A model generated the notes under the pieces. It was not told where the DNA came from and made no database searches. It was given only the letters and a program-made list of their open reading frames with translations. Source: Parcubacteria group bacterium Licking1014_17 (GTDB lineage: Bacteria > Patescibacteriota > Minisyncoccia > 2-02-FULL-40-12 > IGHO2-01-FULL-4-A). From it: DNA of 64,000 nucleotides. The position numbers were made by a program, and so were the translations under genes. Where the stretch lies: assembly GCA_007376485.1 (NCBI GenBank), contig VMGJ01000003.1, positions 81,252-145,251 of the forward strand. The letters are read 5' to 3'. Below, piece by piece: positions 1-64,000 of this stretch (position 1 is the first letter of the stretch; each line of letters opens with the position of its first letter).

Positions 1-28
1 TGTTGAAAATTAAGGGTTGGGGCGAAAA

Positions 29-1132
29 TTACTTGTTTGCAACCAGAGAAACAATCTTTTTCTTGAAAACCTCCACGTCAAATTTTTTGGCGTGCTCGCG
101 GATGAATTCCGGGTCAAATTTAGTTTTAAAATATTCCCCCACCGCCAGAGAAATCGCAATCTCCGACTGGTCGTTGAAAAAAATTCCGGTCTTGCCCTCA
201 ACCACTGTTTCCAGCGCTCCCCCGCCGCGATAAGCAATCACCGGCCTGCCCGAAGCCATTGATTCAAGGGCGACGAGTCCAAAATCTTCTTCCTGTGGAA
301 ATATCAGCGCCTGCGCCCGCGAGTAAATATCCGGCATTCTGTAATCGGAAACAAGGCCGAGAAATTCAATATTCCCTCCGGTAATTTTCTCCAGCCGTTT
401 CCGTTCCGGCCCGTCCCCCGCTATTTTCAAGGGAATGCCCATGGCGCTGAAAGCTTTTACCGCCAATTCAAAACGTTTGTAGCTCACCAGCCGCCCGACC
501 ATCAAAAAATAATCGCCCAAATTTTCCGAAATGAAATACTTGCCCGTTTTTACCGGCGGATAAATCAAATCCGAATCCTGCTCGTAATATTTTTTGATTC
601 TCTCCCTCACGAAACTTGAAATCCCGACATACTTATCAACCCGCAGAGACGCTTCTTTGTCCCAAATCCGGAGATAAGTTATGAAAAACGGAATTAGCCT
701 TTTTATAGGCCAGGGGAGCTTGAATTCGTCAATGTAGCGGTGGCTGTCGTCCCAAAGAAATCTCGTCGGGGTGAGGCAATAATTTATGTGCTTTGTGTGT
801 GGTTTGGTTATGATACCCTTCGCGAAAGACGCCGACACTGACAAAACCACGTCAAAATATGACAAATCGAACTGCTCGACGGCAATGGGCATCAGCGCCG
901 GAAAAAGCCGGTGATGGCGCTTGGCAAGCGGTAGTTTCTGCAGAAAAGAAGTGTGGATTTCTTTCTCCCTGAAAACCCCGCCGGTGGCTCTCTCATCATA
1001 AATCAAAGTGTAAATCGGCGCGTCCGGAAATATTTCACACAGAACCTCAAGCACCCTTTCGGCGCCCCCGTATTGGACCAAATAGTCGCTCACAAGCGCG
1101 ATTCTCATCCCGTATGAAGTAGTAACAGCCAA
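29..1132 (-). CDS. Glycosyltransferase family 1 (GT4-like). The true start is probably the internal Met at 1108 (MRIALVSDY...), because the annotated N-terminus MAVTTSYG is encoded by the repeat arm
   Basis: 367-aa ORF with the typical GT-B GT1 C-terminal region (EEDFGLVALESMASGRPVIA). Confidence 0.8.
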   Translation of the reverse strand: MAVTTSYGMRIALVSDYLVQYGGAERVLEVLCEIFPDAPIYTLIYDERATGGVFREKEIHTSFLQKLPLAKRHHRLFPALMPIAVEQFDLSYFDVVLSVSASFAKGIITKPHTKHINYCLTPTRFLWDDSHRYIDEFKLPWPIKRLIPFFITYLRIWDKEASLRVDKYVGISSFVRERIKKYYEQDSDLIYPPVKTGKYFISENLGDYFLMVGRLVSYKRFELAVKAFSAMGIPLKIAGDGPERKRLEKITGGNIEFLGLVSDYRMPDIYSRAQALIFPQEEDFGLVALESMASGRPVIAYRGGGALETVVEGKTGIFFNDQSEIAISLAVGEYFKTKFDPEFIREHAKKFDVEVFKKKIVSLVANK

Positions 1133-1220
1133 GCATAAGTTTGAGCTGTATCCACTGGTTAATGATTTTATTAGGAAAACTAATGTTTATGAACCCGCGC
1201 GGGCTACTTCGTACGGGATT
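1106..1220. repeat. About 115-bp element bounded by 18-bp inverted repeats: catcccgtatgaagtagt at 1106-1123 and gctacttcgtacgggatt at 1203-1220
   Basis: Read directly. The same arm sequence and spacing recur at 26056-26173. Confidence 0.5.
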
Positions 1221-1287
1221 CATGTCCGCCAGTGTAGCAGGTTAAACAAAAAAATAAACCCCAAAGAAAAAACAATATTACATAAGT

Positions 1288-1430
1288 AGGGTTAATACAT
1301 TTTTCGGGCTGTTTAGGTTGCCGCCAGCATGGTCTTGTCAATGACTTTATGTCTTGACAAGGGGTGGCAACCTAACCAGATGGATTTTCTTCGCTGGAGA
1401 AAATCCAGTCCCGAAAAGTGTATTAACCGA
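1288..1430 (+). ncRNA. Structured element copy A. An outer stem encloses two internal hairpins (three-way junction). It is related to 10086-10238 and 36383-36530
   Basis: P1 is aatacatttttcggg paired with cccgaaaagtgtatt. P2 is tttaggttgcc paired with ggcaacctaa. P3 is tggattttc paired with gaaaatcca, with a conserved loop tcgctgg. There are compensatory changes relative to copy C. Confidence 0.4.
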
Positions 1431-1439
1431 GTAGGGGTT

Positions 1440-2858
1440 CTACACCGCCGACCTGTCGCGGATTAGCTTAAGAAAAGTTAAAATCAATATTCTTACGTCG
1501 GTAAAAAATGACCAGCGCTCTATGTATACCGTGTCCAACGCCACTTCTTCTTCAAACGGCAAATCGGAACTGCCGGCAATTTGAGCCATGCCGGTCATGC
1601 CGGCTTTGATTGCCAGCACTTTTTTGTGGTGCTTTTCGTAACGGGCGATTTCATCCGGTTGGTGCGGGCGGGGACCGACAAGCGACATTTCTCCCTTCAG
1701 CACGTTTATCAGCTGGGGTAGTTCGTCAATTCTCGTCCGGCGCAGGAATCTGCCGACATTTGTGATTCTCGGATCGTTTTTCATTTTGAAAAGCGGCCCG
1801 TCTTTACGCTCGTTGTATTTCAACAGCCGCGTTTTCAGCGCCTCGGCGGTTTTTACCATTGAACGGAATTTATAAACCCTGAACCGCCTGTTCCGGCTGA
1901 TTCTTTCCAACCGGACGAAAACCGGCCCGGTGGTTTCCCATTTTATCAGAAAGGCGATTATCAAAAACAACGGCGATAAAATAATCAGTCCCAAAACCGA
2001 ACCGGCGGCATCCGCTGTTCTTTTGGCGACTCTTCCCCAGCCGTCCAACGCCGTCCTTTTAAGTTCAATCAGGGGCATGCCAATAATCGTATCCACGGCG
2101 TAGTTTACCGTGAGCGCCTGATGGATATTCGGCACAAATTTAAAAACCAAATGGTTCTCGTTGCAGAAATCAATCAAAGCCGAAACTTTTTCCGCCGGAT
2201 AATTCGGGTTCGCCAGAATCACTTCGTCAATTCCGGGATTACCGACGGCGAATTTAATTTCTTCCACTTCTGGGTCGGCTAATTGTTTGACCACGCGGTA
2301 GCCGAGAGCCAAATTCGCCCGCAGGGTTTTGGTGATGGTATCGGAAACTTTATCACTGCCGATAATCATTACCCTATGAACCCCGAAATCGCGGCGTGTT
2401 ATCGCCGACTTCTGGATTTTACGCATTATCAGCCGGCCGATAGCCACAAAAACTATCGCCGTAATCCAGGCGCCCAAAACCAAAAATCTTGAGTTGAAAA
2501 GCTCCTGCCTTAAGAAAATATAGATTATAACCGCCATTATACCGGCGGAAGAAGCGATACCGATTCTGAAAATTTCTTCAATGGTTGAACGGGTGCTCTT
2601 TAAAGAATATAAGCCCGAAAGCGCGTAGGCGGCCATAAAAAGCAAGGAAACAAAAATCACGAGCATCAAATATCTCTCAAATGTCAGATTCAGATGGAAT
2701 TGGACCGGCCTTAAAGCGTCCAGGATTCTGGTCCTGAAAAGATAAGTGGCAACGCCGGATAAAACCAGCATTACGAAATCCACCGGAACTAAAAGCACGC
2801 TGAATATCAGCTCACCTTTTTTCATGTTTGTACCTATGTTATACAACGAATTATACAA
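1440..2858 (-). CDS. Polyprenyl glycosylphosphotransferase (bacterial sugar transferase, WbaP/CpsE-like), the initiating enzyme of EPS/glycan synthesis
   Basis: 472 aa, N-terminal TM helices, and a C-terminal sugar-transferase domain ([33 protein letters not shown]). Confidence 0.85.
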
Positions 2859-2871
2859 AAAGAAAAGCCCC

Positions 2872-2905
2872 CATCGGTACGTTGGTGGAGGCTTTATTCT
2901 TCGAT
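2872..2905 (-). terminator. Rho-independent terminator downstream of 2915..3739
   Basis: A GC stem (agcctcca...tgggggct) followed by TTTTCTTTTTGT on the minus strand. Confidence 0.5.
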
Positions 2906-2914
2906 ATAGGAACT

Positions 2915-3739
2915 TTACCAGGAGTAGCCCATCGCGAACGACGGCCAGATTTTACTCTTGGCGATGGGATTTTCCACGCCGGAATCGTTGGCCACTTGCC
3001 AATTAAAGGCAGGGGTGAAATGTATTGACCCCCATTGGGCAGACACGGAAACTAAACCTTGGGTATGGCTAAAAGATTGTCCAGTGAATCCACATAGCCC
3101 GTTATGACCGCCGAAAATAATCTCAAAATTCACGGTGTCCAAGTGTTTGTTTAATTCCGCAAGTGAAAAAAAAGCTCCGCAAGACATACCCCAGAAAATC
3201 CCGCCCGGCAATACATTTGGATTCGTCGCCCAGTCTTTTTCCAATGTTATCCCCACATAGGGTTGAAAGCTGTTTATTTTGCCACCGCTTTTCAAAAGAG
3301 GATTGTACGCTATTGATCCACGCGCGAAGGAAAAATTATTTGCCGTCCCTCTTCCAAGGTCATGGACATCATAGAATCCCCCGGCAGCGTTAATAGCCAC
3401 TATACCCTTCTCTTTCCCTAACTGCCAGATTTTATTAATTCCAAGAGTATAGTCCGCTTCGTCTCCAAAACTACTATGGAGACCGCCGCTTGGCTCGGCG
3501 AAAGTGAAAATTTCACCGTAGATGTCGCATTTAGGGTTAAGGTAAGTAGCACGGAAGCCTGTCTGGAAATTCAATCTTTCGGTGTTGACGACCCCGCAAG
3601 ACCCGACATATTTGTCGCTGATGGTTGTCGCGATGTCTAATTGGATTGGCTTGGTATCACTATCCTCATCTTCAGCCGCAAAAACCGCGACCGAAAAAAA
3701 CACGATGAACAGCACGACTCCGAGAATCTTTACCTTCAT
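2915..3739 (-). CDS. Secreted hypothetical protein with a cleavable signal peptide
   Basis: N-terminus MKVKILGVVLFIVFFSVAVFAA, no recognisable domain, and a C-terminus ending in an aromatic residue. Confidence 0.5.
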   Translation of the reverse strand: MKVKILGVVLFIVFFSVAVFAAEDEDSDTKPIQLDIATTISDKYVGSCGVVNTERLNFQTGFRATYLNPKCDIYGEIFTFAEPSGGLHSSFGDEADYTLGINKIWQLGKEKGIVAINAAGGFYDVHDLGRGTANNFSFARGSIAYNPLLKSGGKINSFQPYVGITLEKDWATNPNVLPGGIFWGMSCGAFFSLAELNKHLDTVNFEIIFGGHNGLCGFTGQSFSHTQGLVSVSAQWGSIHFTPAFNWQVANDSGVENPIAKSKIWPSFAMGYSW

Positions 3740-3884
3740 GGTTTCCTCCTATTGGATTAGGCAGTTAGTGATTTCAATTTTCAAATCAAAAAGGAGCACT
3801 ATACCCCTTTTCTATACTGCATTCTTAATAACATAATCGAGTTATTATTGTCAAACGTCCAGTGTTTCATAGTCTCCCCTAAAC

Positions 3885-3912
3885 CTAACCCCCCACCGTA
3901 TGGTGGGGGGTT
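3885..3912 (-). terminator. Perfect hairpin (ccccccacc-atac-ggtgggggg) immediately 3' of the RNase P RNA
   Basis: Read directly. There is no strong U-tract, so it may be a processing or stability hairpin instead. Confidence 0.4.
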
Positions 3913-3913
3913 A

Positions 3914-4392
3914 GTGTCGCGGCGGGTCTATAAGCCGGATTTTGTCTTCGCCCTCCTTCGCACGGGGCTACGGAAGGGCAATGTGCGATCATTTGTCTGG
4001 GATGAACATTGCTGTTCACCTCAAGCCCTTGCGGGCTATGCGTACGAACTTTTCGGAGCCCTATCCCGCTTGCGCGGAACGGACAACGCTGTACTTGCAC
4101 CGGGCAGGGTTTAGCACGCACCTATGTCACCATAGGGCGATCAGCCTTAGGCTGAACTTTTCACCTTTCACCCGCCTTGCGGCGGATTAGTATTGTCTCT
4201 GTGCCACTTTCCCTAAGTTTTGGCTCGCGCCTTTTCTCTTAAGAAGAAAAACTGCGAAACCTTATGCTTGGTGGTCGTTAGCCACTGCCCACTTCTTCAA
4301 CTTGCAGAGGGCTTGCCCTGAGCTTGTCGAAGGGAGTCCGGACTTTCCTCTGCCGCCTTGCGGGCGACAGCAACCGCCCAACCCACCGCGAC
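3914..4392 (-). ncRNA. rnpB: RNase P RNA, bacterial type A
   Basis: The minus strand contains GAGGAAAGTCCGGACTCC (P4 5' strand) and ACAAAATCCGGCTTATAG (P4 3' strand). P1 pairing is gtcgcggtgggt with acccgccgcgac, and internal GGGCAGTGGCTAACGACCACC-like elements are present. Confidence 0.85.
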
Positions 4393-4399
4393 TTTTATA

Positions 4400-4435
4400 G
4401 AGTAACATAAATTCTATGCTTTTGCAATTCTATAA
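4400..4435 (-). promoter_or_regulatory. Candidate sigma70 promoter for rnpB (TTGCAA, 17 bp, TACTCT)
   Basis: The hexamers and spacing were read on the minus strand just upstream of the P1 5' end. Confidence 0.4.
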
Positions 4436-4867
4436 AAGTTTCCTTGTTTCTCTGTCCAAAGCCACATTCACCAGTTTGTCGGCGGCTTTGTTTTTATCCC
4501 GGGTGAGATGGATAAACGAAATATTTTTGAATCCGATTTTTAGATTCCAAAGTTCAAGAAAAAGTTTCTGGATATCCGGCTCTTCAACTTTGTATTCCCC
4601 ATTGATTTGTTTCGCCATAAATTCGCTGTCCATATGAACTTCCACGCGGGCGTTCCGGGCTTTTTCTTTTCCGACAAGAAGTTTCAATTTCTTTAACGCA
4701 AAAATCGCCGCCTGATACTCGGCTTCATTGTTGGTCGCCTGCCCGATAAACTCGCCGTATTCTTTTTTCAGCGAACCGTCAGCTAACGCGATTACCGCCC
4801 CTATCGCCGCCGGCCCCGGATTTCCCCGCGATCCCCCATCAACATGAATTATGTATTTATTATTCAT
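4430..4867 (-). CDS. rnhA: Ribonuclease HI
   Basis: N-terminal HVDGGSRGNPGPAAIG, the RNase H fold motif. The ATG overlaps the TGA stop of the upstream GIY-YIG gene (ATGA). Confidence 0.85.
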   Translation of the reverse strand: MNNKYIIHVDGGSRGNPGPAAIGAVIALADGSLKKEYGEFIGQATNNEAEYQAAIFALKKLKLLVGKEKARNARVEVHMDSEFMAKQINGEYKVEEPDIQKLFLELWNLKIGFKNISFIHLTRDKNKAADKLVNVALDRETRKLL

Positions 4868-5121
4868 CCCGTATGAGACAGGAAACGCTTCAATCTGCTT
4901 TTGAGATAGCGTTTACCCGTTCCTGATTTAAGATACTTCTCTCTTTGGCGAGCATCATTCTCATCAAGACACGCTTCGTAATATATCAGTTCGTAGGGAC
5001 TGTGATGCTTCGTATATTCCGATTCCTTGTTGTTATGTTCTTTGAAGCGTTTCCGTAGATCATAAGTGAATCCAGTGTATAAACGATTATTCTTATTTTT
5101 TAGCACATATGTGTAAAACAT
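4864..5121 (-). CDS. GIY-YIG nuclease family protein (small UPF0213/YhbQ-like)
   Basis: 85 aa carrying YTYVLKN...LYTGFTYDLRKRFKEHN, the GIY-YIG core. Confidence 0.75.
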   Translation of the reverse strand: MFYTYVLKNKNNRLYTGFTYDLRKRFKEHNNKESEYTKHHSPYELIYYEACLDENDARQREKYLKSGTGKRYLKSRLKRFLSHTG

Positions 5122-5147
5122 ACTATTGCTGTCTCATTCGGGACTAG
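4865..5147. repeat. 16-18-bp inverted repeats flanking the GIY-YIG gene: catcccgtatgagacagg at 4865-4882 and the reverse complement of gctgtctcattcgggactag at 5128-5147
   Basis: Read directly. They share the TCCCGTATGA core with the 1106 and 26056 elements. Confidence 0.4.
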
Positions 5148-6094
5148 TCCTTGTTTAGATAATCTATAATTTCTTCAGCTATTTTCTTAGCTTCTTCAAG
5201 ACTTGTGGAATTACACGCGCCCACGCCTTCATGCCCTCCCCCGCCATATTTTTTCATCAGTAAGCCTATATCGGCGTTACCCTTCTTCTCAATCCACGCG
5301 TTTTTACTAGCCCATATCTTATAATACCCGGATTTGCCGCCGGTTAACCTCACGGCATAAAGGGCCTCTGGGTAAATATAATATGGCAGAGCGCTGGAAG
5401 ATTTAAAAGACCAGTCTAGAATTTCGGTATAAACAAGGTTGCCAATCAATTTACTGCTGTCGGCGTAATGTTTATTGCTTTTTTGGACTTCGATGAGAAC
5501 TTTTTCTATGTCGTTGTGATATTTTTCACTATTTACTATATCTTCGATCGGCCCAGAAGCAATTCTGGTAATTATATCGCTTCTCACAGATTCATATGTT
5601 TCACCGTCCAACACTTTAAAATTGTCCAAAAAGGAAGATAGCCTAAAAGCCGGCTCTTTGCACTCAACCGCCTGTTGGGGAGAGCTGAAAGCGGAATCAA
5701 TAATATCCGACCAGTGGGCGGTATCGGCAAAATATTCCGGCGGCTTGTAACCATGTTTTTCCTCAAGAAATTTAAGGACCATGCTGCAACTGGATTTAGC
5801 ATTGGGGTCATAAAAATGCCAGTCGTCGTTTCTATAATTTTTCTCGTCTTCGGGATTGGTGAAGGTGGTTGAATGATGGTCAAACCACATATCGGCGTCC
5901 TTTCGATAGCGAAGGTCAATAAAAATACACGGTTTTTTTACGTCAAAAGTGAACCACTTGGCAATCAGAGTCGGGCTATAATCCAGAGAATGAAATAAAC
6001 CGACGGAATCCCCTCTTTTTTTGAGAAAATCATACAAGACGGCGCCGGTCGTTATCCCGTCAAAATCGTCGTGATAATAAATACTGTAATCCAT
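5144..6094 (-). CDS. DHH/DHHA1-family phosphoesterase (NrnA-like oligoribonuclease / pAp phosphatase)
   Basis: Motifs HDDFDG, FDHH and the C-terminal GGGGHEG (the GGGH signature of DHHA1). Confidence 0.7.
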   Translation of the reverse strand: MDYSIYYHDDFDGITTGAVLYDFLKKRGDSVGLFHSLDYSPTLIAKWFTFDVKKPCIFIDLRYRKDADMWFDHHSTTFTNPEDEKNYRNDDWHFYDPNAKSSCSMVLKFLEEKHGYKPPEYFADTAHWSDIIDSAFSSPQQAVECKEPAFRLSSFLDNFKVLDGETYESVRSDIITRIASGPIEDIVNSEKYHNDIEKVLIEVQKSNKHYADSSKLIGNLVYTEILDWSFKSSSALPYYIYPEALYAVRLTGGKSGYYKIWASKNAWIEKKGNADIGLLMKKYGGGGHEGVGACNSTSLEEAKKIAEEIIDYLNKD

Positions 6095-7272
6095 TAATAA
6101 TATCTTAACGCTTCCAGGGCGGGCAGTTTTTCGCCGCCCAAGAAAATCAGCATTGCTCCTCCGCCGATTGAAACAAAACTGTATTTTTTCAGTAAGCCGA
6201 GTTTTGTAACTTCGCTGATTGTGTCTCCTCCGCCGATAATTGAATTTTTGGCGGCCGCCACAGCTTCCGCGATTTTCCGTGTCCCCTCCGCGAATGCCTC
6301 GGTCTCCGAAAGCCCCATCGGCCCGTTCCAGATAACCATTCCTGCTTTACCGATAAAATCTGCGTACTTCGCGGCGGTTTTCGTGCCAATGTCTAAAATC
6401 ATTTCCTCGCCCGCCACCTTGTCCGCGTCTTTTATTTCGGCTTTGGAAACTGCGAGCGTATCGGGAGCCGTTACCACGTCTTCGGGAATAACAACTTTAC
6501 TCATATCCAAACCCTCCAGTGAATTTATATCTTCCGCGTCAATTAAAGATTTCCCGACTTCCAGCCCTTTAAATTTTAGAAAATTATTAGCGAGCGCTCC
6601 ACCGATTAAAATCCGCTCGGCTTTATCTAGAAAATGTTTTACCACCGGCAGTTTGGTGGAAATTTTCGCTCCGCCGAGAACCAAAACCTTGCCTTCAGCC
6701 GGCGCCTGAATCGCCCGCGAGAGATTTTCTATTTCGTCCTTCATCAAAAATCCAGCGTAAGAATCAATATATTTTGTTATCGCCGAAACCGAAGCGTGCT
6801 TTCTGTGGGCGACGGCGAATGCGTCATTTACGTAAAAATCAAAGCCCTTCGGCTCACTTCGTTCGCTCAGGGCAGGCCCTTTGGCCAGTTGTTGGGCAAA
6901 GGCATCATCATTTTTTTCTTCGCCTTCATGTCTCCTGACGTTCTCCAATAAAACAAAATTGTGCTCATTTAGAGCTTCGACGACAGCAGGACCAACACAA
7001 TCAGAAACAAAAAATATTTCCTTGCCGAGAATTTCCGATATTTGACTTACAATCGGGCTGAAAGTTTCTATGTCAGTGATGTGGGATAAAAGCGCGACTT
7101 TCGCCCCGGCACCTAATAGATAATCTATTGTTTTCTGAACCGCCTGCACCCGATAGTCGCTTGAAATCCTGCCGTGTTCCACCGGTAAATTAAAATCCAC
7201 CCGAACGAGGATTTTTTTATTTGAAAGCTCCGACTGCGGCAGAGAGTCAATATATTTCATAGTTAAAATCAT
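6094..7272 (-). CDS. pgk: Phosphoglycerate kinase
   Basis: KKILVRVDFNLP N-terminus and a glycine-rich C-terminal domain. The real start is probably the Met at MKYIDS. Confidence 0.9.
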   Translation of the reverse strand: MILTMKYIDSLPQSELSNKKILVRVDFNLPVEHGRISSDYRVQAVQKTIDYLLGAGAKVALLSHITDIETFSPIVSQISEILGKEIFFVSDCVGPAVVEALNEHNFVLLENVRRHEGEEKNDDAFAQQLAKGPALSERSEPKGFDFYVNDAFAVAHRKHASVSAITKYIDSYAGFLMKDEIENLSRAIQAPAEGKVLVLGGAKISTKLPVVKHFLDKAERILIGGALANNFLKFKGLEVGKSLIDAEDINSLEGLDMSKVVIPEDVVTAPDTLAVSKAEIKDADKVAGEEMILDIGTKTAAKYADFIGKAGMVIWNGPMGLSETEAFAEGTRKIAEAVAAAKNSIIGGGDTISEVTKLGLLKKYSFVSIGGGAMLIFLGGEKLPALEALRYY

Positions 7273-8264
7273 AGCAGATTATTTGTATTAGTAATAATCT
7301 CCCTAATTTTGTAAGTATTCCCATGCTTCAATAGCCCAAGATATGAATTGATGGTCTCCGTTCTCGGATTTTCTCTGATTCTTTTCAGCATTCTTCTTTT
7401 TGTCGATGTTCTCAAAATTCTGTGGTCTGGAAAATTAACCCAGCCGAGAAAATCAACTCCTGAAGAAAGGGTTTTAACAAATATCTTCTGGGGATGCAAT
7501 CTTAAATCTAATTCTTGCTTTAAATATTCTCCAATCGGCTGAACAATTTGCTCAAGCCACAATCTATCCTCGGATAAAATCACAAAATCGTCGCAGTATC
7601 TGATGTAATGACGGATTTTTAGTTTGTGTTTAATAAATTGGTCAAATTTATTCATATAAATATTCACAAAAAGCTGCGATGTTAAATTGCCAAGCGGCAA
7701 GCCAATGTCTAAACGGCCCGAATTGAAACTGCCGACAACTTCTTTTAACAGCCAAATAACATTTTCGTCGGAAATATATCCTGAAATGATTTTAAGCAAA
7801 ATCGCATGGTTTATGTTGGCAAAGAATTTCCGGATGTCGCATTTCAAAATCCAGCAGGTTCTTGTATTGTTCCGGCTGACTTTACGCGCGAAATAACGAA
7901 AACGATTCAGAGCTTTGTGAGCGCCTTTATTTAACCGGCAGGAAAAAGAATCGGAAATAAATATTCTATCAAAAAATGGATATAGGATTTTATAAATCGC
8001 GTGGTGCAATAGACGATCTCTGACGCTTGCTTTGTGGATATTTCTCGGCTTCGGGTCGCAGATATTGAATGCCTCATAATTTCCGTGTTTGTATGTATGG
8101 TTTACTAAATCTCGGTGCAATTCCAAAATATTATCCATTAAATTAAACTGGAATTCCTGAACATCCCGCCTATGCCTTTTACCACGTAAAAATTCTTTCC
8201 ATGCTTCCAAAATATTCTCAATGCTGATAATATCTTCAAAACTATGAGCCAATTTGATTTTCAT
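7269..8264 (-). CDS. DGR reverse transcriptase (cassette 1)
   Basis: RT domain with YCDDF (the YxDD box) and LPLGNLTSQ, the [LIV]GxxxSQ motif that separates DGR RTs from group II intron RTs (QGxxxSP). There is an adjacent TR and an Avd-like gene. Confidence 0.85.
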   Translation of the reverse strand: MKIKLAHSFEDIISIENILEAWKEFLRGKRHRRDVQEFQFNLMDNILELHRDLVNHTYKHGNYEAFNICDPKPRNIHKASVRDRLLHHAIYKILYPFFDRIFISDSFSCRLNKGAHKALNRFRYFARKVSRNNTRTCWILKCDIRKFFANINHAILLKIISGYISDENVIWLLKEVVGSFNSGRLDIGLPLGNLTSQLFVNIYMNKFDQFIKHKLKIRHYIRYCDDFVILSEDRLWLEQIVQPIGEYLKQELDLRLHPQKIFVKTLSSGVDFLGWVNFPDHRILRTSTKRRMLKRIRENPRTETINSYLGLLKHGNTYKIREIITNTNNLL

Positions 8265-8648
8265 AAAAACAACCCTTTAAGCCCCCCCCCCAAGATCTTA
8301 CCCTTACTTCAAAAGATAAAAGATATGTATTTATTGTGGTATGAATACTATCAGGTATTACCCAAACCGCATAGATATACTCTCGGTCAAAGAATTGATT
8401 ATTTGCTGGTAGAAATCATAGAAGCAATAGCTACTGCCGCTTTTTTGATGCGTGAAGAAAAAATACCGTATGTTCGTTTGGCAGTCAGGAAAGTTGATGT
8501 TTTGAAAATACTCTTAATGATACTTTGGGAAACCAAATCTCTGGGCGATAAAAAATATATAGCCCTCTCATTAAGAATTGACGGGATAGGCAAAATGCTC
8601 GGCGGTTGGCATGGCCAGCTACAAAAACAAAACTCCCCTGCTAAATAG
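8244..8648 (+). CDS. avd: Avd-like accessory protein (four-helix-bundle / 23S-IVS protein family), divergent from the RT
   Basis: 134 aa carrying HRYTLGQRI...IGKMLGGW, characteristic of the PF05635-type bundle. It starts MSQFDFHKNNPLSPPP, with the PPP encoded by a C10 tract. Confidence 0.8.
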   Translation: MSQFDFHKNNPLSPPPKILPLLQKIKDMYLLWYEYYQVLPKPHRYTLGQRIDYLLVEIIEAIATAAFLMREEKIPYVRLAVRKVDVLKILLMILWETKSLGDKKYIALSLRIDGIGKMLGGWHGQLQKQNSPAK

Positions 8649-8668
8649 CCAGGAGAGAAATGAAGTAA

Positions 8669-8803
8669 TTTGCGACGGGTGAATACCCAGCGGTCGTTGC
8701 CATTCCAGAAGTTATCAGGGTTGCCGTTGTTACCGTTGAGCCACAGGTCATCGTCATTGCGTTCGACGTTGAACACCTTGAGGTTGCCGTCCGAGTCCGT
8801 AAT
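8669..8803 (-). repeat. DGR template repeat TR1
   Basis: 135 bp, identical in register to 9137-9271 except for at least 24 positions. Every one of those is T on the plus strand, that is A in the minus-strand template. In the VR frame it encodes AAC-rich NGNNGNPDNFWNGN. Confidence 0.85.
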
Positions 8804-9057
8804 ATGTACAAGATACCTCCCTTGTCACCACCCCTTGAATACTCTTGGGGTTGTATCGTATTCGGCATCGTAATGCCATAGTATCTTATACCAAGTAGCT
8901 TCATTTTTTGAAGTATCTATATACACCACTCTATCTGAAACCGTAATCGCAGATATTCTCGATGTATGGATACTGGGTTCGGTAGTTGGAAACCTTGGTC
9001 TCCATCATATTCACCTACTGCCGTTTCCATTTTACACGACAAATGCACAAAACAAAA

Positions 9058-9077
9058 CTCGTGCATTTCTGCACGAG
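9058..9077 (-). terminator. 8-bp GC-rich hairpin with a GAAA loop, about 60 nt 3' of VR1 and followed by TTTTGTTTTG. It is either the target-gene terminator or a DGR homing hairpin
   Basis: ctcgtgca-gaaa-tgcacgag on the minus strand. A GC-rich stretch lies between the VR end and the hairpin. Confidence 0.5.
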
Positions 9078-9133
9078 CGGAAGGGCCAAGGGGCCAAGAA
9101 CCAAACGAGGTTCAAGTCCCCAAGGTCAGAGGA

Positions 9134-9799
9134 CTACTTGCGACGGGCGAATACCCAGCGGACGCGGCCAAACCAGAAGACACCAGGGCGGCCGATGCTA
9201 CCGTCGAGCCACAGGTCATCGTCACGGCGTCCGACGTAGAACACCCCGAGGTAGCCGCCCGAGCCCGCAATCGGCTCCATAGCAATCGGGAGCCCCTCGC
9301 CCTTAGGCTGGTCTTTGTATTGCAAACGCAGCTGAGGACCGACTTCGTTGGGGCAGAGCTGGAGACCGAGACTAAGTGCCCGCTCGTAGATGTCCTTGCG
9401 GGTGGCACCGTCTTTGAAGCCAATCTCAGCGACACTGACGTTCACCAGTCCGATTGAGGTTTTCTTGGGGCTTACCTTGAAATCAGGTCCGCCGAGGGTA
9501 TAGTTGCCCCAGTCGCCGATGCGGAAGCCGCCGTTCTTGAGGGCTTCACGGAACTTGCAAGCGTCCGCAAGCCCAGTGCCCAACTTGACGGTCTTCCAGA
9601 TCGGAAAGTTAACCGCTCCGATAACCTGGGGACGCCCGCCATTCTTGAGGAAGGCGGTGAAGCGGCTACCGAACTCGGCGGATGAAAGGTTGATGACTTC
9701 GACCTGGAGCTTGTCTCCATCGAGCTCATCCCAGTTAATCTGGGTTGCGACTCGGGCCGAGATTTCGAGAGCTTGACCGCGTGATACGGCTTTACTCAT
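9134..9799 (-). CDS. DGR variable (target) protein 1. It is cytoplasmic, about 221 aa, with the VR at the C-terminus
   Basis: SD AAAGGAGAAA 7 nt before the ATG (MSKAVSRGQ). The C-terminus ...GRRDDDLWLDGSIGRPGVFWFGRVRWVFARRK is encoded by VR1. Confidence 0.8.
   Translation of the reverse strand: MSKAVSRGQALEISARVATQINWDELDGDKLQVEVINLSSAEFGSRFTAFLKNGGRPQVIGAVNFPIWKTVKLGTGLADACKFREALKNGGFRIGDWGNYTLGGPDFKVSPKKTSIGLVNVSVAEIGFKDGATRKDIYERALSLGLQLCPNEVGPQLRLQYKDQPKGEGLPIAMEPIAGSGGYLGVFYVGRRDDDLWLDGSIGRPGVFWFGRVRWVFARRK
9137..9271 (-). repeat. DGR variable repeat VR1
   Basis: See TR1. The VR runs through the stop codon of the target gene. Confidence 0.85.
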
Positions 9800-9925
9800 T
9801 GTCGTTTCTCCTTTTTCTGCCAGAGGGCTACTATCCGTAGTCATAGCCAGGAAATTCCGATAAATCAGGATCTCCTGGCTATGACTACAATCGCAAGAAG
9901 TATTAAAGAGCGACATTATGTTCTA

Positions 9926-9954
9926 ATGATACTCCGTTTATTTAGTTTTGTCAA
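9926..9954 (-). promoter_or_regulatory. Near-consensus sigma70 promoter for target gene 1 (TTGACA, 17 bp, TATCAT)
   Basis: Read on the minus strand upstream of the target. The 5'UTR also holds an 11-bp hairpin at 9842-9882. Confidence 0.5.
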
Positions 9955-9962
9955 CACACCAC

Positions 9963-9987
9963 AAAACCCTCATTCTATAAGGGTTTT
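9963..9987. terminator. Hairpin aaaaccct-cattctata-agggtttt, probably the terminator of the upstream dedA-GT2 unit. An identical copy lies at 36268-36292
   Basis: Stem flanked by T-runs, and the same sequence sits upstream of target gene 2. Confidence 0.4.
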
Positions 9988-10085
9988 TCATGTAAAACAA
10001 GCCATTGTACTTTGAGGGTTACTGAAGTTGTCGCCCCATCCTCATTAAAACTTCAGAGGGTAAAGCAGTATTTGTACAGTCCAGG

Positions 10086-10238
10086 CTGGAATGTCTTTTC
10101 GGCCGCTTAGAGGCTATGGATTGCTTGGTCGGCAATAGTATAATATCTGGCGTATAGCCAACTATTGCCGAATCCACAGCCTCTAGCGAGTGAGATATTC
10201 CGCCGGAGAATCTTGAACGTGCCGAAAAGACATTCCGG
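10086..10238 (+). ncRNA. Structured element copy B (three-way-junction family)
   Basis: The outer stem ctggaatgtcttttcggc / gccgaaaagacattccgg contains a T-G wobble that is only compatible on the plus strand. It has a long internal imperfect hairpin and a second small hairpin with loop cgccgg. Confidence 0.4.
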
Positions 10239-10275
10239 TCGGACGGGTAGCCCCGAAAAGCGCAATGGCGAGTTT

Positions 10276-10890
10276 TTATTTTTTACCCTTTTTTATATGC
10301 CTCCAAACATACCAAACCAAGCCGATGACGATTAGAGCAATAATTACATACTCAAACTTTTTGAAATACGGCGCCAGGAATTCCCAGTTATTGCCGGCTT
10401 TAAAACCTACGTAGGCCAGCCAGAGATTCCACAAGAATGAGCCCAAAATAGTAGGCAACAGAAAACGCCAGAACGGAATGCGCATGCTACCCAGAGCGAT
10501 ACCACTGACGGTTCTGATGCCAGGCAGAAGGCGCGAAACAAACGCCACCCAAAGCCCGTGCTTCGCCGCCCATTTGTCCACCTTTAAAATATCATCCGTA
10601 TGAATAAACAAAAAATGCCCGTGTTTTTCCACCAAAGGCCGCCCGCCATACCAGCCAAGAAGAAATATTAGCGAAGAGCCGAGTGTATTCGCCAACGTAG
10701 CCGCCAACATCACCAGCCAAAAATTAAATCTCCCCGTTGCGGCCAAAAATCCCGAAAACGGCAGGACAATTTCGGAAGGAATCGGAATCAGGGCGCTTTC
10801 CAAAAATTGGGTAACAAAAATGCCGGCGTAGCCGAAATGGGAAATAACTCCCAACGCCCAACTGGCAAGTGATCCTAAAATGCCGCCCAT
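10276..10890 (-). CDS. DedA/SNARE-associated family membrane protein
   Basis: 204 aa, multi-TM, carrying the FLESALIPIPSEIVLPFSGFLA motif region. Confidence 0.8.
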   Translation of the reverse strand: MGGILGSLASWALGVISHFGYAGIFVTQFLESALIPIPSEIVLPFSGFLAATGRFNFWLVMLAATLANTLGSSLIFLLGWYGGRPLVEKHGHFLFIHTDDILKVDKWAAKHGLWVAFVSRLLPGIRTVSGIALGSMRIPFWRFLLPTILGSFLWNLWLAYVGFKAGNNWEFLAPYFKKFEYVIIALIVIGLVWYVWRHIKKGKK

Positions 10891-11612
10891 CAGGATTTAT
10901 TATACACTTTTTTACAGAGATTGAGGCGGATTTCCAAAATTTCAAAAAGCATTTTTAACATCCCGCTGAATTTCACGTGGCTCCTTTCATAATTCCGCCA
11001 GACAATTGGGGCTTCTTTTATTTTAAATCCCAGCCGGTGGGCAATCGCCAGCGCCTCAACATCAAACGCCCAGCGGGAAATAGTGAGCCGACCAAAAATC
11101 TCCGCGGCGGCTTTAGCGGTAAATAACTTGAAACCGGCTTGCGAATCCTCAACGTCCACCGGAACAATCGTCCGCACGACAAAACGGAAAATCGCGCCCA
11201 GAAAATCGCGGTGCCACGGCTGATGAATGGCAATTTCGGCGCCCTTAATCCGCCTTGAGCCGATAATTACGTCGTAGCCATCTTTGACCCACGGCAAAAA
11301 ATTTTCCACCTGCTCCACAGTGGTGGAGTTATCGGCATCCATAAATATGCGCAAATCCCCATTTGCCTTAAGTATACCATCGCGCACGGCTCCGCCTTTG
11401 CCCTGATTGATTTTATTATCCAGCAAAATTATTTGCGGAAATTGGACCTGTGTTTTTCTCACCGCATCAGCCGTGCCGTCTTTTGAGCCATCATTAACAA
11501 CAATCACTTCGTAATCATACGGCTGTCTTGAAAGATAATCACAAACCAAGCGCAGGGTTTTTTCTATGCGTTTTTCTTCGTTATAGGCAGGAATGATGAC
11601 GGATAAGTGCAT
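10890..11612 (-). CDS. Glycosyltransferase family 2 (polyprenol-phosphate glycosyltransferase, DPM1-like)
   Basis: VIIPAYNEE...VIVVNDGSKDGT...DADNS motifs. Confidence 0.8.
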   Translation of the reverse strand: MHLSVIIPAYNEEKRIEKTLRLVCDYLSRQPYDYEVIVVNDGSKDGTADAVRKTQVQFPQIILLDNKINQGKGGAVRDGILKANGDLRIFMDADNSTTVEQVENFLPWVKDGYDVIIGSRRIKGAEIAIHQPWHRDFLGAIFRFVVRTIVPVDVEDSQAGFKLFTAKAAAEIFGRLTISRWAFDVEALAIAHRLGFKIKEAPIVWRNYERSHVKFSGMLKMLFEILEIRLNLCKKVYNKS

Positions 11613-11616
11613 GGGG

Positions 11617-12420
11617 TTACTTAGCAGATTCTGTAAGGATTCTGGGGCCGTTGGCTGTTATCGCCACTGTGTGTTCAAAATGCGCCGAAAGCGAACCATC
11701 GGCGGTGCGATAGGTAAAGCCGTTCTTGCTTGTCTTTATTCTCCAGTCACCAAGAGACGACATCGGCTCAATCGCTAAAACCATACCGACTTCGAGTTTG
11801 GGACCATCGTTTTGGCTTCCATAATTCGGGATTTTCGGCTCTTCATGCAGGCCTCTGCCCACCCCGTGGCCGACCAATTCTCTGACTATACCCAGCTCGT
11901 TTTTTTCCAAAACTTTTTGTATAGCCGAGCTTATGTGGCCAAGATTATTGCCGGCTACCGCCTGCTTTATACCAGAATTCAAGGCATCTTTTGTCGCTGA
12001 TAAAAGTCTTAATTCTTCGGGATGGCTTTTCGCCCAATTGTCATATTCTCCGGGGTTCAAAACTGGCACCGTCGTGGCCAAATCTAAAATCCACCCTTTA
12101 TATATGACTCCCAGATCAAGACTTATTAAATCTCCGGAATTTAATATAACCGAATTAGATGGTATGCCATGTACCACTTCGTCGTTCACAGAGGTACAAA
12201 TGGAGGCGGGGAATCCTTCAAAACCCAAAAAGGCGGCTCTAACACCGTTTTTTTCTGTAAGCTCTCTTACTTTTGAATCCAAAGTGGCGGTGGTTATGCC
12301 CGGAATAATGTGGTCTACGATTTCATTGAGAATTTCAGCGGCAATTTTGCCGCCCTCCGCCATTTCCTCAATATCTTTTGACGTCTTTAAAATTATCTTT
12401 GACATAGGATGCGATCTCAT
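11617..12420 (-). CDS. map: Methionine aminopeptidase type I
   Basis: Pita-bread fold motifs (GHGVGRGLHEEP, metal ligands), in the conserved position after adk. Confidence 0.9.
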   Translation of the reverse strand: MRSHPMSKIILKTSKDIEEMAEGGKIAAEILNEIVDHIIPGITTATLDSKVRELTEKNGVRAAFLGFEGFPASICTSVNDEVVHGIPSNSVILNSGDLISLDLGVIYKGWILDLATTVPVLNPGEYDNWAKSHPEELRLLSATKDALNSGIKQAVAGNNLGHISSAIQKVLEKNELGIVRELVGHGVGRGLHEEPKIPNYGSQNDGPKLEVGMVLAIEPMSSLGDWRIKTSKNGFTYRTADGSLSAHFEHTVAITANGPRILTESAK

Positions 12421-13081
12421 CGGAAACTTTTTCCAGTTTCTGTTCGCCGTTAATATCTATGACTTTGTATCCTTTCTCCCGCAGAAAGTCCAGCACGGGC
12501 ACGGTTTCCTTTTCGTATGCTTCGTAACGTTCTCTGATGATGTCCGGTTCGTCCAATTTCCTGTGAATCAGCGGCGAGCCGTCCCATGGGCATATTTTCA
12601 AATCTTTGTATTCCGGCGTGTTCGGCACCGGATGCCTGTTTTCTTCGCAAATCCGGCGGTGCCGGTTTCTATCCACAGAAACCTCGAGACTTACGTTGAT
12701 GTGGAAAATCCAAATATTCTCCCTGCCGTAAAGTTCTTCAAAAACCGGCATGTCGGCTTCAGCTTCTTCCACTTTCCTCAACGGACCCGACAAAACCAGA
12801 CTCTTGCCTTCGGCGTGAAGCTTTCTCACGGCGTCAAGCGTCCATTTTATTATCAGTTTCGAATCCAGCAACCCTCCGGATATCCAGATTTTTTTCTGTT
12901 CCTGAATAACTTTGTCGCCGGGCGAAGCGGCGGCAAAATTCTCTTCTATGACTTTAGACATTTCAAACCGCTCAAAACCGAAACGCTGGGCGAAAATTTC
13001 CGCCTGCGTGTCTTTACCCGCTCCGGGAGGAGCGATAAAAGCAACTAATCTTTGGGGTACCATGCATTTACAGTCTACCAC
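12368..13081 (-). CDS. adk: Adenylate kinase (long form with a zinc-lid)
   Basis: P-loop FIAPPGAGKDTQAE and a Cys-containing LID, in the conserved position between secY and map. Confidence 0.75.
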   Translation of the reverse strand: MVDCKCMVPQRLVAFIAPPGAGKDTQAEIFAQRFGFERFEMSKVIEENFAAASPGDKVIQEQKKIWISGGLLDSKLIIKWTLDAVRKLHAEGKSLVLSGPLRKVEEAEADMPVFEELYGRENIWIFHINVSLEVSVDRNRHRRICEENRHPVPNTPEYKDLKICPWDGSPLIHRKLDEPDIIRERYEAYEKETVPVLDFLREKGYKVIDINGEQKLEKVSDEIASYVKDNFKDVKRY

Positions 13082-13089
13082 GGAAATTT

Positions 13090-14349
13090 TTAATACTCAT
13101 ACATGGACAGATGAGCGTTCACGGCTTTAATGACTTCCAAAATAACCGAAACGACGATGAGGATAGATGTGCCGCCGATGGTAAGCACGGTAATGCCGGT
13201 CAGCCCCTTCACAACCGACGGCAATATGGCGATGACGCCAAGAAAAACGGCGCCGACCAAAGTAACTCTATTTAAAAGATGGGTCAAAAATTGTGCCGTC
13301 GGCTGGCCGGGACGGATGCCCGGAATATAGCCGCCCTGTTTCTGGACGTTTTCGGAAATTGATTTGGGGTCAAATGTAACCGCCGTGTAAAAATAAGTGA
13401 ACGCGACAACGAGGATAAAATATAAAGCACCGTAAATCAAGCCGTTCTCCAGGAAACTCTTCAGCGCGCCGGCGATATTTGCCAGCAAAGTTATGTTTGA
13501 AGTGGCAAAAAAAGCGGAAATCATCGTCGGGAATAAAAGCAGTGACAAAGCGAAGATGATAGGCATAACGCCGGCATTATTCACGCGCATTGGCAGATAA
13601 GTGGAAACGCCGCCGTAGATTTTCTGCCCCCTGACCCGGCGGGCGTAATTAATGGGTATATTCCTCTGCGCTTCGGAAAGGTAAACCACACCGGCGATGA
13701 CCACCAGCGCAATGATAACGAAAACAAGATAAGTGAAAAATTGGGTGGATTGGTAGGTAATCTGCCCCTGAACAACGCCGCTAATCAGTCTGCCGACGAT
13801 GCCGGCGAAGATTAAAATAGAAATGCCGTTACCGATATTTTTTTCTGAAATCAGCTCGCCGATCCACATAAGAAAAATCGAGCCGGCGGATGTCGCGGCA
13901 ATAGCCGCGACCCAATCCAAAACACTTAGGCCGCCGATAACGCCCTGCTTCTGGAATAAAATAAGATAAGCGTAGCTTTGGAGAGCCGCCAGTGGCACCG
14001 TGAGCATTCTTGAATACTGGTTTACTTTTTCCCTGCCGGCTTCGCCCTCGTATTTATAAAGCTGTTCCAGAGAAGGAAATATCATGGTCAGCAGCTGCAT
14101 TATGATTGAGGCGGTGATATAAGGACCAACGCCCATCATAACCAGGGAAAAGTTGTCCAAGCCGCCGCCGGTGAACGTGCTGATTAAACTGAAAAACTGG
14201 TTGTTGGCAAAAAAGTTCCGCAACTGGTCCAGATTGACTCCCGGCACCGGAATCGCCCCGACAAGCCGGAAAATAACAAGCATCCCCAGTATGAACAGGA
14301 CGCTGTTTCTTAATTCCGGAATTTTAAATATTCTTAAAATCTTGTCCAT
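13090..14349 (-). CDS. secY: Preprotein translocase subunit SecY
   Basis: 419 aa, 10 TM helices, conserved SecY motifs. Confidence 0.95.
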   Translation of the reverse strand: MDKILRIFKIPELRNSVLFILGMLVIFRLVGAIPVPGVNLDQLRNFFANNQFFSLISTFTGGGLDNFSLVMMGVGPYITASIIMQLLTMIFPSLEQLYKYEGEAGREKVNQYSRMLTVPLAALQSYAYLILFQKQGVIGGLSVLDWVAAIAATSAGSIFLMWIGELISEKNIGNGISILIFAGIVGRLISGVVQGQITYQSTQFFTYLVFVIIALVVIAGVVYLSEAQRNIPINYARRVRGQKIYGGVSTYLPMRVNNAGVMPIIFALSLLLFPTMISAFFATSNITLLANIAGALKSFLENGLIYGALYFILVVAFTYFYTAVTFDPKSISENVQKQGGYIPGIRPGQPTAQFLTHLLNRVTLVGAVFLGVIAILPSVVKGLTGITVLTIGGTSILIVVSVILEVIKAVNAHLSMYEY

Positions 14350-14352
14350 ATG

Positions 14353-14817
14353 CTATTCGGCAACGCTGCCGCCGGCTTCGGCAATTTTCTTGCCGGCGGA
14401 CGCGGAAATTTTTACTCCCGAAAAATTCAGTTTTTTGGTGAGCTTGCCGTCGCCCAGAATTTTTACGCCGTGCTTACCGGTACTTATTATACCGCGTTTC
14501 AAAAGATTTTCCTTGGTCACCGACTCTCCGGCTTTATAAAACTTATCTATGGTTGAAAGATTAATCACGGCCGGCTTCGCGTGGTTTATCCAGTAGGTTC
14601 TGTGCTTGGCTTCAGTCTTTTTTCCGGCTCCTTTCTGTTTCGGGAACAATTTCCAGATCGGATTGTCGCCGCCGCGGAAACCCGGGCGGATGCGATGGCC
14701 CGCGCGCGACTTCTGTCCCTTGCTGCCGTGCCCGGAATAAGTGCCGCGTTTTCCCCCGCGTCCGACCCGTTTGGAATACTTTCTTTTGGTTGTGGATTTA
14801 ACTTCGTGAAGCTGCAT
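14353..14817 (-). CDS. rplO: 50S ribosomal protein L15
   Basis: Glycine/arginine-rich N-terminal region (GRGGKRGTYSGHGSKGQKSRAG). Confidence 0.9.
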   Translation of the reverse strand: MQLHEVKSTTKRKYSKRVGRGGKRGTYSGHGSKGQKSRAGHRIRPGFRGGDNPIWKLFPKQKGAGKKTEAKHRTYWINHAKPAVINLSTIDKFYKAGESVTKENLLKRGIISTGKHGVKILGDGKLTKKLNFSGVKISASAGKKIAEAGGSVAE

Positions 14818-14818
14818 A

Positions 14819-15343
14819 TTATTTGCTATTAACTTTCAAACTTTTAAGCGCTTTCAAAGTAGCTTGGGCGATATTGATTTTGTTTTTGGTGCGCCTGACC
14901 AGCTTCGAAGTGATATTCTGGATGCCCGCCAGTTTGGCAATGGCGCGTACCGGTCCGCCGGCTTTAATGCCGCTTCCGGGACGGGCGGGCTTAAGTATAA
15001 CCATCGCGCTGTGGTATTTACTTGCGGTTTCCCGCGGGATGGTTAACCCGGCCAGCGGGATTTTCATGAGATTCTTGTGGGCTCTGGCGGTAGCTTTCTG
15101 CATCGCCTGCGCCACGTCGACTCCCTGCGCCACGCCGAGCCCCACTTGTCCTTTTTTATCGCCGATAACCAGCGCCACCCTGAAACTGAAGCGTTTGCCG
15201 CCTTTGGTGACTCTGGTCACGCGGGCAATATCCAAAAACTGCGAATCAAATTCTGATTTTTCCCGGGGCGGCCTGGGCCTGCCGCCGAAATCCGATCTGC
15301 GATGATGCCTTATTTCTTTAGTGTTAGTGTTAATTCCATCCAT
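14819..15343 (-). CDS. rpsE: 30S ribosomal protein S5
   Basis: Conserved S5 domains. It is directly followed by L15, with no L30 between them. Confidence 0.9.
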   Translation of the reverse strand: MDGINTNTKEIRHHRRSDFGGRPRPPREKSEFDSQFLDIARVTRVTKGGKRFSFRVALVIGDKKGQVGLGVAQGVDVAQAMQKATARAHKNLMKIPLAGLTIPRETASKYHSAMVILKPARPGSGIKAGGPVRAIAKLAGIQNITSKLVRRTKNKINIAQATLKALKSLKVNSK

Positions 15344-15357
15344 ATTTCAATAATTAT

Positions 15358-15753
15358 TTAAACCTTAATGCCTACGGCGCGCATTGCTTCGGCGATTGCC
15401 TTGATTCTGCCGTGGTACTTATACCCGCCGCGGTCAAAAACGACTTTTTCGATGCCTTTCTTTTTCATGATTTCAGCCAACTGTCCGCCGATCGCCGCCG
15501 CCTTCTGGGTCTTTGTCCCCAATTTGGTTTTCTTGATTCCTTTAATTTCTAAATCGTGAATACTTGCCAGTGTTTTACCCGATTGGTCGTCAACTATTTG
15601 GATGTATATATGGCGGTTGCTTCTGAAAACCGAAATGCGCGGGATTTCCGGCGTTCCGATAATCCGTGAACGCACCCGCTTGTGTCTCGAAATCCTGCCT
15701 GCTCTTTTTTTGTTTTTTATCTTGCTCATCTTAATTGGTTTAGCCGGTGGCAA
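15358..15753 (-). CDS. rplR: 50S ribosomal protein L18
   Basis: Sequence and operon position. Confidence 0.9.
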
Positions 15754-16282
15754 CAGCTTTCTTGCCGGCTTTCCTTTTAATAACTTCCTCGCGGTACTTG
15801 ATTCCCGACCCCTTGTACGGCTCCGGCGGCCTCTTGGCTCTTATCAAAGCCGCGATATGCCCGACTTTTTCCTTGTCCGCGCCGGAAATTATAATAACTC
15901 CTTTCTCTGTTTTGAAAGTTATGCCTTCCGGAGTTTTGATTTTTACCGGATGCGAAAAACCTAGATTTAATTCAAGCAAGTCGCCACTCACCGCGGCTTT
16001 AAAACCTATGCCGGTAAAATCCAGGATTTTCTCAAAACCTTTTGAAACTCCGATCACCATATTGGAAAAAAGCGCCCGCCAAAGGCCCCATATCTCGCTT
16101 TGCCCCGCTTTCTCGCCGGCGGGACTAATCATCGCCTTGCCGTTTTCAATTTCAACTTTTATTGAATCCGGAAATTCTCTTTGAAGCGTTCCCTTCGGCC
16201 CATTAGCCGTTATCAAATTACCGTCGATTTTGACATCGACGCCGTCCGGAATAAAAACTGGTTTTTTGCCTATTTTACTCAT
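15740..16282 (-). CDS. rplF: 50S ribosomal protein L6
   Basis: Sequence and operon position. Confidence 0.9.
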
Positions 16283-16288
16283 AAAAAT

Positions 16289-16684
16289 CTACCAAATTTC
16301 AAACATCACTTCGCCTCCGACTCCTCTCGCGGCGGCGGTTTTATTCGTCATAATACCCAGTGAAGTTGATAAAACAGTTACGCCCTTTCTGCCTAGCTTA
16401 AAAAGTTCACCTTTCCCCGCGTAAATTCTCCTTGATTGGGTAGAAATCATATTGACTCCCGAAATCACGCCCTCGCCGTCGGTATATTTTAATTTGATAT
16501 CCAAAAAATCAAGTTCGCCCTTTCTGCCCTTTTTCTTCTTATTTTCATAGTCGGTGATGTAGCCCGCCGACTTCAAAACTTCGGCGATGTCAGATTTCAT
16601 CCGCGAGGACTGAAAAGTTGCGTTGCTGTGGCCAGCATTCTGGGCATTTTTTATTTTTATAAGCATGTCTGATATCGGGCTCAT
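16289..16684 (-). CDS. rpsH: 30S ribosomal protein S8
   Basis: Sequence and operon position. Confidence 0.9.
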   Translation of the reverse strand: MSPISDMLIKIKNAQNAGHSNATFQSSRMKSDIAEVLKSAGYITDYENKKKKGRKGELDFLDIKLKYTDGEGVISGVNMISTQSRRIYAGKGELFKLGRKGVTVLSTSLGIMTNKTAAARGVGGEVMFEIW

Positions 16685-16686
16685 AA

Positions 16687-16872
16687 TTACCAGCTTGATT
16701 TTTGCACGCCGGGAAGCAAACCTTCGCTCGCAAGTTCACGGAAATGGATACGGCACAAGCCGAACTTTCTCATGTAGCCGTGTTTCCTGCCGCACAAAAA
16801 ACAGCGATTGACTTTCCGCGTCGAAAACTTAGGCTTTTTGTTGGATCTTGCGATTGTTGATTTCTTCGGCAT
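16687..16872 (-). CDS. rpsZ: 30S ribosomal protein S14 type Z (zinc-binding)
   Basis: 61 aa carrying the CxxC...CxxC pattern ([23 protein letters not shown]). Confidence 0.9.
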
Positions 16873-16887
16873 ATTTAAAAAATCTGA

Positions 16888-17442
16888 TTATTTCCTTTCA
16901 AAAGGAAAGCCCATCAAACTCAATAACTCGGCGCCCTCATCCCTGGATTTGGAGCTGGTCGTTATCGTGATTTGAAACCCGAAAATATCCTTGGCTGATT
17001 CGTAAGAAACTTCCGGAAAAATGGTTTGCTCTCTCAGCCCGATATTGTAGTTGCCTTCCTTGTCAAAGGATGAAACTTTCAATCCGCGAAAGTCCCTCGA
17101 CCGGGGCAACGCGACCGAAATCAACTTATCTATAAAATCATACATTCTGAATCCGCGCAAGGTCACCATAAGACCGACATCCATGCCTTCCCTGACCTTA
17201 AAACCGGCTATTGATTGCTTGGCTTTTCTTACCGCTGGCTTCTGGCCGGTAATCTTCGATATGTCCTCTTTTATCCTGTCAATCAGTTTTTGGTCCTTGG
17301 AAAAACGCCCGATGCCGGCGCCGACAACCACCTTAGTCATTTTGGGCACTGCCATGACACTCTCATAACCGAATTTACTCCGCATGGCGGGAATGACTTC
17401 CTTTCTGTATTTATCCAATAATCTCGGAATTCTATTTTTCAT
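16888..17442 (-). CDS. rplE: 50S ribosomal protein L5
   Basis: Sequence and operon position. Confidence 0.9.
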   Translation of the reverse strand: MKNRIPRLLDKYRKEVIPAMRSKFGYESVMAVPKMTKVVVGAGIGRFSKDQKLIDRIKEDISKITGQKPAVRKAKQSIAGFKVREGMDVGLMVTLRGFRMYDFIDKLISVALPRSRDFRGLKVSSFDKEGNYNIGLREQTIFPEVSYESAKDIFGFQITITTSSKSRDEGAELLSLMGFPFERK

Positions 17443-17455
17443 ATTTCATTAAAAA

Positions 17456-17770
17456 TTATTTAAGTTCACCTTTGCACTTTTTACAAACGCGCACTTTAAC
17501 GGCACCGGTAATAACATACCCGACCCTTGTCTGCTTGCCGCAGTGGGGACAAATAATCTGAGCGTCTGAAGCGTCAACCAGCCGTTCTTTGCCGATTATC
17601 TGACCTTTCTGGCCTTGCTTCTTGGCGCGCTGGTGCTTTTTAACTATATTCAATCCTTCAACCATAATCTTCCCCGACTCCGGAAACGCGAAAAGCACTT
17701 TGCCTTTCTTGCCTTTGTCTTTACCGGCGTTCATTACCACTATATCTCCTTTTTTTATCTTCAATTTCAT
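17456..17770 (-). CDS. rplX: 50S ribosomal protein L24 with a C-terminal CxxC-x-CxxC zinc-ribbon extension
   Basis: KOW-domain N-terminus, then the C-terminal ...ICPHCGKQ...VCKKCKG. Confidence 0.85.
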   Translation of the reverse strand: MKLKIKKGDIVVMNAGKDKGKKGKVLFAFPESGKIMVEGLNIVKKHQRAKKQGQKGQIIGKERLVDASDAQIICPHCGKQTRVGYVITGAVKVRVCKKCKGELK

Positions 17771-17779
17771 ATTTAAACT

Positions 17780-18145
17780 TTAAACTATTTCCTGCGCCAA
17801 GCTTGCTATCGTATCAAAACCTTTTTCTTTGATTTCGCGCGGTATCGGACCGAAAATTCTTCCGCCCTTCGGTTCTTTGCCTTCAAGAATCACCACCGCG
17901 TTATCGTCAAAGCGGATATAGCTGCCGTCGTTCCGCCTGAAATTCGCCCTCTGGCGGACAATCAGTGCTTTGTGAACTTCTTTCTTCTTTACCTGCTTGC
18001 GGGGCTCAGCTTCTTTAACGGAAACCACCGCGATATCGCCAATTCTCCCGTACCTGCGCTTGGATCCGCCCAAAATCTTAATAACGCCAACCTTTTTGGC
18101 TCCGCTGTTATCCGCGACATTAACTATGGAACGTAATTGAATCAT
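17780..18145 (-). CDS. rplN: 50S ribosomal protein L14
   Basis: [12 protein letters not shown] signature. Confidence 0.95.
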
Positions 18146-18147
18146 GT

Positions 18148-27382: not shown

Positions 27383-28414
27383 TTAAAAATTAAACAAAGG
27401 AGGAATAAAACCGGTCGCGACCAAGCTGTTAATTATATTAAACAGGGCGAAAAAAATCACGACCAATCCGGCGGCTTTAAAGAAAATGCCGGTCTTTCCC
27501 CTGCTCTTAATGCCGGCGGAACCAAAGCTCAATAAAAGAAGAACCGGCAGGGTGCCTAGGGCAAAAGAAAACATTATCATCGCTCCCTTTATGAAACTGC
27601 CCATAGTTAGAGCGTAAATCTGCATTGATTGAGTGAAACCACAGGGCAAAAAGAAAGTTATGGCGCCGAGCAGAACGGGCATCAGGGTGTGATTAATTTC
27701 TTTTATCTGAAACAGGTGTTTTGAAATGAAACCGGGCAAGGTAGGTTGAAGTTTTTTTACCCAAGGGAAAATATCCAAAAGATTAATGCCGAGAATCAGC
27801 ATCACCGCCCCCACCAAGAAACCAAGAATAAATATGCCAGTCCCGCCAAGCTGGAGAGAAGAACCGACAGCGCCCACTATCCCGCCCAGAACAAAAAATG
27901 AAACAAGTCGGCCGGCGTGAAAAAATATCTGGGGACGATATTTACTCCCCTCTTTGGCAAAATTCGCCGCCACCGAAAGTATCAACCCGCCGACAACGGC
28001 CATGCAGGTTGAAACGGAAGCTATCAGCCCGATGGCAGCCGCCGTGCCATAGCCGACATCGGAGGTTTTAATTAAATTCACCACGCCTAATTTCTGAAGA
28101 AGTATGAAAAACCCGATGAAGGCTACGGCTATCGGTAGGGCGTAATAGAAATCGGACCATCTCACTTCATGGATTTGCTTTTCAACCGACAAATTATAGC
28201 CATGAGCTACAATCATATCGCTTAGTTCCTTAACGATTTCTTCTTCCGACCTGACACCAAAATCGCCGGCAACCATGGCTGTTTTATCCGCAAAACTGAC
28301 CTTCGTGTCCGAGACAAAGGACAATTTCGATAATTCGTTCTCAATCAGCAGAGCGCAGGACTTGCAATGCATGCCGTTAACGTGAAAGGTGTAGGTTTTA
28401 ATATTTGCGCTCAT
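27383..28414 (-). CDS. Heavy-metal-associated (HMA) domain fused to a polytopic membrane domain (CcdA/DsbD-like or metal transporter)
   Basis: N-terminal MHCKSCALLIE HMA motif, then about 8 TM helices. Confidence 0.6.
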   Translation of the reverse strand: MSANIKTYTFHVNGMHCKSCALLIENELSKLSFVSDTKVSFADKTAMVAGDFGVRSEEEIVKELSDMIVAHGYNLSVEKQIHEVRWSDFYYALPIAVAFIGFFILLQKLGVVNLIKTSDVGYGTAAAIGLIASVSTCMAVVGGLILSVAANFAKEGSKYRPQIFFHAGRLVSFFVLGGIVGAVGSSLQLGGTGIFILGFLVGAVMLILGINLLDIFPWVKKLQPTLPGFISKHLFQIKEINHTLMPVLLGAITFFLPCGFTQSMQIYALTMGSFIKGAMIMFSFALGTLPVLLLLSFGSAGIKSRGKTGIFFKAAGLVVIFFALFNIINSLVATGFIPPLFNF

Positions 28415-28418
28415 GTTA

Positions 28419-30698
28419 TTATAGTTTTTTGGTTTTCAGGCGGAGTGAATTTGAAACAACCGAAACACTGGAAAAAGCCATGGCCAGTCCGGCAAAAACC
28501 GGCGAGAGCATCCAGCCAAGCACCGGATAAAACAATCCCGCCGCAAGGGGAATACCCACTATATTATAAAAGAAAGCCCAGAATAAATTCTGTTTTATTC
28601 CTCTCATCGTCAATTTTGAAAGTTTTATCGCTTTCGCCACCTTACTAATATCGCCGTGAAGCAAGGTTACGCCGGCGGATTCAATGGCCACGTCAGTGCC
28701 CGTATCCATGGCAATTCCCACGTCGGCCTGCGCCAAAGCCGGCGCGTCGTTCACGCCGTCGCCAACCATAGCCACTATGTTGCCCGAATCCTGCAGTTCC
28801 TTGATTTTTATGAGTTTGTCTTCCGGCATAACTTCGGCCATCACATCCGTCACGCCAACTTCCTTCGCGATAAAAGAAGCGGTATTTTTATCGTCGCCCG
28901 TGAGCATTACTACCTTAATACCCATTTTAAGAAGATTTTTTATAGCTTCTCCGGCGCCGGGCTTGACCGCGTCGGCCACCATAGCCACGGCTATAATTTT
29001 TTCTTTCGTAGCCAGTAAGACTGGGGTTTTACCCTGAAGGGTTTCATTTTTTATCTTATCGTAATTAAATTCAACGCCGAGATCCCTGATAAGTTTTTCA
29101 TTCCCGGCGAAATATTTCACGCCGCCAATTTGGCCGGTAACTCCTTTGCCCTTGATAATCTCAAAATTCTCCGCTTCGCCAAACACAATATTTTTACCCT
29201 TCGCGTAATCCGTCACGGCGCGGGCAATGGGATGTTCGGACCTGCTTTCAAGCGATGCCAATATTGGAAGGGCCGAAGCTTGATAATCCCTTGACGATAT
29301 TTGAAAACTGACCAGCTCCGGACGGCCGTTGGTTATGGTCCCGGTTTTATCGGCAACCACCACGTTGACCTTATAAAGCTTCTCAATGGTCGCCGCGTCC
29401 TTCACTAATATGCCTTCTTTCGCTCCCTTGCCCACTCCTACTATTACAGCCGTGGGGGTTGCCAACCCGAGCGCGCAAGGGCAGGCGATTACCAGCACGC
29501 CGACAAATGCCATGATTCCGTAAGAAAATGCCTGAGAAAAACCGAGATAATGGCTGCCTAAAATTAGCCAGACTATGAGAGACGCAGCCGCTGTCACCAA
29601 AACTATAGGCACAAAAACGCCCGAGATTTTATCGGCCAATGCCTGGATAGGCGCTTTGCTGTTTTGCGCTTCCTCAACCATCCGGATAATGTGAGACAAC
29701 ATTGTCTTCGAACCCACTCTGGCGGCTTTGAAGGTAAACGCCCCGGTGGTATTAACCGTGCCGGCGGAGATTGAATCGCCGGTTTTTTTCTCCACCGGAA
29801 TCGGCTCGCCAGTGAGCATGGACTCGTCAACATAAGAAAATCCGCCCATGACAACTCCGTCAACCGGAATTCTGGACCCGGGTTTGACTATGATAGTATC
29901 GCCCGCTTTGACCTGTTCAATAGGAATTTCCCGTTCTTCGCCGCTTTCAACCACTAACGCGGTTTTGGCTTGTAGATGAAGCAGTTTTTCTATGGCATCG
30001 CCGGTCTTCATTTTTGAACGCGCCTCAAGATATTTGCCGAGCGAAATAAAAGCGATAACCACTATGGTAACGTCGAAATATTCGTATCGCGCGTCCACAA
30101 AAGATTTTAAATATCCGCTGAAGATTAATATCATAACACTGTAAATGTACGCCACTGAAGTGCCGATTCCTATAAGGGTATCCATGTTGGCTTTCCCGTA
30201 ACGGATGAAGCGGTAAAATCCCAGAAGGTAAGGCCTGCCCGCGATAATAATCGTATAGGTCGCCATAAGAGGCAGAAGGATTTTAAGCAAACCCTCCATA
30301 ACGGCAGGCATTTCGGGCGCCAAATTAAAAGATGCCGCCGCTTCCCACGCCATCACGATTATGCTTAGGACGGCAAGCGGTAAAATCGAAAAAATCTTGT
30401 TCCGCATTGAAACAAGCTCTCTCTGTTTTTTCTCTTTGGTTTTGCCGCCGGCGGCTGCGTGATATCCGGCGTGATTTTCGCCATCAGTAATATCCAGCGA
30501 ATAGCCAAGAGGTTTCAACGATTCGGACAGTTTTTCAATTGTGGTCAGACCGCCGTCAAAAGTTATTTTCGCCGCCTCCGTCACGAAATTTGCCTCGACT
30601 GAAACCACGCCCTCTTTTTTCTTGAGGGTCCTTTCAATAATGCTCGCGCATGAAGCGCAGTGCATCCCTATGACTTTTACAGACACTAATTGCGCCAT
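28419..30698 (-). CDS. copA: Copper-translocating P1B-type ATPase
   Basis: [14 protein letters not shown] metal site, DKTGTIT phosphorylation site, GDGVNDAP. Confidence 0.9.
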
Positions 30699-30700
30699 GT

Positions 30701-30985
30701 TTAGTTTGATAAATTATATATTTTTAACAGTTCCTCAATCGCTTTCTTTTTATCCTCTATAAGCTGATGGGCAACACAGGTGTCTAAATGACCCGCCAAT
30801 AAATCGCGCTTAGCCGTTTTTAAAAGGCCGATAATACTGTCTACCTGCTGAATTATCTCCGGGCAGTATTTTTCCTCGCCTACCATCTGGACGACTTTAG
30901 CCAGCGTGCCCTGTGCCTGCTTTATCGCTTTAAGCGATCTCGTTTTTTGTATGTTGCTGTGTTTGTGTTTCATTTTCATATTCAT
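30701..30985 (-). CDS. csoR: CsoR/RcnR-family metal-sensing transcriptional repressor
   Basis: 94 aa with the conserved Cys/His sensor residues (YCPEI...HLDTCV). Confidence 0.8.
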
Positions 30986-30998
30986 AATATATTAATTA

Positions 30999-31034
30999 AA
31001 CATGAGCCTATAACCTAGGTTATAGGCTCATGTT
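30999..31034. promoter_or_regulatory. Perfect 36-bp palindrome (aacatgagcctataacc-t-aggttataggctcatgtt) about 15 bp upstream of the csoR start. It is a candidate operator and/or bidirectional terminator
   Basis: Read directly. Confidence 0.45.
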
Positions 31035-31041
31035 ACGCTTG

Positions 31042-31269
31042 TCAATAGTAGTTCTTGCGATTCCAGGACATTTTTAAGGATCTGAATATGGCGAGGAGGT
31101 GATTTACAACTCCATTTGCCGTTTTACCCCTATCAATGATATCAAAATGCCTGCTGGTACATCTGGCAATATAGCAGTGATCCTGTCCTTCAAATGATTG
31201 CCCTTCAACCCGATAAACTTTAATTACCGGTTTTCTAAACATTTCGTTCCCCTTCCATTCAAAGAACAA
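31042..31269 (-). CDS. Hypothetical protein
   Basis: 75-aa ORF with no recognisable domain. Confidence 0.35.
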   Translation of the reverse strand: MFFEWKGNEMFRKPVIKVYRVEGQSFEGQDHCYIARCTSRHFDIIDRGKTANGVVNHLLAIFRSLKMSWNRKNYY

Positions 31270-31475
31270 ACGGTTTCAAAATATACCCGACTTCCTCCCA
31301 TCGCCATCCTACCCCGATTTGGGGTGAAGTTCAATCCTTCGACGGGCTCAGGACAAGTTCCTTCGACTCATTTCACTCGTTCAGAACAGGTAATTCATAA
31401 ATAAATATTGCAAAACTGAGGTTTATTTGAAATTATTAATAAGTTACTTTGTTTGAGTGTTAAAAAATTTTTGCA

Positions 31476-32141
31476 ATGAAAGCCATATTTTATAAACTAG
31501 GTAAGAATATCGCGGAGTGCTACGGCGGGAAAAATATATTGTGGTATTTTCTCGCGTTTGCCATTACCGCCGTCATCGTAATTTCCGGCTTTGATTGGTA
31601 TTGGTACGCCGGAACGCAAAATCCCGTTTTGCAATCATTTCTTTTTCCGGCGGCGATAATCGGCGGTCTTTTGCCGTTCATTCTGTTTTTCGTGTTGTAT
31701 GCCGCGGGAAAAATCCGGAAAAACATTAAAATACTGAACACCGCCCTTGCCGTCGCCCAAGCGGGTATTGTCGGCTGGCTGATATCTTCGTTTTATAAAA
31801 TATTTACCGGGAGGATTCAGCCGCCGTTTCATATTGCCGGCGCCGTTGATATAAGCAGGGGGTTTCAGTTCGGATTCTTCCGCCACGGGATATTTTGGGG
31901 TTGGCCCTCCACGCATACGGCGGTGGCATTTGCCATCGCAGTGGCGATTTTTATGCTTTACCAAGATAACCGGCTGATTAAATTCTCCGCATTGTTTGTC
32001 GCTTTTTACATCGGCATCGGCGTATCGACAAACATCCACTGGTTTTCCGATTTTATCGTCGGCGCGATTATCGGGTCAGTTATCGGCATAGTCGTCGGCA
32101 AGAGTTTTCTTGAATGGTTGGGTACTATAACTAAAACTTAA
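31476..32141 (+). CDS. PAP2-superfamily membrane phosphatase (tentative)
   Basis: Polytopic membrane protein. WPSTHT and a downstream His resemble the PAP2 PSGH/SRxxxxxHxxxD motifs. Confidence 0.5.
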   Translation: MKAIFYKLGKNIAECYGGKNILWYFLAFAITAVIVISGFDWYWYAGTQNPVLQSFLFPAAIIGGLLPFILFFVLYAAGKIRKNIKILNTALAVAQAGIVGWLISSFYKIFTGRIQPPFHIAGAVDISRGFQFGFFRHGIFWGWPSTHTAVAFAIAVAIFMLYQDNRLIKFSALFVAFYIGIGVSTNIHWFSDFIVGAIIGSVIGIVVGKSFLEWLGTITKT

Positions 32142-32467
32142 CTCAAAACGATGCCCCCGGGATTGGCGGGGGCTAAATATCAGGAATGGCAAGAGTTATC
32201 TTCCGGGGTCGGAGAATTGGTCGAGAAACCCTTCTTTGACTCCTCGGCTTATTACTCCCGCTATTTTTGTCCCTTTCAAACAGACATTGCAAAACCCTCC
32301 GGGGATTTTATAAACGATTTTTCCGGGGGTCTTCTTCGGCAAGTCTTGTAACAATCTTGAACGCCTTCTCGCCCTCGCGCGGATGATAAACATGCCCATT
32401 TTCACACTGCACCATCGGTACCATGACTGTTCTCCTTTCTCTGTTTCGAATTCTGATTGTCAAAAGA

Positions 32468-33571
32468 CTATTTCTCTTCTGTCTTTTCCGTTTCTGCCAC
32501 CGCTTTTTTGATGCCGACTATGATATCTTTCTCCACTTTTGGATTATCTTTCAGGAATTGGCGGGCGCCGTCTATGCCCTGCCCGAGTTTTTCTTTGTTG
32601 TAGATAAACCAGCTCCCGGACTTTTCAACCACGTTGAAGGCTACGCCGGTATTCACCACGTCGGCCTGTTTTGAAATGCCCTCGTTGTATAAAATATCAA
32701 ACTCGGCGGTTCTGAACGGCGCGGCGACTTTATTTTTCACGACTTTTACTTTCACCCTGTTGCCGATGATTTTTTCTTTTGACTGGATTTGAGCCGAACG
32801 GCGGATTTCAATTCTGACGGACGAATAAAACTTCAGCGCCAAGCCGCCGGTGGTGGTTTCGGGATTGCCAAACATTATGCCGATTTTTAGGCGGATTTGG
32901 TTTATGAAAACAACAGTGGTGTTTGTCTTGGCAATAATGGCGGTGAGTTTCCGCAAAGCGTGGGACATCAGCCGCGCCTGCAAGCCCATGTGCTGCTGGT
33001 CCATTTCGCCTTCAATTTCGGCGCGGGGTGTCAGGGCGGCGACGGAATCAATGACAACCAAACTGACTCCGCCGGAGCGGACAAGGGTTTCGACAATTTC
33101 CAGCCCTTGCTCTCCGGTGTCCGGCTGGGAAATAAGCAAATCCCCGATTTTCACTCCGATTTTTTTGGCGTATTCCGGGTCAAGGGCGTGTTCGGCGTCA
33201 ACGTAAGCGGCAACTCCGCCTTGTTTTTGGGCCTCGGCGACAAGATGCAACGCCAAAGTCGTTTTGCCGGAACTTTCCGGTCCGTAGATTTCAATGACCC
33301 TTCCTCTCGGCACTCCGCCGACGCCGAGCGCGAGGTCAAGCGAAATTGAGCCTGTCGGTATTACGTCAACGTCAACTTTCTTGGCATCGCCAAGCTTCAT
33401 TATTGACCCCTCGCCGTATTTTTCCTGAATCTCCCGAACGGCAAGGTCAATACTTCGACTACGCTCAGTACTTGCGGTACTTCGGCTGTGCTCAGTACCT
33501 GCGGCTCCCTTATTTATCACAGTTTCGCTCTTCGCTTTGACTTCTTCTTTTTTTGTTTTTTCTTTAGGCAT
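32468..33571 (-). CDS. recA: Recombinase RecA (with a low-complexity N-terminal extension, or an over-called start)
   Basis: GPESSGKTT Walker A and conserved RecA L1/L2 regions. Confidence 0.95.
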
Positions 33572-33591
33572 ATATTACTTTTATCTTATCA

Positions 33592-34590
33592 CTATATCAT
33601 CGGATTCCCCAAATTGGCAATAATTCCCCTAAGTTTGAAAGTATTCCCATGTTTCAATAGCCCCAAATATGAATTGACAGTTTCTGTTCTCGGATTTGCC
33701 TTGATTCTTTTCAATATTCTTCTTTTTGTTGACGTCCTCAAAATCCTGTGATTTGGGAAAGTAATCCAGCCGAGAAAATCAATGCCCGAAGAAAGAGTCT
33801 TAATAAATATCTTTTGGGGATGCAATCTTAAATTTAATTTTTGTTCCAGATATTCGCTAACTGGTTGGATAATTTGTTCAAGCCATGGCTTATTTTCGGA
33901 CAAAATCACAAAATCATCGCAATATCTTATGTAATAGCGAATTTTCAGTTTGTGTTTAATAAATTGGTCAAATTCATTCATATAGACATTCACCAAAAGC
34001 TGCGAAGTCAGATTGCCGAGCGGCAGACCGATGCCGAAGTAGCCCGAACTGAAACTGCCAATAACTTCCTTTAACAACCAAATAATGTTTTCATCGGGAA
34101 TATATCTTGAAATGATTTTCAATAAAATCGTATGGTTAATATTGGCAAAGAATCTTCGGATGTCGCATTTCAAAACCCAGCAGGTTCTTGTGTTGTTCCG
34201 GCTGACTTTACGCGCAAAATAACGAAAACGATTTATAGCTTTGTGTGTGCCTTTATTTAATCGGCAGGAAAATGAATCGGAAATAAACGTTCTATTAAAA
34301 AATGGATACAATATCCGGTAAACCGCGTGGTGCAACAGCCGGTCACTGACGCTTGCCTTGTGAATATTCCTCGGTTTCGGGTCGCAGATATTGAATGCTT
34401 GATAATCGCCATGCCTATATGTATGATTTACCAAATCTCGGTGTAATTCCAAGATATTGTCCATTAAATTAAACTGGAATTCCTGAACGTCCCGCCTGTG
34501 TCTTTTGCCCCGCAGAAATTCTTTCCATGCTTCCAAAATGTTCTCAATACTGATAATATCTTCAAAATTATGAGCCAATTTGATTTTCAT
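33592..34590 (-). CDS. DGR reverse transcriptase (cassette 2). The ORF track extends it to 34767, but the homologous start is MKIKLAH at 34590
   Basis: About 88 percent aa identity to RT1, with the same YCDDF and LGNLTSQ motifs. Confidence 0.85.
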   Translation of the reverse strand: MKIKLAHNFEDIISIENILEAWKEFLRGKRHRRDVQEFQFNLMDNILELHRDLVNHTYRHGDYQAFNICDPKPRNIHKASVSDRLLHHAVYRILYPFFNRTFISDSFSCRLNKGTHKAINRFRYFARKVSRNNTRTCWVLKCDIRRFFANINHTILLKIISRYIPDENIIWLLKEVIGSFSSGYFGIGLPLGNLTSQLLVNVYMNEFDQFIKHKLKIRYYIRYCDDFVILSENKPWLEQIIQPVSEYLEQKLNLRLHPQKIFIKTLSSGIDFLGWITFPNHRILRTSTKRRILKRIKANPRTETVNSYLGLLKHGNTFKLRGIIANLGNPMI

Positions 34591-34982
34591 AAAAATAGCC
34601 CTATAAGCCCCCCCCCAGGGTTTCGTTGCCGATATTACAAAGGTTGGTTTCGGCATACAAGCTGTGGCATGAACATCTGTCGCATTTTCCCAAAACCTCA
34701 CGATATACGCTCGGCGGGAAAATTGACAGCTATTTTGTAGACGCCGTCGAAGCGATTCACACCGCAAGTTATCTTGGCAAATCAGAGAAACTCCCTTGGA
34801 TCAGGCGCGCGATAACAAAACTTGATGATCTGAAATTCTTTTTGCAAATCGCTTGGGAACTCAAGGTATTGGATAACAAAAAATACATAGCACTTTCCGA
34901 GCCGCTGGCCGAAATTGGCCGAATGCTGGGCGGATGGATGCGGCAAACGGAGTCGGCAAAAACAAAACCGAACCTGTTATAG
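34498..34982 (+). CDS. avd: Avd-like accessory gene (cassette 2). It appears frameshifted at a C9 tract. The N-terminus MSQFDFHKNSPISPPP (frame A) and the body from 34626 (frame -1) are rejoined by one extra C
   Basis: The body carries SRYTLGGKI...IGRMLGGW. The poly-C is at 34608-34616. Confidence 0.7.
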
Positions 34983-35002
34983 GTTCGGAGAAACTTTGCT
35001 TA

Positions 35003-35126
35003 CTTGCGGCGAGCGAGGAACCGGCAGTCGCCGTCCCACTTGTTACCGAGGTAATTGAGGTTCGCGTTCCGCTCGTTGGCGTTCCTGTAGACGTACACGA
35101 CGTTCCGGTTGCCGTTGCGGTCCTGC
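35003..35126 (-). repeat. DGR template repeat TR2
   Basis: At least 17 mismatches to 35478-35602, all at plus-strand T (minus-strand A) positions of the TR. Confidence 0.85.
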
Positions 35127-35384
35127 TGTGTGCACGGTACCATCTATGCCACTATCCTTTGAATACTCTCGGGACTGAATCGTATTTGGGAGCATAACTC
35201 CGCCAGTACCGTACACCAAGTAGCTTTGTTTTTTGAGATACTGTGAAAATCACTGGCCGGAGGCGTACCCACGGCCACTCCGTTTTACGCAGTTCTGGAA
35301 TTCGGCCGTTTGCAGTCGTAACCGCAAACATATCAGCCTATTATCCGTGATTTACTATACTCACTATTTTCAAAAATGAAAGAG

Positions 35385-35420
35385 CGCCTCGTCCGGAAGA
35401 CCCGAACGAGGCGCAAGAGT
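35385..35420 (-). terminator. Hairpin plus T-tract about 65 nt downstream of VR2 (the target 2 terminator, or a homing hairpin)
   Basis: gcgcctcgt...acgaggcgc stem followed by TCTTTCATTTTTG on the minus strand. Confidence 0.45.
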
Positions 35421-35468
35421 CCAAGGCACTCAAGATCTTGAAGACCTGAGCGCGCAAGGACCCAAGGA

Positions 35469-36113
35469 CTACTTCTGCTTGCGGCGAGCGAGGAACCGGC
35501 AGTCGCCGTCCCACTCGCCACCGAGGTAATCGAGGGACGCGCACCGCTCGTCGGCGTGCCTGCAGACGAACACGACGCACCGGCTGCCGTGGCGGTCCTG
35601 CCAGTGCTGGCCGATGGCCGGGATCGGGAACTCCCGCTGGAGCTCCGGCTTCTCGGCGCCGACGGTCAAGTCCTCGTAGGCGTCGGCGGGCTCGAGGTCG
35701 AGCTTCGCCAGCTCGGTGAGCACCTGCTCGTCGCTCATGTCTCGCCCGAAGTGGACGAGGACGAGGTCGCTCTTGACCCTGCCCTTGAGGCGCGGCGGGA
35801 AGTTCTTGGCGTTGACGTTGCCGTTCTTCCAGTCGTACTTCCCACGCTTGAGCAGATCGGCTATGTCCTCGTCGTAGTCGATGACGTGGCAACCGAGCTT
35901 GGTGATCGTGGGGTCAGGGTAGATCGGGGCGAGGCCGAGGACCTTCCGCAGGGCGTTGCGCTCGGGCAACGTTCCCTGCTTCGAAGCCTCAATCACGTCG
36001 GCGACGATTCCGCTATCGAGCAAGTCCGCCTGGAACTTCTCCACAGTCAGTCCCTTGTCGTTGGCAAGCCGGACAACTTCATTTCCTTGGGCGAGCGTCA
36101 CGTTGTTGGCCAT
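35469..36113 (-). CDS. DGR variable (target) protein 2. It is cytoplasmic and 214 aa. The whole gene is markedly GC-rich relative to its neighbours
   Basis: SD GAAAGGAGGG before the ATG. The C-terminus ...CRHADERCASLDYLGGEWDGDCRFLARRKQK is encoded by VR2. Confidence 0.8.
   Translation of the reverse strand: MANNVTLAQGNEVVRLANDKGLTVEKFQADLLDSGIVADVIEASKQGTLPERNALRKVLGLAPIYPDPTITKLGCHVIDYDEDIADLLKRGKYDWKNGNVNAKNFPPRLKGRVKSDLVLVHFGRDMSDEQVLTELAKLDLEPADAYEDLTVGAEKPELQREFPIPAIGQHWQDRHGSRCVVFVCRHADERCASLDYLGGEWDGDCRFLARRKQK
35478..35602 (-). repeat. DGR variable repeat VR2
   Basis: See TR2. Confidence 0.85.
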
Positions 36114-36382
36114 GACACCCTCCTTTCCTTTGTGGCTATGGAACCACCATAAGCTCCGACGGAATGTCGGTACTCACAGCGTTCCGGTTGCTGATTTTGC
36201 AGGTAAAATCAAGGTACTATGATACCCTATATTATACTAAACTTTACGACAAAAAGCAAGGACACAAAACCCCTCATTCTATAAGGGTTTTTTAATATAA
36301 AGCGAGTCATTATGCTTTGAGGGCTCAAAAAGCACAATAGCGAGACCGCCTAAATTTTGCTTCACAAAACTTGAGCGGGCTT

Positions 36383-36530
36383 GCCAATATGCTTTTTGGG
36401 GCTGTTGAGATTGCCGCTGGTACGGTTTTGTCAATGGCTGAACGAAGTGAACGCCTTGACAAACAGCGGTAATCTCACCAGATGAAATTTTCTCGCTGGG
36501 GAAATTTCAGTCCCCAAAAAGCATATTGGC
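36383..36530 (+). ncRNA. Structured element copy C (three-way-junction family)
   Basis: P1 is gccaatatgctttttgggg / ccccaaaaagcatattggc. P2 is tgagattgccgctg / cagcggtaatctca with a G-T wobble on the plus strand. P3 is tgaaattttc / gaaatttca with the conserved loop tcgctgg. Stems covary with copy A. Confidence 0.4.
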
Positions 36531-36536
36531 AAGTAT

Positions 36537-38807
36537 TTATTCTTCTGTCGCAATCTTTTCATCCAACTTTTCGTCCAAATCCGAACTGACAAGCTGGCTT
36601 GTTGGCACGCCGGGTTTTACGAATACGTCTCTTGGTTTCGCGCCTTCGCCCGGCCCGATAATCCCCCTTTCTTCCAGAATATCAAGCAGACGCGCGGCAC
36701 GGGCGTAGCCGACGCGCAAGCGCCTTTGTAACAGCGACGCCGACGCTTTCTGCGCCTGAATCACAACTTCTCGCGCGTCATTGAACAAAACATCATCAAC
36801 TTCGGCGTCCTCGCCCATCGTCTCTCCTTTTACCGCCGCGTCCAAATCAACTTTAAATTCATCCTCTTTGTTGTATTCGGCAAATTCCTCCAACTGCGAG
36901 GCCTCGTCTTTTATAAACTTAACTACGTCTTTGACTTCTTTTTCGCTGACATACGCCGACTGGACGCGCCGCGGCTTGCTGGTATCGCCGGATTGTAACA
37001 GCATGTCGCCATTGCCAAGCAACCTGTCGGCGCCAGCCATATCAATAATTGTCCTTGAATCAATCTGTGAAGCGACTTGCAAAGCGATTCTTGTGGTGAT
37101 GTTCGCCTTAATCAAACCGGTAATGACTTCAACCGACGGCCTTTGAGTTGAGACAATCAAATGAATGCCGACGGCGCGCGCCATCTGGGCTAAGCGGACA
37201 ACCGCCGCTTCAATATCGCGCCCGTGCGCCGCCATCAGGTCCGCCAGCTCGTCTATAACTATTATGATATATGGCATCAGTTCTTTTTTGGCGTTGATTT
37301 GAATGACGTTATAGGAATTGATGTCGCGCGAACCGCTGGCGGAAAGTTTTTCGTAACGCCGTTCCATTTCATGAACCGCCCAGCGGAAAGCGTTCACGAC
37401 TTTTTTCGGGTCGGTGATAACCGGAGTGATGAGGTGGGGGATGCCGTTGTATAAAGACAGTTCCACTCTTTTCGGGTCAACCAAAATTAATTTCAAAATA
37501 TTCGGAGAATGCTTATATAAAAGCGAAAGTAAAAGCGCGTTTATGGCGACTGATTTGCCGGTCCCCGTGGCGCCGGCAATAAGCATGTGGGGCATTTTTT
37601 CCAATCCCGCGTAAACGGGAAAACCGGCTACGTCCCTGCCGACCGCCAAAGCTAAACTGTATTTGCTCTTTTTGAATTCCTCGGCTTCAATCAAATCACG
37701 CAAACCGACAAGCGCCGATTTTTTGTTCGGAACTTCAATGCCGACAAGCGCTTTTCCGGGAATCGGCGCTTCAATTCTTATCGGGTGCGCAGCCAAAGCC
37801 AGCGACAGGTCGTTTTGGAGAGCGGTTATCCGCGACAATTTAATGCCCATCGCGGGGCGCAGAGTAAATTGAGTAACCGTCGGACCGATGGACACCTCGC
37901 CCATCTCCACGTCAATGCCAAAATTGGAAAGAGTCCTTTTTATTATCGTAACGTTGGTGTTGATGTCGCCGGCGTGGGGTTGCTCTTTATCCGAATGAAG
38001 CATTTCAATCGGGGGCAACTCCCATTTGCCGGATTTTGAAGCCCTGATGACAAATTCTTTTTCCTCGTCCGCTTCCGATTTCTGGGCGGGTTTGGGCTTG
38101 ATAATTTGCGGATGGAAATCACCTTTCTGTTTCGCCGCTTCTTCTTCCGCCCTGGCGTCAATAATCTGCGAACCTCTTTTGACGACGACATTGTCCTTCA
38201 ATTCCTGAACTTCTTCGCCTTCTTCTTTTGCCGGCTTCAAGAAAAACAAAATGCTGTGGATTGGAACATTCAAAGCCACCAGAATTGAAATTATCAAAAC
38301 AAGAAAAAGCACCGTGAACGAAGCTATTGAGCCGACAAATCTAAGCAAGGGAAATCCCAAAACCAATCCCAGATAGCCGCCCTGCGTGACGCGAGTGGCG
38401 ATATCGCCCTTGCCGGTTATGTAAAACAAGCCCAGAAATCCCAAAACAAATATACCGGTGCCGACAAGAGCGCTTGAATAAATTCTGCTGTGGATGGATT
38501 TGAGAAAAGCGATGCCGAGTATCACGAGCGCCAGCGGTATGAGGAATATCCCCCAGCCGAAGAGTCGGCTTGCCACAACGGAGAAAACCAAACCGGCGTC
38601 ACCGGCTTTATTCAGAAAAGCCAGAGTTGTAATGACCGCCAAGCCGAAACAGGCGATGCTCCAGATGCCGTTTTTAGTTTCTTGCGCCAACCCAAAAACC
38701 GAAGAGGATTTCCCATTTGAATCTTTATCGCCATTCGCCTTCTTTTTCTTTTTGCGCCCAATCACATATAAAAGGATACCAAGCAATAGGTAAAATGCAA
38801 CCCACAA
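36537..38807 (-). CDS. ftsK: DNA translocase FtsK/SpoIIIE
   Basis: N-terminal TM segments, Walker A GATGTGKS, and a C-terminal gamma domain. Confidence 0.9.
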   Translation of the reverse strand: MWVAFYLLLGILLYVIGRKKKKKANGDKDSNGKSSSVFGLAQETKNGIWSIACFGLAVITTLAFLNKAGDAGLVFSVVASRLFGWGIFLIPLALVILGIAFLKSIHSRIYSSALVGTGIFVLGFLGLFYITGKGDIATRVTQGGYLGLVLGFPLLRFVGSIASFTVLFLVLIISILVALNVPIHSILFFLKPAKEEGEEVQELKDNVVVKRGSQIIDARAEEEAAKQKGDFHPQIIKPKPAQKSEADEEKEFVIRASKSGKWELPPIEMLHSDKEQPHAGDINTNVTIIKRTLSNFGIDVEMGEVSIGPTVTQFTLRPAMGIKLSRITALQNDLSLALAAHPIRIEAPIPGKALVGIEVPNKKSALVGLRDLIEAEEFKKSKYSLALAVGRDVAGFPVYAGLEKMPHMLIAGATGTGKSVAINALLLSLLYKHSPNILKLILVDPKRVELSLYNGIPHLITPVITDPKKVVNAFRWAVHEMERRYEKLSASGSRDINSYNVIQINAKKELMPYIIIVIDELADLMAAHGRDIEAAVVRLAQMARAVGIHLIVSTQRPSVEVITGLIKANITTRIALQVASQIDSRTIIDMAGADRLLGNGDMLLQSGDTSKPRRVQSAYVSEKEVKDVVKFIKDEASQLEEFAEYNKEDEFKVDLDAAVKGETMGEDAEVDDVLFNDAREVVIQAQKASASLLQRRLRVGYARAARLLDILEERGIIGPGEGAKPRDVFVKPGVPTSQLVSSDLDEKLDEKIATEE

Positions 38808-38848
38808 ATCATGCCCCGGGGTTGCCCGAACGCACTTTTTAAACTAAT

Positions 38849-39133
38849 ATGCCCTTATACCAAGCCCTAACCATGAAGTTGATCATATATTTATATAAGA
38901 ACAATATCAGGCTGGAACTTGAAAAAAATGGAGTGGTTATTGACTGCAAAGACCTGCCGTATTACCATGATTTGCCCGACGTGTTAATAACTTCGCTTGA
39001 CAAACTTTTAAAAGAGAATAGCATTGACATGAAAGCTATCACTTTATGTAAAATAAGGGAAAGGGGCGATGCCGGTATAACGGCTAGGAGGTTGGTCCAA
39101 ATATTTGCCGACGCGTTGAAAATAGGGCAATAA
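38849..39133 (+). CDS. Hypothetical protein
   Basis: 94-aa ORF with no recognisable domain. Confidence 0.35.
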   Translation: MPLYQALTMKLIIYLYKNNIRLELEKNGVVIDCKDLPYYHDLPDVLITSLDKLLKENSIDMKAITLCKIRERGDAGITARRLVQIFADALKIGQ

Positions 39134-39256
39134 AAGCGGGTTTTTCATACAAAAACCAACCAAGTGGTGGCTTAATAATAGAAGGAAGAAAAAAAAAGAG
39201 TGTTTCTGCCGAGCCCCCAAAAATAACAAGTAAAATAGGAAAGGTACCCATATTGG

Positions 39257-42200
39257 GTGGGGTTTTTGCGTTTCGGCTCGGTTGACTCGCAAAAAAGGGG
39301 CATTTACGCGCCTTACGCGCAAATAATTTTTATCAAAACCTTGCGTAAAATATTTTCAAAATATACCCCCGAGACTTTCGAGCCGCCAAATTTGGTTCAG
39401 GTCCAGTTGGATTCATACAACTGGTTTTTTGATGTTGGACTGAAAGAACTGATTAAGGACGCTTCCCCCGTAAACGACTGGACCGACAAGGAACTCGAAT
39501 TGAGATTTTTGGATTTCAAACTGGAAGAACCCAAAAACACCGAGCGCCAGGCGAGAGAAAAAAACATCACCTACGAGGCGCCTTTGAGAATAAAAGCTTC
39601 GCTTACCCATAAACGGACGAAGAAGTATCAGGAGCAGGAAGTTTATCTGGCGGATTTTCCCTTAATGACAACCCGCGGCACTTTTATCATCAACGGCGTT
39701 GAGAGAGTTATTATTTCACAGCTGATACGCAGTCCGGGCGTATTTTTTACGCCCTCGGAAACCGCCACCTATAAAAAATTATTCAGAGCCAAAATAATCC
39801 CCTCGCGCGGCGCGTGGCTTGAATTCGAAACAGAGTCCAACGGCTCTATCACCGTAAGAATTGACCGCAAGAGAAAAATTCCGGTAACCGCCATATTAAG
39901 GGCTTTTGGCATCGGCAAAGACGAAGACATTAAGAAATTATTTGAGGATGTGGACACCGACCCGGAAATGAAATACATCATCGCGACAATCCTGCAGGAT
40001 TCTTCGTCGTCGCACGAAGAAGGTTTAATCGAAATGTATAAGCGTATGAGACCGGGTGATCCGCCGAATGTTGAAAATGCCCGCCAAATGATAAACGGCA
40101 CGTTCAGGAATTACGCGCGCTATGACCTGTCACAAGTCGGAAGATATAGAATCAATCAGCGTTTCAATCATAATTATCCGCTGGATGAAGCAAATCGCAC
40201 GCTGAAAATCGAAGATATTATTGATGTTATCCGTGAAATCATAAGATTAAACAACGACCCGAACGCCGAGCCCGACAACATTGACCATCTGGGCAACAGG
40301 AGAGTAAAAACTCTGGGCGAGTTGCTTCAGGATAAACTTCGCCAAGCTTTCAGCCGAATGGAAAGAACGGTCAAAGACAGGATGAGTACAACCGACTTGA
40401 ATATTGTTACTCCGGCAATGCTTATAAACGGCAGACCGGTAGTGGCGGCTTTGCGCGAATTCTTTTCTTCCGGCCAACTGTCGCAGTTCATGGACCAGGT
40501 TAATCCCCTCGCCGAGCTTGAACATAAGAGACGTATGTCGGCGATGGGTCCCGGCGGCTTGACCCGCGAGCGCGCCAGCTACGAAGTTCGCGACGTCCAC
40601 CCGTCCCACTACGGACGCATCTGCCCGATTCAAACTCCCGAAGGTCCGAATATCGGTCTTGTCAGCTATCTCGCCATAAACGCCAAAATTTCGCCGCTCG
40701 GTTTTATTCTCACTCCTTATAAAAAAGTCGAGAAAGGCGTTGTCACCGAAGAAATAAAATATATGGACGCCAATGAAGAGGAAAAAGAAATCATCGCTTA
40801 CGCCGGCGTCAAAATAAACGAACACGGAAAAATCATTGATGACGAGATCCCGGCACGCATCCCCGGCGAAGAGGTGGGTTTGGCGAAAGCAAATGAAATT
40901 ACTTATGTTGACGTTTCATCCAAACAGCCGTTTTCGGTGGCGACTTCGCTTATACCGTTTTTAGAAAACGACGATGCCAACCGCGCCCTGATGGGATCTA
41001 ACATGCAACGGCAGGCGGAGCCGGTAATCATGCCTGAAGCGCCCATAGTAGGAACAGGCATGGAAGAAAAAGTGGCGCGTGATTCCGGAATGCTGATACT
41101 TGCCGAGGAAAACGGCATTATTGAGGAAATCGACGGTAAACATATAGTTATTAAGACTGATAAAGGCAAAAAAATCGAGTATTTGCTGATGAAGTTTATG
41201 CGTTCAAACGCGTTTACCGCCATCAACCAAAGACCGATAGTAAAACTGGGGCAGAAAGTTAAAAAAGGCGACGTGCTGGCTGACGGACCGGCAACGCGGG
41301 ACGGCGAACTGGCACTGGGAAGAAATCTGGTTGTGGCGTTTATGTCTTTCGAGGGCGCAAATTTTGAAGATGCCGTGGTTCTGTCCAACCGTGTGGTAAA
41401 AGACGACTATTTCACTTCTATCCATATTGAAGATTATTCGGTTGACGTCCGTGAAACCAAGCTCGGTCCCGAAGTGACCACCTACGATATCCCCAACCGT
41501 TCCGAATCGAAACTTAAAGACCTTGATTCCGACGGCATAGTGAGAATCGGCGCTGAAGTCAGATCGCAGGATATTCTTGTCGGAAAAATTTCTCCCAAAG
41601 GCGAGAACGACCTGACAGCCGAAGAAAGGCTGCTCAAAGCGATATTCGGAGAGAAATCAAGAGACGTCAAAGACTCGTCACTGACGTTGGACTACGGAAA
41701 AATCGGCCGGGTCGTCGGCGTAAAAGTTTTTTCGCGCGACCAGGGCGATAAACTGCAGGCGGGTGTTATCAAAAGCATCCAGGTTTCGGTGGCGCGCATG
41801 CGCAAAGTTCAGGCGGGCGACAAACTCGCGGGGCGGCACGGAAACAAGGGCGTCATTTCAACGATTCTGCCGGAGGAAGACATGCCGGTGCTCCCGGACG
41901 GACAGCCCGTTGATATGATTCTAAGTCCCCTCGGTATTTTCTCCCGTATGAACATAGGTCAGGTTCTTGAAACGCACCTCGGTTGGGCCGCCGCCAAGCT
42001 TGGTTATAAGGCAATGGTACCGGCGATGGCCGGGCCGTCCGAAGAAACCATCAAGGAAGAATTAAGAAAAGCCGGTTTGCCCGAGGATGGAAAAATTTAT
42101 TTGAGAGACGGACGCACGGGTGCGCAGTTTGACCAGAAAACGACTGTCGGCGTTATTTATTTCATGAAACTCAACCACATGGTTGAAGACAAAATCCACA

Positions 42201-42496
42201 TGCGTTCTATCGGCCCTTATTCTTTGATTACACAGCAGCCGCTGGGCGGCAAAGCCCAGTTCGGCGGCCAAAGGTTTGGAGAAATGGAAGTTTGGGCGCT
42301 TGAAGGTTACGGCGCGGCGCACACGCTTCAGGAAATGCTGACAATTAAATCGGATGACGTTCAGGGGCGTTCCAGGACATACGAGGCGATAATCAACGGC
42401 GAGGAAATTAAAGCCCCCCAGTTGCCGGAATCGTTCAAGGTTCTGCTTTCCGAAATAAAGGGTTTGGGATTGAGCGTCGAATTGGTGGAGAGATAA
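39257..42496 (+). CDS. rpoB: DNA-directed RNA polymerase subunit beta. The start is uncertain and is probably a TTG/GTG a few codons downstream
   Basis: Conserved N-terminus NLVQVQLDSY and the Rpb2 domains. Confidence 0.95.
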   Translation: MGFLRFGSVDSQKRGIYAPYAQIIFIKTLRKIFSKYTPETFEPPNLVQVQLDSYNWFFDVGLKELIKDASPVNDWTDKELELRFLDFKLEEPKNTERQAREKNITYEAPLRIKASLTHKRTKKYQEQEVYLADFPLMTTRGTFIINGVERVIISQLIRSPGVFFTPSETATYKKLFRAKIIPSRGAWLEFETESNGSITVRIDRKRKIPVTAILRAFGIGKDEDIKKLFEDVDTDPEMKYIIATILQDSSSSHEEGLIEMYKRMRPGDPPNVENARQMINGTFRNYARYDLSQVGRYRINQRFNHNYPLDEANRTLKIEDIIDVIREIIRLNNDPNAEPDNIDHLGNRRVKTLGELLQDKLRQAFSRMERTVKDRMSTTDLNIVTPAMLINGRPVVAALREFFSSGQLSQFMDQVNPLAELEHKRRMSAMGPGGLTRERASYEVRDVHPSHYGRICPIQTPEGPNIGLVSYLAINAKISPLGFILTPYKKVEKGVVTEEIKYMDANEEEKEIIAYAGVKINEHGKIIDDEIPARIPGEEVGLAKANEITYVDVSSKQPFSVATSLIPFLENDDANRALMGSNMQRQAEPVIMPEAPIVGTGMEEKVARDSGMLILAEENGIIEEIDGKHIVIKTDKGKKIEYLLMKFMRSNAFTAINQRPIVKLGQKVKKGDVLADGPATRDGELALGRNLVVAFMSFEGANFEDAVVLSNRVVKDDYFTSIHIEDYSVDVRETKLGPEVTTYDIPNRSESKLKDLDSDGIVRIGAEVRSQDILVGKISPKGENDLTAEERLLKAIFGEKSRDVKDSSLTLDYGKIGRVVGVKVFSRDQGDKLQAGVIKSIQVSVARMRKVQAGDKLAGRHGNKGVISTILPEEDMPVLPDGQPVDMILSPLGIFSRMNIGQVLETHLGWAAAKLGYKAMVPAMAGPSEETIKEELRKAGLPEDGKIYLRDGRTGAQFDQKTTVGVIYFMKLNHMVEDKIHMRSIGPYSLITQQPLGGKAQFGGQRFGEMEVWALEGYGAAHTLQEMLTIKSDDVQGRSRTYEAIINGEEIKAPQLPESFKVLLSEIKGLGLSVELVER

Positions 42497-42504
42497 AAAA
42501 TAAA

Positions 42505-46110
<3,606 letters not shown>

Positions 46111-46189
46111 CCCCGGCTCCGGTAATCTTCTCCCATAAAATAGATCCTCTTGCCTGCTGCGTGTTTTGCGTTAAAATCATTGGGTACTT

Positions 46190-47272
46190 ATGTATTTCAT
46201 CGCGGCTTTGAGAAAACTGGATTGGGCAATAATCGGCATTATTTGCCTTATTCTCACGCTGGGACTCTTCACTTTCATGAGTCTGGAAGCCGGGGATTAC
46301 GTAATAACCGTCCGCCAGCTTATATTTATTGCCACCGGCCTCGCAGTGATGTTCTTAGTGGCATTTCTTGACTACCGCGTGTTCAAAAATAGTTCTCTTG
46401 TAGCGCTTCTTCCTTACCTGATATCGGTGCTTTTGTTGATTATTGTTTTTGCTTTTAAGGAAATACGCGGCGCCAGTTCTTGGATAAAAATCGGCGTATT
46501 TCGTCTCGAGCCCTCGGAGTTCGCGAAAGTGTCTTTAATAATTCTTCTGGCGAAGTATTTTTCGCTTAAACATATAGAAATATCGCGCATTCGCCATATT
46601 TTCATATCGGGCATCTACGCTGTTGTTCCGGCGACCCTCGCTTTTTTTCAACCCGACCTCGGCTCGGCGCTTGTTATGATTGCCATCTGGTTGGGAATGC
46701 TGATGTTTTCCGGCGTCAGAAAATCGCATCTGGCGGCTATTTTTATTGTCGGTATTGTCATTTCCACTCTCGGCTGGTTTTTCCTTTTAAAACCTTACCA
46801 GCGGACGCGAATCACCACTTTTATAAATCCCTACGTTGACCCGCGCGGGACCGGTTACAGCACTATTCAGTCGCGCATAACCTTCGGCTCCGGAAAAATA
46901 TTGGGCATACTCGGCGCGCGCAAGGAAGAAAGGCCGCCGACCTCAATCCCAGAGCCTTTCACAGATTTTACTTTCGCGGCGTTCGCCCAGAAATTCGGCT
47001 TCGTCGGCGTTGTTGTTTTGCTGGGCGCTTTCTTTCTGCTGATTCAGAGGATAGGAAATATCGGCGGGCAGGCGAGCAACAATTTCGCCAAGCTTTTTTC
47101 GCTTGGCTTGATTACTATGATATTCACCCACCTGTTCATCAACGCGGGTATGAATATGGGTATTATGCCCATTACCGGCATCCCGCTGACGTTTCTAAGC
47201 CACGGGGGCAGCCATCTGATAGCCGTAATGGCCGGAATCGGGCTGATTCAAAGCATAAAACTGCACGGCTAA
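46190..47272 (+). CDS. ftsW: SEDS-family peptidoglycan polymerase (FtsW/RodA)
   Basis: 10-TM topology and conserved SEDS motifs. Confidence 0.85.
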   Translation: MYFIAALRKLDWAIIGIICLILTLGLFTFMSLEAGDYVITVRQLIFIATGLAVMFLVAFLDYRVFKNSSLVALLPYLISVLLLIIVFAFKEIRGASSWIKIGVFRLEPSEFAKVSLIILLAKYFSLKHIEISRIRHIFISGIYAVVPATLAFFQPDLGSALVMIAIWLGMLMFSGVRKSHLAAIFIVGIVISTLGWFFLLKPYQRTRITTFINPYVDPRGTGYSTIQSRITFGSGKILGILGARKEERPPTSIPEPFTDFTFAAFAQKFGFVGVVVLLGAFFLLIQRIGNIGGQASNNFAKLFSLGLITMIFTHLFINAGMNMGIMPITGIPLTFLSHGGSHLIAVMAGIGLIQSIKLHG

Positions 47273-47291
47273 AAATAAATATTTTCAGCTA

Positions 47292-48173
47292 TTAGTACAT
47301 CTGTTGGAATCTTTCTTCGCCGCCGTAAGCTTTGATGAAATTTTCGTCGCCGAAGACATTCGCGTTGGCTTCAACAACTACCCGGCTGACCTGCCCCGAT
47401 ACGGGAGACGTCCAAACGGCTTCAAACCCGCGGTTTGTTTTGGACAAAACCGTCCTGATTTCGCTGGTATTCACAGAGATGGGTTCATTGTTTGCATCCA
47501 TCAGGACAACAACAATATCAACTAAATTTAAATCAAAACCCGAATCATTGAAAACGTCGCTCCTCGCTTTGGCGTAAACCCCCGGCTGGTTTAGCGGCAC
47601 GAAAACTGGATTCCTGACTGTCAAAGATATACCGGCTGGCGCCAGCGGATTCAGTTTTTTCCAGTCTATGCTTTTTATTTTCATAGCCGCTTCCGTAACC
47701 GGCTGGCTGAATCTTTGCATCATCAAAACAACGTATTTTGTCTGGCCGGGCATAATGTAAAAACTGCCGGTTCTGGTTTCCGGCCCGGCATCGCCGGTAA
47801 AAGTAACTTCGTAATCAACTTCCGGCGAGCCAAAATCCGCGTTCGGATTCCTGACCTGGGCGAGAAAATCATAATCGCCGCCGGCTGAAGAAAAAAGCTT
47901 GGATGAAATTATTTCAATGTTATTTATCGTTGGCGTCGGGGTCGGTGTCGGCGGGGGGATATAGGGAAACATCCACCTGTAGCCCAAATAGCAAATACTG
48001 CCGACGACAAAAAGAAAAACCGCGAGATAAATGAGTTGTTTGCCTAATCTGATAGCGGGATTCATAAGTTTTATTATACCAGAATAATAAAAACGAAAAA
48101 CCCCCGGCCGTTGTAGCGCCGAGGGCCCCTTTACGCCCCCAGGGTCGGGGAATCCCTGGGAGGCATCCATCAT
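47292..48173 (-). CDS. Membrane-anchored hypothetical protein with a PT-repeat linker. The likely start is the internal MNPAIRL
   Basis: A TM helix followed by PPPTPTPTPT and an extracytoplasmic beta-rich domain. Confidence 0.4.
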   Translation of the reverse strand: MMDASQGFPDPGGVKGPSALQRPGVFRFYYSGIIKLMNPAIRLGKQLIYLAVFLFVVGSICYLGYRWMFPYIPPPTPTPTPTINNIEIISSKLFSSAGGDYDFLAQVRNPNADFGSPEVDYEVTFTGDAGPETRTGSFYIMPGQTKYVVLMMQRFSQPVTEAAMKIKSIDWKKLNPLAPAGISLTVRNPVFVPLNQPGVYAKARSDVFNDSGFDLNLVDIVVVLMDANNEPISVNTSEIRTVLSKTNRGFEAVWTSPVSGQVSRVVVEANANVFGDENFIKAYGGEERFQQMY

Positions 48174-48426
48174 TTTTCATCTATGAGAGTAGGATGCGTT
48201 ACCCCCATAGATATATCCCTGTCTCTTTTCTATCCCACCGCCGTAAGACCGGGAAACGTCTCTGCTGTGGTCTGGGCCATTTTGCTTAACACTTGGAAGA
48301 CCTACCCAGATTGTTGGTTCCAAGTGTTTGTTTAATTATAGCACCTGCGTAATTTTTGTCAATGGCTCATTATAAGACCCCTCTTCATGGTAAAAACTTG
48401 TTATTTCATCGCCAAAAATAAAAAAC

Positions 48427-48546
48427 ATTGGTCTGGCGGCTACCCACTTTCGCAGTCATACGACCACTATCATAGGCCTTGATGGATTTCACTTCTGAGT
48501 TCGGAATGGGATCAGGTGGGACACCATCGGTATAGTCGCCAAGCCA
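48427..48546 (-). rRNA. rrf: 5S ribosomal RNA
   Basis: The minus strand reads ...CCCACCTGATCCCATTCCGAACTCAGAAGTGAAA... with a helix-I closure. Confidence 0.85.
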
Positions 48547-48983
48547 ATGTTTTTTATTACACGGCAAACAATGTCGCCTTAATGGCAACAGAATAAATTG
48601 GACACTCAACCTTGTAAGGAAATACAGACGATCTATTAGTAACTCTTGGCTCAAAGCCTTGCGGCTCTTACACCTGAGTCCTATCAACGTGGTAGTCTTC
48701 CACGGATCTGCGAAGCCTAATCTTGGGGCCCGTTTCGCGCTTATATGCTTTCAGCGCTTATCGGAACCGAACATAGCTGCCCAGCGCTGCCCTTGGCAGG
48801 ACAACTGGTAGACCAGAGGTTCGTTCATCCCGGTCCTCTCGTACTAGGGACAACCCCCCTCAAGCTTCTAACGCCCACACCAGATAAGGACCAACCTGTC
48901 TCACGACGGTTTGAACCCAGCTCGCGTACCCTTTTAATTGGCGAACAGCCAAACCCTTGGCAGCTTCTTCACCGCCAGGATAG

Positions 48984-49862
48984 GGCGCACATTTATCTTC
49001 TATTACTAGAAGTGCAGACTATATCTTCTCCCGTCTTCCAATCGAAAGGTGGGAGTTGGCGTATTATAGCAGTTAAAAAACTGCTATCCTCTCGCAATAG
49101 CGAGAAAGTCGTTACGGGGTAAGAGAAACTTTATACAATAGACTATCTAAAATATACGGCTTGATGATTTCACAAAACTTTTGCGATGATCTTTCCGGAA
49201 TATATATGTTGAATGTTTTACCCTTTTTATGGATTGCCGCTACGATTCCGAAATTCATCTTCAGACAATCCACTAGCATTTGCTGTTCTTGATACGAAAA
49301 TATATCCGTATTAAGTCTCAGCGCATTACAATCGTTCCGTTTATATCCGTCGTCCATTACCCAAACCGCCAGCGATAATGGTTCAATAAGAATTTCTTGA
49401 ATATTATCAGGAACTATTTTGATTCTATTCTTGTAAAACATATCCCGCCATTCCTGAAATATTCCGTTTGAACATGTCGAGAAATGTAACCGCCTGTATT
49501 CTTTATTCTCTTTCTTGTGGAACGAAGTGATAACTCTGGGCTTACTTGGCACAAGGTTTTTAAATACTTCATATTTCCATAATACATACTCCTTCTGTGC
49601 CATGCCGTGGTCTACTTTTAGACGCACGCCCTTGCCATTTTGCTCCAGATGCCCGTCGCCGAGCATTGTTCCAATTAATATCGCTTTTTGTGTTGCCGTT
49701 AATAGCATACTGTATAAAGCCTCTCCTACTTCCCACGATATTATCCTATCATAGCTGGGTAGCCTCTAATAGGACTCCATCGTTATTAGCCAACGTTGCA
49801 AGTTTATTTCTTAAAAGACACAAACTTGCCAACTCGAATTACTTCGAGTACGGCCCGTTTTG
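48984..49862 (-). mobile_element. Intron-like insertion (putative group I intron) in 23S domain V. It interrupts GATGTCGGCTCA | (T)ATCCTGG and carries a LAGLIDADG gene
   Basis: The exon sequence is contiguous with E. coli-like 23S on both sides, and the boundaries were located by eye. Confidence 0.6.
49112..49708 (-). CDS. LAGLIDADG homing endonuclease (two-motif, monomeric type)
   Basis: [11 protein letters not shown] and [10 protein letters not shown] motifs. Confidence 0.85.
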
Positions 49863-50172
49863 TTGAGCCGACATCGAGGTGCCGAACACTGCCGTCGCTA
49901 TGGACGCTCGGGCAGTACCAGCCTGTTATCCCCGGAGTAGCTTTTATCTGATGATCTTCCCCGTTCCTACGAACAAGGGTCGGTTCACTAACACCTGCTT
50001 TCGCATCTGCTTGACACATCCGTCTCACAGTTAAGCCGGCTTATGCGTTTGCACTATCGCTCCGATTTCCATCCGGAGCTAGCCGACCTTCGTACGCCTC
50101 CGTTACTCTTTAGGAGGCAACAGCCCCAGTTAAACTGCCCGCCAGACACTGTCTTGATGGCACCCTAGAAGG

Positions 50173-50474
50173 GGACGAGTAAACTCGTCCGAGCATCCTG
50201 TAATATTCGTTCAAATATCACAGGATGTTATAGATTATGAGCATTAAAGAATCTAATCTCATTTTTTTGATCGCTGATACAGGTCAGAAAGAGTTTTTCA
50301 TCCCCAAAACAAAAGGGTTGTAAACTCCTGTCGCCTATGTTTTTCAACACCGCATTGGCGACATGTTTCTCTAGATCCGAACTTTCAAAATCAAACTTTA
50401 TCTGCTGTGTTCGGACTTCTGGCCCGCCTTCACATTTATTAAAGTGAAGTTTCAGAAGTATCATTTTATTTCCT
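50173..50474 (-). other. About 300-nt insertion in the terminal loop of a 23S domain-V helix. The arms are ggtggcaccctggaagg and ccttctagggtgcc. It contains an SD-led ORF plus two 3' hairpins
   Basis: The helix arms are perfectly complementary and flank the insert, and the equivalent E. coli helix is a short hairpin. Confidence 0.5.
50228..50464 (-). CDS. Small ORF of 78 aa from the SD-proximal ATG, embedded in the 23S helix-loop insertion
   Basis: GGAAGGAGGAAATAAA-ATG. The ORF ends just before two stable hairpins. No recognisable domain. Confidence 0.4.
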   Translation of the reverse strand: MILLKLHFNKCEGGPEVRTQQIKFDFESSDLEKHVANAVLKNIGDRSLQPFCFGDEKLFLTCISDQKNEIRFFNAHNL

Positions 50475-50770
50475 CCTTCCAGGGTGCCACCAGTTAGAAT
50501 TACAAATGACAAAGATGGGTGTTTCATTGGCGGATCCACGCCTCCCGAAAGAGGCGCTTCAAATCCTCCCCACTACGCTACGCATTGCCGCTCGTAACCC
50601 AATATCAAGCTACAGTAAAGCTTCCGGGGTCTTTCCGTCTTGGTGCGGGTAGTCAGCATCTTTACTGACATTGCATTTTCACCGGGCTAGTGGCTGAGAC
50701 AGTCCCCCAGTCGTTACGCTATTCATGCGCGTGGGAACTTACCCCACAAGGTATTTCGCTACCTTTGGAC

Positions 50771-51522
50771 AGTTCATTCTTTTTATTAGTCTCGGCGGAT
50801 TCAATAAACTCGCCACCGGACAGCCTCATAGTCGCCTATGAGATCGGACTCTATCTTATCGCAATTTTTTGCGATTCTGACGTATTAGTCTCTGGGGATT
50901 CTCGAGATTTTTGGTAATCAGAAAGAGAATATTTTCGCTTCCTGCCCTTACCTTCATTTAACTTCTCTCTTAATTCAATAATTTTTTCAAGACCCTCACG
51001 GGTAAAATGTTTGCCATTCGAGATGGTCTCAACGATTCTTTTGAATATCGAGAAGTTTGTTTTCTTTGAAGATGATAAAAAATTATATCTTTCAAAGAAT
51101 GGCACAATGATATCTCTCAATGAGTTTAGATTATTCACTGAATAATTCCAAACTCCATCTTTTCTTAACTCTAACCTTCCTGCCCCGAAATGTTTTTTCA
51201 TTAACGCCAGGACTGTCTGATCTCTTTGAGCCACATTGAAGGTCAAATAGATTTTCCAGCCAAAGCGGTAGTCATTCCTGGGAATTAACGAAACATTGAA
51301 GCTACCTTCACCATCCACAAAACCGGTAAAATACCAAGCTGTCGAGATGGGAATTTGTTTAATAACTTCTTTCATTTTGTTTAGAGTCTCGAGTCTTTCC
51401 TGCGGATTATCTGCACTGATGTTTTATTACTGATCTTCGACGTTCGGATCTAGTAACATCAGATACTAACCAGACTTTCCCGCATATAGTCAGATTTTAC
51501 AACTACAACTGTCGTTATAGTT
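50771..51522 (-). mobile_element. Intron-like insertion (putative group I intron) in 23S domain IV at the helix-69 region. It interrupts GGTAACTATAACG | GTCCAAAGGTAGCG, near E. coli position 1917, and carries a LAGLIDADG gene
   Basis: Exon junctions were read directly. Confidence 0.6.
50851..51375 (-). CDS. LAGLIDADG homing endonuclease (single-motif, homodimeric type)
   Basis: FTGFVDGEGSF motif. Confidence 0.85.
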   Translation of the reverse strand: MKEVIKQIPISTAWYFTGFVDGEGSFNVSLIPRNDYRFGWKIYLTFNVAQRDQTVLALMKKHFGAGRLELRKDGVWNYSVNNLNSLRDIIVPFFERYNFLSSSKKTNFSIFKRIVETISNGKHFTREGLEKIIELREKLNEGKGRKRKYSLSDYQKSRESPETNTSESQKIAIR

Positions 51523-52554
51523 ACCGCCGTCGTTCACGGGTGCTTCGGGCATCTGCAATGAGCTTGCGCCCACCACTTCAACCGTTAACATTCCCGCACC
51601 GGACAAGCGTCACCCCGTATACATCCTCTTTCGAGTTAGCACGGAGTTGTGTTTTTGATAAACAGTCGCCAGGGGTCTTTCGCTGCGTCCGCGCTTGCGC
51701 GCGGAAGGCCTTATCGCTAACTTACGGCCGCTTTTTTGCCGAGTTCCTTAGCCACTAATCACCCGTTCGCCTTGGTACAATCATACCGGTCCACCTGTTT
51801 CGGTTTTAAATACGTACCCAATCCTTTTGTCTTTAGAAGTTTTTCTTGGAAGCGCGCTCCCTTGAATTTCACCTTGCGATGATTTCCACAACGCTTGGGT
51901 TTCGCACTGAAGCGGCGACACGGATTTGCCAATGTCGCACCCTTACGCCATGAACGCAAATCCTTAATGCGCTCAGGGTACTGCATTTCGTCTCTCCATC
52001 AGAAAGGACCGGGGGGCCGGAATATTAACCGGCTATCCTTCGGCCTCCCCCGCCCGCAAGCGGGGTTATCCTTAGGCACGCCTAACCCTCCGTTGATTGT
52101 CATTGCGGAGGAAATCTTGGACTTTCGGCGAGAGGGGTTTTCACCCTCTTTGCGGTTACTCATCCGAGCATTCTCTCCTCCAAGCGCTCCAGCATGTCTC
52201 ACGGCACACCTTCACTGCGCTTGAAGTGCTCCCCTACCGTATGGAGACTTCGTAAAGGACTTAAGAATAAAAATTCTTAAGAAAAAAAAATGGACGGCGA
52301 GGAAGTAACTATGGTATCCAGGCACCACCAAGGACTTGCCCGGTCCCGGAACCCCACTTTTATACGTGAGGTTCTTAAGTTGGACTTTTAGGGAGCAGTA
52401 GCCATGGTTTAGCGGTCCGCGATAGTTAACTTCCTCGCTTATTTTTCCTTTACGAAATCTCCACACCCACGCATTCGGTACTATGCTTAGCCCCGTTGAA
52501 TTTTCGGCGCATCTTGCCTCGCACGGCCGAAGCCGTGTATCGAATAGTAAGCTG

Positions 52555-52596
<42 letters not shown>

Positions 52597-53227
52597 TATC
52601 TGTCTAAGGCAAAACACTTCCTTCTGTCACTTAGCATAGATTTAGGGACCTTAAGCTGTGGTTAAACGGCTATTCCCGTCGCGACCGTGAAGCTTTGCCC
52701 CCACGGTCTCACTACCGGTCATTACGCCGCGGTATTCAAAGTTTGGTTGATAATCCTACCCAGAGGGCACAGAAAATCATCCAGAGCTTTACCCCCGCGG
52801 TTACTAACCGGCGCTGCCCCTAAAGGCATTTCGGGGAGAACCAGCTATTACCGAGTTCGATTAGCTTTTCACTCCTACCCGCAAGTCATCCGATGATGTT
52901 GCGCTATCAACCAGTTCGGGCCTCCATCCGCCTTTCGGCGAACTTCACCCTGCTCACGGGTAGCTCACCCGGCTTCGGGTCTTTTACAAGCTACGTACAC
53001 ACATATATAAACCGAGGTGCAAACTCACCCGGTTTATATAGATGTGAGTCGCGCTATTAACACTTGGTTTCCCTTTGTCTCCGCCCTGTCGGGCTTAGAC
53101 TTTGCAACTTGTAAAAACTCGCTCGGTCATTCTTCAATAGGCACACCGTCGCCCCTTCGTCTTGCGACGAAAGAGTTCCGGCTCTTTGTAGGCATATGGT
53201 TTCAGTTACTATTTCACTCCCCTCACC

Positions 53228-53270
<43 letters not shown>

Positions 53271-54292
53271 ATCATCAAAAGTATTTAGTCTTGGACCGTA
53301 GTAGGCCCGGATTCACCACGGATAGTCTCGTCCATGGTTACTTAGGTAAAGAGACTTTCGCCTCAATAATACGTAGAGTTCGGAAATTTTCGCTTACGGG
53401 GCTATCACCCTCTTTGGCCGGCCTTTCCAGGACCGTTCTGCTAACCGCCGAATTTGTAACTCTATTTATCTTTGGAGCACAGCTTTCAGCCTCCCATGCC
53501 TCATGGCAGTGGAAGCTGGTCGCCGTGCAGATAATTGTATTATCCCTGCAACACCCGTTTATGTACTTTTAGGTACGAACAGGTTTAGACTATTGCCCCT
53601 TTCGCTCGCCACTACTTGGGGTATCGCGAACAACAAACGCCTGTATGCCTTGCGGCACACGGGTGTTCATTGTTACGTTCGCTTTTTTTTCCTCTGGGTA
53701 CTGAGATGTTTCACTTCCCCAGGTACGCCTCCCGGCTTGCGCCGGAATCACCGCATGTTACTGCAGTGGGGTTTCCCCATTCGGACATCTCCGGATCAAA
53801 GCCCGCTAGACGGCTCCCCGAAGCTTATCGCAGTCACGCCACGTCCTTCATCGCCTTTTGATGTCAAGGCATCCTCCATACGCCCTTGTTATGCATTTCC
53901 TTACAAGGTTGAGTTTCCAATTCCTTGTAGTACTTCCGATACCAAAGCCGCATCTTCTTATACCAGAAGTTCTAATCAGACTTAATTGTTAAAATTCTTG
54001 CCTTTTGCTCCCTGCGGCTGGCTCCTTAAAGAGGCAATCGTAGGAGGCTCTCCTTCGCCGAAAACGTATCATGGCTTCGGGGGAGTGGGCAAATTAGACT
54101 TAAAAACCGCGTCCGGCGCGGCTGTTTTGAATCGCTTCAAGTTAAAAATCAGCACCAGCCGCTTGTTTTTATAAGTCTATTGTATTTGGTATTCATTTGT
54201 CTTTGGTAATTGTAGCAGAACCCAACCTACGGAGTCAATACGTATGTTGATAAGGCGTTGATATCGCTAAGGACATCTTCAGACGGCGCGCC

Positions 54293-54410
54293 CCTCACCA
54301 CTTTTGCCGCCCAGCCAACGATTACTTCCGTTAAAACCTATTGCTGATTGCGCCGTTGGTTTTAAGCTTAAAACCAACGGTAATTTTCTGGCAAAAGTGG
54401 TGGGGGGGGT
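54293..54410. other. Nested inverted-repeat structure about 400 nt upstream of the 23S 5' end. Outer stem ccaccacttttgcc / ggcaaaagtggtgg, inner perfect hairpin ccgttggtttt-aagctt-aaaaccaacgg
   Basis: Read directly. It may be an rRNA leader or processing element. Confidence 0.3.
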
Positions 54411-54425
54411 CAGCGTAAAACTCAA

Positions 54426-55121
54426 CTAATCATTTACATGCTTGCGCAAGTCGCCGATCAACGAATCGGCATGTTCCTTTCCGCCTAACCCAAAGGCAAT
54501 GCCTGCCGCCAACGCGGCGGCGGCGATAATACCCATGATTGCCGTGCGGATAATATCCGTGCCTACTTCAAGTTTCTCCAGAGCGATAAGGAAAGAGAAA
54601 ATCAGCACCGCCCACCTTGCTATAGACCCAAGGAAATTGGCTGACGCCAACTTTGCCGCTTTCATTGAACCGCGCACCAACCCTTCCGCGAACTTGGCGA
54701 CGAGAGCTCCGATAATAAGGACTATCGCCGCTACGAATACATTCGGCAGATAGAGCACGACGGTCTGCAAAAATTCCGTCACCTGATCTAAGCCGAGTAT
54801 ATCAGTGGCAGCCATCAACGATACTATTATGAAGAACCACTTCACCAATTCATAGAAGAATATCGGGCTGTCCAGTTTATATCCGCTCCTGTCCCAAATC
54901 TTTTTGAAGCCGATGCTTTCAAGAATCTTGTCCAGTTGAATTATTCTGACGAGGTGCCAGACAAGCTTCCCGATAATAATGGCGACAATCCAGCCGATTA
55001 TGAAAACCAAAATCGCCGCGATCAGCTGAGGCAGAAAATTCACAACACTGCCCCAAAGACTCGTAAAGGTATCTCTGATTATATCCAAACCACTTGCTCC
55101 GTAACTGTTATACATACTCAC
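54426..55121 (-). CDS. Small polytopic membrane protein with conserved TM-helix repeats (MscS-related / YnaI-like, tentative)
   Basis: 231 aa and about 5 TM helices. Confidence 0.45.
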   Translation of the reverse strand: MSMYNSYGASGLDIIRDTFTSLWGSVVNFLPQLIAAILVFIIGWIVAIIIGKLVWHLVRIIQLDKILESIGFKKIWDRSGYKLDSPIFFYELVKWFFIIVSLMAATDILGLDQVTEFLQTVVLYLPNVFVAAIVLIIGALVAKFAEGLVRGSMKAAKLASANFLGSIARWAVLIFSFLIALEKLEVGTDIIRTAIMGIIAAAALAAGIAFGLGGKEHADSLIGDLRKHVND

Positions 55122-55282
55122 ACCTCCTTTCCTTTTTTTCTTTAATCTCCATAACCAAAGGCAATAAAAAACGCTCCCCTATATTTTAACATTAAAAGAA
55201 AGAAAGCTATCCACAGAGACATACAGGGGGGCGGCCGTTCCGGCCGCCCCCCTGTATTTTACAATTCGGAAATAATAAAAGT

Positions 55283-57337
55283 TCAAATCAAAAATCTCGC
55301 TATCAGCAGCGCCACGATGTTTGCTACCTTAATCATCGGATTGATCGCCGGTCCCGCCGTGTCTTTGTAGGGGTCGCCGACTGTGTCGCCTGTCACCGCC
55401 GCCTGGTGGGCGGGGGATTTTTTGCCGCCGAAGTTCCCTTCCTCAATATATTTCTTGGCGTTGTCCCAGGCGGCGCCGCCGGAAGTCATTGATATTGCCA
55501 TAAACAAACCGGTGATAATTACGCCAACCAACAGACCACCCAACGCTTGTGGTCCCAGCAGAAAGCCGACAGCGATGGGAATTACGATTGGAATCAAGGC
55601 GGGGATTATCATTTCTTTCAAAGCCGCCCTGGTAACAATATCTACCGCCGCCGCGTAATCGGGTTTTCCCGTCCCCTCCATTATGCCGGCGATTTCCCTG
55701 AACTGCCGGCGCACTTCTTCAACTATCGCGCTACCGGCTTTGCCCACCGCCTTCATCGCCATCGAGCCGAAAAGATAAGGCATCATGCCGCCGATTAATA
55801 AACCGATTAAAACCGAAGGGTTAGTCAAATCAAAACTGATGGGCGCTCCGGCGCCGGCAAATTCTTGGGTGTAAGCCGAAAACAAAACCAGAGCCGCCAG
55901 TCCCGCCGAGCCGATAGCATAACCCTTGGTTACCGCCTTGGTAGTATTACCCACAGCGTCCAACGGATCCGTCGCCTGCCTTACTTCTTCCGGCAGGTTA
56001 GCCATCTCGGCGATGCCGCCGGCGTTATCCGTAATGGGACCGAAAGCGTCAATTGCCAAAACTATCGCCGCCAGCGAAAGCATGCTCAAAGTAGCCAGCG
56101 CCACTCCGTACACGCCGACAAAAATATATGAGCCGAGTATCGCCGCGCAAATCACCACCACCGGCCAGACCGTTGACCGCATGGAAACCGCCAGCCCGGC
56201 GATGATATTTGTGCCGTGCCCGGTCTTGGATGCTTCGGCAATCCCCCGCACCGGTGAGAATTTTTTTGAAGTGTAATAATCCGTAATCCAGAAAATCAAG
56301 CCGGTAACCGCCAGTCCTATTATCAGGGCCAGAAATATTCTATAGCCGGCGATTTCGCCCAGCACCGGTTTCCAGACCAACGTCACGTAAAAAGAAGCGA
56401 CAGCCAGTATCGCTGTAAGAATCAGTCCCTTGTACATTGAACCCATAATACCCCCGTTCGGCCCATTCGATGGACTCAGGGCAGGCAGGCTCGGGGCAAG
56501 CACCTTGGGACCCAATTTTACAACCAGCGAACCTACAATTGACGCCAGCACGCCGATAGCGCCGATAAAAAGCGGAAAGGTAATTATATTCGCGATTGAA
56601 GAATAAAGTAGATTGCCCAGAAGCATTACCGAAATCGTAGAGACCAGATAAGTTTCAAAGACATCCGCCGCCATGCCTGCTGTGTCGCCGACGTTGTCGC
56701 CTACGTTGTCAGCAATGACCGCCGGATTGCGCGGGTCGTCTTCCGGAATTCCGGCCTCAACTTTGCCGACCAAATCCGCGCCGACATCCGCGCCCTTCGT
56801 GTAAATCCCCCCGCCAAGGCGGGCAAAAACCGAAATCAGCGAACCGCCAAAGCCCAAACCAATCAAGGCGGTTACGTCTTTAGTGAACCAATAAAATAAA
56901 GTCAGAACCAGAAGCCCGAGGCCGACCACGAAAAAGCCGGTTACCGCCCCGCCGCGGAAAGCCAGATTGAAAGCGTTGACGATGCCCGATTTTGCCGCTT
57001 CCGCTACCCGCACGTTCGCCCGCACCGCCACAAACATCCCGATATAGCCGGCGAGCGCCGAAGCCGCCGCGCCCACAATAAACCCAATTGCCGTGGTTAC
57101 GCCCAGAAATATATACAGGATTATCGCTACCAAAATGCCGACGACGACTACGACCTTATACTGCCTTTTCAGATAGGCATTCGCTCCTTCGCGGATTGCC
57201 TGCGAGATGGACTTCATCTTTTCATCCCCCTGCGGTTGTTTCAAAACGTTAAGTATCAAAACCGCCCCGTAAACCAGCGCCGCCAGAGCCGACGCCAAAG
57301 AAAAAATTAAAATAGTCATATGGATTAAAACTAACAA
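55283..57337 (-). CDS. hppA: Membrane-bound proton/sodium-translocating pyrophosphatase
   Basis: [14 protein letters not shown] and other V-PPase signature segments, about 16 TM. Confidence 0.9.
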
Positions 57338-58356
57338 ATAGATATCTTTTTTTCCAGTTTTGACTCCATCGCTTTCTGAATATTATAACCGCAACAATGT
57401 TTCAAAACTCCCAGATAAGATTGTAAGTTATCGGTGTTAACTTTTTTCAAAATTCTTCTTCTTGTTTTTGTTCTCAAATTTACGCAGTATGGTCTGACAA
57501 TATAACCCAGAAAATCAATTCCCTGCCGGTATTTTCTAATGATAATTTTTTGCGGATGAAGATTTAATTGTAATATATTATTCAGATAATTGCCGACTAA
57601 AAACGATAATTCGTATAAATAATTTTTATCTTCGCTTAAAATAATAAAATCATCGCAATATCGGAGATAAAATTTCAATTTCAGATGGTGTTTTACAAAC
57701 TCATCCAACTCATTCAAGTATATATTCGCGAATAGCTGGCTTGTCACGTTGCCGAGTGGTAATCCTTTGTCAATATCTTTTTTAAAACTACTAATAATAA
57801 CTCCCAACAGCCAGAGTACGTTTTCGCCGTGAATCTTTCTTTTTATTAGACCAACTAGAATTTCGTGATCTATCGAATCAAAAAATCTCTTGACATCGCA
57901 TTTCAAAGCAAAAATATTCCTGCTGTTGTTTCTGCTCAATTTGCGGCAAAAAGATTTTAATCTCCTGATTCCTCTATACGTGCCTTTTCCCAGCCGACAA
58001 GAATAAGAATCAAAAATAAACCCAGCATCAAAAATTGGATAAAGAATCCTGAAAACGGCGTGATGCAGGATTCTATCTCTAACTGTGGCCTTATGAATGT
58101 GCCGAAGCTTTGGGTCAGTGATGCAAAAAGATTCGTATGGTGAGTGCTGATAAATCTTGGCTGATAGTTGATTGTGTAACCCAAATAGGTTATCTTCCAG
58201 ATTAAATTCGAATTCTAAAATGTCGCGTCTCTTCTTCTTTCCACGCCTAAATTCTTTCCACGCTAAAAACAAATTTTCCAAACTGATTATTTCTCCAAAT
58301 AAATCATGACTCTTATAAGCCCCCCCCCAAAAAAAAACTCCATACCTTTGATTCAT
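57331..58356 (-). CDS. DGR reverse transcriptase (cassette 3). The start is ambiguous, and the ORF as drawn reads through a T9/G9 homopolymer
   Basis: RYCDDFIIL and LPLGNVTSQ motifs. Confidence 0.8.
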
Positions 58357-58671
58357 AGTATTTGCGATTTATACAGGAAAATATATCTTGTCGGACTTAA
58401 AATCCCCAAAAGAGACAGGCTGGGAATTTGCGCAAAAATTGAATCTATATGCCTTGATTTAATAAACTTACTAATTTCAGCCGCTTTTGAATCTAAAGAT
58501 AGGAAATTGTCTTTTCTTACTATTGCTCGTGTTAAAACAGAAATTCTAAAAAGATTGGTCCGGCTTGCGCATGAAATTGACGTAATCAAATCAGTTAATT
58601 ATATAGAATTGGAATCGCAATTGCAGGAAATATCAAAAATGATAAATGGCTGGATCAAATATTTAAAGTGA
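58306..58671 (+). CDS. avd: Avd-like accessory protein (cassette 3)
   Basis: 121 aa, [10 protein letters not shown] encoded by a C9A9 tract, with a C-terminal ...EISKMINGWIKYLK. Confidence 0.8.
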   Translation: MTLISPPPKKNSIPLIHSICDLYRKIYLVGLKIPKRDRLGICAKIESICLDLINLLISAAFESKDRKLSFLTIARVKTEILKRLVRLAHEIDVIKSVNYIELESQLQEISKMINGWIKYLK

Positions 58672-58700
58672 GAAAAACTCCCTAAGGAGTTTTTCTCACA

Positions 58701-58824
58701 AAACTACCTGACGGGCACGGAGGTTGTCGTTGGCATTGCCTGTGTTGTTCCAGTTCACGTTGACCTTGTCATCGCTGTTCCGATACATGTTTGGCACGTC
58801 GCCATCCTTGTTGCGAGAACCCGC
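58701..58824 (-). repeat. DGR template repeat TR3
   Basis: 124 bp at a constant offset of 410 from VR3. At least 20 mismatches, all at plus-strand T positions of the TR. It is AAC-rich in the VR frame. Confidence 0.85.
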
Positions 58825-59034
58825 CTTGGTACCTGACCTCATCTTTCCCACCGAAAATCTTGGAAAAATTTTCTGTGTTGGCTGGCTCCATGGCCAGAAT
58901 TATTCAAGAAACATCTCTAGTTAGAGAATCTTCACCAAGATCAGGCACGTAGTTTCTCTGTTTCAGGCAAACCGCTATCCACTTGGGATCGGTTATAATA
59001 GCCGGGTCTATTCTACAAAAATATAGCAAAAAGA

Positions 59035-59066
59035 GAAAGGCCCGCATCAGTCAGCCACTGCGGGCC
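59035..59066 (-). terminator. Hairpin plus T-tract downstream of target gene 3
   Basis: aggcccgca...tgcgggcct stem followed by TTCTCTTTTTGC on the minus strand. Confidence 0.45.
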
Positions 59067-59102
59067 TTATAAAAAGCGAACGAGAAAAAAGGAATAAGAG
59101 AA

Positions 59103-59873
59103 CTACAGAGAAACTACCTGACGGGCACGGAGGCGGCCGCTGGCAAGGCCTGTGAGGTCCCAGCTCACGTAGACCCTGACATCGCTGCCCCGATACATGA
59201 CAGGCACGACGCCATCCTTGTGGCGAGAACCCGCACATAAAGTTACGTTCTTATTGTCGAGATGGCCACTGGTCTTCCAATTGAACCATCGCCCAAGAAG
59301 AAGCCTTTCAAGAAGATTTATACTATTGATTTTCTTCTCCGCGACCCAACTGGCGGAGAGATTCTTGAGCTCTTCGTCAGCCTCTACGCGGTCACGCGTC
59401 CAGATAACGTAGGGCTTGCCGACGGGCATCCTGACGTTTTTTGTGACGACTTCATCCAAATTAGCATCACAAAATTTCCATTTCTCCGGGAACGAATCGA
59501 AAACCATCTGCATTGTCACACCGGGAACAACCAGCACACCCCAATTAAAACCGGGGGTTACTGGGGGCAGGGGAATTTGCGATGTTTTTCGGATTCTGAT
59601 GTTAAGCGCCTCCTTATAGAAATCCGCCCAGTCCTTCAGGAAGGATTTAACATCCAGCCCCGAGGTGGCATAGGTGATGCCTCCGTTGTCCTGATTAGTG
59701 GCTGTAGTTACGTCACCAACCAGTACGATTTCTGCCTCGCCGCGAAGGGCTTTGAGATGTTGACTGGCAATATTGCCACCACTCAGCTTTTTCACGTCTT
59801 CTGGCGTCCACCCCCCACGCTCAAAAGCGTGATCCAGCTCGGCTGCCTGTCGACTTGTCATAATTGATCCCAT
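59103..59873 (-). CDS. DGR variable (target) protein 3. It is cytoplasmic and 256 aa
   Basis: SD AGGAGA before the ATG. The C-terminus ...GSRHKDGVVPVMYRGSDVRVYVSWDLTGLASGRLRARQVVSL is encoded by VR3. Confidence 0.75.
   Translation of the reverse strand: MGSIMTSRQAAELDHAFERGGWTPEDVKKLSGGNIASQHLKALRGEAEIVLVGDVTTATNQDNGGITYATSGLDVKSFLKDWADFYKEALNIRIRKTSQIPLPPVTPGFNWGVLVVPGVTMQMVFDSFPEKWKFCDANLDEVVTKNVRMPVGKPYVIWTRDRVEADEELKNLSASWVAEKKINSINLLERLLLGRWFNWKTSGHLDNKNVTLCAGSRHKDGVVPVMYRGSDVRVYVSWDLTGLASGRLRARQVVSL
59111..59234 (-). repeat. DGR variable repeat VR3
   Basis: See TR3. Confidence 0.85.
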
Positions 59874-60050
59874 GACGTGTCTCCTCTGTTTTGCGACCTG
59901 TCTTTTCAGACGTGTCGCGGGTTTGTGTTTGGCTCAAAGTGAGCCGATATCAAAGTACTAAAAGCACATTAACGTTACCAATAATTACCCTACTTGTCAA
60001 CCCCGAACGAAGCCGCAAGGGTTCGCAGCGTGTTCCCGCTTCGTTTGGGG

Positions 60051-61115
60051 TCAAGCCAGCAGATTTTTGTCTTCTTTATTTTCCTTCTCCCCCAGCTCAA
60101 TAATATTTTTAGTTCTGTCCAGCATCAATCCCAGCCTTTTTTCGGTATCGTTATAAGAACCGGAGGCATCCGTAAGGTGTTTGCCGAGCCGCCGGAAGTC
60201 CTCGGCGAGCTTGGCGCCGTCAATGGTGATTCTTTCCAGCCGCTTAATAATCTCCTTCGTTTGCGAGCCAACTTGAATGTCCCTCAACCAGTGCCTTATC
60301 GCCGAAATTGACAGGGCAAAAGTATTGGGTGATACCAAAATCACCCTTTTGCTTCGGGCGTAGGCGGTGATGTCAATTTCTTTCATATTGCTGATAATTT
60401 CGTAATAAACCGTTTCGGCGGGAACGTACATCAGCGCCAAATCGGTCGTCCCCTCGGAAGGCAGAATATATTTGGCGGCGATTTCATCTATTTTCTTTTT
60501 AACGTCGGAGAAAAATATTTTTCTATACTGCTCCTTCTCGGCGTCGGAATTGGCATTGACCATTTTCTCAAAATTTTCCCAGTTGAATTTGGAATCAACC
60601 GGCAGGAGCAAGCCGTTGGGCAAAGTCAAAACCGCGTCCACCGCTTCCCCGCTTTTGAAATAATGCTGGAGCTGGAAATTATCGCGGGCGAAATATTGGT
60701 TCAGCGATGCCTCCAGCGACGACTCGCCCCAGATGCCGCGGAGCTTCGGGGATTTAAAAATATTTTGGAACGAAGAAACATCTTTCACACTGTCGTGAAC
60801 TTGTTTGACGGTGTCTTTCAGCTGGGTCAGCCCGCTGGTAAAACCCTCCACTTGTTTGTGGACATTAATGGAAGACCGCTCCACGGTTTCGCGGCTTTCT
60901 TTTAATTGGTCCGAAACCAATTTCAGAGTGTCTCTAAGAGCTTGACTGGTTGAGTTGCTAAGGCTTTCTATCCGCTGGCTCAAAATCTCAATTCCCTTGT
61001 CGTCTTTGGGTTCACGCCGGCGGACGAGAAAATAAGCCACAGCCATTCCTACAACCAACCCGACAATTCCGATAATTAAAGTCTGGGACATATTATGTAA
61101 TAAATCTAAACTCAA
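60051..61115 (-). CDS. rmuC: DNA recombination protein RmuC
   Basis: N-terminal TM anchor, coiled-coil, and the conserved RmuC C-terminal domain. Confidence 0.85.
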   Translation of the reverse strand: MSLDLLHNMSQTLIIGIVGLVVGMAVAYFLVRRREPKDDKGIEILSQRIESLSNSTSQALRDTLKLVSDQLKESRETVERSSINVHKQVEGFTSGLTQLKDTVKQVHDSVKDVSSFQNIFKSPKLRGIWGESSLEASLNQYFARDNFQLQHYFKSGEAVDAVLTLPNGLLLPVDSKFNWENFEKMVNANSDAEKEQYRKIFFSDVKKKIDEIAAKYILPSEGTTDLALMYVPAETVYYEIISNMKEIDITAYARSKRVILVSPNTFALSISAIRHWLRDIQVGSQTKEIIKRLERITIDGAKLAEDFRRLGKHLTDASGSYNDTEKRLGLMLDRTKNIIELGEKENKEDKNLLA

Positions 61116-61251
61116 AAGGCGGTATGGTCAAATTTTTTGGAGTCACGGGGTTTACTTATAAAATAAGATAGGATACAATGAGAATGCCACTTGCCTGTAG
61201 CTTACTAAACAATTGCCCAGTTCTTTTCTGAAGAAAGGAGGTGATAATAGT

Positions 61252-61317
61252 ATGTATAATAGCAATCATAACGCGGCGGCGTGGAAACGCCCTAAACTGC
61301 GCGCGAATAAACAATAA
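61252..61317 (+). CDS. Candidate 21-aa small ORF (MYNSNHNAAAWKRPKLRANKQ) with a near-perfect SD
   Basis: AAAGGAGGTGA 7 nt upstream of the ATG, and 11 nt upstream of the FecR-domain gene. Confidence 0.3.
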   Translation: MYNSNHNAAAWKRPKLRANKQ

Positions 61318-61328
61318 TTTATAAACAT

Positions 61329-62723
61329 ATGAAAAAAGCCATATTTATCGTAGTTTTTCTCATTGTGATAGTCGGTATCGGTTTGTATCTGACCCAAATG
61401 ACTCCGACGGGCGGCAATCTGGCGAAAATGACCGCCTCGCCCTCCGTCAGTGAAATCGTCGAAGTGAGCCAGCCGTGGATTGAGGTTCTCTCCGCCGGCG
61501 TTTACATCTCCGGCGCCGAAACCGGCGAATCCCCCGCCAAAACCGAATTAAAAACCGGAGATGAGGTGATAGCCGGAAGCGTTATTGAAACCGATAAAAC
61601 AGGGCTTGCTGAAATCCATTTCCCAGATGGCTCGGTTGCCCGCGTTGATTCCGACACAAAATTAACCATCAAAAACGCGAGTTATGATAAAAATACCGAA
61701 ACGCTGGTTGTAAAAATCGGTCTCGCGCTGGGGCGCGTCTGGTCCAAGGTGATCGGATTAGCTACTCCCGAATCGTCATGGGAAGTGGAAACCTCAAACG
61801 CCGTGGCTACGGTGAGAGGCACAGCTTTCGGTATGGAAATTGTCGGCGACGAAACAACCGTTGTCGGTTCGGAAAACGAGGTTGAAGTCCAGGCGATTGG
61901 TCCCAAATCCGGAAAACCGATTGAAAAACCGACAAAAGTCATTAAAGGCATGTTTTTGACTTTTAAAAATCAGGACATAATTGACGTGGCTTACGGCAGA
62001 AAAGCTTTTGCCGCCAAACGGATAACTGCGGCGCTGGCTCAAAAAGAATGGATAACCCGCTTTCAAAAAGCCGATACCTCTTTTGACGAACGGATAAATA
62101 GTGTGAAGTCAAATATCACTGACAACGACCCGATAAAAATAAGAAATGAAATCAGGATGGATATGGCAAAACGGCTGATTGAACTGCGCAAAGAAATTCT
62201 TCAAAATACCGCCAGTCCTTCCGCGTCTCCCAGCCCTGTGTCGGGAAACGAAAATCTAAAGCTTGGAAACTTGAGCAATGCTATCTCCTCGGGGCTTGGC
62301 CAAGAACTTAGTGTTACCGTAGCTAAACCGGTTTCATTGGAAATTGCTTCGGCTCAGCCGCTGGAAAAAATCACGGAAGGCAGCGCTGTAATTTTCAAAT
62401 CAATCCTGACTCTAAGCGATGGCAGTAAAAAAGCGGTTACCGATTTGTCCGAGTGGAAAGTTTCGGGTTCTATCGGCTCAATTACGAGCCCGGGAACGCT
62501 GGCGGCGAAAATCGGCACATTGGAATTAAGAGCCCAAACGGCTTACGGCTATGTTACCGCCTCGTGGAAGGACCCCAAAACCGGCGCGATTTTTACGGGC
62601 AAGTCAGTTGTCTTCAATGTTTACCCAAAAACGGCGACTCCCACGCCAACGCCGTCTCTTCTTAAATCGCTGATTCCTCCTTTGCTTATCAAGCCAACAC
62701 CCACGCCGACTCAAGGCAGATAA
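61329..62723 (+). CDS. Membrane-anchored FecR-domain protein with a C-terminal Ig-like region and a PT-rich tail
   Basis: An N-terminal TM helix, then a FecR-like beta-sandwich (VATVRGTAFGMEI...). Confidence 0.7.
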   Translation: MKKAIFIVVFLIVIVGIGLYLTQMTPTGGNLAKMTASPSVSEIVEVSQPWIEVLSAGVYISGAETGESPAKTELKTGDEVIAGSVIETDKTGLAEIHFPDGSVARVDSDTKLTIKNASYDKNTETLVVKIGLALGRVWSKVIGLATPESSWEVETSNAVATVRGTAFGMEIVGDETTVVGSENEVEVQAIGPKSGKPIEKPTKVIKGMFLTFKNQDIIDVAYGRKAFAAKRITAALAQKEWITRFQKADTSFDERINSVKSNITDNDPIKIRNEIRMDMAKRLIELRKEILQNTASPSASPSPVSGNENLKLGNLSNAISSGLGQELSVTVAKPVSLEIASAQPLEKITEGSAVIFKSILTLSDGSKKAVTDLSEWKVSGSIGSITSPGTLAAKIGTLELRAQTAYGYVTASWKDPKTGAIFTGKSVVFNVYPKTATPTPTPSLLKSLIPPLLIKPTPTPTQGR

Positions 62724-62731
62724 AAATTATC

Positions 62732-64000
62732 CATGAAAAATAAGACCGCCATCCTCGGAATCGGGATTACCGCCGGAGTTCTGGTCTGGCTTTCTTTTTA
62801 TGTTGGCTTATTTAAGGGTTTTGAATATTTTATTGAAGACCGTCTTGTTTCGGAAAAACCGGTCAGTCCCGATATTCTGATACTTTCCGTAGATAACGAG
62901 TCAATCAGCCGCATAGGCCAGTGGCCGTGGCCACGATCGGTTTTCGCGAGGGCTTTAGATAAAATGCATGATTACAAGCCGGCGGTCTTGGGAATTGACG
63001 TAATATTTTCCGAACCGTCACGTTTCGGTTCTGCCGATGATATGGTATTATCGCAGGCAATCGGCAGAAGCGGTTTCCCCGTAGTTATGACTGAAGAAGC
63101 CTCGCCTTTGATAATCAGAAAAGGCGAATCGCCGTTTTTAGCCGGTAACGTCATCTCAACCCTTCCAATTTTCACAAAAAATTCAAATGTTGCCTTGGGG
63201 CACGTAAATCTTGTGCAGGATAAAGACGGCGTCGTCCGCCGGCTACCCTACCGCATCGAAACAAACGGCCCCGCACGACTTCCGCCGATGGTTAGTTTTT
63301 CTTCGGAAGTTGCCAGATTAAGCGGGAAGGACGGGGCAAGCACAGCCGGCATTTCGCCTTCCGAGAGAATTGTATACGCCGGTCCGCCCGGTTCGGTAAG
63401 ACAAATTTCGTTTTACAGAATCCTCGAAGAAGAATATCTGGTAAAATCGCTCAAAAACAAAATTATTCTTATCGGCGCGACTTCGCCGGATTTGCATGAT
63501 GAAAAGCTGACGCCCGTTTCCAAGGGCACGGAAATGCCCGGGGTTGAAATCCAGGCGCAGGCGGTAAATATGTTTCTGAAGGGTTACCGGCTATTCGACA
63601 TCCCGGATTATTTGTCCGCCTTGTGGGTATTGCTGGCGGCTGTCATCGCGTCGCTAGTATTTCTGATACTGAATCGCCCTCTCGCGCCCATACTTGCAAA
63701 TGTCGGGCTCGGCGTTATTTATTCAGTAGCCATACTTTTGCTCTTTGACGCGGGGAAGGTCGCAAACTTTTTGCATATAAATCTGGCGTGGACTTTGCCG
63801 ACAATTTTGGTGCCCAGTTACAGATATTTTGCCGGAGAGAAAGAAAAGCAGAAAATGAAACGGCTATTCGGCAAATATGTTTCAAAAAGCGTGCTGAATG
63901 AAATTTTGAAAAATCCCGATAAAGTGAAAATCGGGGGCGAGGAAAGGGAAATCACCGTGTTGTTTTCGGACATCAGGGGATTCACGACTCTGTCCGAAAA
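62732..64000 (+). CDS. CHASE2 sensor domain fused to a class III adenylate/guanylate cyclase (3'-partial at the window end)
   Basis: Extracytoplasmic CHASE2-like region flanked by TM helices, then ITVLFSDIRGFTTLSE. Confidence 0.75.

Follow-up and report, generated by a model that had tools for sequence, protein, structure and literature searches.

The window, by which we mean the whole 64-kb stretch of DNA analysed here, is part of a Parcubacteria (CPR) chromosome and carries three DGR cassettes, each of them complete and placed on the minus strand. They lie within 52 kb, and the source is a metagenome-assembled genome. Each cassette comprises an adenine-specific TR/VR pair, a DGR-type RT near the TR, a target gene whose 3' end holds the VR, and an Avd. 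RVT_1 and bAvd domains were detected in all of them (Pfam; bAvd E = 1e-12 to 1e-15), the RT motifs LGNLTSQ and YCDD are visible in the RT translations, a GC-rich invariant stretch terminates each TR/VR pair, and the differences between TR and VR were adenine-specific in 60/60 cases (24/24, 16/16 and 20/20 for cassettes 1, 2 and 3). Cassettes 1 and 2 are complete Patescibacteria-type DGRs and look active or recently active. Cassette 1 is situated between a VTT-domain gene and pgk, cassette 2 in the ftsK–recA intergenic region.

Organization of the Cassettes

Cassettes 1 and 2 share one layout, in which the target gene, with a promoter of its own and the VR at the C-terminal end, is followed by a terminator, then by a structured element, the TR and another terminator, then by an inverted avd gene, and finally by a G-run and the RT gene. 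The avd gene is inverted relative to RT, TR and target and stands head to head with the RT gene, a feature missed in the preliminary description of this DNA. The order target, TR, inverted avd and RT with its G-run was found for cassettes 1–3 as well as for the loci of other genomes that we examined, the inverted-avd gene order being present in 7/7 of those with a readable order; the closest RT relatives in other genomes adjoin Avd genes and TR/VR pairs.

In cassette 1, RT1 (7269–8264, minus strand, 331 aa; RVT_1 E = 1.4e-21) is identical to NCBI protein P0001 of Parcubacteria group bacterium Licking1014_17, and its stop codon overlaps the pgk start; Avd1 (8244–8648, plus strand, 134 aa from the ATG at 8244; bAvd E = 1.2e-12) overlaps the RT1 start and is annotated by NCBI in a 107-aa version. 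TR1 (8670–8803, minus strand) is 82% identical to VR1 (9138–9271), with A in the TR at 24/24 differences. Target gene 1, which contains VR1 (9134–9916, minus strand, up to 260 aa, T1 family), probably has its true start further downstream, near 9799, because the promoter (TTGACA-17-TATCAT at 9926–9954, minus strand, scoring 11/12) ends at 9926. Cassette 2 comprises RT2 (33592–34590, minus strand, 332 aa from the ATG at 34590; RVT_1 E = 1.2e-23), for which the ORF tool extended the reading frame to a TTG at 34767, and Avd2 (34626–34982, plus strand, 118 aa, TTG start; bAvd E = 1.9e-13). TR2 (35003–35126, minus strand) is 87% identical to VR2 (35478–35601), again with A in the TR at 16/16 differing positions, and VR2 is located at the C-terminal end of target gene 2 (35469–36113, minus strand, 214 aa, T2 family). 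The putative promoter of this gene, TTGCTT-17-TATAAT (36231–36259, minus strand), was read from the sequence and went unreported in the promoter scan because its −35 box matches at only 3/6 positions. Directly 3' of TR2, the terminator scan detected a terminator-like hairpin with a TTTTGTTTTT tail (34968–34988, minus strand), and analogous hairpins follow TR1 and TR3. Beyond the stop codon of target 2, at a distance of ~55 nt, lies a GC-rich hairpin (35384–35414, minus strand; 14 pairs, 10 of them GC) that has a counterpart at 9057–9078 in cassette 1 and could be either a terminator of the target gene or a post-VR inverted repeat. Cassette 3 (57331–59873, minus strand), included for comparison, consists of RT3 (57331–58356, minus strand; 53–55% identical to RT1 and RT2), Avd3 (58306–58671, plus strand; 27–31% identical to Avd1 and Avd2), TR3 (58701–58824, minus strand) and target 3 (59103–59873, minus strand) with VR3 at 59111–59234.

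A structured RNA element precedes the TR in cassettes 1 (8804–8925) and 2 (35127–35250), on the minus strand in both; it was delineated by alignment and covariation, nucleotides 35147–35236 being 76% identical to 8823–8911, and had previously been overlooked. The element is alignable in 9 loci of different genomes, where 16 of the 24 predicted pairs show compensatory changes, and was kept in every clade locus examined, with a weak alignment in the case of cassette 3. It is most probably a clade-wide functional part of the DGR RNA and, as such, not a sign of co-duplication.

A Shared RT Block and Divergent avd, TR and Target Genes

The two RT genes share an ungapped block of 1,004 nt (33613–34616 versus 7287–8290, minus strand) that is 85.0% identical, with 151 differences; the proteins are 84.8% identical. 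The preliminary term 'near-identical' thus overstates the similarity, but RT1 and RT2 are each other's closest relatives. The best database match of RT1 is RT2 (84%), all others reaching ≤73%, and the median identity among the best 120 RT matches, which derive from many candidate phyla, is 69.6%; RT1 and RT2 grouped together in ~100% of 500 NJ bootstraps. With dN ~0.08 and dS ~0.4–0.75, synonymous sites are unsaturated, and at identical residues the same codon is used in 73% of cases, compared with 31–51% in 32 between-genome RT pairs. The RT genes are all atypically AT-rich, whatever the host. The block begins at a G-run, extends 26 nt upstream of the RT ATG and ends 18 nt short of the RT stop codon. 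In cassette 2, the 5' edge corresponds to a G9 run followed by CTTA (34608–34616, minus strand), 17 nt upstream of the RT2 ATG. A G9–10 run, likewise unmentioned before, is kept at the same position in cassettes 1 and 2 and in seven other-genome loci of the DGR clade, while the G-run of cassette 3 falls within the called RT ORF.

The Avd proteins are only 49.5% identical over 109 aa, close to the ~45% given previously. In other genomes, Avd1 (lineage A1) matches more than 120 Avds at 68–80% identity, and Avd2 (lineage A2) likewise more than 120 at 59–81%. Avd1 is 73.7% identical to the Avd of a Giovannonibacteria locus (L013), with which it grouped in 100% of NJ bootstraps; a grouping of Avd1 with Avd2 was absent among those present in ≥30% of the replicates, so that the RT and Avd trees disagree. 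Unlike in the RT pair, dS of the avd pair is saturated, and the same-codon share is 39% for Avd1/Avd2 versus 73% for RT1/RT2 (Fisher p = 6e-6). Loci of the Avd2 lineage show Avd and RT identities that agree to within ~7 points, whereas the gap amounts to 35 points between cassettes 1 and 2. Avd is part of the divergent module and not of the conserved backbone.

For TR, VR and target genes, nucleotide alignments between cassettes 1 and 2 were no better than those of shuffled sequence, and T1 versus T2 gave no significant protein match. To this extent they are unrelated, as claimed before, but a profile comparison (E = 8.6e-4, 24% probability, 132 colinear columns) suggests that the T1 and T2 families may be very distant homologues. 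A T1-like target lies beside the Avd1-type Avd in L013 (34% over 130 aa, E = 6.5e-10), and T2-like targets lie beside DGR RTs in three further loci, L001, L007 and L010 (31–39% over ~136 aa, E = 1e-24 to 1e-34); in L007 and L010, A2-type Avds are paired with T2-like targets. Avd type and target type travel together. With regard to a C-type-lectin or Ig-like fold at the VR, the targets had no Pfam match and no PDB relative by sequence, and modelling T2 with AlphaFold from its sequence alone gave no usable structure (mean pLDDT 39.5). GC-rich targets were the rule in 6/6 cassettes checked from other loci, and the high GC content of target 2 can therefore not be counted as a sign of recent import.

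Structured Elements in the Flanks

The intergenic regions upstream of targets 1 and 2 are strongly structured (z = −10.9 and −9.4). Both harbour a block of about 61 nt (36263–36323 in cassette 2 and 9960–10018 in cassette 1, minus strand; 85% identity), and no further copy was found in the 64-kb window by nhmmer. The block contains the 25-bp terminator hairpin already reported as common to the two cassettes, with AAAACCCTTATAGAATGAGGGTTTT occurring exactly at 9963–9987 and with one mismatch or a 1-nt insertion at 36267–36292, where a degenerate hairpin arm is present in addition; shuffled sequence gave 0 matches. Exact matches to this hairpin elsewhere were confined to 3 loci with 2 distinct sequences, in non-DGR contexts, which by our estimate is about the number expected by chance. 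Together with the 26 nt upstream of the RT ATG, the 61-nt block bears out the expectation that sharing extends beyond the RT coding region, if only slightly.

Further upstream lie two long hairpins. E2 (36378–36535, minus strand), right after the ftsK stop codon, has perfect 22-bp outer arms and scores 187 bits with the covariance model. E1 (10083–10244, minus strand) is divergent, but was recognized by a covariance model built from E2 and E3 (47.1 bits, E = 2e-9); it is nested between an outer arm at 10249–10275 and this arm's partner in the 61-nt block. The arm directly follows the stop codon of the VTT-domain gene. E3 (1288–1430, minus strand), the third family member, lies between sugar-transferase and glycosyltransferase genes with no DGR nearby. 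The earlier view of one shared structured element upstream of both targets is therefore right as to the structural family, but E1 and E2 are the most divergent pair (44%), E1 and E3 being 46% and E2 and E3 72% identical. The three copies in 64 kb have arms of 16–22 bp; 97.9% of the cells in the family are paired, compensatory changes occur in 32/49 pairs (11 compensatory pairs between E2 and E3), and the family appears to be under selection for structure. Upstream of cassette 3, neither a long hairpin (covariance model) nor the 61-nt block (nhmmer) was detected; the long-hairpin element was absent from 12/12 related or control loci of other genomes (covariance model), and there was no Rfam match. 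The flanks of E1 and E2 are without a direct repeat and those of E3 show only a possible CTACT; no transposase gene was present among the window ORFs examined. We interpret the long hairpins as an older, dispersed and genome-specific family of structured intergenic elements placed after stop codons.

Dispersed palindromic intergenic repeats are known in the form of ERIC, REP/BIME and MITE-like elements. The long hairpins resemble these in being non-coding imperfect palindromes of ~140–160 nt, in occurring as several intergenic copies on the transcribed strand just after genes, in their nested or adjacent placement and in having terminal inverted arms; they differ in that neither a target-site duplication nor a matching transposase was found. 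The conserved internal loops and the four-helix layout with compensatory changes point to a functional RNA more than to a simple repeat.

A Similar Pair in a Second Genome

In GCA_964361385.1, two DGRs lie 12 kb apart. Their RTs are 80.0% identical and sister in 98% of bootstraps, and their Avds are 51.3% identical; nucleotide similarity is restricted to the RT block, except for a 31-nt match in avd. Since synonymous sites are nearly saturated here (same-codon share of the RT pair 0.54, with a background of up to 0.51), this replicate is to be read from amino-acid identity and bootstrap support only.

Discussion

Cassettes 1 and 2 are a recombinant mosaic in which the RT genes go back to a much more recent common ancestor than avd, TR and target do. 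A recent whole-cassette duplicate was rejected, the closest-relative test being true for the RT and false for Avd, targets and long hairpins. The preliminary description had proposed duplication of an RT-plus-flank module, followed by exchange of TR and target, or else the repeated capture of new targets by a conserved RT backbone. The mosaic history and the contrast between a recent RT and an old TR and target are retained from this proposal, but most of the flank is not a sign of co-duplication, and copying of the RT block between old cassettes explains the data at least as well as a swap into a duplicated backbone.

In our preferred reading, to which we would give a probability of roughly 0.45, two cassette types, both of them old, have undergone an exchange of the RT block. 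Cassette 1, with its A1 Avd and T1 target, and cassette 2, with its A2 Avd and T2 target, represent two old and widespread diversification lineages. A tract of about 1.03 kb, bounded by the G-run on one side and by a point 18 nt short of the RT stop codon on the other, would have been copied from one resident cassette to the other through gene conversion or non-allelic recombination. Its two ends fall where the RT region is most conserved, and the copying would have happened once, and not recently (dS ~0.5). Both cassettes presumably work by ordinary mutagenic retrohoming, in which an RT–Avd complex copies the TR RNA, making errors at adenines, and the resulting cDNA takes the place of the VR. 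The sharing of the RT alone in GCA_964361385.1 fits RT-block copying. Less easily accommodated is the 61-nt block, which within the 64 kb is confined to the regions upstream of these two cassettes. In addition, RecA-type conversion should be inefficient at an RT identity of ~68–70%, and the RT tree, being without resolution for the Avd lineage, cannot show that cassette 2 earlier carried a different RT. Concerted evolution of paralogues by gene conversion is familiar from, for example, duplicated tuf genes and rRNA operons. As in those cases, one segment is more alike than its surroundings and the tract edges lie in conserved sequence; in contrast to them, cassettes 1 and 2 show no sign of ongoing homogenization (longest identical run in the RT block 29 nt, dS ~0.5), and the RT partners would beforehand have been ~70% identical, which is low for RecA-dependent conversion.

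Somewhat less probable, in our view, is that an island reaching from the upstream stop codon to the RT end was duplicated and that one of the copies later received the module of another DGR lineage in place of its own interior, which comprised the promoter, target, TR-upstream element, TR and avd, leaving the terminator block and the RT as relics. Such a scenario would account for the pair-specific similarity at both ends, namely the RT block on one side and, on the other, the 61-nt block plus a sequence at the stop codon that resembles an arm, the former block's identity (85%) being equal to that of the terminator block. The restriction of the 61-nt block to these two sites is likewise in line with it: by a rough estimate, two random placements of such a block among ~60 intergenic regions would rarely both fall at DGRs, which favours a link between flank and RT and thus island duplication. 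Also, the non-homologous interior extends exactly from the target −35 box to the G-run, i.e., over a complete functional module. However, duplication plus precise replacement is required, with at least one illegitimate junction. The stop-codon arm and the long hairpins are explained by the dispersed family, one member of which likewise follows a stop codon but away from any DGR, and the DGR-adjacent hairpins are the very pair with the lowest identity. The pair in GCA_964361385.1 shares the RT block only, apart from the 31-nt avd match, and the high GC content of target 2 is no evidence of recent import.

That the long hairpin and terminator flank constitute a functional DGR component, for instance a regulatory RNA or the insertion/recombination site of a mobile island, seems unlikely to us. 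Two of the three long hairpins and both 61-nt blocks are positioned directly upstream of DGR target promoters, and selection for the hairpin structure would be in line with a function; yet E3 resides between glycosyl/sugar-transferase genes, cassette 3 has neither element, the long hairpin is found in 0/12 related or control loci, exact matches to the terminator hairpin elsewhere are few, outside DGRs and near chance expectation, and neither a target-site duplication nor a recombinase gene was seen. Still harder to defend is an independent acquisition of both cassettes, with the likeness of the RTs resulting from strong constraint or from closely related donors. The RT clade is indeed unusually uniform, as reflected by the median identity among the best 120 matches, and AT-richness is common to the RT genes of all hosts. 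Protein constraint, however, leaves the excess of shared synonymous codons (0.73 versus 0.31–0.51) unexplained, as well as an ungapped nucleotide block that continues 26 nt beyond the ATG and the shared 61-nt block; no database RT is closer than 73%, and the same-genome RT effect recurs in GCA_964361385.1. Plain duplication of a single cassette, after which avd, TR and target would have diverged rapidly under diversifying selection with no exchange of parts, can practically be dismissed: the identical architecture, the mutual closeness of the RTs and the somewhat faster evolution of Avd than RT across the clade, between distant lineages, would agree with it, but Avd1 and Avd2 are closer to Avds of other genomes (59–81%) than to each other, Avd1 invariably joins the Giovannonibacteria Avd in the bootstraps, target families follow Avd lineages in other genomes, and synonymous sites are saturated in avd but not in the RT.

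Chromosomal DGRs of Patescibacteria/CPR have been described as 'DGR clade 2' by Roux et al. 2021 (PMC8144416) and as the 'CPR set' by Wu et al. 2018 (PMC5758913), and small targets without a recognisable domain were reported for them (PMC8144416, PMC5758913). The present cassettes agree with this group in their Parcubacteria host, their chromosomal location between housekeeping genes, the small domainless targets, the inverted avd and RTs that are 63–73% identical to thousands of Patescibacteria RTs, and nothing puts them outside it; distinctive here are the occurrence of three cassettes in 52 kb and a pair whose RTs resemble each other much more closely than its Avds do. With the DGR of Bordetella phage BPP-1 (mtd-avd-TR-brt) they have in common the adenine-specific TR-to-VR differences, the VR at the target 3' end, an Avd four-helix-bundle partner, an LGxxxSQ-type RT motif and the GC-rich invariant 3' stretch of VR and TR. 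They differ from it in being chromosomal instead of phage-borne, in the terminator-like hairpin after the TR, the structured element before the TR and the G9–10 run before the RT, and in the inverted avd between TR and RT, owing to which the RNA 3' of the TR cannot be a BPP-1-type spacer.

DGRs are usually treated as co-evolving cassettes whose history can be approximated by the RT tree (Wu et al. 2018, PMC5758913). The cassette 1/2 pair is a modest exception to this co-evolution, its sequences showing that an RT can become separated from the history of Avd, TR and target inside a single genome, and RT-based classification of genomes with multiple DGRs may accordingly mislead. A conserved flank is not always a sign of duplication either, since it may consist of a clade-wide TR-adjacent RNA or of a genome-specific structured repeat. 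Tentatively, and with considerable doubt, the RT gene of multi-DGR Patescibacteria could be regarded as an exchangeable genome-level part that is repeatedly copied or homogenized among co-resident cassettes, as in the present pair and, further back in time, in GCA_964361385.1, while avd, TR and target together with the TR-upstream RNA would form the heritable specificity module. If this were true, one RT would serve different Avd/TR partners, with specificity residing in Avd and RNA and not in the RT, and such cross-compatibility of an RT with foreign Avd/TR modules would be relevant to DGR engineering.

Genomic Setting and Organization of the Cassettes

The window comes from the chromosome of a small bacterium with densely packed genes. 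An NCBI protein of Parcubacteria group bacterium Licking1014_17 has the same sequence as RT1, and the 163,553-bp contig that encodes it also carries RT2; housekeeping genes (pgk, recA, ftsK, an H+-pyrophosphatase gene and rmuC) flank the cassettes, genes for 23S rRNA, 5S rRNA and RNase P RNA are present, and short minus-strand ORFs at 13-25 kb look like a putative ribosomal-protein operon. Self-comparison of the window yielded three TR/VR pairs in which all differences affect adenines of the TR (24/24, 16/16 and 20/20 in cassettes 1, 2 and 3), and each pair is adjoined by an RVT_1 reverse transcriptase (RT) and a bAvd protein, so that the window contains three complete diversity-generating retroelements (DGRs). 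Cassette 3 (57331-59873, minus strand) lies between the H+-pyrophosphatase gene and rmuC, with the three DGRs spread over 52 kb; its RT shares 53-55% identity with RT1 and RT2, and its Avd 27-31% with Avd1 and Avd2. All three cassettes are transcribed from the minus strand; in each of them avd occupies the plus strand and faces the RT gene head to head, a feature that the preliminary description had not mentioned. Identical gene order with inverted avd was found in all seven Patescibacteria loci from other genomes where it could be read.

The target promoters directly follow the upstream terminator hairpin. The putative promoter of target 1 (TTGACA-17-TATCAT) matches at 11/12 positions, and that of target 2 (TTGCTT-17-TATAAT) was read by eye. 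A GC-rich hairpin follows the target stop codon. Behind it come a TR-upstream element and the TR; directly 3' of the TR, before the inverted avd, stands a terminator-like hairpin whose tail is rich in T (about 8625-8660, 34968-34988 and 58668-58699), and in cassettes 1 and 2 this tail reads TTTTGTTTTTG. The presence of this hairpin after every TR suggests a short, separate template transcript, and the template RNA would comprise the TR-upstream element, the TR and the post-TR hairpin. RT and avd would be expressed divergently from around a G-run at the start of the RT block, and the adenine-specific TR/VR pattern points to mutagenic retrohoming. As to the target fold, Pfam and PDB sequence searches gave no usable match, and a single-sequence AlphaFold model of T2, the target family of cassette 2, reached a pLDDT of 39.5, too low to be of use.

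Some features of the window lie outside the cassettes. The 23S rRNA gene (48616-53900) spans 5,285 nt versus 2,925 nt in the model and holds two LAGLIDADG endonuclease ORFs (49112-49708 and 50851-51375), which together suggest introns. The 5S rRNA gene is at 48431-48543; no 16S gene adjoins the 23S gene, and no tRNA gene was found in the 64 kb. The RNase P RNA match (3915-4389) measures 475 nt versus 367 nt in the model, suggesting inserted helices. Two copies of a 65-nt leader, 84.6% identical to each other (1105-1169, minus strand; 26110-26174, plus strand), immediately precede the start codons of a glycosyltransferase gene and of ssb, which are unrelated; the leader includes an ACAGC...GCTGT hairpin, ends in ACGGGATGA and is possibly a regulatory motif common to the two 5' UTRs. 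Perfect or near-perfect intergenic palindromes of 28-37 nt (30999-31034, 54353-54380 and 55221-55257) are probably bidirectional terminators.

Sequence Similarity between Cassettes 1 and 2

A sensitive comparison of cassettes 1 and 2 returned three matches in all: the RT block (7287-8290 versus 33613-34616; 85.0% identity over 1,004 nt, no gaps), a stretch upstream of the targets (9960-10018 versus 36263-36323; 85% over 61 nt), and part of the TR-upstream element (8823-8911 versus 35147-35236; 76% over 90 nt). Similarity outside the RT coding region exists in the latter two pieces. At the protein level, RT1 and RT2 are 84.8% identical, and the earlier term "near-identical" was too strong; the divergence claimed for the Avd proteins stands, at a measured 49.5% rather than about 45%. 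When aligned segment by segment, the RT (0.84), the stretch from the G-run to the ATG (0.77), the TR-upstream element (0.71 versus 0.59 for shuffled sequence) and avd (0.64 versus 0.58 ± 0.01) scored above shuffled controls, while alignments of TR, VR, target coding region, promoter and 5' UTR were no better than these controls. The targets likewise lack significant similarity when compared as proteins, in agreement with the earlier statement that TR, VR and targets are unrelated.

The 61-nt block consists of a degenerate arm and the terminator hairpin. The 25-nt hairpin had been described as the same upstream of both targets, and this was borne out: it is present exactly at 9963-9987 and with one base different at 36267-36291, with zero matches in shuffled sequence. 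No further copy of the 61-nt block was found in the window by nhmmer. Exact matches to a 21-mer of the hairpin numbered one in genome_contigs and two (of the same sequence) in metagenome_contigs, collections in which the source genome is not represented; none is near a DGR, and by a rough estimate their number is about that expected by chance, so the 25-nt hairpin is not a general DGR element. On the whole, the earlier observation is partly confirmed: it holds in substance, with its wording corrected and with further conserved pieces added that it had not listed.

Structured Elements Shared beyond the Pair

The TR-upstream element, about 110 nt in length and directly 5' of the TR, can be aligned across nine loci of different Patescibacteria genomes: in the window at 8804-8925 and 35127-35250, and elsewhere in L001 (5090-5217), L003 (5350-5475), L006 (1195-1320), L007 (4152-4280), L009 (1349-1485), L010 (6551-6690) and L013 (5537-5665). 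It is predicted to fold into a long-range stem around hairpins, with compensatory changes at 16 of 24 predicted pairs; it is an RNA element that this DGR clade conserves and is probably part of the clade's template RNA. Since the element is conserved clade-wide, its 76% identity in cassettes 1 and 2 does not bear on how recently the two copies diverged and is no sign of a recent duplication of the two cassettes. A run of 9-10 G residues marks the start of the RT block in 10/10 loci examined (8282-8291, 34608-34616, about 58320-58328, and the same position in L001, L003, L006-L008, L010 and L013). It is usually followed by CTTA. In nine of the ten loci it precedes the RT start codon by 2-22 nt (by 17 nt in cassettes 1 and 2), that of cassette 3 being inside the called RT ORF. 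The run might function as a ribosome-binding site or as an RNA element.

E1 (10083-10244), E2 (36378-36535) and E3 (1288-1430) form a family of structured hairpins of 143-162 nt with a four-helix layout and conserved loops. E1 and E2 are positioned upstream of targets 1 and 2; E3 has a sugar-transferase gene on one side and a glycosyltransferase gene on the other. E2 and E3 are 72% identical, with 11 compensatory and no broken pairs, and a covariance model built from these two finds E1 independently (47 bits, E = 2e-9), with no match in twelve other loci. The three-way alignment, itself fitted to this model, has 97.9% of its cells paired and changes on both sides in 32 of 49 pairs. E1 shares only 44% identity with E2 and 46% with E3, which makes the two DGR-adjacent copies the most distant pair; they were therefore not duplicated together with the RT. 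Given this divergence and the third copy between transferase genes, E1 and E2 have to be removed from the RT-plus-flank module proposed earlier, and the pair-specific flank of cassettes 1 and 2 is the 61-nt block only. The start of each of the three hairpins lies 0-11 nt beyond the stop codon of the gene before it, and these genes encode predicted membrane-associated products (a sugar transferase, a VTT-domain protein and FtsK). The layout upstream of target 1 is outer arm, E1, small hairpin, partner arm and terminator; that upstream of target 2 is E2, hairpin, short arm-arm hairpin and terminator. Neither the long hairpins nor the TR-upstream element matched Rfam in a whole-window search or a permissive search of cassette 2. 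A fourth candidate long hairpin (54291-54407) folds well, but was rejected for lack of alignment to the family and of a covariance-model match.

Separate Histories of the RT and Avd Genes

RT1 and RT2 differ by a dN of about 0.08 and a dS of about 0.4-0.75, whereas dS is saturated for the avd pair. At identical residues, the same codon is used at 198 of 271 positions (73%) in RT1/RT2 versus 20 of 51 (39%) in Avd1/Avd2 (Fisher p = 6e-6), the between-genome background being 31-51% (n = 32 RT pairs). The best database match of RT1 is RT2 (84%), all others being at most 73% identical; pairwise identities within the best 120 RTs have a median of 69.6% and a 99th percentile of 79.7%. Avd1 and Avd2 each have more than 120 relatives from other genomes, at 68-80% and 59-81% identity, respectively. 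In four loci of the Avd2 lineage (L006, L007, L008 and L010), the identity of the Avd to Avd2 and that of the RT to RT2 differ by no more than about 7 points; between cassettes 1 and 2, RT and Avd identities lie 35 points apart. Neighbor-joining trees grouped RT1 with RT2 in about 100% of 500 bootstrap replicates and Avd1 with the Avd of L013, from a Giovannonibacteria genome, in 100%; an Avd1/Avd2 grouping did not appear at or above the 30% reporting cut-off.

Synonymous divergence, database neighbors, paired loci and trees hence agree that the mosaic of cassettes 1 and 2 is real: the RT pair has a far younger common ancestor than the Avd pair. The mosaic history put forward in the preliminary description is in this respect upheld. 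L013 combines an Avd of the cassette 1 lineage with a target resembling that of cassette 1 (E = 6.5e-10), and L007 and L010 combine Avd2-type Avds with targets resembling that of cassette 2 (E = 1e-24 to 1e-27). The target families follow the Avd lineages.

Discussion

Our best reading of the mosaic, to which we assign a probability of roughly 0.45, is that two cassettes of different old types already existed and the RT block was then copied from one to the other. The copied tract would end in the most conserved parts of the RT region, that is, the G-run and N-terminal codons on one side and a C-terminal motif on the other. A second Patescibacteria genome (GCA_964361385.1, contig CAYHZZ010000004.1) harbors two DGRs about 12 kb apart (L001 and L003) with RTs that are 80.0% identical and sisters in 98% of bootstraps, Avds that are 51.3% identical, and differing targets; nucleotide similarity is limited to the RT block, save for one 31-nt match in avd. 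This pattern is similar to that of cassettes 1 and 2, and we count it in favor of copying of the RT block. The same-codon fraction of this second RT pair is 0.54, near the between-genome background, and the event there is older than that of cassettes 1 and 2. No donor can be named, as the RT N-terminus and G-run are alike in both Avd lineages and the RT tree is not resolved.

The reading offered in the preliminary description, according to which the whole island was duplicated and its interior then replaced, draws on two observations: the 61-nt block occurs only at cassettes 1 and 2, and the non-homologous interior forms a complete unit from promoter to avd. That earlier interpretation is partly supported, its mosaic character being sound; as the event itself, we consider island duplication a possible account, somewhat less likely than transfer of the RT block. 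Two further tests did not separate these readings. There is no sign of ongoing conversion, the longest identical run between RT1 and RT2 being 29 nt. Base composition fails to discriminate because its split recurs in other genomes: in the window, targets outside the VR (9272-9799, 35602-36113 and 59235-59873) have a GC content of 0.50-0.63 and a GC3 of up to 0.89, versus a GC content of 0.34-0.37 for RT genes, 0.33-0.46 for avd genes and 0.476 ± 0.022 for host housekeeping genes, and the same combination of GC-rich targets with AT-rich RT and avd genes (GC 0.33-0.46, window included) was seen in five other genomes with host GC3 of 0.28-0.66 (loci L001, L003, L007, L010 and L013), GC3 being 0.55-0.89 across targets of the window and other genomes. 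With GC-rich targets the rule at any host GC, composition was rejected as a sign of recent import of the cassette 2 module. Simple duplication followed by divergence is excluded, because the RT and Avd pairs differ in history and targets track Avd lineages in L013, L007 and L010.

We found no report of RT homogenization among co-resident DGRs in the literature covered, which did not include Paul et al. 2017, a key CPR paper. The cassettes are ordinary Patescibacteria chromosomal DGRs that match clade 2 of Roux et al. 2021 (PMC8144416) and correspond to the CPR set of Wu et al. 2018 (PMC5758913). In how the RT relates to Avd and target, the pair formed by cassettes 1 and 2 and that of GCA_964361385.1 are exceptions to the joint evolution of DGR parts; the elements are of known kinds, and the evolutionary point that they make is a modest one.

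Follow-up and report, generated by a model that had tools for sequence, protein, structure and literature searches.

A family of structured intergenic elements in Patescibacteria folds from a single strand of fixed polarity

In the genome of Parcubacteria group bacterium Licking1014_17, a segment of roughly 150 nt next to ftsK recurs at two other places in the window, the 64-kb stretch of DNA analysed here, whose FtsK is 100% identical to that of this genome. What kind of element this is, which of its two strands is selected and whether its proximity to DGR cassettes has any meaning are the questions raised by this locus.

The three copies of ~150 nt described in the initial annotation (A, B and C) were all recovered (Table 1), together with the outer stem, the long arm with a sub-hairpin and the small hairpin with a conserved loop that it had ascribed to them. 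The closing stem, the long arm and the short hairpin form the same three-way junction in each copy, in which the long arm carries a 7-nt bulge on its 5' side and the loop of the short hairpin reads CGCYGG. The plus strands of A, B and C have minimum free energies of -80.1, -75.7 and -78.8 kcal/mol and z scores of -11.5, -10.2 and -10.4, and none of 200 shuffled sequences was equally stable. Folding is strong on both strands of all three copies, and the minus strand of copy B folds about as well as its plus strand (-77.8 kcal/mol). In the structural alignment, A and C share ~68% identity, and B is ~47% identical to either; A and C are therefore not close copies, which corrects an earlier reading. 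Copy A lies 11 nt past the stop of a sugar-transferase gene (1440-2858, minus strand) and 157 nt before a GT4 gene, copy B lies downstream of a VTT-domain gene (10276-10890, minus strand), and the 3' end of copy C, formed by the 3' strand of P1, is 6 nt from the ftsK stop (36537, minus strand).

Table 1. Coordinates of the element copies, their parts and possible further copies in the window
Feature	Position	Strand	Basis or remark
Copy A (A-type)	1290-1428	+	closing stem, fold, R1 model
Copy A, P1 closing stem	1290-1308/1410-1428		19 bp, 95% paired, one mismatch
Outer closing stem enclosing copy B	9998-10020 (5' arm)/10250-10272 (3' arm)	+	MFE fold of 9990-10285
Copy B (divergent B-type)	10085-10239; core stem 10088-10236	+	R1 57 bits, R2 89 bits, fold
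Copy B, closing stem	10088-10103/10221-10236		16 bp, 100% paired
Possible decayed copy, P1 alone kept	36303-36346	+	AAGCGAG/GCGAG flanks, read from sequence; uncertain
Copy C (A-type), full element	36383-36530	+	R1 113 bits, R2 145 bits, fold
Copy C, perfect closing stem	36380-36401/36512-36533		22-bp inverted repeat, 100%; extends to 36380-36533
Copy C, P1	36383-36401/36512-36530	+	predicted fold
Copy C, P1b	36402-36404/36479-36481	+	predicted fold
Copy C, long arm	36406-36477; P2 36406-36419/36464-36477	+	predicted fold
Copy C, 7-nt asymmetric internal loop GUACGGU	36420-36426	+	predicted fold
Copy C, P3 with variable tip	36427-36463	+	predicted fold
Copy C, short arm P4	36483-36509	+	C[GCU]G triloop 36495-36497 over U-G pair
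Possible degenerate fourth copy	54291-54407	+	18-bp closing stem, two inner hairpins; uncertain

The covariance-model search proposed in the initial annotation extended the family well beyond these three loci. A model built from copy A alone (R1) recovered B and C in the window, where all other matches scored at most 18 bits, and a degenerate pattern of the shared motifs matched exactly A, B and C, with 0.00 matches expected by chance. Outside the window, more than 55 further copies were found in Patescibacteria metagenome contigs (loci and contigs are labelled L plus a number). A pattern specific to the A/C subtype retrieved 56 metagenome contigs, many of them from 0.1-µm groundwater filtrates, and R1 found full-length copies in nearly all of these. 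Clustering of the flanking sequences gave ~30 independent sites, or ~40 when copies found later were included. A second model, built from 47 copies (R2), added the divergent B-type, which comprises copy B of the window, L167:11021-11166, L126:1692-1837, L138:4652-4832 and L150:4429-4577; the motif GGAUUGCWUGGU...AGUAUAAU of copy B is common to the L167 and L138 members. A loose pattern scan of species-representative genomes, which undersamples the taxonomic range, returned mostly chance matches, and the only true copies among the matches listed were L028, a Patescibacteria metagenome-assembled genome (90 bits), and L094, a Saccharibacteria one (29-41 bits). In viral contigs the loose pattern gave only chance matches and the specific pattern none, and BLAST against phages and plasmids found no match to the element. 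Over the copies of the window and of L167, Rfam 15, including its ribozymes, omega-RNA-type and Y-RNA-like families, gave no hit at gathering score; when 36280-36560 was searched at E <= 10, the matches were at chance level, the best reaching 21.5 bits against a gathering score of 70. The initial statement that no described RNA family has this shape thus stands, and it is well supported that A, B and C belong to an undescribed family of structured intergenic elements of Parcubacteria/Patescibacteria (CPR), ~150-200 nt in length.

Some further segments of the window may be remnants of the same family. The outer stem that encloses copy B has arms (GCCAUUGUACUUUGAGGG / CCCCGAAAAGCGCAAUGGC) similar to the family P1 consensus, and its 3' arm begins 4 nt beyond the stop of the VTT-domain gene; the predicted fold suggests that it is an A-type-like closing stem inside which copy B is nested. 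The putative decayed copy near copy C occupies a position paralogous to this outer stem, and its fold is not significant (z = -0.95). The candidate fourth copy was the top match of R1 outside the family (16 bits, E = 0.08); it lies 19 nt past the stop of a minus-strand gene (54426-55121), and its plus strand is the more stable (-62.2 versus -55.8 kcal/mol).

The paired positions of the family change together. Among 47 distinct sequences, 90.3% of the cells in the paired columns are standard pairs, compared with 73% after shuffling and 43-50% when the partners are slid by 1-3 columns. Double-sided changes occur in 50-52 of the 59 pairs (47-55 distinct homologs). The initial annotation had named a lack of covariation support as the outcome that would count against selection on structure; instead, not one of 500 shuffles of the 47 distinct sequences reached any of these measures. 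Pairing in the closing stem P1 reaches 96%, and covariation extends to 18-19 of its 19 pairs, where a single position can show as many as five pair types; 10 of the 12 pairs of P4 covary as well. Because the metagenome search pattern fixed part of P2, the loop GG and the P3 stem, constancy at these places is an artefact of selection by the search, and the evidence for covariation rests on P1, the outer part of P2, the tip of P3 and P4, which the pattern left free. The compensatory examples quoted at the outset for copies A and C are present in the sequence as well. These data support the conclusion that selection maintains the structure of the element rather than its sequence.

Which strand is selected can be read from the wobble pairs. 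The paired cells contain 157 G-U or U-G pairs against 36 A-C or C-A combinations, and in P1, the hypervariable stem, the counts are 57 and 18. Where positions vary, they do so along wobble paths (one reads GC:25 / GU:12 / AU:9), and the position under the triloop of P4 is UG in 32 copies, UA in 6 and CG in 5. The excess of G-U over A-C indicates that the fold is selected on the plus strand of the window, whatever the direction of the host gene, and the modelled strand is also the more stable one in 42 of 54 copies. The proposal that the plus strand is the folded one is therefore upheld; the accompanying claim that every non-Watson-Crick pair is G-T holds for A and C, whereas B shows a single A-C in the model alignment. 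An opposite skew would be expected from the C-to-T excess that is usual on the coding or leading strand, in the window the G-rich minus strand. Copies in sense orientation to the abutting gene have a G-U to A-C ratio of 13:3 and antisense copies one of 44:15; because the bias is the same in both, the polarity is not set by read-through transcription from the host gene. Our analyses therefore show that selection acts on the folding of one single strand, whose polarity is fixed.

Comparison of the copies separates variable stems from constant loops. The element measures 139-195 nt, and its closing helix, P0 plus P1, spans 26-28 bp broken by a symmetric loop flanked by G-A. The long arm, P2-P3, has a conserved one-sided 7-nt internal loop (AGCAYGG or UGCWUGG), and in the short arm, P4, a C[GCY]G triloop sits on top of a U-G pair. 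Stem sequences vary freely yet remain paired, and the loops are constant across the family; the internal loop AGCAYGG and the cap C[GCU]G over U-G are near-invariant, although the search pattern did not constrain them. The AUG within the internal loop is not conserved, and many copies, including C, have ACG instead. The ends of the element read (A)AGCGRAG-GCCAUAGUGCC ... GGCACUAUGGC-CGRAGC, and the flanks (A)AGCGRAG ... CGRAGC resemble 5-nt direct repeats. These flanks are better read as a helix extension, P0, with the pairs G-C, A.G, N.N, G.A, C-G and G-C. In five independent copies (L125, L137, L142, L130a and L126:1692), the P0 loop is replaced by 5-8 Watson-Crick pairs, and the flanks are inverted complements rather than direct repeats. 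With the flanks read as a helix, there is no target-site duplication, and the closing helix attains its 26-28 bp. A G[GAU]AG tetranucleotide is present on both sides of the stem foot, where it pairs as sheared G-A.

Two other structural readings were rejected. Loop-loop pairing between the GCU triloop and the AGC of the internal loop has one compensated case (L094), fewer than the uncompensated ones (the B-types, L140 and L168), and a hammerhead-like or box-C/D-like reading of GGAUGAG...CGAAG fails in A and C, where plain Watson-Crick pairs occupy these positions.

Our preferred reading, which we hold tentatively, is that of a dispersed element of which one strand, of fixed polarity, is recognised by a protein acting in trans. 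The element would be a non-autonomous genetic element with a lifestyle like that of REP/REPIN, bcr1 or attC, and its folded single strand, either DNA or a transcript of the same polarity, would serve as substrate for a strand-specific protein whose gene lies elsewhere in the genome. Such a protein would read the constant loops and the junction, and the long closing stem would need only to pair.

At 31 of 39 independent sites, against 8, the gene at the 3' end of the element lies on the opposite strand (binomial p = 0.0003), and the folding strand is antisense to it. The stop of this convergent gene is a median of 16 nt from the element, often 0-6 nt from P0, and on the 5' side the median spacer is 157 nt; 21 sites lie between co-directional genes. 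The genes that abut the copies are common housekeeping genes, namely ftsK, recA, grpE (before dnaK), rplC, rplN, rplP, fusA, ftsH, clpP, two PBPs, IleRS, fpg, trxB, yqeY, dnaE and glycosyltransferases. Copies in the same orientation occur one to three genes apart in L130, L150 and L167. On the 13-kb contig L138, two copies point in opposite directions, and each is antisense to the gene beside it; these copies, and the fact that orientation tracks the neighbouring gene, dismiss replication as the determinant of orientation and make insertion of the IS200/IS605 type on the lagging-strand template a poor fit. No conserved small ORF was found upstream on the same strand, only scattered hydrophobic ORFs.

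The main rival is that the elements are small structured RNAs transcribed from the folding strand and cis-antisense to the 3' end of the upstream gene; we regard it as a serious contender that is nonetheless rather unlikely. The fold would be a protein-binding scaffold, and a 3' tail that starts at the stop codon of the neighbour would provide a copy-specific antisense target. The fixed polarity, the wobble paths through G-C, G-U and A-U that are typical of RNA, the sheared G-A motifs, the constant loops and the position of the 3' end so close to a convergent stop all fit such an RNA. A T-run of at least four T follows the element on the folding strand at 17 of 40 sites, 5-13 nt from it, compared with 7 of 38 on the other strand; this excess mildly favours RNA and counts against our preferred reading, although the run is absent in more than half of the copies.

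The signals for transcription initiation, by contrast, speak against this rival. A consensus scan found no sigma-70-like promoter upstream of A, B or C, and -10-like hexamers were not enriched upstream in a positional test (17 versus 15 of 38 sites). Promoters of this organism look canonical, to judge from the DGR1 target gene, for which the same scan found an 11-of-12 match. Terminators on the same strand lie within 120 nt upstream, at 20-80 nt, at 12 of 38 sites, compared with 3, 3 and 0 for the other three combinations of flank and strand, and at six sites such a terminator ends only 8-14 nt before P0. Copies that fill gaps in the grpE-dnaK and ribosomal-protein operons leave just 17-25 nt to the next start codon. 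The missing promoter, the upstream terminators and the filled operon gaps together argue against a self-standing RNA gene. The element itself was also considered as an intrinsic terminator, which would be a G+C-rich hairpin with a U-tract directly behind it, and rejected, given that the gene strand continues with CUCCGCUUAA-type sequence instead of a U-tract, that the T-run of the folding strand is present at only 17 of 40 sites and some nucleotides away, and that the scan flags none of A, B and C.

Alternatively, the element may be a cis-acting part of the host mRNA, located in the 3' UTR or between cistrons, that serves as a processing site, a stabiliser or a punctuation mark of the kind proposed for REP/BIME; RNase III processing at the 26-28-bp stem would be one example. 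The copies lie directly after stops and in the gaps of operons, where transcription of the host mRNA has to pass through them; in the window, copy C is followed by a minus-strand terminator and copy B by a promoter, and both strands fold strongly. However, in four of five sites the mRNA would be the complement of the selected strand, where the 157 G-U pairs turn into A-C mismatches and the conserved U-G into C-A, and the strand bias is equal in sense and antisense sites. We therefore consider a role in the host mRNA quite improbable.

B and C lie 170 and 270 nt upstream of the target genes of DGR1 and DGR2, a proximity that the initial annotation had pointed out, and a DGR accessory was one candidate, for example a signal, in RNA or DNA, that serves the neighbouring target gene or the reverse transcriptase (RT). 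The window contains three paralogous DGR cassettes; no DGR lies near copy A, and DGR3 lacks a copy. When the three RTs and three target proteins of the window were compared by tblastn with 58 element-bearing loci, an RT was found only in L124/L173, where the element lies 260 nt downstream of a DGR reverse transcriptase. This is one of ~40 sites elsewhere; ~38 of the 40 have no DGR within the contig and a housekeeping-operon setting, and in L167 a B-type copy follows ftsK without any DGR. The accessory role is close to refuted, and the link between element and DGR is incidental, the element not being a DGR part. The proximity of B and C to DGR cassettes might come about because both kinds of insertion gather in a few permissive gaps between core genes. 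A retron non-coding RNA, which would lie directly upstream of its own retron-type RT on the same strand, was likewise rejected, as the nearby RTs are of the DGR type with TR/VR pairs and most copies have no RT on their contig.

Syntenic relatives, whose proteins are 69-72% identical to those of the window and one of which is represented by a 733-kb scaffold, were compared for gain and loss of the copies. Several junctions are empty in these genomes: the sugar transferase (Bac_transf) and GT4 genes are 3 nt apart (e.g. L180), VTT, TIM and PGK are contiguous, and the ftsK-recA gap is 47 or 93 nt, and R2 found no match over ~150 kb of the relatives' DNA. Relative to these genomes, therefore, copy A together with its spacer of 157 nt is an insertion, and so are B with DGR1 and C with DGR2. 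The extra DNA is variable and always lies on the 5' side of the element. After ftsK, the window has an A-type copy (C) and L167 a B-type one, and L167 carries an A-type copy after recA. These comparisons show that the copies are dispersed through the chromosome and are gained and lost between related genomes.

The copies within one genome are old and diverged. Copy C is closer to copies from other genomes (75%) than to A, and a recent duplication of A from C was accordingly rejected. Such strong divergence within a genome is unlike a recently active MITE or REPIN population and counts against the preferred reading of recognition in trans. The same applies to changes at single sites. Between L150 and L168, which share a site, there are 4 double changes, 4 changes via G-U and 1 that breaks a pair, and the same-site group L146/L169/L157 has a similar compensatory pattern; some larger counts in the same-site comparison are register shifts of the alignment and are to be disregarded. 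Compensatory change at the same site suggests that the fold is needed in place, which weighs against the trans-protein reading and fits the cis-antisense RNA, for which old and diverged copies would still be constrained where they stand.

The one-sided extra DNA would be explained if the elements were attC-type sites of integron-like cassettes, in which an integrase recombines the folded bottom strand. attC sites start right after the stop of an ORF, their functional fold is antisense to the ORF, their structure is conserved over their sequence and their lengths reach ~140 nt; unpaired bases serve as recognition features, and the core sites R''/R' (RYYYAAC ... GTTRRRY) lie at the ends. They stand in arrays of accessory-gene cassettes beside an intI integrase and attI. 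The element likewise begins after an ORF stop, has its folded strand antisense to the ORF, conserves structure and not sequence at a size of ~150 nt, and occurs in same-orientation copies one to three genes apart in three loci. However, it has no R/L core sites (RYYYAAC / GTTRRRY) at its ends and no attI, no integrase was seen in the window and the annotated loci, and the copies are scattered rather than gathered in a single array. The intervening genes (rplN, rpmC, recA and greA) are essential and syntenic, in conserved order, and are not cassettes. Membership in the attC class, one of the alternatives raised at the outset, is consequently very unlikely.

The other alternative raised there, a MITE, was rejected. 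MITEs are defined by sequence-conserved terminal inverted repeats that serve as transposase binding sites (PMC3184786); the terminal stem P1 is instead the most variable part of the element, so that there are no conserved termini, and target-site duplication is absent because the CGRAG flanks are the helix extension. Neither the 64-kb window nor the surroundings of the copies in ~440 kb of loci yielded a related autonomous IS that encodes a transposase.

REP, BIME and REPIN sequences, which are mobilised by RAYT transposases, offer a closer parallel: they are palindromic and extragenic, are found chiefly downstream of coding regions where the flanking ORFs are unidirectional or convergent, and are built from REP units, 20-40-bp palindromes tagged at one end by an unpaired GTAG or CGTC (PMC3733652). 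The element resembles them in its position past coding regions, in having neither transposon-type terminal inverted repeats nor target duplication and in the G[N]AG tetranucleotide at its stem foot, and its presumed enzyme would similarly act in trans on a folded single strand. In contrast, it is a three-way junction of 150-200 nt (139-195), its GNAG lies inside a G-A-paired loop, its copies are highly diverged and there seem to be few of them (3 per 64 kb). Among the annotated genes of the short loci and of the window, which covers 64 kb of the 163.5-kb source contig, there was no RAYT gene, the Y1 transposase gene that is itself flanked by the repeats in REP/REPIN systems, and outright membership in REP/REPIN fails on size and on the tag.

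The interspersed repeat bcr1 of the Bacillus cereus group, ~155 bp long, is lineage-specific, and its distribution is not conserved between relatives; it has a multi-stem fold kept by compensatory changes, lacks its own transposase, is transcribed and is flanked by 5-bp direct repeats, and its copies in one genome are alike (PMC3184786). The element shares with bcr1 a similar size, restriction to one lineage, a non-conserved distribution, a compensated fold and the lack of an own transposase. It differs in that its CGRAG flanks are the two strands of the helix extension, and hence no 5-bp direct repeats, and in that its copies within a genome are only 47-68% identical; the two have no sequence relationship. 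In lifestyle, the nearest analogues of the element are bcr1 and the REP/REPIN sequences and, as regards position and strand, attC sites.

A partner for the preferred trans-acting reading did not emerge near the copies. No transposase, integrase or nuclease was found beside any copy or anywhere in the window, no candidate partner enzyme lies next to any copy in the window and ~440 kb of loci, and the unannotated neighbouring proteins had no match in Pfam or NCBIfam. The lack of an enzyme beside the copies, of conserved termini and of a duplication weighs against recognition in trans. By analogy with transposon omega-RNAs, the fold may alternatively be the constant scaffold of guide-like cis-antisense RNAs, in which the stop-codon region past the 3' end would be the specific part; we consider this improbable. 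If true, CPR bacteria would have a genome-wide, protein-assisted RNA system that targets the 3' ends of genes for ribosomal proteins, chaperones and cell division. The family may also be a new class of self-cleaving ribozyme.

To conclude, our work describes a new structured motif about as well supported as sequence alone allows, with ~50 covarying pairs, a clear polarity and constant loops, and it removes a tempting but wrong link to DGRs. CPR bacteria, or Patescibacteria, have tiny genomes with very little non-coding DNA, and an element of 150-200 nt that is selected for its shape and tolerated inside their ribosomal-protein and chaperone operons is unlikely to be neutral. To our knowledge, almost nothing is known of the RNA and mobile-element biology of the CPR. 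Since the selected strand is mostly antisense to the host genes, whether it acts as RNA or as single-stranded DNA is directly testable, and, if a partner protein exists, the covariance model would be a handle to find it by co-occurrence across genomes.

The 64-kb window carries three paralogous DGR cassettes, in each of which the target gene with its VR is followed by the TR and then by the reverse transcriptase gene. The core genes that flank the cassettes are contiguous in syntenic relatives, and therefore DGR1 and DGR2, at least, are insertions. Inside the target gene of DGR1, at its 5' end, there is a near-perfect palindrome, whose 25-nt arms are separated by a 2-nt spacer.

At both DGR1 and DGR2, a conserved hairpin, AAAACCC(C)UCAUUCUAUAAGGGUUUUU, is placed between the structured element and the promoter of the target gene. 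By its appearance, this hairpin looks like a bidirectional terminator. At DGR1, it is followed by a strong promoter, TTGACA-17-TATCAT.

Features of the window discussed here
Feature	Position	Strand	Details
DGR1 cassette	7269-9916	minus	TR/VR 8670-8803/9138-9271
DGR2 cassette	33592-36113	minus	TR/VR 35003-35126/35478-35601
DGR3 cassette	57331-59873	minus	TR/VR 58701-58824/59111-59234
Palindrome in DGR1 target gene	9837-9888
Conserved hairpins	36271-36296; 9965-9990		terminator flag on minus strand
Promoter at DGR1	9954-9926
P1-only remnant	36303-36346
Outer stem around copy B	9998-10020/10250-10272
Possible degenerate fourth copy	54291-54407	more stable on plus	18-bp closing stem (arms CCCCUCACCACUUUUGCC/GGCAAAAGUGGUGGGGGG), two hairpins inside
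RNase P RNA (class A)	3915-4389		475 nt (model, 367 nt)
5S gene	48431-48543		bracketed by 26-nt inverted repeat
23S rRNA gene	48616-53900		5285 nt (model, 2925 nt)
ORFs in 23S rRNA insertions	49112-49708; 50851-51375

The copies of the divergent B-type subtype have in common the string AGUAUAAU (window 10139-10150, L167 ~11095, L138 ~4740), which provides a perfect -10-like hexamer in the arm of the sub-hairpin P3; a -35 element to match this hexamer was not found in the B-type copies. Elsewhere in the family, small antisense units adjoin the element. In L125, a hydrophobic ORF of 93 aa with its own terminator (2210-2516, minus strand) lies antisense between rplC and rplD, immediately 5' of the element, and similar tiny antisense units adjoin the copies in L130 (4060-4140), L132 and L138. 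As a separate observation, the loose-pattern scan of genomes also caught, by chance, an unrelated family of Nocardia repeats, represented among the matches listed by L008, L018, L020, L030, L041, L066, L083, L098 and L102; these are near-perfect long hairpins of ~120 nt, with fold energies of about -80 to -90 kcal/mol.

CPR bacteria typically have insertions in their rRNA genes, and the length of the 23S rRNA gene relative to its model implies ~2.3 kb of insertions, with two ORFs inside. The RNase P RNA, likewise longer than its model, has an insertion. No tRNA genes were detected by ARAGORN across the 64-kb window.

The possible fourth copy is located upstream of the 23S rRNA gene, 19 nt past the stop of a minus-strand gene (54426-55121). 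It shares UUGCCGCC(C)AGC with the element family, and may be a decayed copy of the element. Further possible traces lie upstream of DGR2 and of DGR1, in positions that are paralogous to each other: at the former, a remnant consisting only of the closing stem P1, whose fold is not significant, and at the latter, an outer stem resembling that of the A-type copies, which surrounds copy B and ~85 nt. Together, the remnant and the outer stem suggest nesting or internal deletion.

Follow-up and report, generated by a model that had tools for sequence, protein, structure and literature searches.

A conserved 78-aa protein gene in a stem-bounded insert at helix 79 of a Parcubacterial 23S rRNA gene

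The 23S rRNA gene in the window, a 64,000-nt stretch of DNA from Parcubacteria group bacterium Licking1014_17 (CPR), has, at the tip of helix 79, an insert bounded by a stem and encoding a 78-aa protein. Conservation of its sequence gives us high confidence that the ORF is a genuine gene whose protein sequence is under selection. The fuller reading that we favour, and hold to be slightly on the probable side, is that an insert resembling an intervening sequence (IVS) carries this small-protein gene as a passenger, which would be co-transcribed with the rRNA and released by RNase III.

The 23S gene measures 5285 nt, compared to the 2925 positions of the Rfam LSU_rRNA_bacteria model. A 5S rRNA gene follows it, while Rfam found no 16S rRNA in the window. 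The helix 79 insert is flanked within the 23S gene by two group-I-like introns bearing LAGLIDADG ORFs: an insert of ~740 nt near E. coli 1917-1921, containing a LAGLIDADG_1 ORF, and one of ~880 nt at about E. coli 2515 with a LAGLIDADG_2 ORF, each with a weak group I intron signal. The helix 45 site holds a further stem-bounded insert, which is ORF-less (52239-52466), and there are smaller insertions besides. The window protein is identical to this organism's 'hypothetical protein CEN90_414'. An exact 41-mer from the 23S flank had 0 matches in GTDB genome contigs, indicating that the lineage is absent from the species representatives. The source setting of this Parcubacterium is groundwater. 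The features discussed below are as follows.

48616..53900, minus strand: 23S rRNA gene (Rfam RF02541, 2032.7 bits, model positions 1-2925 covered end to end; blastn against E. coli 23S)
48431-48543, after the 23S gene: 5S rRNA (Rfam)
50475..50492, minus strand: 5' arm of the closing helix, UGGUGGCACCCUGGAAGG (inverted-repeat finder, RNAfold, covariation in 5 sequences)
50173..50474, minus strand: insert interior, 302 nt (rest of the ribosome-binding site, ORF, two 3' hairpins)
50471..50476, minus strand: Shine-Dalgarno sequence GGAGGA, straddling the inner end of the closing helix
50228..50464, minus strand: coding sequence of the 78-aa protein P0001, including the TAA stop codon (50230-50228)
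50194..50227, minus strand: hairpin 1, 14-bp stem and 6-nt loop without a T-run, directly after the stop codon
50173..50190, minus strand: hairpin 2, GGACGAG-UUUA-CUCGUCC, without a T-run, directly before the 3' arm
50155..50172, minus strand: 3' arm of the closing helix, CCUUCUAGGGUGCCAUCA (inverted-repeat finder, RNAfold, covariation)

Insertions in rRNA genes are the rule in the CPR, where those of at least 100 bp occur in 82% of 23S genes; the ORFs known from them mostly encode homing endonucleases, and RNase III-type IVSs have been proposed for some of the sites (PMC11270868). The largest class in the survey of Tsurumaki et al. (2024, PMC11270868) consists of 469 non-intron 23S insertions lacking an annotated ORF. 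Since that survey catalogued only ORFs with Pfam domains (PMC11270868), the family described here would fall in this class. Among the frequent 23S insertion sites given with coordinates in the part of the survey drawn on here, none lies near helix 79 (PMC11270868).

In the local Rfam alignment, the tip of helix 79 (model positions ~2236-2240) has 322 nt instead of a loop of 5 nt; interpolation between flanking blastn blocks places the site at roughly E. coli 2205-2215. Replacement of a helix loop by an extended paired stem-loop, here a 5-nt loop by 322 nt closed by a covarying 18-bp helix, is an arrangement characteristic of an IVS, and 322 nt also places the insert among CPR rRNA insertions as delimited by Tsurumaki et al. 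(2024), at least 100 bp relative to E. coli (PMC11270868). The outer ~7 nt of the 5' arm belong to native helix 79 and the inner ~11 nt to its extension, and with the last two G of the arm begins the ribosome-binding site GGAGG. This site (50476-50472) is followed after a 7-nt spacer by the ATG at 50464. The insert as a whole is strongly folded (z = -9.7 versus dinucleotide shuffles). An earlier note on this DNA had delimited an insert at 50173-50474, which coincides exactly with the 302 nt between the inverted-repeat arms, and had called the enclosing helix perfectly paired, which is right if G-U pairs are allowed (18 continuous pairs by RNAfold). Its short hairpin at the corresponding E. coli helix agrees with the 5-nt loop in the model, and its order of elements (ribosome-binding site and ATG, 78-codon ORF, two hairpins) is what we read on the minus strand. 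Rfam (E <= 1) found no group I intron signal at 50155-50492, such signals being limited to the two neighbouring inserts.

Could such an ORF have arisen by chance in a structured rRNA insert, without specifying a protein? When the dinucleotides of the insert were shuffled, 80 of 5000 sequences (1.6%) contained a complete ATG-initiated ORF of 78 codons or more, the structure of the insert is strong, and a word-index search with the single window protein returned only the protein itself. However, phmmer against 1.84 billion cluster representatives identified 2 full-length homologues, P0002 (77 aa, 47% identity, E = 1.9e-12) and P0003 (77 aa, 33% identity, E = 4.2e-5). The 3 proteins align end to end with one one-residue gap each in P0002 and P0003, share 20 invariant columns, and have kept their start and stop positions at 33-47% identity. 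Comparison at the DNA level was between the window gene and the P0003 gene on contig L005, P0002 being compared at the protein level. Identities at codon positions 1, 2 and 3 were 0.43, 0.65 and 0.27, respectively; thus, second positions were conserved while third positions were at random expectation, a pattern that points to selection on the protein rather than on the RNA. Likewise, the L005 ORF region is not unusually structured (folding z = -1.2, compared to -3.9 for the window ORF region), which argues that similarity between the homologues does not reflect conserved RNA structure. In addition, a ribosome-binding site is correctly spaced at both of these independent loci. Based on the 1.84-billion scan and the codon-position pattern, we regard a chance ORF as effectively refuted and give it next to no weight.

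Composition of the window ORF was also examined. Its GC content by codon position is 0.49/0.27/0.37, and its codon score is +7.8 in frame, while the two remaining sense frames score -50 and -87. Normalised per codon, the in-frame score is close to that of one of the intron LAGLIDADG genes and above that of the other; it falls in the lowest 6% of host-gene segments. Overall GC content is 37.6%, compared to 47% for host genes. The earlier note had proposed either a new IVS-type protein or an rRNA-embedded gene expressed upon excision of the insert, and its interpretation is partly supported: the ORF is real and conserved, with 2 homologues and a protein-like codon-position pattern, and it lies in an IVS-like, stem-bounded insert.

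The family is rare. Word-index searches together with the 1.84-billion-representative scan yielded 3 clusters among about 15 billion proteins, and a word-index search with the profile returned nothing beyond these. P0003 occurs on 14 contigs, 6 of which we examined and found to be essentially one sequence, differing only by one substitution, located upstream of the ORF, in one contig. Samples with this sequence include ENA ERZ28563803 and JGI 3300025317. The family thus has 3 independent members. A related-locus search with the family alignment over genome and metagenome contigs found nothing; its degenerate patterns were too loose, and its confirmation step relied on the window protein. A degenerate codon pattern for nine invariant residues had 0 matches in viral contigs and 16 in JGI metagenome contigs, of which only the known P0003 contig was real. 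Finally, no significant tblastn match was obtained in phage or plasmid collections.

On L005, from another Parcubacterium, the P0003 gene follows the 3' end of the 23S gene and precedes the 5S gene, on the rRNA strand:

204: end of the 23S rRNA
311-333 and 607-629: inverted repeat of 23 nt, 91% complementary, bracketing the gene
342-575, rRNA strand: ORF
680-792: 5S rRNA

At its inner end the 5' arm of this repeat reads GAGGAGG, which precedes the ATG at 342 by 8 nt, and one hairpin follows the stop codon. The window and L005 loci therefore have a common plan: a long helix closes the unit and bears the ribosome-binding site at its inner end, and the ORF, one or more hairpins and the 3' arm come next. 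For P0002, which is on a 1607-bp contig (ENA ERZ27297570), a gene for a 213-aa LAGLIDADG_2 protein lies 349 nt downstream. In relatives, a group I intron is located about 40 nt beyond helix 79 on its 3' side, and the LAGLIDADG_2 ORF found there in L040 is likewise 213 aa long. Since the neighbour of P0002 agrees in type and length with the ORF of this helix 79-adjacent intron, P0002 is probably located in helix 79 as well.

We likewise compared related 23S genes, which were found via homologues of the neighbouring LAGLIDADG_2 protein. Four of them cover helix 79 (L024, L032, L033 and L035). Between the same helix 79 flanks these relatives have 111-125 nt, compared to 338 nt in the window and a short hairpin in E. 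coli. In each of the 4 the region folds into a rod, an extension of ~100 nt, and none has a family member. Pairing of the closing helix is maintained across the window and the 4 relatives: 98.9% of cells are paired and 13 of the 18 pairs changed on both sides, whereas slid-register controls gave 38-53% pairing. Shuffles matched the observed covariation in 0 of 500 cases on four of five measures and in 1 of 500 on the fifth. The ~100-nt helix 79 extension is, on this comparative evidence, a selected RNA feature of the clade. Since the extension is a clade trait, the part peculiar to the window is about 215 nt, including the ORF. The interiors of the rods could not be aligned to one another or to the window. 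The possibility that the ORF-less rods are deletion derivatives of the cassette was rejected because their interiors lack homology. The earlier note would have given up its proposal if the ORF were not conserved in related inserts. The proposal is not refuted on this point, since homologues of the protein exist, although most related helix 79 inserts are ORF-less. The ORF-bearing form of helix 79 was thus found in the window only, and the ORF-less extension in 4 of 4 relatives examined.

Selection on the rod raises the alternative that the helix 79 extension and its 302-nt interior are part of the mature 23S rRNA, a bacterial equivalent of the eukaryotic expansion segment ES31, the ORF being translated only from a minor pool of free precursor or not at all. 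We assign this reading a substantial minority of our belief. Retention of a covarying ~100-nt rod in all 4 relatives suggests selection as an RNA structure, the window ORF region is itself somewhat structured (z = -3.9), and ES31 is located at helix 79 in eukaryotes (PMC12368212). The position at the ES31 site suggests that the tip is surface-exposed, such that excision and retention would both be structurally possible. In contrast, a conserved protein and an intact ribosome-binding site would be hard to keep if locked in the ribosome, the same gene occurs in the 23S-5S spacer, which is discarded during processing, and the rod interiors are not conserved. The CPR insertions studied so far are, moreover, missing from transcripts (Brown et al. 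2015, as cited in PMC11270868). The conserved ORF-less rod in itself would suit a retained expansion segment just as much as an IVS.

Signals for transcription of the gene were also examined. Promoter-like matches numbered two, compared to 0.9 expected by chance, and neither is usable, one of them being placed such that transcription would start inside the ORF; the gene strand has no terminator. Because it has no convincing promoter of its own, the cassette would be transcribed within the rRNA precursor, and the ORF is probably expressed from the rRNA transcript. Cleavage of the closing helix would follow, RNase III being the most likely enzyme by comparison with classical 23S IVSs; it would leave the 23S rRNA fragmented or with a helix 79 stub and free a hairpin-capped mini-mRNA of roughly 300 nt for translation. 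Release by RNase III is possible by analogy to the IVS of Coxiella (helix 45), whose excision by this enzyme was demonstrated experimentally (PMC4990558). We also asked how accessible the ribosome-binding site is in computed structures. In the window, G50476 and G50475 are paired and the other four Shine-Dalgarno bases are mostly unpaired (P unpaired 0.84-0.94), whereas in L005 most of the site is engaged in pairing (mean P unpaired 0.13). When the closing helix was shortened in silico, the ribosome-binding site did not become exposed. The idea that processing activates translation is weakly supported by these models, because 4 of the 6 bases of the window site are already unpaired in the precursor and trimming was without effect in L005.

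The Coxiella IVS likewise suggests a different outcome for the ORF, namely that it was functional in an ancestral element and that its expression has since been lost, as proposed for the S23p ORF. That ORF is apparently not expressed: it is decaying, it is untranslated unless supplied with an engineered ribosome-binding site, and its own weak site is removed by cleavage (PMC4990558). The largely paired ribosome-binding site of L005 is in keeping with such silence. However, length, start and stop have been kept in 3 lineages at 33-47% identity, codons have diverged to randomness at third positions yet stay conserved at second positions, and both the window and L005 have a strong ribosome-binding site at canonical spacing. 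Taken together, these features make a silent relic rather improbable.

We next consider the protein itself. P0001-P0003 constitute a new, rare family of small, acidic proteins of 77-78 aa, with predicted pI values of 6.3, 4.9 and 4.4, the window protein being slightly acidic (6.3). Two AlphaFold runs with different members as target both gave a beta-beta-alpha-beta-beta-beta order, with mean pLDDT of 73.6 and 82.2 and pTM of 0.62 and 0.70. Invariant acidic and polar residues are E12, D25, D30, N37, R46, S47, N68, N74 and N77. None of the 3 members matched Pfam at E <= 10, and NCBIfam, PHROGs and PADLOC gave no match. The LAGLIDADG, HNH and GIY-YIG motifs are absent, as the earlier note had stated, with neither Pfam nor NCBIfam matching at E <= 10. 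Foldseek searches with the two consistent models gave best E values above 1 in the PDB and of ~0.2 in BFVD.

The only resemblance came from profile searches, the check proposed earlier for the protein, which placed it in no Pfam family and gave a weak similarity to Pcc1, a KEOPS subunit. In the PDB profile search, residues 18-68 matched Pcc1 of P. furiosus at E ~0.2 per single domain; the lower value of E = 3.6e-5 comes from a tandem-fused chain that is counted twice, and all four matches are variants of one Pcc1 sequence. Comparison with hhalign gave a probability of 55% over 47 columns at 30% identity. One reading of the protein is accordingly a distant Pcc1-like (KEOPS/KH-like) dimerisation module, or a factor for rRNA or ribosome biogenesis made in step with rRNA. 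The predicted beta-alpha-beta-beta order agrees with Pcc1 in the aligned part, and co-transcription with rRNA would suit a ribosome-linked role. The Pcc1 fold, though, is a beta-alpha-beta-beta-alpha dimer, whereas the predicted C-terminus of the family is a strand rather than a second helix; Pfam gave no Pcc1 match, and no Pcc1 structure was among the Foldseek matches listed for the two models (40 and 50), in which nothing reached E < 1. Absence of the family from close relatives argues against a core function. We consider this reading quite improbable, and treat the resemblance to Pcc1 as an unconfirmed lead.

Alternatively, the protein may be a new, very small mobility factor (a nuclease of the homing type or an aid to recombination) by which the cassette is carried from one rRNA-operon site to another. 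The family occupies two different rRNA-operon positions, ORF-less alleles exist in relatives, the GC content of the ORF is low, and the invariant acidic and polar residues would be candidates for an active site. The ORFs known from CPR insertions are mostly those of homing endonucleases (PMC11270868). Yet no nuclease domain or fold was detected by Pfam, NCBIfam, PHROGs, PADLOC or Foldseek, a pI of 4.4-6.3 is unusual for DNA binders, and the two insertion sites (helix 79 and the 23S-5S spacer) share no obvious target sequence. At 77 aa, the protein would also be smaller than known homing endonucleases. We likewise found no target-site or end features indicative of mobility. A motif common to hairpin 1 of the window and the L005 closing helix (AUCCUGUGA / ACAGGAU) was discarded as within chance expectation. 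We view a mobility factor as unlikely. A passenger of the rRNA operon that is mobile or horizontally acquired, as opposed to a core ribosomal component, is probable from the rarity of the family, its two positions in rRNA operons, the ORF-less alleles of relatives and its low GC content. Our best guess is that the gene helps to maintain or propagate the cassette.

The 23S-5S spacer of L032 contains an unrelated 81-aa ORF that is bracketed by a stem and has its own ribosome-binding site. This ORF and a 77-aa ORF in the same spacer were rejected as family members on comparison. We tentatively suggest, as a proposal that we consider doubtful at present, that rRNA operons of Parcubacteria host an unrecognised class of stem-bounded mini-gene cassettes, for which the rRNA promoter and RNase III would yield small mRNAs. 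The 77-78-aa family, with its copies in helix 79 and the 23S-5S spacer, may be the first example, and the L032 ORF hints at a wider phenomenon.

These findings bear on how rRNA genes are read. Because rRNA genes are normally masked in annotation, proteins encoded inside them are systematically missed, and six-frame re-screening of the 'unannotated' CPR rRNA insertions is suggested. The family is conserved at the amino-acid level and was found in rRNA operons wherever its genomic context was examined; the literature searched contained no description of a conserved family confined to rRNA operon transcripts in a recurring stem-bounded package. Helix 79 joins the places at which bacterial 23S rRNA tolerates large inserts. 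If expressed, the gene would be a clear bacterial example of an mRNA that is a by-product of rRNA processing, and if the class of mini-gene cassettes is real, rRNA precursors would act as carriers of translated genes. If not expressed, the insert simply adds another form to the well-known insertions of CPR rRNA genes.

Comparison with known systems places the insert closest to several elements while setting it apart from each. Classical IVSs occur at helices 9, 25 and 45, whereas the insert described here is at helix 79. In the 23S IVSs of Leptospira, Coxiella burnetii and others that encode S23p (PF05635), a stem-bounded insert likewise replaces a helix loop and carries one small ORF, and ORF-containing and ORF-less forms coexist among relatives, as they do here. 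In contrast to those systems, the present family also occurs in the 23S-5S spacer, and it has a predicted alpha/beta fold without a match to PF05635 (23S_rRNA_IVP), whose members form a four-helix bundle. The stem of the Coxiella IVS is an RNase III substrate (PMC4990558). The ribosome-binding site of the helix 79 insert is a strong GGAGG, compared to a weak one in Coxiella. ES31 prolongs the same helix tip (PMC12368212), but is non-coding and retained in the ribosome, whereas the insert carries a gene. Like 23S group I introns with homing-endonuclease ORFs, the insert would be a selfish element with an ORF of its own; unlike them, it has neither a group I signal nor a homing-endonuclease domain, and it replaces the loop at a hairpin tip. 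Cleavage-dependent translation of mRNAs processed by RNase III occurs in phage T7 early mRNAs, lambda N and E. coli adhE. The helix 79 insert resembles these in that a long helix adjoins or overlaps the ribosome-binding site and in its predicted hairpin-capped products; it differs in that the precursor would be an rRNA and in that the ribosome-binding site is only partially masked in the window.

The window 23S rRNA gene contains two group-I-like introns, both of which gave Rfam group I scores below the gathering threshold:

~50775-51513, minus strand, group-I-like intron at about E. coli position 1917-1921, with a 174-aa LAGLIDADG_1 ORF (50851-51375)
~48982-49860, minus strand, group-I-like intron at about E. 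coli position 2515, with a 198-aa LAGLIDADG_2 ORF (49112-49708)

The intron at E. coli ~1917-1921 has no counterpart in L024, a related 23S gene. A further group I intron, likewise bearing a LAGLIDADG_2 ORF, was observed in the relatives L032 (~1333), L033 (~4060), L035 (~1785) and L040 (1-1129), where it lies ~40 nt to the 3' side of helix 79. This site corresponds to the helix 80 / P-loop region, in which the window 23S gene lacks a group I intron.

The same gene also carries an insert resembling an intervening sequence (IVS) at 52239-52466 on the minus strand, located between E. coli 23S positions ~1111 and ~1186, which is the helix 45 region. It consists of 186 nt enclosed by a 21-nt inverted repeat (52239-52259/52446-52466), and no credible ORF was found within these 186 nt. 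Separately, a AUCCUGUGA / ACAGGAU motif was common to the hairpin directly following the stop codon of the 78-aa ORF in helix 79 (50194-50227) and to the closing helix (311-333/607-629) of the cassette with the homologous gene in L005, a contig of another Parcubacterium. Since a 9-mer match between sequences of such length does not exceed chance expectation, the motif was set aside as evidence.

No 16S rRNA gene was found within the 10 kb upstream of the window 23S gene (53900-64000), and the rRNA genes of this organism therefore appear to be unlinked. The upstream region instead carries genes encoding a mechanosensitive channel and an H+-pyrophosphatase. Elsewhere in the window, the class A RNase P RNA (3915-4389, minus strand) measures 475 nt compared to a 367-position model, indicating that this RNA probably holds extra sequence as well.

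The minus-strand interval 57331-59873 holds a complete diversity-generating retroelement (DGR), composed of the following features:

57331-58356, minus strand, reverse transcriptase ORF (RVT_1)
58701-58824, minus strand, template repeat of 124 nt
59111-59234, minus strand, variable repeat
59103-59873, minus strand, 256-aa ORF carrying the variable repeat at its 3' end

All 20 mismatches between the template and variable repeats, compared over 124 nt, fall at template adenines (20/20). The 256-aa ORF returned no Pfam match.

The ~840-nt 23S-5S spacer of the relative L032 (GCA_964446135.1, 5012-5852) holds an 81-aa ORF (5399-5644) with AAGGAG a few nt before its ATG and a short inverted repeat on both sides (5367-5379/5676-5688). 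This ORF, which has neither a Pfam match nor similarity to the 77-78-aa family of the window cassette, may represent a second case of a mini-gene enclosed by a stem within the rRNA operon of a Parcubacterium. In L028, a further relative, the 5S rRNA is followed ~850 nt downstream by an ORF of the bAvd / 23S_rRNA_IVP family (PF05635; 2280-2630), with a 253-aa ORF in between. In this genome the classical 'IVS protein' family is found beside the rRNA operon rather than within it.

Follow-up and report, generated by a model that had tools for sequence, protein, structure and literature searches.

Positions 57331–59873 of the 64-kb window (the whole stretch of 64,000 nucleotides that was analysed) contain three genes and a pair of repeats, which, read along the minus strand, lie in the order target gene with the variable repeat (VR), template repeat (TR), avd (carried by the plus strand) and reverse transcriptase (RT) gene. 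This is the B3 core, TR-(avd)-RT, with avd reversed, and we refer to the locus as DGR3, two further DGRs being present in the window (see below).

The DGR reverse transcriptase (57331–58356, minus strand) is a protein of 341 aa that matches Pfam RVT_1 with E = 4.7e-18. Its best match among solved structures is the Bordetella phage enzyme bRT (8ub7_A, E = 1.2e-43), to which it aligns over residues 17–306, the best group II intron RT reaching 3e-20; in NCBIfam, the models for group II intron, retron and Drt RTs give weak matches, all scoring far below the respective cutoffs. The [I/V/L]GxxxSQ motif defined as the signature of DGR RTs (PMC7826257) is present as LGNVTSQ, aligned to IGSLTSQ of bRT, R85 is aligned with R74 of bRT, and the catalytic motif is YCDD. 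The enzyme shares 51–52% identity with its counterparts in DGR1 and DGR2, and relatives at 47–68% identity occur on environmental metagenome contigs.

The accessory variability determinant, Avd (58306–58671, plus strand, 121 aa), matches Pfam bAvd PF22296 with E = 1.5e-15 and a score of 58 bits against a cutoff of 40, and NCBIfam DivGenRetAVD with E = 1.2e-14 and 54 bits, under the curated cutoff of 80; a phmmer search of PDB with this protein returned only chance matches to kinases. Its gene runs in the opposite direction to the TR and to the genes of RT and target. It overlaps the RT gene head to head, the two sharing their first 51 nt with the codons in register.

The target, or variable protein (59103–59873, minus strand), has 256 aa, and its C-terminal domain is predicted to adopt a C-type-lectin/FGE fold, while the N-terminal 70 residues are poorly predicted. 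The domain carries its own conserved motif, RDRVEADEELKNLSA, and relatives of the family come from Patescibacteria MAGs. Searches of Pfam and NCBIfam with the targets of DGR1, DGR2 and DGR3 gave no matches; the comparison group of CLec proteins also includes the C-terminal domain of Legionella Lcl and the FGE family, and the target of DGR3 matches neither FGE-sulfatase nor DUF1566 of Pfam. Its identity to the solved CLec folds of Treponema TvpA (2y3c), Thermus TaqVP (5vf4) and Bordetella Mtd (1yu0) is 7–15%. The initial annotation described a 256-aa target lacking a signal peptide, and the open reading frame is of exactly that length, with no hydrophobic segment or TM segment on simple Kyte–Doolittle hydropathy (used here rather than SignalP): the 19-residue mean reaches at most 1.1, and the 15-residue maximum within the first 60 residues is 0.79.

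Template and variable repeats

The TR (58701–58824, minus strand, with the template RNA in minus-strand sense) and the VR (59111–59234, minus strand) align over 124 nt without gaps, at an offset of 410 nt, with 20 mismatches (84% identity). These positions and the constant offset are those given in the initial annotation, as is the claim of at least 20 mismatches confined to TR adenines: all 20 fall at T on the plus strand, that is, at A on the minus strand, which is the coding strand of the target. The TR contains 37 A in 124 nt, and 20 randomly placed mismatches would all fall on A with a probability of 2.6e-13. The changes from TR to VR are A>G in nine cases, A>T in seven and A>C in four. 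Nearly all of the TR adenines (34 of 37) occupy codon positions 1–2, nine codons being AAC, and the VR, which covers codons 214–254 of the target and ends 6 nt ahead of its stop codon, differs from the TR-encoded sequence by 14 changed residues and one silent change. A scan of the 64-kb window with an A-degenerate pattern recovered the TR of DGR3 and its VR, and no further VRs templated by this TR.

The 3' end of the TR (58701–58723, minus strand) is a 23-nt IMH*-like segment with the GC-rich CCTCCGTGCCCGTC at its start. In the alignment it is identical over its 23 nt to VR positions 59111–59133, the two adenines inside it being unchanged in the VR, and homology stops 1 nt beyond. Given this identity of IMH and IMH*, the flanking sequence would have to distinguish donor from recipient. 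DGRs without a difference between IMH and IMH* do exist, according to Wu et al. 2018 (PMC5758913).

Between the TR 3' end and the avd stop codon lies a perfect 14-bp hairpin (58668–58699; GTGAGAAAAACTCC-CTAA-GGAGTTTTTCTCAC), read from the sequence and folded. In 65 of 71 unique related cassettes, a stem of 8 bp or more without interruption lies within 60 nt past the TR; the mean MFE is -18.4, compared with -8.0 in shuffles. Read on the TR strand, TTTTGTTTTTG comes after the hairpin in both DGR1 and DGR2. The VR–TR spacer (58825–59110, minus strand, 286 nt) contains a terminator-like hairpin at 59039–59066 (GGCCCGCA...TGCGGGCC), approximately 45 nt downstream of the VR and followed by a T-rich minus-strand tail. 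A scan for consensus promoters and terminators gave counts not above those in shuffles, with no promoter in the VR–TR spacer or for the TR RNA, and Rfam, run on the whole window, had no match in the DGR region.

A DGR-type RT, an Avd, repeats that differ only at template adenines, a VR in the 3'-terminal part of an open reading frame and a predicted CLec fold are all present. The initial annotation had proposed a full third RT/Avd/TR set, and RVT_1, bAvd and the repeat pair were each recovered. The opposite orientation of avd, its 51-nt head-to-head overlap with the RT gene and the location of the adenines on the minus strand go beyond that annotation. The same gene order recurs at 30 of 80 genome loci encoding target homologues, and across 75 related cassettes 1275 of 1348 TR/VR mismatches lie at A. 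The region 57331–59873 is very probably a complete chromosomal DGR of the CPR type, with architecture B3 of Wu et al. (target-VR ... TR-(avd)-RT), which makes up 90% of their CPR set (PMC5758913). Its anatomy, its homologies and its adenine-only substitution record are directly observed, and DGR3 is an ordinary CPR-type DGR that would rewrite the tip of a small putative binding protein.

If the Bordetella paradigm, from which we infer the retrohoming steps, applies to DGR3, a minus-strand TR RNA (58824 to 58701), ending in or just past the 14-bp hairpin, would be bound by a complex of RT and Avd, and the RT would copy it into cDNA faithfully except for random bases opposite adenines. The cDNA would then replace the VR (59234 to 59111) in the 3'-terminal part of the target gene, with the invariant IMH-like segment of 23 nt on the 3' side and an identical segment of 12 nt on the 5' side directing the homing. 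The outcome would be the recoding of up to approximately 20 codons (~10^20 variants) on the C-terminal, putative C-type-lectin-fold domain of a 256-aa target that appears to be cytoplasmic or non-classically exported.

A homopolymer tract in the RT/avd overlap

Within the coding overlap of RT and avd lies a homopolymer tract, C9A9 on the plus strand (58320–58337) and T9G9 in the RT sense, which encodes PPPKKN in Avd and FFWGG in the RT; its C9 portion (58320–58328) is inside both open reading frames. Runs of C of at least 7 nt occur in the 64-kb window only at the three DGR RT/avd junctions, and a G run of 7–14 nt is found at the equivalent site in 85 related cassettes. The tract is outside the conserved domains of both proteins, since the alignment with bRT begins at residue 17 of the RT and the match to the bAvd profile at residue 19 of Avd.

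The length of the tract determines whether the ATG starts of both RT and avd are in frame, and production of RT and Avd would thereby be contingent on tract length, or on slippage at the tract in replication, transcription or translation. In DGR3 (G9) both starts are in frame ('ON'). In avd, DGR1 has a tract of C10 and DGR2 one of C9, which leaves the avd of DGR2 one C short; in the subclade of DGR1 and DGR2 the RT starts downstream of the tract, which is kept nonetheless. For 55 of 57 informative cassettes, one and the same change of tract length restores both frames, that of the RT and that of avd; in the other two the changes differ. In-frame tracts account for 11 of 49 unique cassettes (~22%), tracts with one extra G for 29 and tracts with one too few for nine (18%), a non-uniform distribution (chi-square p = 6e-4). 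The open reading frames are otherwise intact (RT in 45 of 46, avd in 48 of 49), with intact ones in every frame class.

Differences in length are also seen between close relatives: sister loci have G9 and G10 between flanks of equal length, and the loci L095 and L096 have identical flanks and G10 and G13, respectively. In seven of the eight pairs of near-identical loci the tract has the same length, which means that consensus-level switching is not extremely fast. A further point against the switch is an alternative avd start, TTG, located past the tract. An exact-pattern search of metagenome contigs for near-identical DGR3 junctions carrying other tract-length alleles returned none.

The G/C tract in the RT/avd overlap may therefore act as a slippage-dependent on/off switch of the DGR, a layer added to the ordinary element, in which coupling of the RT and Avd frames is suggested by the comparative sequence data. 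In this widespread lineage of CPR DGRs, a single slip in the shared tract of 7–14 nt would toggle RT and Avd jointly, most populations would be off or attenuated (extra G), DGR3 would be ON and the avd of DGR2 OFF; we consider that this reading has about an even chance of being correct. The slip itself could be a heritable change of DNA length, or a slip of the RNA polymerase or the ribosome.

Three other roles or origins of the tract were considered and set aside. A Shine–Dalgarno sequence for the RT does not fit the position of the tract, which in DGR3 is within the open reading frame and in DGR1 and DGR2 is separated from the ATG by ~20 nt. A G-quadruplex cannot be formed by one run. The out-of-frame relatives do not appear to be decaying pseudogenes, given that their open reading frames are intact and that TR/VR divergence is equal across frame classes.

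Alternative explanations

It is conceivable, if rather unlikely, that the out-of-frame state is the normal template, decoded by programmed recoding, and that the tract is an expression attenuator rather than a heritable DNA switch. In such recoding, ribosomes would slip by +1 or -1 on GGG-G or CCC-C, or RNA polymerase would slip on a run that matches the RNA:DNA hybrid in length. Such a reading accords with the fact that exactly one extra nucleotide is the commonest state (29 of 49), with the downstream open reading frames intact, and with the T9/A9 that adjoins G9/C9 in DGR3; moreover, CCC-C and GGG-G quadruplets and stalling at PPP are contexts prone to +1 shifts. However, with ~22% of the cassettes in frame and 18% needing the opposite shift, a pattern unlike that of an obligatory programmed shift, a programmed +1 frameshift is disfavoured as the sole explanation. 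The 0-frame reads GGG-GCU-UAA, such that, with the last GGG occupying the P site, the A site contains neither a stimulatory stop nor a rare codon, and the length of the tract in the DNA itself differs between sister loci.

The tract might also be a mere by-product of dual coding, its length differences being assembly errors and its regulatory role nil. Gly-Gly-Gly in the RT opposite Pro-Pro-Pro in Avd, in an antiparallel codon register, forces GGG/CCC, and at nearly all loci the RT frames read GGG and the Avd frames PPP; homopolymers are prone to sequencing error, and the equal lengths in seven of the eight near-identical pairs are in keeping with this explanation. Nevertheless we judge it improbable, because a tract outside the conserved domains of both proteins persists in the subclade of DGR1 and DGR2 even though the RT there starts downstream, and because the spread of lengths from 7 to 14, with 78% of unique cassettes out of frame, has a bias unlike that of random miscalls (p = 6e-4). 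The consensus indel error of Illumina data at G9–10 is far below 50%.

DGR3 could, in addition, be an inactive relic, now silent, with the TR/VR differences as a fossil record. A single assembly demonstrates no ongoing homing, in the majority of relatives the tract has an out-of-frame length, and Wu et al. dropped more than half of their candidate DGRs for premature stops or truncations (PMC5758913). Against this doubtful reading, the three open reading frames of DGR3 are intact with both start codons in frame, the catalytic and signature motifs of the RT are intact, and all 20 TR/VR differences are confined to A positions, indicating that the repeats have not undergone ordinary drift since homing last took place. 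Finally, that the repeats arose by chance or duplication beside an unrelated RT (of a group II intron, a retron or a defence system), as the sub-threshold NCBIfam similarities might suggest, is exceedingly improbable in view of the adenine-only mismatches (P about 3e-13), the adjacent Avd, the superiority of bRT as a structural match by more than 20 orders of magnitude and the occurrence of the same arrangement in dozens of relatives.

Comparison with known systems

DGRs of CPR and DPANN organisms were reportedly first surveyed by Paul et al. in 2017. DGR3, whose host is a Parcubacteria MAG, has the same gene order as the CPR/DPANN B3 DGRs, with avd reversed between TR and RT, and we see no structural difference from them. 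Its target, with no recognisable domain, TM segment or signal peptide, likewise resembles those of RT clade 2 of Roux et al. 2021, a Patescibacteria-restricted CPR clade whose targets typically lack both a signal peptide and a recognisable domain (PMC8144416). The RT of DGR3 may belong to this clade, for which its metagenomic relatives and the Patescibacteria origin of the target family give indirect support.

The likeness to Bordetella BPP-1 extends to the IGxxxSQ-type motif, the equivalent of R74, Avd, the adenine-specific differences between TR and VR, the AAC-rich TR codons, the GC-rich start of the IMH-like segment and the position of the VR at the C-terminus of a CLec-fold protein (predicted in the case of DGR3). 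The arrangement is different. In BPP-1 the order is mtd-VR, avd, TR, brt, with the TR between avd and brt, whereas in DGR3 avd is on the opposite strand, in head-to-head overlap with the RT, and the TR is upstream of avd. Where Bordetella has the 'Sp' priming region 3' of the TR, DGR3 has a strong hairpin and then antisense avd, and, unlike those of BPP-1, its IMH-like and IMH*-like 23-nt segments are identical. BPP-1 is a phage, whereas DGR3 is chromosomal in a CPR bacterium and its target is not a tail fibre.

The candidate switch resembles the poly-G/C phase variation of Campylobacter, Neisseria and Bordetella (PMC8355987, PMC1891110, PMC2831843) in being a G/C run of ~8–11 nt near the 5' end of a coding sequence. 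As at contingency loci, the length varies among close relatives and out-of-frame alleles have otherwise intact open reading frames. In contrast to contingency loci, the DGR tract is common to two genes on opposite strands and would control a mutagenesis machine rather than a surface antigen. We found no mention of the tract or of its effect on frame in the part of the DGR literature that we searched.

The proposed linking of RT and Avd expression to slippage offers a concrete, testable hypothesis for the control of DGRs. A DGR is a self-inflicted hypermutator, and the tract, if it is a switch, would give the element a stochastic regulator of its own for targeted hypermutation. The rejection of many CPR DGRs in surveys for 'premature stops' (PMC5758913) would then be explained as well, and pipelines that require intact RT open reading frames may under-count functional CPR DGRs.

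The two further DGRs in the 64-kb window are also real. Their TR/VR pairs, at 8670–8803/9138–9271 and 35003–35126/35478–35601, have 24 of 24 and 16 of 16 mismatches at A, respectively. DGR3 itself is one more example of the known abundance of DGRs in CPR bacteria, and the initial annotation, in calling three DGRs in 64 kb a high density, was right as to both number and density. The density is notable but not unprecedented, because CPR/DPANN genomes with more than one independent DGR locus are on record (Doré et al. 2024, PMC10907252, citing Paul et al. 2017). One small CPR genome can hold several independent cassettes, each for a different small CLec-fold protein. Thiohalocapsa PB-PSB1, with nine loci (Doré et al. 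2024, PMC10907252), likewise has several complete, independent cassettes, each with its own RT, TR and target; there, the RTs are of clade 5, the genome is 7.95 Mb and the targets are fused to conflict-system domains, whereas here the lineage is CPR, with a genome assumed to be small as in CPR, and three loci with small, single-domain targets lie within 52 kb.

Repeat pair and adenine-specific mutagenesis

For DGR3 (57331-59873), the third diversity-generating retroelement of the window, the anatomy and the homologies are established, as is a substitution record that can be explained only by adenine-specific mutagenesis. An ungapped alignment of the template repeat (TR, 58701-58824, minus strand) with the variable repeat (VR, 59111-59234, minus strand) reproduced both the positions and the constant 410-nt offset proposed in the initial annotation, with a sharp loss of homology at both repeat ends. 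The repeats differ at 20 of 124 nt and, as had been claimed, every difference lies at a TR adenine: all 20 are plus-strand thymines of the TR and hence adenines on the strand that encodes the target, the minus strand (P = 2.6e-13 for 20 random positions all hitting one of the 37 adenines in the 124-nt TR). The minus-strand changes from TR to VR comprise nine A>G, seven A>T and four A>C, and a search of the 64 kb with the adenine-degenerate TR pattern gave no match beyond the TR and its own VR, with 0 expected. The adenines fall at codon positions 1 or 2 in 34 of 37 cases, and the TR contains nine AAC codons; the TR- and VR-encoded sequences differ at 14 residues, and some 10^20 protein variants are possible from the template. 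The 3' 23 nt of the two repeats (CCTCCGTGCCCGTCAGGTAGTTT), which have a GC-rich start and are IMH-like, are identical, so that the distinction between donor and recipient would have to rest on flanking sequence; cases of such identity between IMH (the 3' segment of the VR) and IMH* (that of the TR) were described by Wu et al. (PMC5758913).

The reverse transcriptase of DGR3 (RT3, 57331-58356, minus strand) matches RVT_1 (E = 4.7e-18), and no solved structure matches it better than the bRT of the Bordetella phage DGR (8ub7_A, E = 1.2e-43); group II intron RTs reach 3e-20 at best. RT3 shares with this best structural-database counterpart the motif [I/V/L]GxxxSQ, which PMC7826257 defines as the DGR signature (LGNVTSQ in RT3 aligned with IGSLTSQ in bRT), and an arginine opposite bRT R74; its catalytic box is YCDD. 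The accessory protein Avd3 (58306-58671, plus strand) scored 58 bits against the Pfam bAvd profile (cutoff 40) and under the cutoff of the NCBIfam Avd model. The third RT/Avd/TR set that had been annotated is therefore present, with an RVT_1 match, a bAvd match above the Pfam cutoff and a TR/VR pair.

By analogy with the Bordetella paradigm, TR RNA of minus sense would be bound by RT-Avd and reverse-transcribed, random bases being inserted opposite adenines, and the resulting cDNA would then replace the VR. Only in minus sense does the template RNA have adenines at the variable positions, so this must be its orientation, and the TR RNA is consequently convergent with avd.

The target protein and its family

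The target of DGR3 (59103-59873, minus strand), identical in sequence to the protein annotated as CEN90_422, carries the VR at codons 214-254, ending 6 nt before the stop codon. It had been described as a 256-aa protein with no signal peptide; the length was confirmed, and a simple hydropathy test found no hydrophobic segment fit for a signal peptide or transmembrane helix. Neither Pfam nor NCBIfam gave a match. The family to which it belongs has at least 144 members of about 220-280 aa, and those matches that carry a source name all come from Patescibacteria/CPR MAGs or an unclassified 'bacterium'. A strongly conserved core (RDRVEADEELKNLSA ... HLD..N.TLCAGSR) is followed by a C-terminal stretch that differs among members, and the VR is located in that stretch. 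In fold comparisons the predicted structure of the target gave values of 8.5 with the Bd2740 C-terminal domain, 7.6 with an FGE paralogue, 7.3 with Treponema TvpA, 6.7 with Legionella Lcl, 6.0 with Bordetella Mtd and 5.2 with Thermus TaqVP.

Among 80 loci encoding homologues of this target (L001-L080), 44 had neither RT nor avd in the flanks fetched, which extended up to 6 kb, some loci lying at contig ends. Several genomes encode two or three paralogues, with three in tandem in L006. The targets lacking RT and avd may be orphans, may be diversified in trans, or may be paralogues that do not vary. Homologues were also present in records titled as Gammaproteobacteria, Syntrophaceae/Syntrophales or Deltaproteobacteria MAGs (L005, L007, L017, L048, L061 and L066), and among these only L005 has a full avd-RT cassette; the titles probably do not name the true hosts but result from mis-binning or automated mislabelling.

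Architecture and sister elements

On the minus strand DGR3 has the order target/VR, 286-nt spacer, TR, avd (on the opposite strand) and RT, the order that Wu et al. (PMC5758913) term architecture B3, TR-(avd)-RT. An avd on the minus strand and an RT on the plus strand, directly downstream of the target homologue and in the same order, were found in 30 of the 80 genome loci, and in 75 related cassettes, including ones fetched through RT, 1275 of 1348 TR/VR mismatches lie at TR adenines. Together with the literature on CPR DGRs (Wu, Roux, and Doré citing Paul), this order and these relatives make DGR3 an ordinary member of a described lineage, and support its assignment as a DGR of the CPR B3 and putatively clade-2 type in a public MAG. 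Its flanks encode housekeeping functions (H+-pyrophosphatase and RmuC) and show no sign of phage.

The proposal of three DGRs in 64 kb was borne out, the other two being as real as DGR3. DGR1 (7269-9916; TR 8670-8803, VR 9138-9271) and DGR2 (33592-36113; TR 35003-35126, VR 35478-35601) are complete cassettes arranged like DGR3. All their TR/VR mismatches lie at TR adenines, 24 of 24 in DGR1 and 16 of 16 in DGR2, and neither of their targets, of 260 and 214 aa, matches a Pfam family. The RT genes of DGR1 and DGR2 share 81-86% nucleotide identity over repeated segments. RT3 has 51-52% protein identity to each of their products, and the corresponding identities are 27-30% for Avd3 and 17-26% for the target, so DGR3 is no recent copy of either.

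A G/C tract in the RT/avd overlap

The ATG codons of RT3 (58356) and avd3 (58306) define a 51-nt head-to-head overlap in which the codons of the two genes are in register, each start codon being the complement of a conserved His codon in the opposite gene. Within it lies a plus-strand C9A9 tract (58320-58337, C9 at 58320-58328), and the RT/avd junctions of DGR1 and DGR2 carry C10 (8282-8291) and C9 (34608-34616). C runs of at least 7 nt occur in the 64 kb only at these three junctions. The sole other G/C run of this length on either strand away from the junctions is a G8 run (54402-54409) just past the 3' end of an ORF at 54426-55121 (minus strand).

RT and avd of DGR3 are both in frame, as is avd1 (C10) with its own ATG. 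In DGR2 the C9 tract shifts avd (34570-34982, plus strand) out of the frame set by its conserved ATG at 34570; as assembled, the only start available to it is a TTG at 34626, after the tract, and addition of one C gives a full Avd (MSQFDFHKNSPISPPPRVSLPILQ...) collinear with that of its close paralogue Avd1. The RTs of DGR1 and DGR2 each begin at a separate ATG (MKIKLAH) beyond the tract, so that avd alone depends on the tract in these two elements.

We found the tract to be widespread among relatives. RT matches were obtained at 114 related loci, 96 with an avd match beside the RT, and 85 of the 96 have a G run (in the RT sense) of at least 6 nt at the equivalent position, measuring 7 nt in six loci, 8 in nine, 9 in 36, 10 in 23, 11 in seven and 12-14 in four. 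When tract length was changed in silico, the same length put the RT and avd ATGs in frame in 55 cassettes, and different lengths in two. Once duplicates were removed, 49 cassettes were left, of which 11 are in frame as assembled, 29 have one G extra and nine are one G short (chi-square p = 6e-4). Three pairs of sister loci with flanks of equal length differ by one G (G9 and G10 in L081 and L026, L082 and L088, and L053 and L044), and L095 (G10) and L096 (G13), on contigs from different samples, have 200-nt flanks that are 100% identical on both sides; seven other near-identical pairs have equal tract lengths.

G/C tracts of 8-11 nt classically undergo phase variation, and we consider the chances even that DNA-level phase variation and/or rescue by polymerase or ribosome slippage, taken jointly, operates at this tract. 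Should slippage rescue the frame, the tract would be an expression attenuator rather than a switch, and that reading still stands.

Assembly error also stands as an explanation of the tract-length differences. At the RT/avd junction of L057 (about 1960-2002), runs of C15 and G11 and an N block adjoin one another, apparently an assembly fault located precisely at the tract and a sign that assemblers have difficulty there. A dual-coding constraint, with the tract a by-product of encoding Gly3 and Pro3 on opposite strands, is a weak explanation, because the tract lies outside the conserved domains (RT residue 17 is the first to align with bRT, and Avd residue 19 the first covered by the bAvd profile) and persists where the RT starts beyond it. 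The out-of-frame cassettes are not in decay: in 45 of 46 cassettes the RT ORF beyond the tract reaches 300 aa or more, in 48 of 49 avd reaches 95 aa or more, and TR/VR divergence is alike in the three frame classes (about 15%, at least 96% of it at A).

With phase variation or slippage, the shared homopolymer provides a concrete hypothesis for the gating of DGR activity, testable on presumably public reads. In the searchable literature no mention of a tract in the RT/avd overlap was found; Wu et al. (PMC5758913) discarded over half of their candidate DGRs for premature stops or truncations.

Hairpin beside the template repeat

The avd stop codon and the TR 3' end are separated by a perfect 14-bp hairpin (58668-58699), identified by sequence inspection and folding, that takes up the whole interval. 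At the equivalent site 65 of 71 unique relatives have a stem of at least 8 bp, the mean MFE in the unique relatives being -18.4 kcal/mol, compared with -8.0 kcal/mol in shuffles; the structure is conserved and the sequence is not. In DGR1 and DGR2 the TR strand reads TTTTGTTTTTG after the hairpin. The hairpin may mark where the TR RNA ends on its 3' side, or it may act as a bidirectional terminator or in priming; more speculatively, it might correspond to the Bordetella 'Sp' region.

Other RNA features of the window

The 23S rRNA gene (48616-53900, minus strand) measures 5285 nt against a 2925-nt model, and its insertions contain two LAGLIDADG homing-endonuclease ORFs (49112-49708 and 50851-51375); CPR bacteria are known to carry such rRNA insertions. 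A 5S rRNA lies at 48431-48543. The bacterial class A RNase P RNA (3915-4389, minus strand) gave a match of 475 nt to a 367-position model, implying insertions here as well.
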